Assembly: GCA_052426225.1 (NCBI GenBank)
Contig: JBNJNM010000021.1
Location: 1,922,001-1,986,000 of the forward strand
Source: Zancudomyces culisetae HAW-14-8
Lineage: Eukaryota; Fungi; Kickxellomycota
Direction: 5' to 3'
DNA length: 64,000 nt
Every line of letters begins with the position of its first letter. Within the stretch, counting starts at the first letter, position 1. A model generated the notes under the pieces. That model was not told the origin of the DNA, searched no databases, and saw only the letters and a list, made by a program, of their open reading frames with translations. Of this stretch, positions 1 through 64,000 are shown in pieces. Made by a program: the position numbers and the translations under genes.

Positions 1-1951
1 ATTGTTCTTTATCTTAGTTATTCCTTGTCTCATTTTGTATTTGCGTTCTTATCGTCATTTCTCATTTTAGTTTTTATTTTTACAATAATTTATGTTGTAC
101 TAATTTATATAATTTTTTTTTAATTGTTTTTACATTTTATGATTTTTTCTAGATAATTGTTTTACTTTTAGTCCTGCAAAAACAATAAATTCGAGTAAAG
201 ACACTAGTATCAATAATCTACAGAAAGAATACACTACTGAGCAGCTATTTTATCCCAATACCTGGGTACAATTTACTGTTTTCGATTCAGGCATTTAAAC
301 ATATGTATACACGTGTGCCAACATTTATACAGGGATACGGGTAGAAAATAAATAGAATATTGAAATATCTACTAAAAGTCCAATCGTTCATCAAATAGTA
401 GAGTATAATTCAGTTTGGTGGTGCACCCAGCCTTGATTATTAAAATTGATGAGTGGTTAGAACAAATATAAGGAGCAAAACAACGACTGGCTGTGTAATA
501 GATGCAATGATTTAGTAGATAAAAAAGCCCAAAAACCAATCTGGTACTCCAATGATTCATGTAAAGATGTAGTTCTGGAAATTTTACATTTTTTATAAGA
601 CCGATATGCTCAAAACTTGAAAATAATGCTGTTCCATTTTTAGAATACTGTTTATATACACAGTAAATTGAAGAGGTTAATTGATTAAAGTAATACCAGT
701 AGACAGAGTAAAACTATTAAATTTCACATCACTTCAGTTTGAAATAGTTGCAGTTTTATCGTTCTTACACCTTTCACAAGTTAACCCATTTTTACATTGA
801 GCTCAGTTTCTGTTCTTGTTGGTGTTTATGTTTAAATGCAATATAGTTGTTAGGTTTTCATATTTTTGGAATACTCAACCATTTTTATTTCAATAATTGT
901 GTGCATTACATTAAATAAATACACATACAGAACTATAAATATTTTACAATAAAAAAATTGAGTTTTACTGCGGATCAACCTTTATTTATTGCTATAGTCA
1001 TTTATATTGATATTTATTATTTTATTGAGACAAAACATATCAAGAGGAACTTTCATTTGATTCTTCGTACATATGTTTAAAAGCGGAAATAAAAATTACA
1101 AAATATTTCTATATGTCGAATGTTTAAATAAAATGATAATTTAAACGAGTATGTAAACACTTTTATACTTTTCTAGAAAAGTGTGTGACCCACCACTTTC
1201 AATACTCAAACCTGTTTATAATAGTACTATAGTCGTTTCATCGTTATACGGAACAATTGCTTCTGAACTAACATTTCTTCCAGGGCAGAGGAAAGAGTAA
1301 ACAGTAGGTATTGCTGTTGAGGTTGGGGTTTTTAACGTTTCAGGAAAAATACAACCGGCTAACTACCAAACTTGACTTATTTCATTGCTTATTTTAGATA
1401 CATAACCGCAAGTTTTTAAAAAGGAAACTTAGTTTCCACGGCTGAATTGAATTGGTAATTATTATTGGTTTATGCGTTATTATATAGTCTGTTACCAGTG
1501 TAAACAAAAAAATAATTCTATTTTGGATGAAATTTTCTAAAGGAATTTTGGAATATTTGTAAGTATTTATATGGGTAGTTAATTGTGAGGAGTTTAAAAA
1601 AATAACAAATTTCAGTATTCACTTGTTGCCACTGAACTCAGACAGCTGAGATGATAGCTACTATTCCAAATTTGTAGAAATTCTTTATTTATTAAATATG
1701 AATAAACTAACCATACTGTACTAAAGTGGTTGACAAACGTGCTTATACTGGCCTCACAAGTTCAAAAAACATGTTACAATGAAAAAGTTTGATAATAAGT
1801 GTTAAATAGAAGCAAACTGAAGTCAGAGAATACGTATAAATAGTCTTGGAATTTTGCGCTGTTTTTGATCTTTACACAATCGAGTTTCTAAATATTTACT
1901 CAAAAATCCAACAAAAACAACAAACCAAACAAAAAGCAAAGCTAACTGAGA

Positions 1952-2596
1952 ATGAAGGTAGTGACATCGGCCCTTATTACACTTATGTATATTATGAGCA
2001 GTGTATTCTGTCGTATTAGAAGAACCATCAGAGTTGAAAAAAAGGAGGGAGGTTGCCATCAATACAGAGACGTCGAGGGTGCTGCAAAGGCGATTGACGA
2101 GCTTGGGTTGTTCAGGGATAATCCAAGTATTACCCACTATATACAAGGAGTTTACTCCGATGAAGATTTGCCAATAAGGCACTATGAAAACATAATTGCA
2201 AGGGAGGTTTGCACGTTCACAAACCCTGTCACCAATTCAGAAGAGGTTACGGATAGAGTCAAACCAATTGTTAGAACTAGATTCAATTCTAATTTTATAT
2301 TCAAAAAAGAGGGCTGCAAATATCCACATACTGAAGTTGCCAGTGGGTGTGGTATACGTGCAGTAGGGGCCCGCAATGATTTTGTTGAGTACAGGGTTTG
2401 CGAGGCGACAGATTTCTGTGTGATTTCAGCCTCTGCATTTGATTTAAAGGATGGCGAGTTTAGGAAATCGTATTATGATAAAGATTGCTATTACTATCTT
2501 TATGTCGCTTGCAAAAAGGTTGAAGGTGACACTATTAACTCCTCAGAACGTACGTTGCCAGATTTAACACCCGACCCTCTCTTGATAAAACAGTAA
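1952..2596 (+). CDS. Secreted Cys-containing protein of unknown function (214 aa)
   Basis: ATG after an A-rich leader with upstream TATAAATA (~1836); hydrophobic N-terminal signal-like segment; several Cys; no family recognised. Confidence 0.75.
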   Translation: MKVVTSALITLMYIMSSVFCRIRRTIRVEKKEGGCHQYRDVEGAAKAIDELGLFRDNPSITHYIQGVYSDEDLPIRHYENIIAREVCTFTNPVTNSEEVTDRVKPIVRTRFNSNFIFKKEGCKYPHTEVASGCGIRAVGARNDFVEYRVCEATDFCVISASAFDLKDGEFRKSYYDKDCYYYLYVACKKVEGDTINSSERTLPDLTPDPLLIKQ

Positions 2597-3668
2597 TCTA
2601 TATAAATCTTGATCTAACTACTTTGAGCCGCAATAATTTCTACAATGTAGCGATTGAATTTTTTCCGGCGACGGTTTTGTCAATCCAACTACAATTGTCG
2701 TTATTTTTCTATGTTTATAATTATAAACTTTATTTACTTCACCGTTTTTCAAGGTTTTTACTAAAATAAATCATATATACACAATTTGTGTATAAAAGCC
2801 ACTCCAATTTCAAATTAGAAACAGTGACTTTTTTTCTAAATAATTCAAAACTACATTAAACACAAATAGTTATTAACTAAACAGATCTATATTTTATGTT
2901 AAATTTTTAAATATTACAACGAATAACTAAAGCACTAAGCATAAAGAGTTGAGGAATAAACAGTATTTTGGTCACACTATCTTGTGAAGAGCAACATCCC
3001 AGAAAGGCGAGGAGAGATGGGCGTGTTAATTGGTGATGTAATTTTATAGATTCATGATTAATTGTACATATGTTTATTATTTGCACTTGATTAATCTAAG
3101 TTATTGAAATTCTAATATGTTCTGAATTAAAGCATCATTATCTATATTTAATAAAGGTTTTAGATTAGTTTTTGACAGTCAGGTTGAATACATAAAAAAT
3201 AAAGAATAAATAATAATAATATGAGAAATTTGCTTCTGTCTTCGTTTACAATTCCATAATCGGTAGTATTTAATATGGTTTGTTTTTTTAATGCTTGTTT
3301 GTTACACTGGTATTTTCTTTTATCAATCATTACCATTATTGTCCTTATGTAAATTATAAAATCATATATGTCAAAGGCTGTCAAAGGTACAAATAATCTA
3401 TCTTTTACAATTTCTTATTTAATTATAATTCTAAGAATAAACTCTCAATATCATGCTACACCCTGATTACATTTAATTCCAAACTTGAAATAACAACAAA
3501 AATCCCAAGATCTACTAAACACGGACCTAAGGAGTACTTGATTGATTGTTTTAGTACTATTTTCTATGCCTTGATAATAAAAAAAGACTTGCTGTAATGC
3601 TCACCTCCTTCTACATTATTATCAACACACTTATAACAAAACGCAGCTCAAAATAAACAAACACGAAA

Positions 3669-3983
3669 ATGTCTGTGTATGACAAAGTTGAAATCAAAGA
3701 CATGGAATTCGATGAAGATTTGCAAATGTTCTACTATCCCTGTCCTTGTGGTGACAGGTTTCTAATTTCACTAGTAAGTGCGCTCCTCTGTCATTTTGCT
3801 TTTCGGTTTTGAACTTCTGCACCTGTCAAATAATTTATCTCACATTTAGATTCTTTATTTCCTAAAAATCCATTAGCTAATTATATTAATCTATTTTGTT
3901 GTTTGGAGGAGATAAATAGTGGTGAGGATATTACTAGCTGTTCCAGTTGTTCGCTACTATTAAAGTTGTTTATACAATCCTAA
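3669..3983 (+). CDS. DPH3: Diphthamide biosynthesis protein 3 / Kti11 (CSL zinc finger), 2 exons, possibly damaged
   Basis: Exon 1 3669-3773 reads MSVYDKVEIKDMEFDEDLQMFYYPCPCGDRFLISL, followed by a GTAAGT donor at 3774 and branch-like GCTAAT at ~3876. Exon 2 from ~3909 reads EINSGEDITSCSSCSLL. CPCG and CxxCSL are the DPH3 signature. Not in the ORF track. Confidence 0.85.
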
Positions 3984-6423
3984 AGATTATTTCTATTCGG
4001 ATAATAGTGAGAATAACGACCCAGTCAATGGAAAATTGATAGCTTGCATGTAAAATGAAACACTACCCACACACGTACATAAAATATACAACAGATTTAG
4101 TTTATGTTTTTTTGCTATCTGCTCTCGTGTAAATAGAACATCTTCTCGGCCTTTGTTTTGTTTTTTTATTTTTTCTGGCTTTTTCCTGTTTGTATTAGGC
4201 TACATTATAGCTTTTTTTGTGGTTTTTTTTTCATAGTTTTTAATAGACTAAAAAGGTATCTTATAGAAAAGTATGTTCAAACTCTTCAAAATGTATCCAA
4301 TGTCTTCATCTATACATGACTCCATTTTACAGCGTTTAATGTCAGTAACCCATAATTTCATTTGCGACTTTGATAAAAATGGTAGTCAGATACTTGAAAC
4401 AAAAGGTTTGTAATACGGATAAAATGGTTTAAAAGCAGAAAACAACGTCTAATTTTGAGTGTCCTTAGTTCACAACTAATTTGTAGGAATCTGGTTATTA
4501 ATTAAGCCAATTATCTGGCTATAATTGAATTTAGTTCCTGATGTGAGTTTGAACACTTTCTATGTATACTTTTGTTTCTCTTATTTCTACAATCTTTGTA
4601 AAATCTACCAATTAGACAAATTAGTTCTTATATGTTAGCAACCACATTAATTATCCTAGTTTAGATTTGCTTTTGCGATATATAATGACAACAACAATGT
4701 TGTAAATAATTCAGGACCTTTTTTTAAAATATAACCCAAGGAATCATTGCTGCATCCCCAACAAATTAATCGGGTCCAGAATAAAGTGAATACATAGCGA
4801 CTTGGTTATTGTGCTTCTGAAATCTAAAAAAATGAATTCACATCCGAACCGGGATTTTCACAAGTTTCATAAATTCAATACTCACAGATGACTTGGAATA
4901 CCCCCAAAATGTTATTGCAATTGACGTGATTTTGTGAATGAAATAACTCAAAATTTCAGTATCTGGTTTTTGAAACATTAAAGGTTCAGAATGATTCAAT
5001 GGGAATATAGCAAGTGCATTAGGATAAAATAAATTTAAACAACTTTTTATTCTGAGAAGGAAAAAAGGTAAAGTTATGCCCAAAACGGCAAACATGAAAG
5101 TAGCGAGCTTTTTTTGGTGTTATTTGCTGTTAATAGTTGTCATTTTACATTTCCACTTAATTGATCTACTTATAAAAACGGATTAATTTGAGAAATCTGA
5201 TCTTAAAAAGCTTTTTTTTATACCTGGTTTCCAATAGTATACAAACTACTACGCTGCTATGCTTCATTGTGACCTTATATATCACACATAAATTAATAGT
5301 AGCACAGCATAAACAATGCAATAAAAGTAAATAGACCACAGCATCAGGCTTTCCAACCTTACCCTGAGTTCTAACCTAAATCTCTTCAACCCTAACGAAT
5401 ACCAACCCAATTGCGACTTTTTTAAATATAGAATTGGTTTTCCTTTCACAGAACATCTCTTCCGCATTTAGGCTGCCTTTTTAAAAACATTTCTCGCACC
5501 GAGATTGAAAGTCGTTTGAGAATAATTATTTTATAATATACGGATTCTAGAAATACTCATATCTTAGTGGATTAGGGCTAATTAGCCCCAAAAAGCTAAG
5601 TTGCAAATGTTAGGCAGAAGAAAAACAACCACTAAAATGAGGCAAATTTGATAGTGTCATCAACAAGGGGTGATCCTTTACGTTGAAAAAGAGTTATTAC
5701 ATATTTTATTCAAAATTCGGATCGAGTCAGCCAATAATTTAAGCAATCGCTTAATGCCAGTGATTTTGTTTTTGTCTTTCCGCCATAATTCTATTTGTGT
5801 ATTGCTAATTTAAATGCGTTGTTTTCGATCTCTTGATTGGCACAATACTGAAATCAACAATTTGTTAGAGGATAGCCACTAGAAGATGCTATTTCAAAAT
5901 TTTTATATATTTAAAATCAAGACAACGATGTAAAGCAAAAAAATACTGTTCCCAAAAAGTAAATATTATGCTCATAAAATAACCTTTTTCAAAAATGGGC
6001 CCCTACTTTTACAATATCCATTATTCAAACATTCAGCACTTTACGGTTGAACATTGCACTTAAAGAAAACATAATTTAACTGTGTTATCATACTGTGGGT
6101 TATCGAAAGTTCAGACTTTATGGATAGTAAGAATATCTTTTTTATTAGCTAGACCCATAAAAAAATATATAAATACATTTTGTTCCAAATTGGATTATTT
6201 GCTGACATTTATACTTATTAAATAATGTGAAGTGGCGTTGATAACGAGTATATTGTTCTTGTGCAATAATTATAAGCATTTTATGTCTTTTATAGTCTGA
6301 TAGTTTTAACAAACTCTTTGTAAGCATAAAACCGAAACTAGAATCTAAAACTTAAATATAGGATATAGACAAATATTTACCCAACCTTAAACACTATATC
6401 GAACAAGCACTTTGATAAAAACA

Positions 6424-8442
6424 ATGACTGAGGACAAGTTAGTAAACAGAATTTCCTTTACAAACAAAGGAATAGTTATTGTGGTGATACTAGCCCAGAT
6501 AATCTACTTTATGGTAGGTATTATCAGTGCCATTTCAAACGATGATTTTGTTCAGAAACTTTTCCGAACAACTATTGCACCAATAAATGTCAACCTCCTT
6601 TTTGTTTTTCTACTTTCTTCAGTTTCTGTGGTAAACTTTCTTAGAAAATTCATCTTAGATAAGATGAGCAGGTTACTGAAGCCAAGCACACGAAAGAAGT
6701 GGCTTTTTTTTAGCGGTTGGAGAACAGTTAGATTGGAAAATACTTTGAGTCTTCATATATTGTTTACCCTGGGCTTTGTATTTTGGAGCGCTTTACACAC
6801 CGGGCTAGGATTATATATGTATTATAAACCAGCGAGTACATCTTTTAGCACATGGTTCAGTAAACGGGGTGTTGATACATATTACGCAACAATAAATGAG
6901 TTGATTGGCACTGGGAGTACGCTAAAAGCGAATTATCTGCAAGGAGTTGGTGGACCACTCGAAATCAGGAGCTCTCATCAGCTTTACCCGAAGGGAAGCA
7001 ATGATATGTCGAATCTAACCAGGGCGTAAGTCTGTAGTATTGCTAATAAATGAATGCACTTTGTGCATTTTTTATTCTTTTTCTTAAATCTGTAGCGGAA
7101 ATACGCTTGTACAATGTTTAGAGTTAACACATCTTTTTAAAATAACCCAACTAGGTCAAACATACGCGTGACAAGCAAATACTTTGTGAGTGGATTGATA
7201 GATATGATTGTAATCCTTATTCTTATATTATTCACATTGCGTAAGTTAACCGACCTTCCCTTATCAGATACAAATTAATGAATAATCAAAAAATTCATTT
7301 CTTTTGAAATTAGTCCATAACACTGTAATTTTTTATTTTGTTAAATAGCTCAAATTAGACGCAGATGCTACGAGCTCTTCTACTATATACATCATTTGTT
7401 CTACGTGGTGGTAGTGGTAACCATAATCCACGCTGGTGGAGGAGCGTTTGTTTGGATACCTGCATTTGCCATATATGTGATCGATAAAATTTACAGGATG
7501 ACAAAAGTTCAACGATCCAACCAGGAGCCAATTTCTGCTAAAGACTGGACAGCATCAACATACGAAATTAAGGTTAAACCAACCGAGAGCATCAAAAGAA
7601 TGCTGACCTATGGGCAATATGTTCACATCAACTGTCCAGAGATTTCAAAATACGAATGGCACCCATTTGATATTGCTAATATTAAAGGAGACGAATATTT
7701 GAACATTTACATTAAAAAAGATGGAAAATGGACACAACAGCTTTATAATTTATTGTTTGACAGTGGAGCTAGTACCAATTCATCATTAGGCGAACAAGGT
7801 CGTGTGGAAGTAACAGACAAGGAATTGGAGTCATTCAGTGATGAAGTTGATTTGAGTCTTAGTAACCCAGATGAAATAAAACCAAAACGTATAATATTAA
7901 CTGACAAGATAAGTATAGGAATAACAGGCTGTTATGAATCTATATACAAATATGTATTCGAAAATCAGGTAGTTGTTTTAGCAGCTACTGGTACTGGAGT
8001 TGCAACAAATGCCTCCATTATTCGTTACTTTTTGGCAAATCCTGAGGAGGTCAATACAAAGAAAATATATCTAGTATGGTCATACAGGGAGCCAGAAACA
8101 ATAGGAATGTTGTATGATTTAATAAAATCCATCTCGGATAAACAACTGTGGAACTCTTCTATATTTTTCTATATTTACTGCACTAAAAAAGCAGGTGAAT
8201 CCTTCGAGAAAGTTGCTATAAATGAATTTTTAACAAATCAGATAAAATATACTATTGGAGAGCGACCAAACTACAAAAGCATACTTCGATCAATTGCAGA
8301 TGACAATCCTGACAGCACGGTTGGTGTTACGTTTGTTGGAAATAGAGCAACTAAACGATCTGTATTCCGTAATTGCAATGCGGTGAACAGAAGAAGATCT
8401 GTTACAGCAAAGATAAACCTTTACCACCAGTATTACAATTAA
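6424..8442 (+). CDS. NADPH oxidase / ferric reductase family flavocytochrome, 3 exons (6424-7025, 7155-7240, 7349-8442; ~593 aa), divergent
   Basis: GTAAGT...AG introns at 7026-7154 and 7241-7348 join the frames. Heme His pairs H-x13-H (LHILF...ALH) and IRRRCYELFYYIHHLF...IIH; FAD motif EWHPF; NADPH-loop-like VVVLAATGTG; KKIYLVW; GERPNY. Confidence 0.88.
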
Positions 8443-9973
8443 TATTCTCTCTGTTTGTTCTTTCTAATAGTCATACTAGTGTATACTGTTTATGTATTGA
8501 TTGACATCAAACTTATTTTTTTAATATATCTGAATAATAATTGACCGTGATATTGACCTGGACCGTTAAAGTCTAAGTACGAAGGGCAATTTTTTTTTAC
8601 AACAAAACCAACGATGAAGAAGGGGAGTGGAAACGAGAATGGAGGTATACCCAACACCGGAGGTGTCATAAAAAATACAGCATGTGAGCTACTGTGAGTC
8701 AGCAACAGCGAATTGAATCTATTATAATTTCATGTATCCCAACAATCCGATAGCGCCTGTTAATTTAAAATACCCAAGACACCATAGAAGTTTTAGCCAA
8801 ATGTGATACTAGAAGGTACCAAGCAAGATCGATCTTTTACTACCACATATAAGAAGTAAGATCAATTCGAGATTAGCTAAAAGAAAATCAGATAATATCA
8901 TAGTGATATGCTGAGTACAACTTGACGTTTAATGTAACCAGCACAAACTGACAATCAATTACTATCTAGACTCGCATCTGACAGCTGGAATATCACAATT
9001 TAAATGGTGAAACCTACTACACTTTTGCGACTAAAGCGAAGGAGGGTGGGGGTAATCGTAACATTGAAAACAGTAATGGTATGACTTTATTGATGAAAAT
9101 TATTTCATAAAAACTAATTAATAATGTAAGCAAAGCTATTAAAAACGCCTAATACGAAACTAGTAGAATTAAGCGTTTTATGGATTCTACTTTTGATTTT
9201 TTGGCATCATTCTTGTAAAAATAAACGCGTTGTAGATATTGATACCTTAAATGTTAAGTTTCATTTGATCCAACAAGGCTAAAGATTCTTGTTCCAAAAG
9301 CTTTGATTTATTAGAACGTGATTATTAACTACTGTTTTTAATACCAAATATAGAGCAAATAATCAAAAATAAAAACCAACGTAATATCTACAGTGATAAA
9401 ATCATAAGTACTACAGGCTCATCCGTACTCAGAATATCTTGGTATCTCTTTTGCCCACCCGTAGTGATTATTTATGAACGAGGGGATAATAAAGAATATT
9501 AAATTATGCTTCATATTATACATATAAAATTATAACAATTGATATAGTTTAATATTAGCCCTTATTTCAGTTATAGATCAGAACGAGATGTTATTTTCTG
9601 AATTCAGGTTTTAAATTTATTGTCAATAAGGGACAGAATTTGACAATTGAAAACCATTTATATGAGCACGTGTACTAGTGTTAACTAAAACGAGTCTTTG
9701 CTAGAACTTTAGATGCCCTTTTATAATATCTAAATTGAAAGCAAATTACTATAATACCCTTTCTATGGACAAATTAATTCTCATAGCTCGTAGAGAGTAG
9801 TTTCTTAATTATTTCAAACTCTCAACTCAGAAGCGTAAATAATCTTGGGATTTTTACTCCTTATCTTTAGCTTTTATTTTGAATAAAGGATAACGACTAA
9901 CAAAGCTTCAAGTATTAATCAATAGATAAATACCAAAATCCGTAAAATAGGAAAACTTTGAAAGATTTTAGAC

Positions 9974-10387
9974 TTATGCAAGAGCTGGATTAAACCACAA
10001 AACTGAATTTGCAAGCCCTCCTATGTCTCTCTGCAAGTTATCAGGCCTATAAAATCTATTTATCATCCCAACTCTACATTTTCCCAAACAGTTTTTTTGG
10101 GTGCAAAACATAATTGAACCTACACCAGCTCTACCTCCGCCAATTATTGCTGATCTAATACTTGCTAAGTTATAGCATCCATTTGGTTCTATTACGAGTC
10201 TACCTGGTTTACCTTTATAGAAGTTATATTTAAACGTTCTAATATCCAAATTGACTGCTCTCAGGTTATTATTAGCCTCGATACCAGCGTAGCTATTAGG
10301 TTCAGTTTTTTGAGTATTTTCGATGTCAGCACCAGCTGCAAAAGTTGAAGTAATAAATAGTGCGGTTGTCAAGGACTTGAATATCAT
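9974..10387 (-). CDS. Small secreted Cys-containing protein (~137 aa)
   Basis: Probable start MIFKSLTTALFITSTFAAG (signal-like); four Cys in the C-terminal domain; intronless ORF. Confidence 0.7.
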   Translation of the reverse strand: MIFKSLTTALFITSTFAAGADIENTQKTEPNSYAGIEANNNLRAVNLDIRTFKYNFYKGKPGRLVIEPNGCYNLASIRSAIIGGGRAGVGSIMFCTQKNCLGKCRVGMINRFYRPDNLQRDIGGLANSVLWFNPALA

Positions 10388-11699
10388 TTTATTTTTTTGC
10401 TTTTGAGTCTTCAAATCCTTGTTTCTTATTCTCTAGATAAAAAGATTGATTTATGAGAGTGTCTATATTTCATTTCAAACAATAACCCTGGTCGTTTTAT
10501 ACTATTTTTGCTGACAAGTTTTTTTTGTTTTACATAGGTTTTAATTTGTTAAAATCATTATAGAGCTTTAATATTCTAGGCACTGTTAATTAATATATGT
10601 TTTATGAATACCTAGCTGGAAACCAAATTTTCATTATTATTTAGAGTCTAAAATTGGCACTAGAATTCACATATCTTTTATTTCATATTGTCCAAGTTAT
10701 AAATATTAATTAAATAACACGAAATCCGTAAATATCTAAGTACAAAATATTAAAAAAGAATTGCACCTTTAAAACAATAACATGAAATTTTTTTATTTAT
10801 AAATGTAATTTGCTATCCCACAAGTATTCCAGACTGTAGTGTTCTAGGACAATGCCATTTACAATCTAGAAACATTAATTTTCCATTAAAAGTATAGTTG
10901 GCAAATAAGAGTAAATAATTCATACCTCCGAAATAAGGTATACAAGGTACTTTTATATCCATACATTTCTAACTCTTAATAAAAGCAAAATTAGTTCAGG
11001 TTATAGTGATAGAATCCAGAAAAGTTTTATAACAAATTATAGTTAATTCAAACTGAAAGCTAAATATTCTAGATTACAAATTTTTTAGTATTTTAAGAAA
11101 ATCAGCTTTTGAATTAATCCGAGAGCCTATATTGATATATAATTGAAAATAAATTAGTACAAATAAGTTTGGATAGTCATAAGCCAATAACTTAATTTCT
11201 TTATGCTTTGTTGATTACACCCAGTATCTGATTCTGAGTACTTTGATATTTTATGGAAACTCTTACTTTAAACTAGTTATAAAATAAGAAAATGAACAGA
11301 TTTTAATTTGAAACATATATACATTTCTAGATTATAGAATTGTGGTCTATGACTATATAAAGGAAAATATGAAACAGTTGAGAAGAGATTACAGGCAAAA
11401 AGCAACAAGAATCATGATAAGACCATCTAATCCAACTAAGAACCGCTTAGATACATTCTTTATATACTCTATACTTAGAAATAATAAAAAATATTTAAAA
11501 AATAAAAATAAATTTACCAAATCTCATCTCGAGATTTGAAATCTAAAAAGTTTTATTTTCTTTAACCAAGCTCGCTAGTGTCAGCGATAAAGGTTAATAT
11601 ATTAAATAAAGTCTAATAAACACTAACAAACTACATAAATACACAAAAAGCATAAAATATTAAAAAAAAAAAAAGATTTTGAAATTTAGATTAGGTGAA

Positions 11700-13675
11700 A
11701 TGAGTTCCCAAAAGTTAAGTGAAAGCCCACACCTTTACAGTGGTGCGGCCAAAAATGGCCTAAAACCCAATATGGGAGCAAAAAAAAAGGGACTGGGAAC
11801 GCCGAAAGACAAGTACCTTGAAGATGAAAAGGGAGTTGGAAGTTTTTCATTCAAAAAAAATGAAAATTTTCATCTTGTACTCCTTCAAGCACTTACTTGA
11901 CAAAGGTAAGGGGGAAGCTTGTAAAAGGATATGCAAGGGGGGCTCCGACTTAAAAATCGGGATTCACCTTCACTCCCTTGGTGAGGACCAGGAAGCTGGA
12001 ATCCGAACCATCACCAAATCGCCAGGTGACACCTTATTCAATTTGTATATTGATAACGGCGCAGGAATTGCGTACTTCACCTTTCACAGCATTGAAGATG
12101 CAAATCTTTTGCTGAAAAGTGAGATTGAACATGCCGGGAAAAAGCTCAGCTTTTTTCAGACAATAAGCTATGGAGAGAAGCTTACGTTCCTTCACATCCC
12201 TGACTTTAGGGTGGCCCACATTAAAGCGGTCGTTGAGGAAGCCAATAGAGTTCTTGCACCGCTAGGTGAGATTAAAGACATTAATGCTTGGAAATCAACT
12301 GACTGTTTTGGAGTGGCGCCATTCGACATTAGGATCCTGTTTGTAAAGAAAAGTGCAGATATCGAGATCCCAAACTGCTTGGTGATCGAAGAGCGAAAAA
12401 TCCTTATGGTTTTTCTAGGGTGCTCAAAAATCTGTACCTTCTGCTCAAGCTTGGAACACTGGAAGTCAGATTGCTCAGAGTTAAAGCTAAATAAATCTAA
12501 AAAAAATTATAAAAATAGTTACTATAATAACATAAATAAAAAAGGAAAACTAATTACTGGCGATAAATCTAATAACAATCTTTTCAAAGCTCAGAAAAAA
12601 ATAAATAGGGAGCTAGAGCAGTCTCAGAAAGCAAAGGACGCCGAGATTGAAAAAACAATTGAAGCGGAACTTGCTATTGCTCGAGAGCTGGAAGAGCAAG
12701 AGAGAAATAAGCAACTGGAGAAGGGCCCTGAGATCCCAACTGCTTCTGATCAACCTACAGTTGAGCAACCTCATATCGAGGAGGAACAGTCAGAGGGAAA
12801 CGGGATGGTGGTCGATGAAATTGGGACCGCAGATCCTACTGCCACCCAAGATTCCACTCCCCAATTGACTCAGGATCAGGTTGATATACCTGAAAATATT
12901 TCAGGCAATCAAGCTCCAGCCAGTCAGGCTTCAAAGAAACCTGGAAAAGCGACAAAGAGAAATAATACTCAAAAAATTGCATTTCCAGGACACCCAATTA
13001 TTACTAATAGGGTGTTGAAAGTAGGACTGTGCCAGGTACAGTGGGATTACCTAATCTTACAACAGTAGGTAAGAAAAAACAATCTAATTCATCAAATATG
13101 AATTTGGATTGTTAAGGTAGGATTTCATTTAATAATCTATGATTAAATTTTTAACTTTTAATATTAAGGGTATACGGAGACCTCAAAAACGGTCCGAAGC
13201 ATTTAAATTTTTAAAATTTATGTCTAACTCAGACATAATTTGTCTTCAGAAAGTACATTTTGTTTCTGAGGATGAGCAGTTTTGGTCATCTCAATGGGGA
13301 GGTGATTGCATTTGGGCACTACAAACTGATATCTTAATAAATAATAATAAATTTAAAATACTGGAGAGTGATGTTTTCATAGACGGCCGTGTTATATTCG
13401 CCAGATTGAAACAGCTCAAAACCGATGAGGAGTTTTATAACTTTAATTTATACTTCCCATCAGACTCCAAAAACTCAAGACAAAATATTATTAATTGTCT
13501 TGAGATAATAATAAAAAAATATGACATCCTAATCAATATGAATATTATAATGATGGGGGACTTTAATATGGTACAAAGCAATGTTTTGAACCGAAATACT
13601 CCAAATAATAAGCCTACTGAGTGGGACATCTTAATAATATCATATCACATTTTAGTCTTATAGATCTACATAATA
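11700..13675 (+). mobile_element. Truncated non-LTR retrotransposon (LINE, L1/Tx1-like): ORF1 plus start of ORF2
   Basis: ORF1 (11700-13068, frameshifted near the A-run at ~11853) has an RRM-like region and zinc knuckle CTFCSSLEHWKSDC. ORF2 (13139-13663) has APE endonuclease motifs KFLTFNIKG, DIICLQ and GDFN. It is cut by a Tc1 end at TA 13676-13677. Confidence 0.85.
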
Positions 13676-13677
13676 TA

Positions 13678-14027
13678 CAGTGACTCGAAAAATTGTTCAA
13701 ATGTTTTAGATGTTCATTAAAAATTATTATATCTCACAAATATTATATCGTATCACTATAAAAATTACAAATAAAATACATCCATATACCATGTATTACC
13801 TATCAAATTTTTAGATTGCTTGTACCAGCCAATCAACTGTAGTTAAACATTTTGTAAAAATTTTATTTGAACAATTTTTTTGCTGTTAATAAAAAAATAT
13901 ATAAACTTAATTAAACTAGTATTTAGTATATCCACCCCAGGCTTTCAATACAGCATTAATTCTTGTTGGCATGCTACTGATTAGCGACATACACTCGTCA
14001 CGTGTTATTTTATTCCACTCGTCTTGT
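13678..14027 (-). mobile_element. Tc1/mariner family B 3' fragment (TIR plus transposase C-terminus)
   Basis: Starts TA|CAGTGACTCGAAAAATTGTT and aligns with 57647-57998. Confidence 0.8.
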
Positions 14028-14510
14028 TGTTAGATACCAATATTTTACACAATAATGATGGTATTAACAAATTGACACACAGTTAGTTTATAAAAGTTAT
14101 TATTAATTATACTAGTTAAAAACACACAGTAATAATATAATATTAGTTAAAATATCTTTATTATTGTTAAACGAGATTGACAAACTTAATTGTACATGAA
14201 AAGGAATTGTATCACCTTTTATAAAATTAAGTTTGTTATAAATATTAATATAAAACTTAAACTAGTAATAAAACTAAAATTAATAAACTATAAAGTATAC
14301 ATCATTAAATACACAATATTAATGAAGATAGATTTAATATTGATCATGTGTATCAATATTAATGTTTTAAACTAATAATTATATAATAATTAAATAATAT
14401 AAACTTATTATTAAATAATATTAATGATACACATGTATTGTCATTAATATTAATTAATTATTATTGTATTAAATATACAATATTGTTATGATACACGTGT
14501 ATTCATAACA
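14028..14510 (-). repeat. Solo-LTR-like AT-rich repeat
   Basis: TGTTA...TAACA termini; its right part is the reverse complement of ~30012-30220. Confidence 0.6.
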
Positions 14511-14511
14511 C

Positions 14512-14742
14512 CTGCCCTCATCTCTTTCTGACTGGATCCATCTGGGTCTTAGTTTACTCATGAAGCCTGACATTCTTTATGTGAGGTTTTAGGTTTCTAA
14601 TATATTTTAAACTTAATATTCATTAACCTGCCATAGCACTATTTCTAATAAACTTCCTATTTATCCTAAACCTGGATTTTAATTCTGAATTGATATTTAT
14701 TTATCTTATTTTCTTTTACTTATTAAAACTATTAAAAGAGCT
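14512..14742 (-). repeat. Dispersed repeat, inverted copy of ~22076-22308 (probable 5' end of a transposon ORF)
   Basis: Reverse complement matches the leader and MSGFMSKFRPRWIQSEKDEG coding start at 22246. Confidence 0.75.
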
Positions 14743-15144
14743 AAAAAACCTCAATGGGTCTTCCTTTGTTTATATTTAACTATTTCAATAAACTAATAAT
14801 GGCTATATTTAATTTCCATTGTTTCATCCTTGTTTTATTGTGTTATTGCTTGTGGTTTCGTTTAATTCAACCCTATTCGTATTTCTTAATGTTTATAGTT
14901 ATTATGACCGATTTACTCAAACAATATAATTTTTAAATTGTATTGGTATTTATATTTATTATTTGATTGTTTTAATAATTGATTTACTATTAGAAATCGA
15001 CTTAATAGTATTTTTAGTAGTTGTTTATGTAATATTAAAATATTAATTTGGTTTATTTGAGTCTCGCAAGACATCCAGATACATACGACACCAGTATACT
15101 TTAAAAATAGATCGGTTCAACTTACCTTAATAAGTACTATATTA

Positions 15145-16896
15145 GTGTTACCAACAAGCTTTCAACATCAATATGCTTTAGGTACATCAAATGACTTGTA
15201 TAAACGAAAAGAGTGGACCCAGAATGTAACAAAACTTATAAAATATCCAAACTTTGTATATAGGCTTGAGGATCTCTACAATTTTACAGAACTGAGCTTG
15301 CAAACACAATTGCAGGTGAAAGAATAGATTTATCAACTGTTTCATCAAACCATGTATTTGAACTTGACGATCTCGTTATAGAACCTACGTTTTTCACCCC
15401 ACCTATCCAAGACAAAGCAGCTGGTACTCCTAAAAAAAGTGATAGTGAAGACTCCAAAAGAAAAAAGTCTACATCCCGCTCACCAGCTGCAAGTAAAAGT
15501 AAAGCTAAGATAAAACAATCACAACCACATAACCCTACCAATACCCATCCTACTGCATTTGGAAAAGATGAAAAAATCCAAGAGATATGCCAGTCATATA
15601 ACTCTGTGCAGTATATAAGAAATCCCTGTAAAGACTCTAACGGATCATTTATAATCACAGGATTCCTATCATCAGCTGATATTAGTGGTGCTTCAACAGA
15701 CACTAGTCTTGAAGATAGAGATTTATTAAAACTGCTAGCTGTATATCTATCCTCGTACCCAAGTATAACCTCACGAAAAGTAAAAATTATATTGTCTAAC
15801 CGCTTTAGTGGAATATACAAGCCAGAAAGTAAAACATTCAACCCAGAAATATTCGATATTCAGACTTGTACAGAATATGTTAGCAGCCAGATAAAGACCA
15901 GGGCACTGTATACAACATTTGGCTATCTCAACACGATACTTAGGCCACAATTTAACAACCACTTATGATTTCGATGGACTACAAAAGTTACGTTCCCAAC
16001 ATCAGTTTTAATGGCGGCTCGTCAAACTACAATCCAGATAAGTCGGTAGTGGATATAGGAATTACTCAAGTAGACTACTCATCAAACAAAAAAAGTGTTA
16101 CAGATAACGTATATAGTCCAGGTAATTCGATTACACCTGGGAATATGCTCGAAAGGAGAAATAGCGATGAGTCCATTGGTGCATCAGCTGATAAAGCAGA
16201 GGTAGTAAAAGACAACAAAAGTATAGCGGATGAAACCGAGAATATAGATAGTAATGCAAGCACAACAAGAACACAACTTGAAAAGTGCATTCGGGATCAA
16301 AATATGGCAATGGCCAACTGGATTTAAATTTTATAAATTCAAACAAGAAGTCGCAGGTTATCACAATATCTGAATAATCACTTTGGTCAATGAAAATGAG
16401 AAAAATCGAGAGACTGATGGAAAGAAAACAACGACATATGCCTTTGAGGTCAAAACACCTAGCTCCAAAGCAAAGAGCACAACTGGAACAGCAAATATAA
16501 TAAACCCGTCTATGAACTCCACACTATTAACACCTTTACCTGAGAATTTTTCTTATTTTTTGTTTGAAGAAAACAAAAAACATAGAAATAATATCAGATC
16601 CTTTGCCTGTATTTAAAAAAACCACTACTGTGGGTAACAAGCAAGAAGACAGTGCCAAACAATCAACTCCAGAGCAGGAAAACGTAATTTCATTTTACAT
16701 CTACAAGTCAAAACACTCCATAAAGATAGGATCCGGGTTGGTACTGCAAACTGAATTGAAAAACCACATTAATTTGGATTTTAAAACGTCTGACGATTTT
16801 GAAACTCTTTCTAACTTATTTCTTAGTTCATTTGAGAAAATTTTTACAGCCGAAAATAAAACGGATGATCTTGCTCGTTTGATAATCTGGCACTAA
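15145..16896 (+). pseudogene. Fragmented coding-like region, possibly a decayed transposon ORF
   Basis: Chain of short abutting plus-strand ORFs with Ser/Thr/Lys-rich composition; no motif recognised. Confidence 0.35.
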
Positions 16897-18062
16897 CCAA
16901 TGTTTTTCCAGTAAACTAAATAGGAATGAGCACATTTAGCGCTAGCAATACCAGTTTCAGTAATAATGTTGTTATTTTAATGTTCGGGATGTTTTATTCA
17001 CATGGAAATTTAGCATATTTGTTTGTATATTTCATACAACAAAGTAATTGAATAAATTCTGAGGTGGGCAGAAAGATCAAATGATTTGTAATATTAACAC
17101 GTGTTATGTAATCAAGACATACACCAAAATTGTTTTTAGCTATTTCGTGTTTGCTTGTTTTGAAATTCAATAGTTTATGCAGTTGTTAAACCAGGGTCTA
17201 AAAGCAAGTTATTTATTTAGTATCCTAATATTTCTTTTATTCTTTACCATACAAGTTCTGTACATTATTGTAAAAATAGACAATATTCTTACCATAGTTA
17301 TCTAAATAAACTGGAATACTCCCACAGCATTAGATAAAATTTTACGTTGATAGTGGACGTTTTTTTATTAATTATGTTATATATTGACATCCTAGTAACG
17401 ATTTTGTAATAAGCGAATTGTTTTTGGGAAAATAATATTTTAACCGGTTACAATTCATTTCTTATCAACCCAGTACAAAAAGTGAACCAGTGTATCAAAA
17501 TCCCAAAGTAACAAATCGGCATTTGCTTACATTACTTCACAAATTCTAGTTTTATAATTGTGTGGTTGTTGGTTAACTCATCTGGGACTTATTTTAAATC
17601 TTTAATTTCAAAAGACTACCAGAATTTTTTAAAAGTACTATTGAAAATTAGCCAAACATCCCATGGTAACATATTTTTTTTCATACGTTCCAGAATTTAT
17701 CTAATTTTCACTTAGTATGGAAATATTCCTGTTGTGGACTACTAATTACACTGGCTTAAAATTTAAACGTTCAAACATCGGACTTAACTAATGATGAAGT
17801 GCAAATTAAAAGAAATGGCATCAGTTGAACATTTTTATACTTTATTATCTATGTTTACTTTATGATATTTATTAAGCTTAGCTTTTACCTGTCTTGAGCA
17901 TATAAATAAGCGGGTTCCAAGAAAGAGATGTTTCTAAATTAAAACTTAAACATTGTAATAAGCATTTTTCTTTTTCATTTTTCTTTGAAGAGTTTATAAA
18001 CTTAAAGACAGTTAATTTTTATTTTTTCATTCAATATAATATAAGACAATATCAAAAATACA

Positions 18063-18968
18063 ATGAGACTTATAGGAGTATTGATTTCCCTGGCTCCAAC
18101 CTTGCTAATGCACGTCTCAGGATATGCAACTGGGAGTAGAAAGGTATTAAGATCCGAATTAGATCAAGACAGTGATGAAGGCCTTGTAACCAATATTATA
18201 AACGGTGTTCAGTCAGACAGCGACGAATTCGGATTTGCAGCGCAGATATTTGTAAAATTGAACAACACTTTTGAGTATAAATGCACTGGATCATTGGTCA
18301 CTGAAAACTATATACTCTCTGCAGGACATTGCGCAGTTAGGAATAAGATACAATTGAGTCCAGATAGTTACAGAATTGTACTCGGGAGTCGTTCTCTTGG
18401 TGATCCAAATTCTGGAACTGATTATTACAATGTAGTCAAAATTAATTCAGGTGATTACGTTACAAGTAAAGCTCACGACATCGCACTATTCAGGCTAGAA
18501 AAGCCAGTTCCAAGCAGCGTTGCAACTCCTATCAAGATTTACCCATTCAGAGTATATAATAAACTACCAGTAACAGTTGCAGGTTGGGGTGTTACTAAAG
18601 CAGGTAGCGCTACACCATCTAATGTTTTGTTGAAAACAGTAGTGAATATCTCTAGCAGCTCTAACTGTACAAAGTATAACCCCAACTGGACAACTAACTA
18701 TGGAGCACTGCTCTGTCAAGAGAGCTATAATGGAAATGACTCTTGTCAAGGTGACTCTGGTGGACCTCTAGTAACAGTGTATGAGGGAAAACAAGTACTA
18801 GTTGGTGTGACATCAAAAGGACGTAATAAAAATCCAAAATTCACTAACAAGTGCGGCAAGAATAATATAGCATACTACACCAGAGTTGGATATTTTTTAA
18901 ACTTTATTTCAAATGAGACTGGGGTTAGTCCCAGATACTTAACGCCAGATCTGAACATACAGTTTTAG
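18063..18968 (+). CDS. Secreted trypsin-like serine protease (peptidase S1)
   Basis: Signal peptide, propeptide, mature start IING; catalytic LSAGHC, HDIAL, GDSGGP; the Asp in NDSCQGDS indicates trypsin-type specificity. Confidence 0.95.
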   Translation: MRLIGVLISLAPTLLMHVSGYATGSRKVLRSELDQDSDEGLVTNIINGVQSDSDEFGFAAQIFVKLNNTFEYKCTGSLVTENYILSAGHCAVRNKIQLSPDSYRIVLGSRSLGDPNSGTDYYNVVKINSGDYVTSKAHDIALFRLEKPVPSSVATPIKIYPFRVYNKLPVTVAGWGVTKAGSATPSNVLLKTVVNISSSSNCTKYNPNWTTNYGALLCQESYNGNDSCQGDSGGPLVTVYEGKQVLVGVTSKGRNKNPKFTNKCGKNNIAYYTRVGYFLNFISNETGVSPRYLTPDLNIQF

Positions 18969-20059
18969 TCACAGTTTCGATACCTTGTTTCGGTTTCCAT
19001 AAATAAACATGATCAACTTTTGAATTTAAAAACAGTTAACCTCAAAGTTCTAGCTTATCTTGATACTATTATAGACATAAGTACACAAGTGGTGTTAAAC
19101 AAGGTCAAATAAAATGAACATCTCTATATTGTTTTAGGTTTAGGCAGTATTTGGTAATTAATTTCAGCTAGTAATTTTTTCATTATTTCTTAGCTTGACA
19201 CAATTACATGGTGCAATAAAAAGTGTTATAAACTAAAGCAATACAAGGATAACTATTAAACTTACTTTCTCTATCCTCAAGGAAATTGATCCGGCATTTT
19301 TATTCTAGAGTCTAAATATATCATCCACAGCGATATTTAAAGCACCCCTACAAAGTGGTTACTGTTACTTCATAAAATATATCACTTGTGTTTTTTAGAG
19401 ATTTTATATGTTCTGTTAGGAAAGTGGTATTACACCTATAGTTTATTTTATTCAATTGTAGTCATTATTAACTAGCTTTATGTGTTCTTGTTGCAATTTA
19501 TAAATTAACTTGAGTAAAAAGGATTAAAAATGGTTAATATTACTTTTCTTGTGTTTAATGCAACTGTTTCGACACTTATGTGGTTGATAAAGTGGTTAGT
19601 GTTTAAAAAGTCACATATTTTTATTTCTCTCGCTCTATGGATATATGAAAAAACATTACAAAAGACTACAAAAAACATATAGGTATAACGTTTATAAATC
19701 ATTTTCTCGCTTTAGCTCTAGGGTCTTCATACCCACCAGGCGTTGGTTCGAGGTGGCTGATTTTGGCTGAATAATTAAAAGCAATTATTTCTGGCAAGAA
19801 TACTATTCTTAACATTTTGAAAATATAACTGATTATAGAAAATAAACTTTTGTATATTCAAAATTATTCTGTAAATAATCGTTTGTAGTAGCGACATAAA
19901 AAGGAGTTAAAATAGATGGTAGCTTCATGTGAAAAATACTTGTCAATTTAAACTAAAATTTATAGCTACTTTTATTTAAATAACATCAAAGTAACTAAAT
20001 ATCTTTAGATTAATCATGGTTGAGAGTAGTTGACAGAACTAATTCCTAGAAATGGTAAA

Positions 20060-20494
20060 TTACCAATAGTTTGGTAGATGTCTATACAACCAACGGTCAT
20101 CTTCTTCTTCCTCTTCTTCATCTTCATCTTTATCTTCTTCCTCTTCTTCACCTTCATCTTTATCTTCTTCTTCTTCTTCATTCTCTTCATCCTTTTCATA
20201 TTCTTCATCATATTCTTCATCATACTCTTCATCTGTACCGCTACCATCTGCTGGTGCAGCATCATCAACTGGAGCAACTTTCTCCTCTTTTTTAGTACTC
20301 TTGTGGTAGGCTGAAACGACAAACCGTTTGTTAAAGGCAGGACGAGCAGGTAGGGCAAATCTTCCAAAGTTCGGAACTTGTCTTATTAGCGGTTGCATAG
20401 GGCCGGTGTTTTCTTTTGGTCTTGGGACGACAGCAGAATTTACTGATACTGTGACAAGTGCGGCTGCGAGGAGTGTGAGTGTTGACTTTACCAT
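20060..20494 (-). CDS. Secreted protein with long Glu/Asp tract (144 aa)
   Basis: Signal peptide MVKSTLTLLAAALVTVSVNS; basic Pro-rich N-half; ~45-residue acidic run. Confidence 0.75.
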   Translation of the reverse strand: MVKSTLTLLAAALVTVSVNSAVVPRPKENTGPMQPLIRQVPNFGRFALPARPAFNKRFVVSAYHKSTKKEEKVAPVDDAAPADGSGTDEEYDEEYDEEYEKDEENEEEEEDKDEGEEEEEDKDEDEEEEEEDDRWLYRHLPNYW

Positions 20495-22075
20495 TTTTGA
20501 TATTCAGTTTAATGCAGTTTGTGTGTAGCTTGTGCGCTAATATAATATTTCAATGGAAACCACTGTAGTGATGCTTTAATCTGTTACTTGAAGAGACTTT
20601 AATTGTAGACGAATTTTTTGAATTCATCAGAAATTGTTCTACTTTTATACTTTTACTTTCTCTCCATTTTTATCTATGACACTCTTGCAACACTAATAAA
20701 GAGTGAACCTTGAATTATCTTAAAGATTTGTAATACAACCTAGTTTTACAATTCGAAAATACAACCTAGCTTCGAAGTATCTCTAATAAACTTAGCTGTA
20801 TCAAGTAATTGTAATTAAATATAATTGTGTAATATTTGTTCAAAATTCTAATTATTGGCGGCTTTTTAAACTTTTTAAAAATAAAATATCATGCAATATG
20901 AATTCTGGGAGTAGCATTTTTAACATGTACATGGTATTCATGTACAACTGTTTTGTTGGTTATAGTTCATATTTGTCATTACAATTTATTAGTAAAAGTT
21001 TAATTATTACTTAATGCAGCTCAACTATTTTGGTTTTTTGACTCTTTGCCTTTTGTTAACTGGTTTTGTTGTTTGTTAGTGTCTCATTTTCCCTATTTTG
21101 GGTTTTTAAACATACCAAAACCATAATTATTAATATCAGTTATTGGATAACAATCAAATAAAAAAAATTTCTACAGCGTATTATTATGCTCATGTTACAA
21201 GAGAACGTAGAACCAGCGTTAATAGTATTATTTTTAGAACGCAACTTAAAAAGGAAAAATTAAAATGTCAACTATCCATGAGAAAAAAAAGTAAAACAGC
21301 AAAACACCCGATCTATTAAATGCTTGTGACTTAAACTCGTTCATTTCCATCTTTTCCAGTGAGAAGTTAGGTGTTGATGTTTTCATTCAGCGGACAGTTG
21401 TACTGTTTATTCCACAAATATCGTAATTTTGCCAAATCTCCCATTTCATCAGGAATGCGTCAGAGTGATCAAGAGATTACAGGATAATGTAAAAAAAAAC
21501 ATAAAAAAACATTAGTAAATACAAAATATAAACCTTTAGAAAAGCAAAGCTTGTTTTATTTAAATTACTCCAGAATACCTTGCTATAAGAAAATATAGGC
21601 AGTAAATAGCTCCCTTAAATCAAAATAAAATTTTTACCACATTAGACGAAGTATATTAATATCAATAGTATACCCTTTTATTTTATAAAAACCTCCAGTT
21701 TGATTTAATGGTGTCGTGTGTATTCCGATGTCGATCGGAATTCACATTTTCTAACAATTATTTAATTTACTACATAAACAATCAACTAACATTCTATTAA
21801 AAGTTGATCACTGAAAATACTATGATAATTATTTTTTTTGAAAATATATATAATAACACAAAAAAAATTATAAAACGAAAAATACAATTAAAAAGATTAT
21901 AGGAAATCAACATTCAAATATAGGAACAATATGAAAACGAAAACGAAGTAACAACGATAACACACGATACAACTCAGTATATACAATAGAAACATAGGTT
22001 ATTTGAATTAGCTTTTATTAGGTTAAATAAAATAGTATATATATAAGCGAAGGAAGACTCGATGAGGATTCCTCA

Positions 22076-22476
22076 GCTCTTTTGATAGTTTTAATAAGAA
22101 AAAGGAAAGTAAGATAAATAAATATCAATTCAGAATTAAAATCCAGGTTTAGGATAATTAAGAAGTTTATTAGGAATAGTGCTACGGCTAGTTAATGAAT
22201 ATTAAGTTTTGACATATTAGAAGCTATTAAAATCTCACATAAAGAATGTCAGGTTTCATGAGTAAATTTAGACCCAGATGGATCCAGTCAGAAAAAGATG
22301 AGGGCAGATACTCATCTGATAGTGACCGTTCGGGAGCCACTTCTATGGAAGTGGATCCCAAAGAATCACGTGACCCATTTGCTGATATTATGGATCATGT
22401 TTTTTTACAATTGAAAAACCCGACAAAGGATGAGGCTGCACCCAACCTCACCCGACAATGGCTATGTTTGGATTGA
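22076..22476 (+). repeat. Dispersed repeat with truncated ORF start (22246-22476), probable transposon 5' fragment
   Basis: Homologous to 14512-14742 in inverted orientation; SMEVD resembles gag-type motifs. Confidence 0.55.
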
Positions 22477-24530
22477 AAAAAAAAACATCACAAACACCAA
22501 AAAATTAAAGTAAACTGTAGTTAGATTGTCAGGTATGTCTAGTTTGCAATCTCGGAAGGCAAATGTATGATTTCAAAAAAATAACCCATCTTTATTTAAT
22601 AAATGGACAAATTTTGTAAATTTTGTTATTTATCATTATATGCTTCCGAATCTTTGAATATGAAAACTATAGAAAATACCGATTCGAACTATTGATTTAA
22701 ATTTCACTGAACCTTTATTACGTTTAGTTTAGTAAAACGAATTTGTAGTATAAATATTAAAAAAGTTGAAAAATAAAATCCTCCAGAATAGTAACCGTTT
22801 TTCTCACAGTTTCTTTTCCCCTTTTATCGTTCTTCTCATTCCTAATATTACTAGTGATTTTCTAGAGTTTCCGTATGATTAGGATATTGGTACATGGGAA
22901 AGTGGAACTACGATATTTGTTTTTAAACTAGGTAGTGATGAGAGTATTTTCGCTCTGTTTTAAGTTGCATTTTAATTCCGAAGAATTTCAAAAAGTTTGA
23001 ACTGTAATCCTTCCTTCCTACCAGGAGTAGGATCAACAACATAATACTTTTATAAAATTAACTTTTTTCATATAATATGGAGAGCTCCTTAGAGACCGTT
23101 ACATTTTCTATGATTACCTATCCCAAGTTAATTTTCTTTGTAACTCTTGGCCTATCACTCAGATTACCTTTCATCCCAATAATATTGCTTGTACTTATAA
23201 ATACTCATACATGTACATTATCTACTATGACACTGTTAACTTCACTATTCTTTTATACCGCTCTATTAGGTTAAGTACCACTCCAACATCTAATATCGTT
23301 AATGATCACATTCACAAGCTGTGAGTTCACGCTTAATTATGATGTTAAACGCTGACCAATAGGGCTTTTTAATTACAAATAATAGTAATATTCGAAATTA
23401 TTCTCTTCCTTTAATTCGCCTTTCCTTGATCTTCAAAGCTTTAGCCTTCATTTGCTAAATAATATGTAGGCGTCCATCTTAAATCAATATGGAAAAATAA
23501 AAAATGAGATAGGAAGTTTCTCATAGTAACTTGGAAGTAATATACTCCATGTGCTGCGTATATTTTGATGAGACTATTGTTCCGTAAAAAAATCATATAG
23601 GCCTTAAAATATATTTTTGGTGTGATTTTTAGGAAATATTTGTCAAAGTTACAGCAAAATTTAAATGTATAAAGAGGATTACGTAGATATCTAAGTTCAT
23701 CTACGTTTAAAAAGGATGGTAAAAATGTAATATTTAAATCCATTTGTGACGGTATTAATATGGTATTGATAGCGAAATACAGGTTTTACTTCAATTATTT
23801 GTTAAATTATATTTATTATGATAGAAAAGCTATAATAAGTACTATATTTTATAACATTTCACTATAGTAAATATTTCTTTTAATAAACAGACCAAATGAT
23901 ATTGTATTGTGTTTATTTGATAACTCATTAGCACAGAAAAGCCTTATACCATTTATACTTTTTATAACCGTGTATTATATACATAAGACCTAGTAAATTA
24001 ATTAATATAAATTAAAAGTAAATCCTAAATAAATATTAAACTAGACTGTTGCTGTAGAAAAAATCCAGAAGGATATAAAAAACTAGGCAACATAAAATAA
24101 ACTGAATCTCCTATAATAATTGTTAAAATATGTTAAATGGTAAGAATATGTATTGATTAAATAGTAGGTTGTTAATAATATGTTTAGTTGAATGAAATGA
24201 AAACTTATTATTATTATGCGAACATCCAGATACAATTATGTGTGTACCAATCTTTATTATAAATCGAAAATTCTTTCCTAGATACTATTTTTATCGATTA
24301 ATCCATTACCTTAAAATTTGGTAAAAAATTAAATCGATAAAAAGAGTGTTTAAATTTAGAAACTTTATACGTAATGATGTGTGTAATGACAGACATCACT
24401 GTATAATTTTTATAAAATAAGTAAAACTAACTAAATAAAATAAATTTAAACCATATATAAACTGATGTCCCCTGTTTCCTGATGAATCTTTACCATCGTT
24501 GAGCTAGGTATGGGTGGGAATTGGGTGGGA

Positions 24531-24625
24531 CATAATTGTATCTGGATGTTCGCATAATAATAATAAGTTTTCATTTCATTCAACTAAACATATTATTATG
24601 CTTCACTTATCCAGATACAATTATG
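24531..24625. repeat. DIRS internal complementary region (ICR)
   Basis: Left part is the reverse complement of 24173-24240; right part is the reverse complement of 28679-28710. Confidence 0.92.
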
Positions 24626-27600
24626 TAGCTTCAGAGTTCAAGATAAATTGAGTTAAATTTTCACGAGTTCTACGTGATAATTGATAATAAGTATCAAATA
24701 TACCTTTACTTGCCCAAAATCCTTGTGCAATAACATCGTCGTATGTCGCACCTAGCTTTGTAGCTCTAGTAGATCCTAATGCTCGAGCTTTTGGTAACTT
24801 TGCGCTTTCTGGCAACTGCAAGAGTGACATCAATGAATTAATGTGTTTACTGATTCGCTGTGCCCCAATGTGTTTGTCGTTATACTTTAAGTTGCGGATA
24901 AGGTAGTGCAATTGTACTCCATCGAGGATCGGATGGTTTGCAACACTCGGAAAAGTTGCAATGCGTTTTTTATATGCTCTGTATGTTACTACAGGACATA
25001 ATTTATAGTCGCTATGTGCGTGGATTATACTGACCTTTTCAATCGGATTTCCACTTCGCTTTTCTTTTGGTCCAACAATAACAAATTTAACATAATCTTT
25101 ATTGATTTCCGTCTTTGAATCATCGATTCGTTCAATGTCAGAAGGTCTCAAAAATCCACAAATTGCTAGCAACCAACAAATTTTAATTGTTAAATTTTGC
25201 TTGCTCATTTTAAAATTTGAACCAAAATTTTTAATATGTTCGATAATCGGATTAATATCGTAGTTAGGGTTGTTAAAAGATCGAACTGAAGTTGAATCGA
25301 GCTGTTTTAAATAATCAATCATCAAAATATCGCTGCTAAATGTTCGCCATTCAGCATTAATATCGATGATAGCAGACTTGTAGTTTTTTATAGTACCAAC
25401 TTTTAAATTGTTACTAATACGATGTTCATCAAAGAAATTGATAACATCAACAACTGAAACGTTATTAATATCAAGTTTTGCAGACTCTAACCACTTAATA
25501 AACTTTACCTTGATGTTGTAATATTGTTTTTGTTTTGCCATATTTCGTTTACCAGTTGTCATTAACATGATAACTGAATCTTTTAAACCCGTTTTTTCAA
25601 GGCGTGCGCGCTTAATTTCCAGGCCGTAAGCGACCATGTTTTGTTTATCTGTGTCACTTGCTTTCCGCTTTTTGGATCCGGAATTATATGTGGAGCTAAT
25701 ATCTTGATCGGTGGAGCTATTAGCATGCTCTTGAGATCTGGATACCATGGTGCTGACCTCCAAAACGGTGTTATCAATGTCGCTGATACTTTGTCCTGTC
25801 TGATCTTCTGTAGTGTTTTCTGTATCAGATTCCATGGTGGACAAAGGTATGGATTCGTCCAAATGCTCCAATGATGATTGAATGCATTCGTTTTTGCTGC
25901 TTCTGGTGTCCATTTCCAACTCACAAATGTTGGTAGTTTGTGGTTGTTGTTGTTGGCAAACATGTCCACATCGTGTGGACCAAACTGTTTCTGTATCTTC
26001 TGAAACATCTTGTCTGATAGTGACCACTCTGTTTGAGCTGTTAAACGTGATGGTGCATCCGCTGGATTCAGTATTGATGGCACATACTGAATCTGAACCC
26101 GAGTGCCATTGCTGATGCAATGTTTCCAAATTGCTTCCGAAATGTCCATCAGATTCACTGATTTGGTTCCCCCATGCTTCTTGATGTAGCTGATTGAAGT
26201 GTTGTTGTCGCAATATACAACAACACTCTTTCCCTGAACCTGTGGCAGCTTCACTGCATACTGGATTGCTAATAATTCCTTCGCATTGATAGGGAGCTTC
26301 ATCTGTTGTCGTGTCCATGTCCCCGTATACTGATTGCTGTCTATCACTATCCCCCAGTGATTGTCGCTCGCATCCGTATATACTTCTATCTCTGGGATCT
26401 CCGGAAGGAAGCATAGACCATTCCATTGCTTCAGATGGTCCCTCCACCACGTCAGATTGTCCAGTGCAGGCTGATTCAGTGTTACTTGTGAACTCCAATC
26501 CGTGGTGCGTTTCAGAGTGTTGTTTTTGAGCTCTAACAACCTCCTGCTCATCAGTCGTCCCGGTCTGAGTGCTATATTCACTGCCTGCGTTTTGCCAATG
26601 AATGATGCCAGATCCTTCAGTGTTGTACACCCTTTGTGTATCAACCTGGATGCCTCTCTCGCTAAATCTTTGAGTTTCTGTTTGGGTATCTTGAAACTCA
26701 TCTGACGGCTGTTGATGTCCATCCCAAGATGCGTAATACATTGTTTGGGATGTATTGATGACTTTTCCTGGTTGATCAGGAATCCCAGTTTCACCAGTTT
26801 CTTGGAAACCATATTTGTGAACTTTAGACACTCTGTTTTTGTTGATCCTAAGATTAACAAATCGTCTAAGTAGCTCGACATTCGTATCCCGCGAGCTCTG
26901 GCCCATTTCAGTACTGGTTTTAGTATTTTTGTGAATACTAGTGGGCTTAAAGATAGACCAAATGGGAGCACCCTGTACTGGTAGGTGCGACCGCCCCATG
27001 TAAACCTGAGATACTTTCTGGACGTTTTGTTGATCAATACGTGTAGAAATGCATCGCTGAGGTCTATGCTGGTCATATAATCCCCTTTGCGGATCATTCT
27101 GGAGATAGTTGTGAGCGACTCCATCTTGAAATGTCGCTGTGGGATGTACTGATTTAACGGTCTTAAATTCAGTACCATCCGCGTGCCTCCGTTCTTCTTT
27201 GGGATTGTAAACGGATTTGAGTAGAACCCTGGCTGCGCGGATGAAGCTTCCTCTATTGCTTTCTTTGACAGGAGGTTTGCTATCTCCTGTTCGACCACTT
27301 TTTCTGGAAGCTTTTTCAAGTTGTAACCTAACGGTTTTTTCTGCTTGACCGTCGGTGGATGCGTTTTGAAGGGGATTCTGAACCCTTCTGAGATCACTTG
27401 GAGTATCCATTTTTGATCTGTGAGGCGCATCCAAGCCTCCTGGAACATCCTCAGTCTCCCTCCTACTTTCGGTGTTTGCTGCTGTTTGCAAACCGAAAAT
27501 TACCGCCAGTAGCAGCGGATTTGTGTTGTCGTTGTTGTTGGATCTGCTGCGGCTCTGCTTGAACATTCTGGTTAACTGATGGCTGAAACGGAATGCTTGG

Positions 27601-28334
27601 GAAGGTCCTGGTTGCGTTGAATCTTGGTCTTCTCTGCTGCACATTTTTTGTTGCACGCTGCAATGTATTTGCTGCTGCTTTAACTTCGAGCATCTGCTGT
27701 ATGTCCACGAGAGGCTTCTTTGATGATGAAGCCATTTCTGGAGGATCTGATGGTACTCCTGAGGCTTTGTATGACAGTTTGATTCTTTGTTGCGTGATAT
27801 TGGATGCAACATCCGCAAGTAAAACTCTGATTGAGTTGATAAAAACTGCAAGTTTTTCGGCACTGACTGCACCTCCGTCACGGATTGCTTCGTGCATAAA
27901 GTAATCCAAAGGTCTTGTAACGGCTGATAAACGGTACTGGATGTCATATAACATCGCATCAGTACGTTTATTGTCACCTGATAACTTGATGTTTTCCTCT
28001 GGTGGTTCATAATCCATGCCAGAGTTTCTTGGGATGGCTGCGTAAAACTTCTTGCGTTCGACATCTGCCAGTGGTGTCCAAAAGAAATCCTGTTCAACTG
28101 TTGGTAGCGCCTTTTGCAGTTTTGGATACATGACCAGGTCAGATGGTGTTGGTCTGGGAACCACGAAGTTTTCAACTGAATCATCGTCGACTGCATCAAC
28201 GATTGATGGAGCAGTGATGTTTGCTGAATCACTGATTTCTGATACTGACATGTGATCATTTGGTGCGGTTTGTTTTTCAAGAGCTGATAATCTCTCCAAA
28301 ATCTGTTGCAAAACTTCAACTGTAACGTTTGCAT
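24621..28334 (-). CDS. DIRS tyrosine recombinase ORF (YR in the last ~330 aa; upstream part overlaps gag and RT in another frame)
   Basis: TIKNYKSAI (SAM-like), GFLRPSDI (catalytic R), GPKEKR, LCPV, KARALGST, GFW, FDTYY (catalytic Y). True start uncertain. Confidence 0.9.
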   Translation of the reverse strand: MQTLQLKFCNRFWRDYQLLKNKPHQMITCQYQKSVIQQTSLLHQSLMQSTMIQLKTSWFPDQHHLTWSCIQNCKRRYQQLNRISFGHHWQMSNARSFTQPSQETLAWIMNHQRKTSSYQVTINVLMRCYMTSSTVYQPLQDLWITLCTKQSVTEVQSVPKNLQFLSTQSEFYLRMLHPISRNKESNCHTKPQEYHQILQKWLHHQRSLSWTYSRCSKLKQQQIHCSVQQKMCSREDQDSTQPGPSQAFRFSHQLTRMFKQSRSRSNNNDNTNPLLLAVIFGLQTAANTESRRETEDVPGGLDAPHRSKMDTPSDLRRVQNPLQNASTDGQAEKTVRLQLEKASRKSGRTGDSKPPVKESNRGSFIRAARVLLKSVYNPKEERRHADGTEFKTVKSVHPTATFQDGVAHNYLQNDPQRGLYDQHRPQRCISTRIDQQNVQKVSQVYMGRSHLPVQGAPIWSIFKPTSIHKNTKTSTEMGQSSRDTNVELLRRFVNLRINKNRVSKVHKYGFQETGETGIPDQPGKVINTSQTMYYASWDGHQQPSDEFQDTQTETQRFSERGIQVDTQRVYNTEGSGIIHWQNAGSEYSTQTGTTDEQEVVRAQKQHSETHHGLEFTSNTESACTGQSDVVEGPSEAMEWSMLPSGDPRDRSIYGCERQSLGDSDRQQSVYGDMDTTTDEAPYQCEGIISNPVCSEAATGSGKECCCILRQQHFNQLHQEAWGNQISESDGHFGSNLETLHQQWHSGSDSVCAINTESSGCTITFNSSNRVVTIRQDVSEDTETVWSTRCGHVCQQQQPQTTNICELEMDTRSSKNECIQSSLEHLDESIPLSTMESDTENTTEDQTGQSISDIDNTVLEVSTMVSRSQEHANSSTDQDISSTYNSGSKKRKASDTDKQNMVAYGLEIKRARLEKTGLKDSVIMLMTTGKRNMAKQKQYYNIKVKFIKWLESAKLDINNVSVVDVINFFDEHRISNNLKVGTIKNYKSAIIDINAEWRTFSSDILMIDYLKQLDSTSVRSFNNPNYDINPIIEHIKNFGSNFKMSKQNLTIKICWLLAICGFLRPSDIERIDDSKTEINKDYVKFVIVGPKEKRSGNPIEKVSIIHAHSDYKLCPVVTYRAYKKRIATFPSVANHPILDGVQLHYLIRNLKYNDKHIGAQRISKHINSLMSLLQLPESAKLPKARALGSTRATKLGATYDDVIAQGFWASKGIFDTYYQLSRRTRENLTQFILNSEAT
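25583..27448 (-). CDS. DIRS reverse transcriptase / RNase H / adenine-methyltransferase-like ORF
   Basis: LPFGLS, SYLDD, YTDAS, INAKEL, YCDN, NPADAPSR; MT-like DVDMFA...YLCPPW. Confidence 0.95.
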   Translation of the reverse strand: MFQEAWMRLTDQKWILQVISEGFRIPFKTHPPTVKQKKPLGYNLKKLPEKVVEQEIANLLSKKAIEEASSAQPGFYSNPFTIPKKNGGTRMVLNLRPLNQYIPQRHFKMESLTTISRMIRKGDYMTSIDLSDAFLHVLINKTSRKYLRFTWGGRTYQYRVLPFGLSLSPLVFTKILKPVLKWARARGIRMSSYLDDLLILGSTKTECLKFTNMVSKKLVKLGFLINQEKSSIHPKQCITHLGMDINSRQMSFKIPKQKLKDLAREASRLIHKGCTTLKDLASFIGKTQAVNIALRPGRLMSRRLLELKNNTLKRTTDWSSQVTLNQPALDNLTWWRDHLKQWNGLCFLPEIPEIEVYTDASDNHWGIVIDSNQYTGTWTRQQMKLPINAKELLAIQYAVKLPQVQGKSVVVYCDNNTSISYIKKHGGTKSVNLMDISEAIWKHCISNGTRVQIQYVPSILNPADAPSRLTAQTEWSLSDKMFQKIQKQFGPHDVDMFANNNNHKLPTFVSWKWTPEAAKTNAFNHHWSIWTNPYLCPPWNLIQKTLQKIRQDKVSATLITPFWRSAPWYPDLKSMLIAPPIKILAPHIIPDPKSGKQVTQINKTWSLTAWKLSAHALKKRV

Positions 28335-28344
28335 TTTGACTCAT
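27463..28344 (-). CDS. DIRS gag-like ORF1
   Basis: First ORF inside the 5' ITR; coiled-coil N-terminus; homologous to 40203-41083. Confidence 0.85.
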   Translation of the reverse strand: MSQNANVTVEVLQQILERLSALEKQTAPNDHMSVSEISDSANITAPSIVDAVDDDSVENFVVPRPTPSDLVMYPKLQKALPTVEQDFFWTPLADVERKKFYAAIPRNSGMDYEPPEENIKLSGDNKRTDAMLYDIQYRLSAVTRPLDYFMHEAIRDGGAVSAEKLAVFINSIRVLLADVASNITQQRIKLSYKASGVPSDPPEMASSSKKPLVDIQQMLEVKAAANTLQRATKNVQQRRPRFNATRTFPSIPFQPSVNQNVQAEPQQIQQQRQHKSAATGGNFRFANSSKHRK

Positions 28345-30011
28345 TATTGAAAATTTAACTAATGACTTTTATAAATACTATGTATTTTTTATAAGCTGGT
28401 TGAGTACCTAGCGAAAGAAAAGATGGTAAAGATTCATCAGGAAACAGGGGACATCAGTTTATATATGGTTTAAATTTATTTTATTTAGTTAGTTTTACTT
28501 ATTTTATAAAAATTATACAGTGATGTCTGTCATTACACACATCATTACGTATAAAGTTTCTAAATTTAAACACTCTTTTTATCGATTTAATTTTTTACCA
28601 AATTTTAAGGTAATGGATTAATCGATAAAAATAGTATCTAGGAAAGAATTTTCGATTTATAATAAAGATTGGTACACACATAATTGTATCTGGATAAGTG
28701 AAGCATAATAAGTAAAAAATATATTATATGATGTCTAGCGGTTGGTCTTGCCACTAAATAACAGTATATTTCTATCAAATACTACAACCAATAAAGATTA
28801 AAAAGATAATGGACATATTCAAGATCAAAAGTATTGGGCTTTGCTCGCTTTACTCGCTTCTCATGAAAGCAAATCAGTGAAAGTACAATAAGGTGACAAC
28901 AACGATCTAATAGTGGTGGAAAAATTCAAAAGACTCTGGATTGTTTATTGGAAGCTGTTCAAGCCTTTTATGAATGTTGGAGCACATTTTATGCTTAACT
29001 TGGATCCAGGCCTTCAAATTCTCATGGCTTCACAGTTAGATACTTTATGGTATCTTGTTCACTGTTAAAATTTTGCAGCTAAATAATCAAAAAAATTATA
29101 GCCACAGAATGGTATAGCAATCAGTTAGTTTTGCAAAATAATAGTATAATTAAAAATTTTATATAATAATTTAATAAATGTCAAGAAGATGGTAGCTATT
29201 GTGAGTGTATCATTTTATTGGGTGCTTTGAAACTTCAAATCCTATTTAAAAAACTAATGAAATTTTTTCTAAATAAAATCTAGTACGCATAGCCATTGCA
29301 GTCCCCTTATCATCTCTTTGTATAGACTTAAACAAGTACTACGTATATAGTACTCGTAGTGTCGTTGTGTAAGCTATATAAAACAATTAAGTAAGTATAG
29401 TAAAGAAATAACGCTAAATAATAATAATCTTTGTTTTGTTTTCTCATTTTGTATTTATTTAAATTTTGTGAATCTAAACTCGAGATGAGATTTTATAGTG
29501 TTGTGTAAAGAGTCTTCTCAAGTTTACGTATTGATGTGTTAACCTAATCTAACAAGACATCCCTTACACAGCCTTCATAATGTTTGCTTTAGGATGAACC
29601 ATTTATTAAGCATATCAATATTTTATCGTACCTTAGTATTATTAGTTAGCTAGCGAAGTTTCACCCAATATATAATCAAAATGCGTTTTGAAGAAACGGA
29701 AAATTAGGTTAAACTAATTATTTAATGATTGATTTCATCGTAAGCCAAGTTATTGTACACTTTGAAACTATTTGTGTTTATTCGTACTAACGCAAAAATG
29801 GAGGTTTGATAAAATCTATTTATTGACAAAAAGATAGAGCTATTATTAGGGCAATAATGTTATGCATCACATTAACATAACTATTTAATATATATAAAAA
29901 TAAAATAAAATATTGATAACCAAAATAATAATAATGATTCATCATATAATATGTATATAATGCAAATGATAATAATACATTATTATTTAAAACTATTAAT
30001 TGTTTTAGTAT

Positions 30012-30220
30012 TGTTATGAATACACATGGTTTATAAAGTATTGTATATTAAAATAAAATAATTAATAATACTTATATTATTAAATGTGTATCATAAATAT
30101 TAAATAATAATAATTATGTGTTGGTAAATAATTATATAATTATTAGTTTAAAACATTTATATTGATAAACATTATATATATTAAAATAATATCAATATAT
30201 TGTGTTAATTAATGATATAA
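30012..30220 (+). repeat. Partial copy of the solo-LTR-like repeat at 14028-14510
   Basis: Begins TGTTATGAATACAC and aligns with the reverse complement of ~14300-14510; interrupted by DIRS copy 2. Confidence 0.6.
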
Positions 30221-30230
30221 GCATGTTGGA

Positions 30231-32209
30231 ATTATGCTTCACTTAACCAGATACAATTATGTGAGTACCAATCTTTTATTTAAATCGTAAATTCTTTAGT
30301 AGAATCTATTTTTATCGATTAATCCATTACCTTAAAATTTGGTAAAAAATTAAATCTATAACAAGTGTGTTTAAATTTAGAAACTTTATACGTAATGATG
30401 TGTGTAATGACAGACAGCACTGTATAATTTTTATAAAATAAGTAAAACTAACTAAATAAAATAAATTTAAAACATATATAAACTGATGTCCCCTGTTACC
30501 TGATGAATCTTTACCATCGTTGAGCTAGGTATGGGTGGGAATTGGGTGGGACATAATTGTATCTGGATGTTCGCATAATAATAATAAGTTTTTATTTCAT
30601 TCAACTAAACATAATATTATGCTTCACTTATCCAGATACAATTATGTAGCTTCAGAGTTCAAGATAAATTGAGTTAAATTTTCACGAGTTCTACGTGATA
30701 ATTGATAATAAGTATCAAATATACCTTTACTTGCCCAAAATCCTTGTGCAATAACATCGTCGTATGTCGCACCTAGCTTTGTAGCTCTAGTAGATCCTAA
30801 TGCTCGAGCTTTTGGTAACTTTGCGCTTTTTGGCAACTGCAAGAGTGACATCAATGGATTTAAGTGTTTACTGATTCGTTGTGCCCCAATGTGTTTGTGG
30901 TTATATTTTAATTTGCGGATAAGGTAGTGCAATTGTACTCCATCGAGGATCGGATGGTTTGCAACACTCGGAAAAGTTACAATGCGTTTTTTATATGCTC
31001 TGTATGTTACTACAGGACATAATTTATAGTCGCTATGTGCGTGGATTATACTGACCTTTTCAATCGGATTTCCACTTCGCTTTTCTTTTGGTCCAACAAT
31101 AACAAATTTAACATAATCTTTATTGATTTCCGTCTTTGAATCATCGATTCGTTCAATGTCAGAAGGTCTCAAAAATCCACAAATTGCTAGCAACCAACAA
31201 AATTTAATTGTTAAATTTTGCTTGCTCATTTTAAAATTTGAACCAAGTTTTTTAATATGTTCGATAATCGGATTAATATCGTAGTTAGGGTTGTTAAAAG
31301 AACGAACTGAAGTTGAATCGAGCTGTTTTAAATAATCAATCATCAAAATATCGCTGCTAAATGTTCGCCATTCAGCATTAATATCGATGATAGCTGACTT
31401 GTAGTTTTTTATAGTACCAACTTTTAAATTGTTACTAATACGATGTTCATCAAGGAAATTGATAACATCAACAACTGAAACGTTATTAACATCAAGTTTT
31501 GCAGACTCTAACCACTTAATAAACTTTACCTTGATGTTGTAATATTGTTTTTGTTTTGCCATATTTCGTTTACCAGTTGTCATTAACGTGATAACTGAAT
31601 CTTTTAAACCCGTTTTTTCAAGGCGTGCGCGCTTAATTTCGAAGCCGTAAGCGACCATGTTTTGTTTATCTGTGTCACTTGCTTTCCGCTTTTTGGATCC
31701 GGAATTATATGTGGAGCTAATATCTTGATCGGTGGAGCTATTAGCATGCTCTTGAGGTCTGGATACCATGGTGCTGACCTCCAAAACGGTGTTATCAATG
31801 TCGCTGATACTTTGTCCTGTCTGATCTTCTGTAGTGTTTTCTGTATCAGATTCCATGGTGGACAAAGGTATGGATTCGTCCAAATGCTCCAATCAAGATT
31901 GAATGCATTCGTTTTCGCTGCTTCTGGTGTCCATTTCCAACTCACAAATGTTGGTAGTTTGTGGTTGTTGTTGTTGGCAAACATGTCCACATCGTGTGGA
32001 CCAAACTGTTTCTGTATCTTCTGAAACATCTTGTCTGATAGTGACCACTCTGTTTGAGCTGTTAAACGTGATGGTGCATCCGCTGGATTCAGTATTGATG
32101 GCACATACTGAATCTGAACCCGAGTGCCATTGCTGATGCAATGTTTCCAAATTGCTTCTGAAATGTCCATCAGATTCACTGATTTGGTTCTCCCATGCTT
32201 CTTGATGTA
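30231..32209 (-). mobile_element. DIRS copy 2, 5'-truncated (end of RH/MT, YR 30642-31892, ICR, ITR)
   Basis: Near-identical to the 3' part of copies 1 and 3; cut at TA 32208-32209 by a Tc1. Confidence 0.95.
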
Positions 32210-34389
32210 CAGTGAGTTTCAAAAATGTCTCAAAATATTGAATTTATTTTGCAAAGTGTAATATCTCGCTCAATAATATCCAGAATTAGATAATTATATA
32301 TAATATAATGCACAATTGGTATAATATAATTTTTATAATAAGTATTATTATTGGTTAAAAATTCATTATAAAATTATAAACTGAAATAATTTTAAAAATG
32401 AGAAATTTTGGGAATTTTTCAAAAAAAAACTTTATAATTCTGTCCACCTTCCTTTGGACTTGATAACTGCCTCAACTCTTTAGGACATACTATCTATAAG
32501 ACCAAGTATTGTTTCCACTGAAATTAAATTCCATTCCGTTTCTATTCGCTCCCATAATTCATCATCCCGGACGGAGGTTTACTGTATCTATTTAGGCGTC
32601 TTTTGATTATTGCCCATATAGTTTCGAACATGTTAAAGTCTGGAGATTGTGGCGGCCAGTCCAATGTATTATATTCCTGGTTTTCAAGCCAGCATGTAAC
32701 TAACTTTGAGGTATGATTAGGATCATTGTCATGTTGCAATATTATTGACTTGGGATCCAACTTGTAGTACTTTATTGTATTGCTAAGCTCGGCTTTTAAA
32801 ATGTTTAAATAACCATCCTTGATTAACATCCCTGCTATTCGGCACATGTAGCCAGTTTCAAATGCTGTGATGCATCCCCAAATCATTAATGATCCTCCAC
32901 CGTGTTTTATGGTCTGGTTAATATTGTGCGGCTGTAGACTCACACCATCACGAACCCAAGTCCATTCATTTCCATCAGATCCAAATCGGTTGATTTTAGT
33001 TTTGTCGGACCAAATTACTCGTCTCCAATCATCAGTAGTCCAGTGGCGATGAGATTTTGCGAATCTCAACCTTTTTGCAATATTTTTAAGGCTCAGTTTC
33101 GGTTTGGATGCCTTTTTTTTTGCAACGGCTTTTAGATCATTAAAACCCCTATATATTGTAGACTTACTAGCACTAACAATATTATCCATTTCTAACTTCT
33201 TTTGTATCGAAGTAGCAGATCGATACATTCCAGATAATATCATCCTAGTACATATATGCTTGCTTTGGGGTGAAAGCTTCGCTGGACGACCGCGTTTATT
33301 AGCCGGTAAATAGATATTCATTGCTGCTTTAATTCTGTAAATTGTTGCTTTACTAACTCCATTTTCTATAATAGTTTGCACAATGCTTCTTCCTTCAAGC
33401 AACGCGTTTTTTATATCCTATTTGTAAAGACTTGAATATTTTAAGATTAAATTATTTATTACTATTAATTATTTAGAAAAATATGGTATTCAATAGTGAA
33501 TAAGATATTTTTCTCTGAAGTTCTCTTTTGATGGATTTCGAAAGGGTTTTTATACTTTTACTCCAGAGATTTTTCCATATAAAATTTTCTTAAGTAAAGT
33601 TGCTATCAAACTATAAATTTGACTATTAAATTTATGAGTTACTGATGTGATTAACTACCGTGAGTTTAGTGTGTCAATGATTGCGTCATTCATGTTATTC
33701 TGACGATTCTTTGAATTATTAGTTTCGGAATTCTTTCTAGGTTTCTTATTTCCTAAAATGGACTGTGAATATTATTATAACAAATTTCATCGCGAAATAT
33801 ATTTTTTTACTTGACTTGGTTAGATTAATTTAATAATTGTACTTAGTTACATTAAATTAATTTGTACTTAGTTACATTTAATTAATTTGTACTTTGTTAC
33901 ATTTAATTAATTTGTACTTAGTTACATTATAGTAATTTGTATATGGTTACAATTTCATTTTGTAACCTACTTGATTTGGTCATGGAGAATTTTAATAAAC
34001 ATGAATTTATTTAATTTATTTTAAAACAATTCCTAACACAATTAACGTTGTTCAGATATCAATTTTTAAAAATTATAATTTTGATTATTATTATGTTGAT
34101 ATAATTATAATATTTAAAAGTTTTAAATTTTTAAAATTTGAATTCATAAAGTTATGATAGTTTAAATTTTTTTTTGAAAAATTATCAAAATTGTCTCATA
34201 TTTAAAATTTATTCAATTTATAATTCTATAATGAATTTTTAAACAATATAAAAACAGATTAAATTAAAATTAATATAACATTTGTGCATTATATAATATA
34301 AAATTGATATAATTTCTTGATATTATTAAGCGAGATATTACACTTTGAAAATTATTTTCAATATTTTGAGACATTTTTGAAACTCACTG
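32210..34389 (-). mobile_element. Tc1/mariner family A element, DD34E transposase pseudogene (32542-33402), long imperfect TIRs
   Basis: TA|CAGTGAGTTTCAAAAATGTCTCAAAATATTGAA at both ends; ~220-bp TIR similarity; GRP, WSD, KHGGG, QHD-x34-E, WPPQSPD. Confidence 0.93.
33423..34038. repeat. Solo LTR (~615 bp) inside the Tc1 transposase 5' coding region
   Basis: TG...CA ends; degenerate 5-bp TSD CTATT/CAATT; internal ~25-bp tandem repeat TTAATTAATTTGTACTTAGTTACAT; second copy at 55842-56454. Confidence 0.8.
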
Positions 34390-34594
34390 TATGTAATGAT
34401 GTGTGTAATGACAGTGTCAGATAACAAATTTATTTAAGTTGGGAAACTTAATGTTCTCAAGTTAGGATTCAAAGGTAATTAAATATGATTAAAAATTAAT
34501 ATTGAAACTTATGGGTAAATAATGCGATTCTGACATTATCATCCCTTCAAAGAATATTTTAATTATATAAAAATAATATCTTGGACAAAAATGT

Positions 34595-34861
34595 GAGCTT
34601 ATAGTCGAGTGGCTAAGGCGTCGAACTTGTATTCTGCAGGACTCTGGTTCGATCCTATGCTGTAAGACCGTATTTGGGAAGAAATTAGCTGTAGAGTGGA
34701 TGTGATGTTTCACGGGGCCAATGTGCGCGATAACGTCCTTCGGGACTAGTACCGGACCGTTTCACCTCTCCGATAACTCCTTCGGGATCTCGATCAGTTA
34801 ATTCGAATCACGTGATCGTGTGGCCCAAGACGTTAGCGCCCTCCTAAGTTCATTCTTTTTT
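34595..34861 (+). ncRNA. Putative Pol III transcript with tRNA-like head and structured body, antisense in the chromovirus 3' UTR
   Basis: A-box TAGTCGAGTGG (34602-34612); B-box GGTTCGATCC (34646-34655); two C(UUCG)G hairpins; T6 terminator (34856-34861). Confidence 0.65.
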
Positions 34862-34977
34862 ATTTTTTATTTTATAATTTTTTATGCTTTTTAGTTGTTT
34901 TTAGGTTGTTTTTATAGTTTTTTTTTGATATGTATTTAGGTTTAATATTGGTTAAATCATAAAATATAATGTTGCTC

Positions 34978-37900
34978 TTATGGTTTGTTGTGATATGTCT
35001 TATAGTATTTTTTCAATAGTTGAGGCGCGTTTATGTTTTCAATCGGCTCCCAGCTTCTTTCACTTATGTCAAAGCCTTTCCAATCAACCAAGAAATATTT
35101 TTTACCCCGTACAAGCTTAGAATCCAAAATAGCCTTAACTTCGTATTCTTTATTTTCATTTATAATTAGAGGTGGAGGAAGACTGTTTATTAATCTGCGG
35201 TTACTGCTGGGTTCGATATACGGTTCCAATAACGAGACATGAAAAGTGTTATGGATTTTCATTGATGGCGGGAGGTCTAAACGGACAGAAACAGGATTGA
35301 TAATTTTAGAGATGGTGAAAGGGCCTAGAAGTCTATGGTCAAGCTTTTTAGAAGGCCTTTGAGTTTTGATATTTTGGCTGGATAGCCAAACCTTGTCACC
35401 TAGTTTATACTTTGGATGTTCAGATCGGTTTACATCAGCATACTTTTTATATTCCTGAGATTTTTTGTTAAGTATGGAAGTGAGGGCTGATTGAAGTTCT
35501 TTAAGTTGTTTTATCCTATCAGAAGCGCTGGGGACGTGAACGTTTTTAGTGATTTGAGGATCAAATCTTGGATGGTAACCATATAGAGCAAAGAAAGGAG
35601 AAGTATTAGTGCTGGAGTGGAGAGTGTTGTTATAAGCAAATTCGGCAATTGGGAGCAGTTCAAACCAATTATCTTGCTGATAGTTGATGAAACAGCGTAG
35701 ATACTGTTCCAATGTTTGATTCACCCGCTCCGTTTGACCGTCTGTCTCTGGATGAAAGGCTGTAGACATCCTAGTATCAACTTTGAGCAGTTTGAATAGT
35801 GAACTCCAAAATTTGGACGAGAATTGGGTTCCACGGTCTGAGATTATGACGTCTGGAAGTCCATGAAGCTTGAATACGTGGGTAAAGAAGGCGGAGGCAG
35901 TTTCTTCTGAGGATGGCAGCTTCTTAAGCGGGATGAAATGGCTCATTTTAGTGAACCTGTCTACAACTACCATAATAGTAGTGTGCTTGTTGGATGGAGG
36001 AAGATCAGTTATGAAATCCATGGTAATAGATTTCCATGGGCCTGAGGGAGCGGGTAGCGGAAGTAGTTTACCGTAAACTTTGTGTCTTCTGTCCTTTGAT
36101 CTATTGCATGTATCACAGGTTTGAACAAATTCTTTAATAAATTTGCGCATTCCTGGAAACCAAAAGTCTCGTTCCACGAGCTCCAATGTCTTCTTAGCAC
36201 CAAAATGGCCGGCTGGGCCACTGTCATGTCTAGAACTTACAACTTGCGGCTTCATTTTGTCGGGGACGACAACACGGTTTCCAAGCATTACAATCCCATC
36301 TTCAACTTCTACTGGCTCGTTAGACTTATGGCTGCTCTGGTATCTTGCGGCATCCAATAATCCTTCTAGATGGGCTTTGCTGGATTTGGCGATTTCTTGA
36401 GCAAAATCACTGTCCACTATGCTGATAATGTCTATGAAGTGGTCTTCGCCTATGATGTTGTTGTTGGCGACCTTATCGGGTGTGTGATTGGGCAAACGAG
36501 AAAGAGCGTCAGGTTTGCCTCCTTGAGATCCAGGCCTGTAGGTTATGATGAAGCTGAATCTACTGAGATCAAGAGACCACCTTGCGTGTCTTCTGTTGAG
36601 TGACTTCAGATTTTTAAAGGTCTCCAGATTCTTATGGTCAGTAAGAATCTTGAACGGGATGGAGGAGCCTTCCAGATGATGTCGCCATTCTTTGAGAGCC
36701 TTGATGATTGCCAAAAGTTCCTTGTCATAGATATTATAGTTGGATTCGGCAGTGTTGAGTTTGTAAGAGTAGTAGGCACAAGGACGGAGATCACCGTTTT
36801 CATCTTCTTGGGACAGAGCAGCCCCAATGGCGTAGTCTGAGGCGTCAGTTTCCAGAATAAACTGTTTTCCTGGGTCAGGGTATCTGAGAACGGGGGAAGT
36901 GGTGAGATCCTGGATAAGAGTATTAAAGGCTTCACCTGCCTCCTTACTCCAAACGAACGGTGTATCCTTTTTCAGAAGTCTTGTGATTGGCAGGGCTTTC
37001 AGCGAGAAGTATGGGATAAACTTTCGGTAGTAATTGGCAAAACCGAGAAACTTCTGGACCTCCTTGACATTGGTGGGTGGTAGCCTTTCCTTTACACACT
37101 TGACTTTAGCAGGATCGGTGGCTATTCCATCTGAAGACACAACATGACCTAGAAATTCAATTTCCCTGATATGGAAGTGACATTTTTCGGCGTTACAGTA
37201 CAGACCATTTTCAAGCAGCTTTTTCAGAACAGATTTCACATGATTGATGTGAGTGTCAGTGTCATTGGAAAATATCAAGATGTCGTCAAGGTATGCAATT
37301 GCATAGAGATCCAATACATCTCGTAACACATCATTGATAAAGTGCTGAAAGGTGGCGGGAGCATTTGTCAAGCCAAATGGCATGACCTGGTACTCAAAGT
37401 GGCCATATCTGCACCTAAATGCAGTTTTCCACTCGTCACCTTCCTTGATCCGCACTAAGTTGTAGGTACCTTTGAGATCCAATTTTGTAAAGACCTTGGC
37501 TGTACGCAGCCGATCGAACGCCTCATCAATCCTAGGTAATGGGTACCTATTCTTGATGGTAGCTTCGTTTAATCGGCGGTAGTCAACACAAAGGCGCAAG
37601 TCTCCAGACTTCTTCTTTACAAACATGATTGGTGCACCGGCAGGGGAAACAGAGCGTCTGATGAAGCCATTGGTGAGGTTTTCGCGGATGTAACCTCTTA
37701 GAGACTCTAACTCTACTTCAGATAGCGGGTATATTGGCCCCCAGTATGGGGTGTAACCCTCTTTGGTGTTGACAGGACAGTCATAACGGCGGTGAGGAGG
37801 AAGTGAAACGGCAGACTTGGGATTGAACACTTCCTTGAATTCAGAGTATATTACTGGAAGTTGCGGAAATTCTTCCAAGTACTCTAGCGGGGACTCAGAA

Positions 37901-38930
37901 ACGGCAAAAGTTACAGGATCTGGATCCAAGGAATATTCTGGCTCGGGGGTGGTGACTGGGGTATTTTTATGAAATGGCCGGGATCTGACGACTGGTTCTC
38001 TTGGCTCAATTTTCTTCAGGATTGCTTTGGGAAGTTCAGGTCTGAGTGGTACTTTTGGCACAGGGGTTACTGGACGACGGGGCTCAGGAATTTGCTTGAC
38101 AACATGGTTATCTACTGGATTCTCAATAGCTGCGGGTTTGGGCAAACTTTGGGTTTCAGGTTCTGGAGTGACTGATTGGACTGGTGCAGGAACAGGTACA
38201 GGAAGCTTCTCTTCAATTCTGGCGTATGGATTTGACGGAGCTGGGCTGGGGAGATCAGGAGACGGAGGCGGTGAAAATCTTTGATTTTCAGTGTTTGAAT
38301 CGTCCAACTTGACCGATTCGAGCAACTTGGCACTGTGTGGAAGCAGGGTAGTTGATAATCTATTCAACACCCTTTGGAGGATGGTTGGGTTTGTGGACGT
38401 ATTCTGACTGGTATTTTGTTCTACTGGATCTGGATCTGGTTCATCAGGTGACTTGAACACGGCCTGGATCGAGTGGGTATCAACACAATTTGTTCTGCAA
38501 AAGTCAGAGTCAAAGTGGATCTGGAGGTCTGGCCAAGTTATACTAGGAATGTGTTTGCGTAACCAGGGTAATCCAAAAATAATGTCAGCGTGATTGGTTG
38601 GAATCGGGATAAGGTCTAGGTGTTCAGAGTGGTTAGGACCGGACTTGATATGGGCATTATCAACCTTGACATTTATGCCCCCTGGGTATATCTGGTGACC
38701 ATCAACACTTTCTAGGACGATGGTTTTTTCTCTTCTTTGGTTGGGAGGTTTAGTTTTTCTAATAAATCTTGACGAATAAAGTTGGCTGAAGCACCGGAGT
38801 CCACTAATGCAACAATTTCGTGAATATTATTTAAAACAACTTTAATATGAAATTTATTACTAGAAATATTAGAATTATTTGCTACGCTCAGATGTAACTC
38901 CCGGACTACATCTGAGCACTGTCTTTTGGC
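34978..38930 (-). CDS. Gypsy pol: protease, Pro-rich spacer, RT, RNase H, integrase, chromodomain (one frameshift near 38725)
   Basis: ALVDSGASANFI (~38800, outside the ORF track), YLDD, ETDASD, HHCC, MDFITDLP, SDRG, GQTERVN, GPF, EYEVKAILDS...FLVDWKGF...SWEP. Confidence 0.93.
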
Positions 38931-39859
38931 ACCCCAGGTATAGGGGGTCTTGGCCTGCGGAGCGGACAGTTACGGAGAATGTGGTTCGGCTGACCACAGT
39001 ATAGACAAAGATTATTGGCTAATCTTCTCTGGCGTTCGGCTGTATCTAGCGGTGCTCTTGGACGGGAGGTGACGGCATCAACGTCCATTGGTTCAGGAGC
39101 CTGGTGATCTGGGACAGGCATGGCTGGACGGGGGAAGACCGGTGGAGCCGGAGTACTCCAGTTGCGGAATGGGACGCTTCTCTTGGGCAGGTAGGCACTG
39201 CGGGCATTGATCCTGTTCTCAAGCTCAATCACCTGATCAATGAGCTGATCCAAGGTGTTTGGTAGCGGTTCAGTGGCAAGGCGCTGGACAAGGCTAGTAT
39301 CCAATCCGATGTAAAACAGGTGGATTTTGGCTGGCTCGTTGAATCCACTGAGAGAGGCGAGGTTTCTGAACTCGGTTGCAAATTCCAGGACGGAACGCTG
39401 GGACTGGCGGCAACTATGAAGCTGGGTGATAGCTCGGGCTTGGTGGCCAGGATCTGAGAATCTCTTTTGAAATTCATTCTCAAACCCTTTGAAATCTGAG
39501 AGCAACGGTGATTGGGTATCGATAAGGTTATCGAACCACAGGGCAGCATGACCGGCAAGGTGAGAACTGATGAACCATATCTTGTTATGGTCACTCTGGA
39601 ACACGTCTGGTCTGGCCCAGAACTGGCGCTTGATCTCGGCGGTGAAGGCTCGGAACCTTCCTGATTCTCCTGAGTATTTCTGGATTTCTGGTATTCTGAT
39701 ACCATCAATCCTTGGCTGCGGATTTGGTGCAGGCAAATTCTGCAACTGACTGGGGACTTGGGCGGGTGTCTGGGCTTGAGCCTGGGCTTGAGCTTGACTT
39801 TCTTGCAAAGCTTGTTGCATAGCTAATTTTGCGATCTCATCTAATTGGTGGACCATCAT
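38906..39859 (-). CDS. Gypsy gag
   Basis: Retrotransposon gag core (RQSQRSVLEFATEFR), PEPMDVD, zinc knuckle CLYCGQPNHILRNC; exact ATG uncertain. Confidence 0.92.
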   Translation of the reverse strand: MMVHQLDEIAKLAMQQALQESQAQAQAQAQTPAQVPSQLQNLPAPNPQPRIDGIRIPEIQKYSGESGRFRAFTAEIKRQFWARPDVFQSDHNKIWFISSHLAGHAALWFDNLIDTQSPLLSDFKGFENEFQKRFSDPGHQARAITQLHSCRQSQRSVLEFATEFRNLASLSGFNEPAKIHLFYIGLDTSLVQRLATEPLPNTLDQLIDQVIELENRINARSAYLPKRSVPFRNWSTPAPPVFPRPAMPVPDHQAPEPMDVDAVTSRPRAPLDTAERQRRLANNLCLYCGQPNHILRNCPLRRPRPPIPGVPKDSAQM

Positions 39860-40015
39860 TAACTCTTCAACCAATAATTAGAAGTTTCCCTAAATGTCAG
39901 GAAACTAATTTATTTAAGTTGGGAAACTTAATGTTCCCAAGATAGGATTCAAAGGTAATTAAATATGTTTAAAAATAAATATAGAAACTTATGGGTAAAT
40001 AATGCGATTCTGACA

Positions 40016-43000
40016 GACAGACATCACTGTATAATTTTTATAAAATAGGTAAAACTAACTAAATAAAATAAATTTATACCATATATAAACTGATTTCCCC
40101 TGTTTCCTGATGAATCTTTACCATCTTTTCTTTCGCTAGGTACTCAACCAGCTTATAAAAAATACATAGTATTTATAAAAGTCATTAGTTAAATTTTCAA
40201 TAATGAGTCAAAATGCAAACGTTACATTTTAAGTTTTGCAACAGATTTTGGTGAGATTATCAGCTCTTGAAAAACAAAACGCACCAACTGATCACATGTC
40301 AGTATCAGAAATCAGTGATTCAGCAAACATCACTGTTCCATCAATCGTTGATGCAGTCGACGATGATTCAGTTGAAAACTTCGTGGTTGCCAGACCATCA
40401 CCATCAGACCTGGTCATGTATCCAAAACTGCAAAAGGCGCTACCAACAGTTGAACAGGATTTCTTTTGGACACCACTGGCAGATGTCGAACGCAAGAAGT
40501 TTTACGCAGCCAACCAAGAAACTCTGGCATGGATTATGAACCACCAGAGGAAAACATCAAGTTTTCAGGTGACAATAAACGTACTGATGCGATGTTATAT
40601 GACATCCAGTACCGTTTATCAGCCGTTACAAGACCTTTGGATTACTTTATGCACGAAGCAATCCGTGACGGAGGTGCAGTCAGTGCCGAAAAACTTGCAG
40701 TTTTTATCAACTCAATCAGAGTTTTACTTGCGGATGTTGCATCCAATATCACGCAACAAAGAATCAAACTGTCATACAAAGCCTCAGGAGTACCATCAGA
40801 TCCTCCAGAAATGGTTTCAACATCAAGGAAGCCTCTCGTGGACATACAGCAGATGCTCGAAGTTAAAGCAGCTGCAAATACATTGCAGCGTGCAACAAAA
40901 AATGTGCAGCAGAGAAGACCAAGATTCAACGCAACCAGGACCTTCCCAAGCATTCCGTTTCAGCCATCAGTTAACCAGAATGTTCAAGCAGAGCCGCAGC
41001 AGATCCAACAACAACGACAACACAAATCCGCTGCTACTGGCGGTAATTTTCGGTTTGCAAACAGCAGCAAACACCGAAAGTAGGAGGGAGACTGAGGATG
41101 TTCCAGGAGGCTTGGATGCGCCTCACAGATCACAAATGGATACTCCAAGTGATCTCAGAAGGGTTCAGAATCCCCTTCAAAACGCATCCACCGACGGTCA
41201 AGCAGAAAAAACCGTTAGGTTACAACTTGAAAAAGCTTCCAGAAAAAGTGGTCGAACAGGAGATAGCAAACCTCCTGTCAAAGAAAGCAATAGAGGAAGC
41301 TTCATCCGCGCAGCCAGGGTTCTACTCAAATCCGTTTACAATCCCAAAGAAGAACGGAGGCACGCGGATGGTACTGAATTTAAGACCGTTAAATCAGTAC
41401 ATCCCACAGCGACATTTCAAGATGGAGTCGCTCACAACTATCTCCAGAATGATCCGCAAAGGGGATTATATGACCAGCATAGACCTCAGCAATGCATTTC
41501 TACACGTATTGATCAACAAAACGTCCAGAAAGTATCTCAGGTTTACATGGGGCGGTCGCACCTACCAGTACAAGGTGCTCCCATTTGGTCTATCTTTAAG
41601 CCCACTAGTATTCACAAAAATACTAAAACCAGTACTGAAATGGGCCAGAGCTCGCGGGATACGAATGTCGAGCTACTTAGACGATTTGTTAATCTTAGGA
41701 TCAACAAAAACAGAGTGTCTAAAGTTCACAAATATGGTTTCCAAGAAACTGGTGAAACTGGGATTCCTGATCAACCAGGAAAAGTCATCAATACATCCCA
41801 AACAATGTATTACGCATCTTGGGATGGACATCAACAGCCGTCAGATGAGTTTCAAGATACCCAAACAGAAACTCAAAGATTTAGCGAGAGAGGCATCCAG
41901 GTTGATACACAAAGGGTGTACAACACTGAAGGATCTGGCATCATTCATTGGCAAAACGCAGGCAGTGAATATAGCACTCAGACCAGGACGACTGATGAGC
42001 AGGAGGTTGTTAGAGCTCAAAAACAACACTCTGAAACGCACCACGGATTGGAGTTCACAAGTAACACTGAATCAGCACGCACTGGACAATCTGACGTGGT
42101 GGAGGGACCATCAGAAGCAATGGAATGGTCTATGCTTCCTTCCGGAGATCCCAGAGATAGAAGTATATAAGGATGCGAGCGACAATCACTGGGGGATAGT
42201 GATAGACAGCAATCAGTATACGGGGACATGGACACGACAACAGATGAAGCTCCCTATCAATGCGAAGGAATTATTAGCAATCCAGTATGCAGTGAAGCTG
42301 CCGCAGGTTCAGGGAAAGAGTGTTGTTGTATATTGCGACAACAACACTTCAATCAGCTACATCAAGAAGCATGGGAGAACCAAATCAGTGAATCTGATGG
42401 ACATTTCAGAAGCAATTTGGAAACATTGCATCAGCAATGGCACTCGGGTTCAGATTCAGTATGTGCCATCAATACTGAATCCAGCGGATGCACCATCACG
42501 TTTAACAGCTCAAACAGAGTGGTCACTATCAGACAAGATGTTTCAGAAGATACAGAAACAGTTTGGTCCACACGATGTGGACATGTTTGCCAACAACAAC
42601 AACCACAAACTACCAACATTTGTGAGTTGGAAATGGACACCAGAAGCAGCGAAAACGAATGCATTCAATCTTGATTGGAGCATTTGGACGAATCCATACC
42701 TTTGTCCACCATGGAATCTGATACAGAAAACACTACAGAAGATCAGACAGGACAAAGTATCAGCGACATTGATAACACCGTTTTGGAGGTCAGCACCATG
42801 GTATCCAGACCTCAAGAGCATGCTAATAGCTCCACCGATCAAGATATTAGCTCCACATATAATTCCGGATCCAAAAAGCGGAAAGCAAGTGACACAGATA
42901 AACAAAACATGGTCGCTTACGGCTTCGAAATTAAGCGCGCACGCCTTGAAAAAACGGGTTTAAAAGATTCAGTTATCACGTTAATGACAACTGGTAAACG

Positions 43001-44075
43001 AAATATGGCAAAACAAAAACAATATTACAACATCAAGGTAAAGTTTATTAAGTGGTTAGAGTCTGCAAAACTTGATGTTAATAACGTTTCAGTTGTTGAT
43101 GTTATCAATTTCCTTGATGAACATCGTATTAGTAACAATTTAAAAGTTGGTACTATAAAAAACTACAAGTCAGCAATCATCGATATTAATGCAGATTGGC
43201 GAACATTTAGCAGCGATATTTTGATGATTGATTATTTAAAACAGCTCGATTCAACTTCAGTTCGATCTTTTAACAACCCTAACTACGATATTAATCCGAT
43301 TATCGAACATATTAAAAATTTTGGTTCAAATTTTAAAATGAGCAAGCAAAATTTAACAATTAAATTTTGTTGGTTGCTAGCAATTTGTGGATTTTTGAGA
43401 CCTTCTGACATTGAACGAATCGATGATTCAAAGACGGAAATCAATAAAGATTATGTTAAATTTGTTATTGTTGGACCAAAAGAAAAGCGAAGTGGAAATC
43501 CGATTGAAAAGGTCAGTATAATCCACGCACATAGCGACTATAAATTATGTCCTGTAGTAACATACAGAGCATATAAAAAACGCATTGTAACTTTTCCGAG
43601 TGTTGCAAACCATCCGATCCTCGATGGAGTACAATTGCACTACCTTATCCGCAAATTAAAATATAACCACAAACACATTGGGGCACAACGAATCAGTAAA
43701 CACTTAAATCCATTGATGTCACTCTTGCAGTTGCCAAAAAGCGCAAAGTTACCAAAAGCTCGAGCATTAGGATCTACTAGAGCTACAAAGCTAGGTGCGA
43801 CATACGACGATGTTATTGCACAAGGATTTTGGGCAAGTAAAGGTATATTTGATACTTATTATCAATTATCACGTAGAACTCGTGAAAATTTAACTCAATT
43901 TATCTTGAACTCTGAAGCTACATAATTGTATCTGGATAAGTGAAGCATAATATTATGTTTAGTTGAATGAAATGAAAACTTATTATTATTATGCGAACAT
44001 CCAGATACAATTATGTCCCACCCAATTCCCACCCATACCTAGCTCAACGATGGTAAAGATTCATCAGGTAACAGG
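40016..44075 (+). mobile_element. DIRS copy 3: gag disrupted, RT/RH/MT 41098-42963 and YR 42675-43925 open, 3' ITR decayed
   Basis: gag ATG at 40203 meets TAA at 40230 and a frameshift near 40512; ICR at ~43921-44015; the 5' ITR continues at 34390-34414 across the gypsy insertion. Confidence 0.95.
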
Positions 44076-47000
44076 TGATAATATATTGATATGGATAAAA
44101 TTCCATTTATTACTGTTGTACATAACATTTTTGATTTTACGTATTGTCCAGCAAATCACAATACCTCGTTAAAGTTTAGATAATCTACAAAAATACATGG
44201 ATATATTATTTTTATTATCACAATGATATATTTCAGTTTCACTTTATATTTGATTATTTATCATAAATTTTGCTTTGTGCATATGATATAACCAGATTTT
44301 AGTATATCACTTAATTATATTATTGATGTTGTTACAATAAATATACTATATATTATCAATTCATAGAAAAATTATAAGTTAATTAATAATATATAATTAA
44401 TGTGTCTCAGAATAATTTAAACATTTAAATATCTTAAAATATAATAATATTTTACAATTAAATAAATATGTTTAATATTATTATGATGCATGAAGCATTG
44501 ACATGTATATTTTAAATCCAATTATTATAATTAGCTGTTATAGTAATACAATATATTAGCTTTATATAATATTTAAAACTGTAATTATTTCCCGATAATC
44601 GGTAATTTATTTATATATTGTTAAATAATATGTTATATTTATTTATTCTATTATAGGTAAATATTTATTTATTCAAGTATAGGTATATATTTATTTATAA
44701 CTGATATTATATATGTATATATATAGTAATAACAATATATATTGTTACATGATAAATATATTGATATCTTCACTTTTAGGGATATATATGAACATAGCAT
44801 CAAATATGAATGTATTCGTAGATCTAAATATTCATTGGTAATATCACATATTAATTTAATTTAAGAATAATTTTTGAATGATAATTATAAAGTGCAATAT
44901 TAATAGTTATAATAAAGCTTAACATATAAATGTATGATAATATTATGCACGTAAATAATACCATTTAATAAACAAATTTTTTCATGTAAACAAAATGATG
45001 TTTATTATATTGAATCAAAATAAAATATTATTTAAAGTTAATTATAGTAATGTAAGTTAGTTACAAAATTTATATAATATATATAATTAATATACATATT
45101 GTTGTAATAATAATAATAAATATTTTGTTTTATATTAAAATATATATTATACCTTGATTTTATATTATATCAATGCAATAACAATGATCAAATTGTGTTA
45201 TTATAGTTAGAATAGAATTACCCGTCATAATATTTTAGAGTTTAAAACTTAGATATTATATAATATATTTTATTAATTCATATAATTATATTATATATTA
45301 TTTTTTTAAGACATTAATATAGTATGTATGTATTCTATCATACCATTATAATAAAATCTACAAATATCAATATTGAAAATAATCATAATTTTATGTAATA
45401 ATTAATATTATAAATGCCATACAAAATTAAATATTTTAAATATTTGTAAATGAAATATATTACTTTACATTATAATAAATAATGTTTTACTATAATAGAT
45501 CATATACTAGTTTTCATAATTATGAATTTTTACATCGATAATAATTTATAAAAATTATAAAACTTAGTTACAATTATATTTAGATATACATTATCAAAAT
45601 TATAATGTGATTAAATTGATTTATATGTTTATATAGCAAATAAAATATTATATATACATTTGGCCAACGATTTAATTGTTATAAAGTTTTGAATATTATA
45701 TATAGAGTCGTATATATATATTAATTATGATGTATAGTTCGATTATTTGATATAATTAGATTTTTACATTATATTATATTTATTATTTGAGCCACATTTG
45801 ATGGAGAATTATATTAATAATATATAATATAATATTAGATAGAAAACTAATATTAAAAATAGGTATTTATGGAAATATTATAATAGACTTTAATATATAA
45901 TATATTATGATATGTATGTTGAATAACTAAATAATTAAAAATTTGTATAATTGGATGATATTGATAATTTGCTAGCAAATAACTATAATGTGATCTACTT
46001 TATATACATTTTTCACTACACATGTTTATTATTAAATTCTATATAATGTTTTTTTAAATTAATTCAATACATTGTCATATATATAAACGTATATCAAACA
46101 ATTTATCCATTATGATTGATGCAAAATATTATTATAATTCAATAATATTTAATTAGTATGCGTTATGCATATAGTAAATGCCATGCTTTTTTTTAAATTT
46201 AGAATTCTATACTCAATAATATTTATATTAAGTTGAAATATAAATATTGCACGTCAAACGACATTATGAATTTATTATAACATATAATGACTTTTATATT
46301 AATGCCAAAACATACATCATGTATGATATAATAAAACATTATTATAATTTAGTTTAACACATAAAATACATGATATAATAGTATGTAAATATATAGTTTA
46401 TACATCTAAAAACAATCAACTAATATATATTTTAAAATGAACGAATGATATATATATATATATATATAATTATAATATTTGTAAAAAATTTATAACATAA
46501 TTTGTATATTTATATATTTATGAATAACTAAATAAAACATAATATTATGATAATATAAATATAATTATATCGTATATATTTATATCATGTATTTGTTATG
46601 TCACGATGTATAAGTTTAAAACATTATGCTTAAGACATTATATAAAGGTATTGTATTGAACATGCTTGTGTATATTATATATTTTTGTAAAATTATCAAG
46701 TAACCGAATGATTTATGAACATGATATATTAATTATCATAATATTATGTCTCATATATTTAATTATTATATATACCAACCATTTGTCTAAATGATTATAT
46801 TTAAAACTAAACATAAAATATACATTTCAATAATACTATTTAATAAAATTAGATCCATGTTTGTATCAATTATTCATATACACGGGTTCAATTGTTGAAC
46901 GATGATTTTAAGGTTATATACATATTTTATATATAATAACAAGTATAAATATAGTTAATCAAAATTCAATATTATTGTAATTGAAAATATAATTTTGGAT

Positions 47001-49650
47001 AATAACCGAATTATATATTATAACATATAAGGAATGCATGAACAATATTAATTATAATTATTGCATGTTTAAAATATAGATGTTAGTTTATTATTTACAT
47101 ATTACATATGTAACATAATATAATGATAATAACATATCACATTACAAATAATAATATGTTATGCATTCAATAATATAATTTTATTATTATATTGACTGTG
47201 TAATTGTACTTTGATTAAAAAAAATTGATATATATATTTCATCAAATAAGATTAAATATTATAAAATGTTGTAAACAATTATTTATTTAATATAACAAAA
47301 AAATTATAATGATATTTAATGTTTTCGTATTTAAAATTTCCAAAACTTTAATAAAACTATAATATATTAATATATTTTATTTAAAAATCATTATGGCGTA
47401 TACACTTATAATCTGTGTTTATAATAATTTCATACAATATTGTTAATTTATGTTTATGTAATAACATGTGCAATCATATATTGATAAAATTTTTACAAAA
47501 ATAAGGTATATATGTATCGTGTTGATATATATATATATACATTAATAAATCAGGTTTTACATTATATCTAAAATTAATAAAGTTATGTTTATATAGTAAT
47601 AAATAAAAAATAATTGTATTTTAATATATGGTAATCTAATGTTATAATATATATATATTGATGATAGATTTATATATTAAATCATATAATGATTAATTAA
47701 GAATTATTATTTAAATCATGAATTAAAATTATATTTTATAATGTGTATTTTGCTAATTATATATTATACTATATTACCAACAGTTATTGCAAACATTATA
47801 TTAATTTGCTAAAAATTTAAATTTAATATCTGATATGTAATAATATTAAAACAATAAATTTTAAGTTTAGGCATGATAATAGTTAATATATCATCGATTA
47901 TAATTAAAAATATATTTTTAGACAATTAATTCATATTTATTCAACATGAATAATACATAATATTATATATTATTATGTTAGTGATGATTGTATACATATT
48001 AAATAAATTAGTTATTAATTATTAGTGATTCAATAAAATTATAATTATTATGTATATATTTACATTTATTATATAAGTATATTATTATTTATAATAAAAT
48101 TATTACAAATATGATACTTTATCTATACATAGAAACTATTATTATATATATTAATAGTAATAATTATAGTTTATTAATAATACATATGATTGTTATAAAA
48201 TTTTAATACAATTATTTATCAAATATTTATTATAGAAGCGACAACATCATAAGTATGTGATAATGTTTTATCTATATAGTAAATTTATATATGAATGTAT
48301 AGTTTAATTATAAAAAATAATTATTGTAAATATTAATAGGTTATTTATAATTATAAAATTATTTTTTTAGAATTGAATTACTATATATATATAAATTAAT
48401 GTAGAAAATAATAATAAAATTATACATATGATAATAATGATTATTAAATATCATTATGTTATTATCATCATTAATTTATGATATATATAATAAATAATAT
48501 ATTATATAAAATATGATTTATAGTATATACTATATAATTATATAATTCGATAAAATATATATGAACACTGATTATTCAAATTCTATGATAATATGCAATT
48601 GATAAATAATATTATATCATAAAATAAAGTATTTATCTGATGAAGTTGCCAATGTTGTAAATGTGAACAATGTGATGCCGTTTATTGTTAATAATATATC
48701 TAAAATAATCTTTTAAATATAAAAATACTATTAAACGTATACAAACCAATATTAAAATTTGATTGAACTAATACTGTTAATAATTTATTTCTATTTCATA
48801 TATGTATATAAATACATTTTGTCTATCAATATTGTTTATAGTTATGATGTATATGAATTACTTATTTTAAAAAATTTTATATAATATTATATTATTCATA
48901 TTATGAATATTTAATTAGTGTTTGACGAATTAAATCAAGATTTAAATATTATTATAATAAATATCATTGCTGTATTACATAATTTATGTATTATTATATT
49001 GTTAAATATAAATAAGTGACACGGATAAAATTGTAGATTGTATTTTTGTTTTCATTGTATATCAGGTGCAATACTACAATGTCATGAAAGTGAATGACAG
49101 TTATATTATACATAAATATATTATATTTCATATAAGATATAAATTTAGCTATCAAAAATACAAGTGTAATCATTTTATTTACACTTATTGCATTGTATTT
49201 ATTATTTAATATCCAGTAAATCATCTGTATTTATTTATATGATAATATACGATAATTGAACATTTTTATTGTATTCTATATCATATAGGTTATGAGGCTA
49301 TACATGTATAATATATCTTTATATTTTTTTAATATATTCATACGAACGTATATACGATATACATTTATATTAATATTGTTTTATCAATTCTATACACTTA
49401 AAAAATTATAATAATATTTAGTATTGTTAAAACTGTGATAACATATTTACACATTATACAAATTGCAGCTAAATTTTATAGTATAATGTGATAATTCTTA
49501 ACATTAATATTATAATTATAATACGATAGTTATTATATCATATGAAACCCAAATATAAAAACAAAATATATATATAAATAAATATTCGGAAATATATTAT
49601 AGACAATTCGATACAACGACAGACATTATTATTTTTTTAAAAATAAATAC
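44076..49650. other. Extremely AT-rich non-coding tract with faint remnants of transposon sequence
   Basis: Almost no ORFs, very few G/C, no tandem periodicity seen; flanking elements fade into it. Confidence 0.8.
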
Positions 49651-50632
49651 CTCGTAACTGTAGTTACTCAAATAGTGCAATATAGCTTGAAAAATAATGG
49701 TTTAGGTTCAAAACCTAAGGTCAAAAAGCCTATGCTAAAATTAAGCCATATTAAACAACGACTTGCATTTGCTAAAAAATATCAGTATTGGACTGCAGTA
49801 GACTGGAAACGTGTGAAATGGTCTATCGAGACTAAAATTAACTGATTTGGGTCAGATGGGCGCATGTGTACTGAAAAAAACAAGAGAGCCAGTTAAAACC
49901 GAACCATGTTAAAAAACTATAAAACATGATGAAGGTTTTAATCAATATATGTGAAGCATGACATCAGATGGCCCAATATATATTACAATAATTGAATGCG
50001 GACATAATACAGAATTGTTCTGTGATATTCTTGAAGACGAACTGGTAAAATCAATGGAGTGGTACGACTTAGGTAAAGTACAATTTTTCAGCATGATAAC
50101 GATTCATAACACACCGCGAAAATTACTAAAGAATGGTTGCAAACTAACTCAATTCAGGTGATTGACTGGCCAGCACAGTCACCTGACCTAAATCCAATTG
50201 AACATCTATGGGTCAGTTAGAAAACACGGATTTCAAATCACGAAAATGCACCAAAAAGAATGAACGAACTTTGGGACCGCGTACAAGACGAGTGGAATAA
50301 TATATCAGTGGCAAGTGTATGGCGCTAAATAGTAGCATGCCAACAAGAATTAATGCTGTATTGTAAGCTAGGGGTGGATATACATAATACTAGTTTAATT
50401 ACGTTTATATATTTTTTTAATTTTAGCAAAAAAATTGTTATAATTTAATATTTTTACGATAAATTTAACTACTATAGATTAGCTGGTTCAAGTATTGTAG
50501 AAATATGATAAGAATTTATGGTATATGGATGTAAAATGTTTGTAAATTTATAGTGATTCGATATAGCATTTGTGAGTTATATTAATTTTTTAATTACCAT
50601 CAAATACAATTAAACAATTTTTTGAGTAACTG
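49650..50632 (+). mobile_element. Tc1 family B transposase pseudogene plus 3' TIR
   Basis: [33 protein letters not shown]; inverted copy of 57647-58635. Confidence 0.88.
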
Positions 50633-51500
50633 TTAATGTTGGAAAATAATCATAGAGAATATCATATATTAAATTTTCAGAAATATATACAGTTTTGAAA
50701 CTTAATTAAATAAAAATTTTTGATTTTGTCCACATGCCTTTAGACTTAATAAACGTTTCAATTCATTTGGGATACTAAATATTATTCCAACTATTGTTTT
50801 CACAGTAAGTTGATTCAGTGCTGTAGATATTCGCTCCCATATTTCGATATTCCCGGACGGAGGTCTACTGTATCTATTTATGCGTCTTTTGATTATTGCC
50901 CATTGTCAGGACCTGACACTAAGTACTATAATTATAACTTGATACTTGATTTATTAAATAAAATACTATGGAATGAAAGTATTTTATTGCTAAAGATCTT
51001 CTTTGCAATAAAATCCTTTCATTTATATAATTTACCTAAACAGAATTATAATACGTAAAATAAAACTTAATCAAAATAAAACTAAAGAATGTTCAAACTA
51101 AAACATCGTAAATATTTTAACTGCAATATTTTTTTGAATTCCAGTTATTGAAACATTCTCCACAACGGGTAAAATGTTTAATAAGTTTTTTCAAATAAAT
51201 TCATTTTAGAATGAATTTAATTTGCGGAGAGAATGTTAAATAAATTTTAACATTTACTATTTTTAAGTGAAATTAAAAATAGCAGTTATGACATGATAAA
51301 TCATGACACCCATATAGTTTCGAACGGGTTAAAGTCTGGAGATTGTGGCGGCCAGTCCAATGTATTATATTCCTGGTTTTCAAGCCAGCATGTAACTAAC
51401 TTTGAGGTATGTTTAGAATCATTGTCATGTTGAAATATTATTGACTTGGGATCCAACTTGTAGTACTTTATTGTATTGCTAAGCTCGGCATTTAAAATGT
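50633..51500 (-). mobile_element. Tc1 family A 3' fragment interrupted by a solo LTR
   Basis: Reverse complement of ~57190-57646, split at CCCAT. Confidence 0.85.
50904..51308 (-). repeat. Solo LTR (405 bp)
   Basis: TGTCA...TGACA ends; perfect TSD CCCAT (50899-50903, 51309-51313); termini resemble the LTR at 51516-51825. Confidence 0.9.
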
Positions 51501-51515
51501 AAATATTTTTACTTG

Positions 51516-53664
51516 TGTCATGAATATGACATGAAAAGGTTTAAATAGTATTTTTACAATACTGATTCAAAACAAATTTTTTAATTGAAATGTTTTGTTG
51601 TTTTAAGCATTTACTTAAGTAATGATACTAACACATAACCAAAATTATATTAAAACATTAATCTTACAATAGTTAATTATAAAATTAGTACATGTTTTTA
51701 TTAGTAATATTTATTGAATATATAAATTAAATATTTTTCGCTATGAAATCCTAAGCGATAAAATATTATCTTATCCTAAATAAAATATTTTCAAGCAACA
51801 ATAGTACCTAGTGTCAATCGTGACATTATTTTATCGCTATTATCACTACCTACTATATCATGTCTACACAAGAAATAAACCTCGAACAACTCTTAATCGA
51901 ATTGGAAAGATTAAGAGAGGATAACGAAAGACTGCAAACAATCATTGCAAATCAAGCTCAACTCGTAGAAAACCATCTAACACAAAATTCAGACCCAGCC
52001 ATAACACCAGACCATGTTGCAATACCAGAACCAGCTGCAGTAACAGATCCTAATCTATTGTCAACCACCATCCATACTCAGCCTGTTAAGATAGCTCTAC
52101 CTGAACGTTATGATGGTGACCGTACCAAATTTAGAGGATTTATCAATCAGTGTCGCCTCGTATTCTTTACACAACCTGGCCATTATCCTTCTTCGGCTAA
52201 TAAAGTTGGACTTATTATGTCTCTTCTTACAGGCAATCCATTACGTTGGGCAAGTCCATACATCGAAAAAAATAGTCCTGTGTTACATAATTTCGATCTA
52301 TTCATGGAAGAATTTGCAAAAGTATTTGATGATCCACAACGTGCTCAAACAGCAAATGATGCTATAAGAGCACTAAAACAAGGTGATTCTTCAGTAACCA
52401 TGTATGCTTCAGAATTCCGTAGGTTAATCATGGATCTCGACTGGAATGAAGCTGCCTGCGTATCACAATTTTCCGAAGGATTAAACGAATCGGTATTATA
52501 CACCTTAGCATTATTCCAAACGCCTACTGACTTAGAAGGATACATAAATGCCGCTATTACAGTTGATGCGAGACTCACTCGACGTAAGGAAGAAAAACTG
52601 AGAAAACGCAGAGGCACCCAGAGGATAATTTCGACCATTCCCATTACTGAAAAAACCGAATACATGCAAGTGGATTCAGTTCAACGTACAGTAACACAAG
52701 CAGAAAGGGAGAGAAGGAACAAACTCAATCTTTGTTTCTATTGTGGTAGCGAAGGACATCAAGTTAACACCTGTCCAACAAAGAATAAAAAACTGGGAAA
52801 AGCCAAGGTTCAGGTTTAATTGGGAAGTTAAAACTGAACAAGGTAGATAATTTTAACAGTATTCCTAATTCTTTCTCTTATAATTCACAAAATATAATTG
52901 GAACACTTAATTCCAACATACATCCTTATCGTTTCCTGCTGCCCATAAAAATTATGTTCAACAACACATCCGTCAAATTATTAGCAATGATAGACTCTGG
53001 CGCATCAGGTTTATTCATCAACAAATCCATTGTAAACCAAAATAATATAAATACTATACCAAAGAGAATTCCTGTTTCAATTGAATTCATTGATGGAAGT
53101 TCTATGACATCAGGTCCAATAACACATACCACAGTACCTCTTGAACTTTCAATAAATAATAATCATTTTGAAACCATCGTCTTTGAAATTATTAACTGCC
53201 ATCATGCTGATATTATCTTGGGTCTCCCGTGGCTTGAACTACATAATCCAACAATTATTTGGAAAACCCGCAAGGTTATATTTAATAACTATTATTGTAG
53301 TACCAATTGCAAAGAAAATGCGAAACATAACATTAAATTACAAAGTAATAATATAAAACAAGTAAAAACAAAAGAAAAAAATGAAAAAATAAATACAATA
53401 CCCACCCCCTATATCTTTCCATTTTAACGTCACAGGAAATACCACGACAAAAATCACAGCCCTTGATACAATCACAGCCTATATTACCATCACAGCCACA
53501 GTCAAAATCATTTAAAGAGCATAAATTACAGCCGATGATACAGCAACAGCAACAGCAACAACAACAACAACAACAGCAACAGCAACAGTCACAGCAACAG
53601 TCACAGTCACAGCAACGGCAAGAGCAACAGTCACAGCAACAGTCACAGTCACAGCAACGGCAAG

Positions 53665-53723
<59 letters not shown>

Positions 53724-55607
53724 TTTAACTTCATTTTCTTGAATCAAAGCCTTTCTAATTCACATAATATCCAAAAATCAATTTTAAATTCAGAAAATCA
53801 TTCCCAAGCCAAAACTTATTCTAACTTGGAAATTCAATCACTATCCAGCTGTAGTGATCTAAACGCTTACATCGATCTTGAATTTAATCCTGATAAAGAT
53901 GTTGATATTGAAGATTTTCTCAAAAATCAAAGTGATTTTATTCTGTTACGGATGAAGAATTATTATCTGTAATGGAAGAAGAAATGAACTACAATATTGG
54001 AAATGAACAATATCAACATAATAATATTATTATACCACGTACACCACCTCCAGCTAATCCAGTAGAGCCATTTAGGAAAAGAGAGATAGAATTGGAAAGC
54101 ATTGATGAAAATACATTTAAAAAGCCTAGAATTATGAACCATTTAATAGGGTTAATTAGTCAGGCTAAACCAACACAACCATGTTCACAAGTGATGGTTT
54201 CAATTCCTGAAAAATATTATGATCTTAGGCAAGCCTTTGATAAACAGAAACCGACACCTTACCACCCCATAGACAATATGATTGTTCAATAGATCTCATT
54301 CCTAATGCTAAAATTCCTTATGGTACAATTTATCCTTTATCTCTAAACGAACGAAAAGTGTTAAAAGAATATATAGATGAGAACCTTGCCAAGGGGTTTA
54401 TTGTTCGTTCTATATCATCCGCTGCAGCACCAGTGTTCTTTACAGGGAAAAAAGATGGATCTCTGCGTCTAGTCGTAGATTACCGTGAATTAAACAAAGT
54501 GCTAAAAGAAATAGATATGCACTTCCATTGATGTCAGAATTATTAGAACGCGTTCAATCTGCAAAAATATTTACAAAACTCGATCTTCGCGGCGCTTATA
54601 ATCTGGTACGAATCCGAAAAGGAGACGAATGGAAAACGGCCTTTCGAACACAATAAGGACATTTCGAATATAAAGTTATGCCGTTTGGGCTCTCAAACGC
54701 ACCGGCAACATTTCAGGCATTTGTTAATGATATATTTTGAGATATTCTAGATCTTTACGTGGTTGTCTACCTAGATGACATATTAATATTTTCTGAAAAC
54801 GCCGAAATTCATACCTCGCATGTTCGCACAGTGTTGGAAAGACTTATAGCAAACAAGTTATATGTTAAACTTGAAAAGTGTGAATTTGACCGCGATAGGG
54901 TCGAATTTTTAGGATTTATAGTTACCCCTACTGGACTTATTATGGACCCAAATCGCATCGTAACAATTAAAGAATGGCAGGTACCAAAATCAGTAAAAGA
55001 TATTCATGTATTTTTGGAATTTGTAAACTTTTATAGAAGGTTTATAAACAACTTTGCTAAAACGGTAAAACCAATAACGACATTATTAAAGAAGGATACA
55101 CCCTTTGTATGGGGATCGTATCAACAAGAGGCTTTTGAAAACTTTAAAGAATTATGTACGACTGTACCCGTTTTAACCCATTCAGATCCGTATATACAAT
55201 TTATACTAGAATGTGACGCATCTAATATGCATTTGGCGCAGTGTTATCACAAAAACATCATGGAGTTACACACCCTGTAGCTTATTATTCTAGAACCTTA
55301 AATGCGGCCGAACAAAATTTTCATATATTCGATAAAGAATTACTTGCAGTAAAATTTGCATTGAAACAATGGCGCCACCATCTCGAAGGTGCTTTGTATC
55401 CTGTAAGTGTTATAACTGACCATAAAATCTTAGAATATTTTAGGTCTGCAAAAATATTAAACAAACGGCAAGCATGATGGGCTTTATTATTAACTAGGTT
55501 CGATATCGTATTAACTTATCGTCCGGGATCCCAAAACGGAAAGGTAGATGTCCTATCCAGATAAAGTGAGCATAAAGAGGAGATAATAAATATAGGATCT
55601 GAACCTA
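51516..55607 (+). mobile_element. Ty3/gypsy element 2: 5' LTR 51516-51825, intact gag 51860-52819, pol pseudogene, 3'-truncated by Tc1
   Basis: TGTCA...TGACA LTR; CFYCGSEGHQVNTC; AMIDSGASG; VVYLDD; ECDAS; several stops and frameshifts; ends at TA 55606-55607. Confidence 0.92.
53541..53722 (+). repeat. CAG/CAA microsatellite encoding poly-Q/QS in the PR-RT spacer
   Basis: (CAGCAA)n and CAGTCA units seen directly. Confidence 0.95.
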
Positions 55608-57600
55608 CAGTGAGTTTCAAAAATGTATCAAAATATTGATAATAATTATCAAAGTGTAATATCACACTCAATAATATCCAGAAATTTATTATTTTATATA
55701 TTATATAATGCACAAATGTTATATTCAGTAAATATATAAACTGTATATTTATTGGTTAAAAATCATTATGAAATTATTAATTGTAAAAATTTAAGTAATG
55801 AGAATATTTTGGGAATATTTCAAAAAAAAACTTTAAACTATTGTTAAGACTTGCATATTTTAAGATTAAATTCTTTATTACTAAAATATTATTTAGAAAA
55901 ATATGATATTCAATAGTGATAAAGATATTTTACTCTGATGTTCTCTTTCGATGTATTTCGAAAGGGTTTTTATACTTTTACTCCAGAGATTTTTTCATAT
56001 AAAATTTTCTTAAGTAAAGTTGCTATTAAACTATAAATTTGACTATTAAACTTATGAGTAACTGATGTGATTAACTACCGTGAGTTTAGTATGTCAATGA
56101 TTGCGTCATTCATGTTATTCTGACGATTCTTTGAATTATTAGTTTCGAAATTCTTTCTAGGTTTCTTATTTCCTAAAATGGTCTGTGAATATCATTATAA
56201 CAAATTTCATCGCGAAATTCATTTTTTTACTTGACTTGGTTAGATTAATTTAATAATTGTACTTAGTTACATTTAATTACTTATACTTAGTTACATTTAA
56301 TTACTTTGTACTTAGATAATTTTAATTAATTTGTACTTAGTTACATTTTAGTAATTCGTATATGGTTACAATTTCATTTTGTAATTTCTTGATTTGGTCA
56401 TGGAGAATTATTATAAACATGCATTTATTTAATTATATAAAACAATTCCTAACAACTGTGATTACTTTATGAATTCAATTTTTAAAATTTGAAAACTTTT
56501 ACAATTATAATATATAACAACATTATACTAATCAAAAATAATACTTTTTAAAAATTGATATCTGAACAACGTAAACTGGATATAAAAAACGCGTTACTTG
56601 AAGGCAGAAGCATTGACCAAAGTATTATAGAAAATGGAGTTAGTAAAGCAACAATATACAGAATTAAAGCATCAATGAATATCAATTTACCGGCTAATAA
56701 TCGCGGTCGTCCAGCGAAGCTTTCACCCCAAAGCAAGCGAATATGTACTAGGATGATATTATCTGGAGAGTATCGATCTGCTACTTCGATACAAAAGAAG
56801 TTAGAAATGGATAACATTGTTAGTGCTAGTAAGTCTACAATATATAGGGCTTTTAATGATCGAAAAGCCGTTGCAATAAAAAAAACCTCCTAACCGAAAC
56901 TGAGCCTTAAAAATATTGCAAAAAAGCTGAGATTCGTAAAATCTCATCGTCACAGGACTACTGATGATTGGAGGCGAGTAATTTGTCCGACAAAACTAAA
57001 ATCAACCGATTTGGATCTGATGGAAATGAATGGACTTGGGTTCGTGATGGTATGAGTCTACAGCCGCACAATATTAACCAGACCATAAAACACGGTGGAG
57101 GATCATTAATGATTTGGGGATGATCACAGCATTTGGGACTGGCTACATGTGCCGACCCGAAGGAATGTTAATCAAGGATGGTTATTTAAACATTTGAAAA
57201 GACGAGCTTAGCAATACAATTCAGTACTACAAGTTGGATCCCAAGTCAATAATATTTCAACATGACAATGATTCTAAACATACCTCAAAGTTAGTTACAT
57301 GCTGGCTTGAAAACCAGGAATATAATAATTGGACTGTTCGCCACAATCTCCAGACTTTAACCCGTTCGAAACTATATGGGCAATAATCAAAAGACGCATA
57401 AATAGATACAGTAGACCTCCGTCCGGGAATATCGAAATATGGGAGCGAATATCTACAGCACTGAATCAACTTACTGTGAAAACAATAGTTGGAATAATAT
57501 TTAGTATCCCAAATGAATTGAAACGTTTATTAAGTCTAAAGGCATGTGGACAAAATCAAAAATTTTTATTTAATTAAGTTTCAAAACTGTATATATTTCT
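55608..57600 (+). mobile_element. Tc1 family A copy 2, transposase pseudogene ~56555-57560
   Basis: TA|CAGTGAGTTTCAAAAATG TIR; homologous to 32210-34389; right TIR not evident. Confidence 0.9.
55842..56454. repeat. Solo LTR (~613 bp), same family as 33423-34038
   Basis: TGTTA...TAACA; degenerate TSD ACTAT/ACTGT. Confidence 0.8.
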
Positions 57601-57646
57601 GAAAATTTAATATATGATATTCTCTATGATTATTTTCCAACATTAA

Positions 57647-59222
57647 CAGTTACTCAAAAAATTGTTTAATTGTATTTGATGGTAATTAAAAAATTAATAT
57701 AACTCACAAATGCTATATCGAATCACTATAAATTGTACTAACATTTTACATCCATATACCATAAATTACTTATCATATTACTACAATACTTGAACCAGCC
57801 AATCTATAGTAGTTAAACTTTTTGTAAAAATATTAAATTATAACAATTTTTTTGCTAAAATTAAAAAAATATATAAACGTAATTAAACTAGTATTATGTA
57901 TATCCACCCCTAGCTTACAATACAGCATTAATTCTTGTTGGCATGCTACTATTTAGCGCCATACACTTGCCACTGATATATTATTCCACTCGTCTTGTAC
58001 GCGGTCCCAAAGTTCGTTCATTCTTTTTGGTGCATTTTCGTGATTTGAAATCCGTGTTTTCTAACTGACCCATAGATGTTCAATTGGATTTAGGTCAGGT
58101 GACTGTGCTGGCCAGTCAATCACCTGAATTGAGTTAGTTTGCAACCATTCTTTAGTAATTTTCGCGGTGTGTTTTGGATCGTTATCATGCTGAAAAATTG
58201 TACTTTACCTAAGTCGTACCACTCCATTGATTTTACCAGTTCGTCTTCAAGAATATCACAGAACAATTCTGTATTATGTCAGCATTCAATTATTGTAATA
58301 TATCCTGGGCCTTCTGATGTCATGCTTCCCATATTTTGATTAAAACATTCATCATGTTTTATAGTTTTTTTAACATGGTTCGGTTTTAACTGGCTCCCTT
58401 GTTTTTATCAGCACCACATGCGCCCATCTGACCCAAATCAGTTAATTTTAGTCTCGTCAGACCATATCACACGTTTCCAGTCTACTGCAGTCCAATTCTG
58501 ATATTTTTTAGCAAATGCAAGTCGTTGTTTAATATGGCCTAATTTTAGCATAGGCTTTTTGACCTTAGGTTTTGAACCTAAACCATTATTTTTCAAGCTA
58601 TTTTGCACTATTTGAGAAACCACAGTAACGAGGTCATTATTCTTCAGAAATTTTGTAGCTTCAGTTTCAGTATCTATGTATTAGTCGTTATTATATTTTC
58701 AACCTCTCAATTGAGTTTGTAGAATTTTCGGGCATCCTGGATTTAAATTTTTATTTAAGGAGGGTGATTTTTTAGAAATAATAGTACTAAGCTAATAGCT
58801 AGTGCTTATGTTATTATGATTAGGTGTATCTTCATCTAGCATGATTAAGATACTTATATTTATTTGTATTTAACATATAAATGTATTTTTTTTTTTTCCA
58901 AAATTTCAAAACAATTTTTAATTGATAGAAATAATGCTTAAATTAGTTAATACCATGTTGATTAATCTAAAGACAATGTAATATTTAATATTTATGTATT
59001 TAAAATTATTAAATAAAATTAATACTTTAAAAATCTTTTGAATGTTTACAATTAGAATAATTAATAATAATAATTTACAAATACCTTTATATAAAATTTT
59101 TGCAGTTATAGTAACATTAGGAATATACTTAGAAAATATCATTTTATACGATTTAGTATATCCTTAGAAATTACAATAGATATTACTTTTTCATAATATT
59201 CATATAATTTTTTGAGTCATTC
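57647..59222 (-). mobile_element. Tc1 family B element, degenerate
   Basis: Left TIR CAGTTACTCAAAAAATTGTT; decayed right TIR ATAATTTTTTGAGTCATTC at ~59204-59222; [28 protein letters not shown]. Confidence 0.82.
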
Positions 59223-59862
59223 TACATATTTATTTCTTATTTTTAACAAATATATATTTATAAATAGTATTCTATTACAATCGAATCTTAAGATATTCGA
59301 CATTTGTTTCAAATCGATTCTAACGTTAATTCCACACCATACGGTGATCCGCGAATCAGTACGGCTTTAAATAAAACTTTAGAACAGGTGGGTGGCTCCG
59401 GTGCTTGCTTGCGCTTGCGCATATTGGTAGCCTATATCCTCACATAATTACTCTAAAGTTTATTTATTTTATTTATAGACTGAAAGAATATTTTAGTGTC
59501 ATATTAACTTCCTAATGGAAGAGTATATTTTAATCTAAATTTTTCATCGTAGTTTTCTTTGAATCTAAAAAACTTAAATAAGTATATGAAAAAATCCATA
59601 ATCTATCATGTTTAGAAATCTTGAAACATTCATTGAAGTTTCAAAATGGATGATTCAGATATTTTATGTTCCAGCGATGTAATTCCTTTTGAATAATTAT
59701 TTCTAGATTGTAACTTGGTAATTGCCGTTACCATGATTGTTGTTATTAAGTAATTGTAACGTTGCATAACACGTTTTAATTATGGCAGTAACAATTTTAT
59801 TTTATTAATTTAATTAATTCTAGGTAAAAAAATAAAAAATAGCTATTTTGTAATTCACAACA

Positions 59863-62800
59863 TTCAGTGGTTTGTAAACCAATGCCATCTTATGTGCTTT
59901 AGCCACCCCGACCGCTACCCGTTCGCCACCAACAAGGTTGGTCTTGTTAAATCACTTCTCACAGGGAATGCGCTCCGTTGGGCTAGCCCTTACATTGAAA
60001 AGGGTAGCCCTGTGCTCCAGTACTATGAACTCTTTTTAAAAGAGTTCACAAAAGTGTTTGATGATCCTCAAAGATCTAGAACAGCAAATGATGCCATCAG
60101 GGCATTGAAACAGGGCACCTCACCTGTCTCAATGATTGCATCAGAGTTCCGTCGCCTGATGATGGATCTCGACTGGAACGAGTCAGCTCTCGTATCCCAG
60201 TTTGCCGAGGGTCTGAGCGAAGCCGTGCTCGACACCCTTGCGCTATTCCAAACTGCTGATGATTTGGAAGGTTACATCAATGCTGCAATCCGCATTGATG
60301 CCAGGTTAACCAGGCGCAAGGAAGACAAGGCCAGGAGAAAGAGAGGCATTCAGCCTTATGTTCAGCCCACCAGTTCTCAGATAGAACCTATGCAGGTGGA
60401 TTCTGTTCAGCGTGTCGTCTCTCCAACCGAGAGAGAACGTCGAATGAAACTTGGACTCTGCTATTACTGCGGCGGAGAAGGCCACCAAGTTACCACCTGT
60501 CTTGAAAAGCTTAAGAAAACTAAGCAGGGAAACCACCGGGTTCAGGCTTAATTGGCAAGCCAATCCTGAACCAAACCATCCCAACCAAAGACTTCCCCCG
60601 TTCCAGATCCTTTGTCCATCAAGTCAGCAGTATCCGAGACGTCTACAACCCCCATCGTTTTCTTGTCACTGTTTCTTTACAACTCCCAAGTAACGTAAAG
60701 TTGCAAATCGTCGCCATGGTAGATTCAGGTGCTTCTGGTTTGTTCAAAAACCAAGGTTTTGTATCTAACCATTCCATTCCCACCATTTCCAAAACAACTC
60801 CAATACCTGTGGAGTTTGTAGATGGTACTCCAATGTCTGCCGGTCCAATCACACACCAAACTGTCCCGCTCAAAATCAAGATTGGAGTTCACCAAGAAGT
60901 AGCCACGTTTGAAATCATAAACTCCCACCATGTTGACATGATTTTAGGACTTCCGTGGCTTGAACACCATGAGCCCACTATCAATTGGAAGAAGAGATTA
61001 ATTCATTTTGATAATGCATATTGCCAAAAACACTGCAACATCAAAAGGTTCTCAACTCAAAGATCCAATCCAACGATTATCAAGACTAATACCTCAGTCA
61101 TGTCAAGACAAGCACCAGGACCAGGACCAGGACCAGGACCAGCACTAATTAGCCAGAATAACCTCAGCCAAGAAACCCAAAGTCAGGAAACTAACAACCA
61201 GGAAAACCATGTTAAAGATAACCACAGTCAGACTATCCATTGCCAAAGTAACCACATCCAGGACAATTTAAACCAGGAGACTAACCACAGCCAGGAAAAC
61301 CACAGCCAGGAAAATACTAACAATAGCCAGGAAAATACTGTCAATAGCCAGGAAAATATTAATCATAGCCAGGAAAACTTAAACCAGGATTATCAGAACC
61401 AAGTACCCAACCAAGAAGTCATTGAGTCAGTTCAGGATCAAGAATCCACCTCATATTCTGAAAATGATGATAAAATTTCTGATCCAAAATATGAAACAGA
61501 TTTAGATTATGAACTTGAATCAGTGTATTCGTTGGATTCTGAGCTGTACTATTCACCAAGTTCCGATATCAGCGACATCTCAATTCAAAGTGCCGACTCT
61601 GAAAATAGTATTCAGAGTGCTGATATGGAAACTTTTGAAGAGTTACGCCCGATGACACCACCACCAGCTGATCCGATTGAACCAATTCGCAAACGTTCTT
61701 GTGATATTGAGTTTCAACAAAAGGTGCCTACCAAAAAGTTAATACACTCTGTTTTTCATTTGATAGGCATGATAAACCAAGCCAAACCAATTTCACTACC
61801 TCCTGATTCCTTAACTACTACTATTCCAAGTAAATATCAAGACCTCAGCCAAGCTTTTGACAAACAAAAGGCCGATACTCTACCTCCTCATCGCCCTTAC
61901 GACTGCTCAATTGATCTGTTACCCAATGCCGCCTTACCGTATGGACCAATTTATCCACTTGCACCAAAGGAGCGAACAGCGCTTAAAGAGTACATCGATG
62001 AAAATCTTGCAAAAGGTTTCATAGTCCGCTCGAAATCACCTGCTGGAGCCCCTGTATTCTTCACAGGTAAAAATGATGGCTCTTTAAGACTAGTTGTGGA
62101 CTACAGAGCTCTAAACAAAGTCGTTAAACGTAACCGGTATCCTTTACCGTTGATGACTGAGCTACTGGAACGAGTCCAATCTGCTAAAGTATTCACCAAA
62201 CTTGATCTGCGTGGCGCGTACAATCTGGTACGCATAAGGAAAGGCGATGAAGAAAAAACGGCTTTCCGAACACAGTATGGTCAGTTTGAGTACAAATTTA
62301 TGCCATTCGGCCTGGCTAATGCTCCTGGAACCTTTCAATCATTTGTCAATGACGTTTTTCGTGATATCCTAGACGTATATGTTGTCATATACCTTGATGA
62401 CATTCTGGTATTTTCTGCAACACCTGAAGAACATACTACCCATGTTCGTACTGTTTTAGAAAGACTAATCGCTCACAAACTCTACGCCAAACTTGAAAAG
62501 TGTGAGTTTGACAAGAAAGAGTAGAGTTTTTAGGCTTCATAATCACACCTGCAGGCCTAGTCATGGATCCGTCTCGTGTATCTGCAATATTGGATTGGGA
62601 TACACCAAAATCAGTCAAGGACATCCAATCCTTCCTTGGATTTGTTAACTTCTATCGCCGTTTTATCCAAGACTTTTCACGTATTGTAACTCCGATTACC
62701 TCCTTACTCAAGAAAAATGCCCAGTTTATCTGGGGCTCAGCACAACAATCTGTGTTTGAAAATCTCAAGGAACAATGTACCACAGCTCCCGTTCTCTCAC

Positions 62801-64000
62801 ATCCTGACCCAGAAACTCAGTTTCTCCTCGAATGTGATGCATCCAACTTTGCTCTAGAAGCTGTGTTATCTCAGAAAATTAATGGCGAAACTCATCCTGT
62901 AGCTTTCTATTCCCGAACGCTGAATCCTGCTGAAAGAAACTACCACATCTATGACAAGGAACTACTAGCCATCAAATGTGCCCTCGAGCAGTGGCGACAT
63001 CATCTAGAAGGTGCCTCTCATCCGGTTTTGGTCATCACCGACCACAAGAATCTTGAGTATTTCCGCTCCGCCAAGATTCTCAATCAACGCCAAGCAAGAT
63101 GGGCACTGTTCCTAACCCGGTTTGATATCGAGCTTACTTACTGTCCAGGATCACAAAACGGTAAAGCAGATGCTCTATCTAGGAAGGATGAGCATAAGGA
63201 GGGGGTGAATCATGAAGATAGACCTATCTGGCAACCCAAGTTTGTAATTGCAGCTATTGACACCAGCCAGGCTGGTGATATCATTTCTCAAATCAAAGCA
63301 ATTACTGAATCTGATACTCAAGCTCAAGAACTTCTAAACAACTCAAAAGTCTCCTGTTCTGATAATATCTTAGTGTACAACAATAGGATGTTTGTTCCTG
63401 AATCACTGCGTCTTCAAGTTCTTGCCATGTGTCATGACACACTGCCAGCTGGTCATTTTGGTCACGCTAAAACCATGTCCTTGGTTTCACGTCAGTTCCG
63501 GTGGCCAAACATGAAAGCCACAATAAAAGACTACATTGACTCTTGCGATACCTGCAACCGAGCAAAACACATCTCTACTAAGCCATCAGGACTCTTAATG
63601 CCATTGAATACTCCCAATCGTCCTTGGGAATCAGTATCAATGGATTTCATTGTGGAACTACCACGTTCACAGGGCAACACTGTTGTACTGGTTGTTGTGG
63701 ATCGTCTCACCAAGATGGCTCATTTCATCCCTCTCAAAAGTACACCATCTGCTTCTGATACTGCTACTAGCTTCATGGATAATGTATTCAAGTTACATGG
63801 ACTTCCCAACAGCATTGTCTCCGATCGTGGCCCACAGTTTGTATCCAAGTTTTGGACCGAACTCTCTCGACTTCTAAACATCAAACTTCATCACTCTACT
63901 GCATACCACCCACAATCTGATGGTCAAACTGAACGCATCAATCAAATATTTGAATAGTATTGAGGTGTTTTGTTAACTATCAACAAGATAATTGGTGTCA
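59863..64000 (+). mobile_element. Ty3/gypsy element 3: 5'-truncated gag, pol with frameshift at ~62520 and stop at 63955; runs off the window
   Basis: [53 protein letters not shown]; related to element 2. Confidence 0.93.

Follow-up and report, generated by a model that had tools for sequence, protein, structure and literature searches.

An antisense, tRNA-derived Pol III-type unit within an autonomous chromovirus of Zancudomyces culisetae

Introduction

Small-RNA genes transcribed by Pol III are already known from retroviruses and from DNA viruses, and tRNA-derived promoters are known from the LTRs of non-autonomous TRIM elements. In the TMERs of MHV68, structured RNA and a T run come after a tRNA-like head, and RNase Z requires a folded tRNA. 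SINE2 elements likewise carry a tRNA head, joined to an unrelated body, within a length of 100-700 bp. Several systems combine such signals differently. Adenovirus VA RNA is transcribed from a Pol III unit with box A and box B that is thought to be tRNA-derived, has paired ends and terminates in a U run; box A lies in its terminal stem and box B in its apical stem, and the terminal stem is a Dicer substrate, the RNA acting as a Dicer decoy (PMC7589676). The Pol III miRNA genes of BLV and foamy viruses are compact units with A- and B-like boxes and T terminators, situated inside LTR retroelements (PMC4267658, PMC3993851). Neurospora milR-4 places a structured RNA and a T run behind a tRNA-like head (PMC3547838), and Helenus, Ajax and Cassandra (TRIMp3) are LTR elements whose tRNA-derived sequence has conserved its boxes but no longer forms a functional cloverleaf, with fungal examples of which some are Thr-like (PMC10886601).

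Here we analyse a GC-rich island lying inside a chromovirus, within a 64,000-nt stretch of the Z. culisetae genome (hereafter the window). Both the expression and the fold of VA RNA, the product of a DNA virus, have been demonstrated (PMC7589676), whereas the island lies antisense in a retrotransposon and would specify a longer RNA whose predicted fold is no stabler than those of shuffled sequences; no sequence similarity between the two is claimed. The BLV and foamy-virus genes belong to vertebrate retroviruses and yield pre-miRNAs shaped as short hairpins or dumbbells, with the BLV B boxes located past the terminator and the foamy cassettes within the LTR (PMC4267658, PMC3993851), whereas the island combines an intragenic B box with an entire tRNA-derived head and a predicted branched body. 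TRIMp3 elements are non-autonomous and carry their tRNA-derived sequence in both LTRs, where it is used as promoter (PMC10886601); the island, in contrast, is single, internal and antisense, and its element encodes gag and pol and has LTRs devoid of tRNA-like sequence, features that place the element itself outside Helenus (TRIMp3). Unlike SINE2 copies, the island shows no poly(A) tail, target-site duplication or second copy within the window. The milR-4 pathway depends on a folded tRNA for RNase Z (PMC3547838), while the island has a cloverleaf disfavoured by folding and a trailer that is no simple hairpin in the prediction.

If the unit works, its closest functional analogues would be adenovirus VA RNA or the Pol III genes that BLV and foamy viruses carry. 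Among the papers listed by literature searches whose cover excludes most subscription journals and Repbase, none describes a Pol III unit lying antisense in the interior of an autonomous Ty3/gypsy element. Were the unit both expressed and maintained, it would mean that retrotransposons possess a non-coding means of handling RNAi; were it instead a passenger, it would be a first pointer towards a Harpellales family of SINEs or Helenus elements.

A complete chromovirus harbours the island

A complete chromodomain Ty3/gypsy element occupies the minus strand at 34414-40015. Pfam matches on that strand identify gag (38906-39860, in a frame matched over 38906-39877) and a pol frame (34978-38826) with RT, RNase H, integrase, a Tf2-type SH3 domain and a chromodomain. 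The order gag, RT, RNase H, integrase with a C-terminal chromodomain, accompanied by TG..CA LTRs, a PPT and a 5-bp target-site duplication, is that of a chromovirus. The 3' LTR (34414-34535, minus strand) is 122 bp long and adjoins a purine-rich tract at 34536-34552 that is likely the PPT; it differs from the 5' LTR (39894-40015, minus strand) at 8 of 121 aligned positions. The duplicated target site, GACAG, lies at 34409-34413 and at 40016-40020. The target sequence recurs three more times within the window, each time with GACAG only once, which sets the ends of the element at 34414 and 40015. The chromovirus inserted in the end of another repeat, a DIRS-like copy. Among the matches listed, the closest homologues are 56% identical for pol and 34% identical for gag. 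Domains, LTRs and target-site duplication thus bear out the host assigned by an earlier reading of these letters (the sequence-only reading), in which an antisense unit had been placed between pol and the PPT of a chromovirus.

Several features of the element deserve record in their own right. The protease begins in a different frame from pol, and in this copy it is interrupted by a one-base frameshift near 38730. An 11-bp perfect inverted repeat (38886-38917, minus strand) overlaps the gag stop, with the protease motif starting in the -1 frame; the inverted repeat is likely a stimulator of programmed frameshifting. In the PBS region that follows the 5' LTR (39880-39930), the sequence can pair with two stretches at the end of that LTR. 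Self-priming elements show such complementarity to their LTR (PMC4600332), and from its sequence the element is likely primed by the Tf1-type self-priming mechanism.

Pol III signals on the strand opposite gag-pol

The island lies between pol and the PPT and is read on the plus strand, antisense to gag-pol. Its composition is distinctive: 34595-34855 has 50% GC with a CpG observed/expected ratio of 1.24, as against 16% and 19% GC and no CpG in the non-coding flanks inside the element, and a CpG ratio of 0.61 in gag and pol; the GC- and CpG-rich island in AT-rich surroundings noticed initially is therefore real. An A box (34602-34612) and a B box (34646-34655) match consensus at tRNA spacing. 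When both strands of the window were scanned with the consensus, this pair at 34602/34646 proved unique, and none of 20,000 shuffles of the island yielded an A/B-box pair, so that the antisense promoter boxes first proposed by eye stand firmly. A boxes sit 8-20 nt downstream of the transcription start (PMC4267658). About 30 nt 5' of the tRNA head is a TATA-like element (34564-34571, plus strand), weak and in an AT-rich context.

The interior of the island contains no T4. The earliest run of four or more T is the T6 at 34856, as previously noted, and it is followed by seven further T4+ runs (34856-34926, plus strand), all likely Pol III terminators. With an A and a B box at tRNA spacing and a T4+ terminator, the locus has the sequence features of a type 2 Pol III gene. 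The agreement of promoter, UUCG loops and terminator on one strand, to which the sequence-only reading had appealed, exists but carries less weight than was claimed, because both CUUCGG motifs derive from one duplication and a flank of 16% GC is expected to hold T runs.

The head of the island (34595-34669, plus strand) is a degenerate tRNA in which the D loop and T loop are retained and TGT stands at the anticodon position, with the anticodon stem and local acceptor broken. A search of Rfam, as the sequence-only reading had proposed, gave only tRNA, at 13.9 bits (E 4.2) against a gathering threshold of 29; the likeness to tRNA is thus visible below threshold, and no other family was returned for the island. 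ARAGORN called no tRNA gene at the island under default settings; with relaxed settings it reported tRNA-Thr(TGT) at the head as one of 43 calls, mostly spurious. A functional tRNA gene can be rejected, the cloverleaf falling under both the ARAGORN and Rfam thresholds. Hammerhead, twister, pistol, SRP, RNase P/MRP and U3 RNAs were likewise rejected by inspection against their motifs and by Rfam.

Predicted fold of the whole RNA

Folding of the plus-strand RNA predicts that its ends pair with each other. The 5' strand of this terminal stem (34595-34622) forms 19 pairs, three of them G-U, with 34829-34851 in the 3' strand (34829-34852). Positions 1-7 of the tRNA pair seven for seven with 34845-34851, four bases 5' of the T6, and further pairing joins 34607-34613 to 34838-34843 and 34617-34622 to 34829-34834; the stem is interrupted by three internal loops, and its longest uninterrupted run is 7 bp. 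No 24-nt segment between 34630 and 34880 is a better match for the 5' 28 nt than the 3' end. In tests picked after the fold had been seen, the energy of the 5'/3' duplex was equalled in 50 of 3000 shuffled bodies, a 7-bp end stem arose in 1.2% of shuffles, and 19 end-to-end pairs in 7/300; the resulting p of about 0.02 is modest and is to be read knowing that the fold guided the choice of tests.

The stability of the whole RNA is not above that of shuffles (z -0.8; 44/200 as good). The ensemble is better defined than those of shuffles, both in diversity (3/120) and in the number of pairs with p>0.9 (7/120), and the fold of the minus strand is worse (z 0.40). For the remainder of the tRNA head, the prediction is pairing with the next 30 nt in a long imperfect hairpin (34628-34700, plus strand; z -1.17, with 33/300 shuffles as good) that would sequester the B box, so that in the predicted layout box A lies inside the terminal stem and box B inside the next stem, an arrangement that, as predicted, corresponds to the one reported for adenovirus VA RNA (PMC7589676). 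The trailer is predicted to be branched, with no long hairpin.

This architecture differs from the one first drawn. The acceptor stem GAGCTTA/TAAGACC receives a pairing probability of 0.0, GAGCTTA pairing instead with 34845-34851; the sequence permits a local 7-pair helix (34598-34604/34660-34666), also with a predicted probability of 0.0; the energy penalty is about 18 kcal/mol when the D and T arms are imposed, and 18-22 kcal/mol for cloverleaf folds. A trailer of ~190 nt released by cleavage, as had been envisaged, is disfavoured by folding. In these models a full-length, end-paired RNA fits better than a local acceptor with two UUCG modules, and the end-paired fold, missed by the sequence-only reading, is offered as a new structural hypothesis, better than the original one.

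The duplicated module is itself secure. One copy, GTTTCAC..CGATAAC followed by GTCC-TTCG-GGAC, spans 34707-34746 (plus strand), and the other, GTTTCAC..CGATAAC followed by TCC-TTCG-GGA, spans 34759-34787 (plus strand); the pattern GTTTCAC..CGATAAC occurs twice where 0.01 occurrences are expected, and the internal duplication is stronger than in 500/500 shuffles. The two C(UUCG)G hairpins attributed to these copies are absent from the predicted fold (probabilities 0.05 and 0.01); since forcing both costs only 2.9 kcal/mol, they may nevertheless form in vivo. The suggested GGGCC/GGCCC helix fared well, with a predicted probability of at least 0.99; the domain that it closes (34715-34826, plus strand) has z -1.2, and 32/300 shuffles are equally good. 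The palindrome singled out earlier is at chance level, a 10-nt palindrome appearing in 22% of shuffles. Read on the minus strand, the heptamer of the module (34707-34713 and 34759-34765) is GTGAAAC, which may resemble the yeast pheromone response element; the two 7-mers may match 18S rRNA.

Related sequences and divergence

We searched contigs from four sequencing runs (X1-X4), of which X1 is an independent run and X2 comes from a separate study and is labelled 'RNA?, probably DNA'. No RNA sample was among the runs listed with a match, which says nothing about expression. The island was found in two of the four, X1 and X2; X3 and X4 gave nothing beyond short AT-rich matches. The X1 contig, 175 nt over 34664-34838, shows 3 differences from the trailer (98% identity, 1.7% divergence), and the X2 contig, 177 nt over 34648-34825, shows 9 differences and one gap (94%). 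X2 contigs cover the island and no long pieces of pol, a gap in cover to which we give no weight. X1 also contains six pol pieces of the chromovirus family. Differences were listed individually for two of the three in the X1 island, four of the nine in the X2 island and 17 of the 26 in X1 pol; those 17 comprise 13 synonymous and 4 non-synonymous changes, a ratio with p 5e-6 against neutrality. Purifying selection has therefore acted on pol in this family over a time in which a near-identical trailer persisted. Divergence of the trailer (1.7%) is below the synonymous divergence (3.3-5.1%; P 0.02-0.17), a weak hint from sequence comparison that the trailer may be constrained. Three of five listed island changes fall at unpaired positions, and two (X2: 34688 and 34729) fall at predicted G-C pairs whose partners are unread. 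No X1 contig joins the island to pol or LTR, since the T-rich tract interrupts assembly into contigs; contig depth, which is not copy number and carries no weight here, is similar for the island (4.1) and the pol pieces (2.9-4.2). The anatomy given in the sequence-only reading, a tRNA-derived Pol III-type unit lying antisense within an autonomous chromovirus, is supported, and a related copy of the trailer is present in X1, as is pol of the family.

Beyond these runs, the strict module pattern had no match in metagenome contigs or prokaryote genomes, the head pattern none in viral contigs, and blastn of the island none in phages. Two viral matches to a loose module pattern were rejected as chance, having neither a tRNA head nor a stem around the UUCG. 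Protein-based scans identified 4 viral loci and, in 2 of 64 collection parts, 79 metagenome loci at 39-53% identity. A usable C-terminal match was available for 62 of 85 loci, some of the 3' sequence lying past the LTR and a few stretches behind a neighbouring element. No B box occurred in these 62 distant chromovirus 3' regions (69,725 nt), hence the island is not clade-wide; at 39-55% identity, the relatives are too remote to gauge conservation within the family. ARAGORN called no gene in 54 loci, a result that is uninformative because the program overlooks the island too.

Accounts of the island

Our leading interpretation, held at somewhat short of even confidence, is that the island is a Pol III RNA gene kept by the chromovirus family, and it is plausible that the element encodes a functional ncRNA here. 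The A and B boxes would recruit TFIIIC, with transcription by Pol III starting at or just before 34595 and stopping at 34856, the product being a full-length RNA of ~270 nt, antisense to the 3' UTR of the element, with its ends paired. In this RNA the tRNA head would pair with the 3' end and with the stretch just behind the head; so refolded, it would go unrecognised as a tRNA by RNase P and RNase Z, and the full-length RNA would accumulate. For such an imperfect dsRNA, the likeliest action would be on host Dicer, as decoy or substrate, in the manner of adenovirus VA RNA, damping RNAi against the element. Taken outright, the Dicer role itself we consider unlikely. More doubtful by a shade is the complete proposition, in which an autonomous fungal LTR retrotransposon would carry its own VA-RNA-like Pol III RNA, made by refolding a tRNA promoter into an end-paired RNA, and would use this non-coding RNA as a counter-defence that suppresses the RNAi of its host. 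As modelled, the terminal stem is a poor classical Dicer substrate, given its three internal loops and longest run of 7 bp. Dicer is recorded in Z. culisetae, two Smittium species and Furculomyces, and in the two entries examined, that of Zancudomyces among them, it lacks PAZ and dsRBD (PMC12663654 supplement).

Retention of a gene is favoured by A and B boxes that are intact although the cloverleaf is broken, and by 50% GC persisting amid non-coding element DNA of 16-19% GC. The first of these observations applies equally to a possible, if less favoured, explanation: that the island is a relic of a tRNA-derived SINE or Helenus-type solo LTR, inserted backwards in an ancestral 3' UTR and copied since without benefit, for boxes on a dead cloverleaf are standard in SINE2 and Helenus (PMC10886601). 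The second could also be met by a foreign origin, which could explain the high GC and CpG content. A minimum free energy ordinary among shuffles and the lack of the island in the 62 distant relatives are likewise in keeping with a relic. A Helenus-type solo LTR stays a candidate because the ends of the island read TG..CA, with a 7/8 inverted match like that of LTR ends (34594-34852). At that boundary, however, there is no target-site duplication, 4 of 5 positions being mismatched, and the only near-match, AAAAA/TAAAA (34592-34959), lies in AT-rich DNA. No direct repeat of at least 7 nt was found in the flanks tested, and the tail of the island is T-rich; SINEs with T tails exist. The earlier argument that the lack of poly(A) and target-site duplication speaks against a SINE is thus upheld as to the repeats in those flanks, but an eroded SINE or Helenus insertion is still a candidate. 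Against a relic stand the occurrence of one copy only in 64 kb rich in other repeats, end complementarity that extends, at 19 pairs (three G-U), past the 8-bp inverted repeat, and, weakly, divergence under the synonymous rate.

Improbable, in our assessment, is a role at the DNA level, in which TFIIIC and TFIIIB, recruited by the boxes next to the PPT and 3' LTR, would provide a heterochromatin-targeting element with a barrier or an open region in chromatin, the RNA being a by-product. The boxes are the best-kept features of the island, TFIIIB would by our inference occupy the 59 bp between head and LTR, and chromodomain integrases target heterochromatin (PMC4600332). Such a role leaves the 190-nt GC-rich trailer, the duplication and the end pairing unexplained, and the location is at the 3' LTR, not the promoter LTR.

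Still less probable is a precursor like that of the TMERs or milR-4, whose head would fold and be cut by RNase Z, the trailer being diced to self-limiting antisense small RNAs. The succession of tRNA head, structured trailer and T run, with milR-4 as fungal precedent (PMC3547838), the full complementarity of the RNA to the 3' UTR of the element and the drawable 7-pair helix would suit it; the null probability of that helix, the cost of the cloverleaf folds and the branched trailer count against it, and in the prediction neither the folded tRNA domain nor the pre-miRNA hairpin of this class is found.

Least probable by our reckoning is a captured host Pol III gene, of an RNA family too diverged for Rfam and carried by the element, for which speak a size and predicted end pairing like those of cellular Pol III RNAs and the 94%-identical copy in the second study (X2), and against which speak the solely sub-threshold tRNA match in Rfam and an antisense orientation that would misfit template switching onto co-packaged RNA.

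Genomic neighbourhood

The window is dense in other mobile elements. DIRS-like elements lie at 24173-28711, 30231-32209 and 40016-44078, their long arms being 99-100% identical, and matches to RT and Dam methylase fall at 41047-42963 within the last of them. Directly left of the chromovirus is a Tc1/mariner-like element (32208-34391; DDE_3, HTH) with inverted ends, related pieces of which lie in 55600-57500. Two other gypsy elements, at 51824-55588 and 59814-64000, have pol sequences 48-55% identical, with 3' regions interrupted or outside the window. Among the nested transposons, 5 kb of 13-20% GC (44000-49000) possibly represents centromeric DNA or decayed repeats. By one protein match, the host is probably a Harpellales gut fungus: an NADPH oxidase frame nearby shares 86% identity with a protein of Zancudomyces culisetae, the sole match at E<=1e-20 among 1538 candidates.
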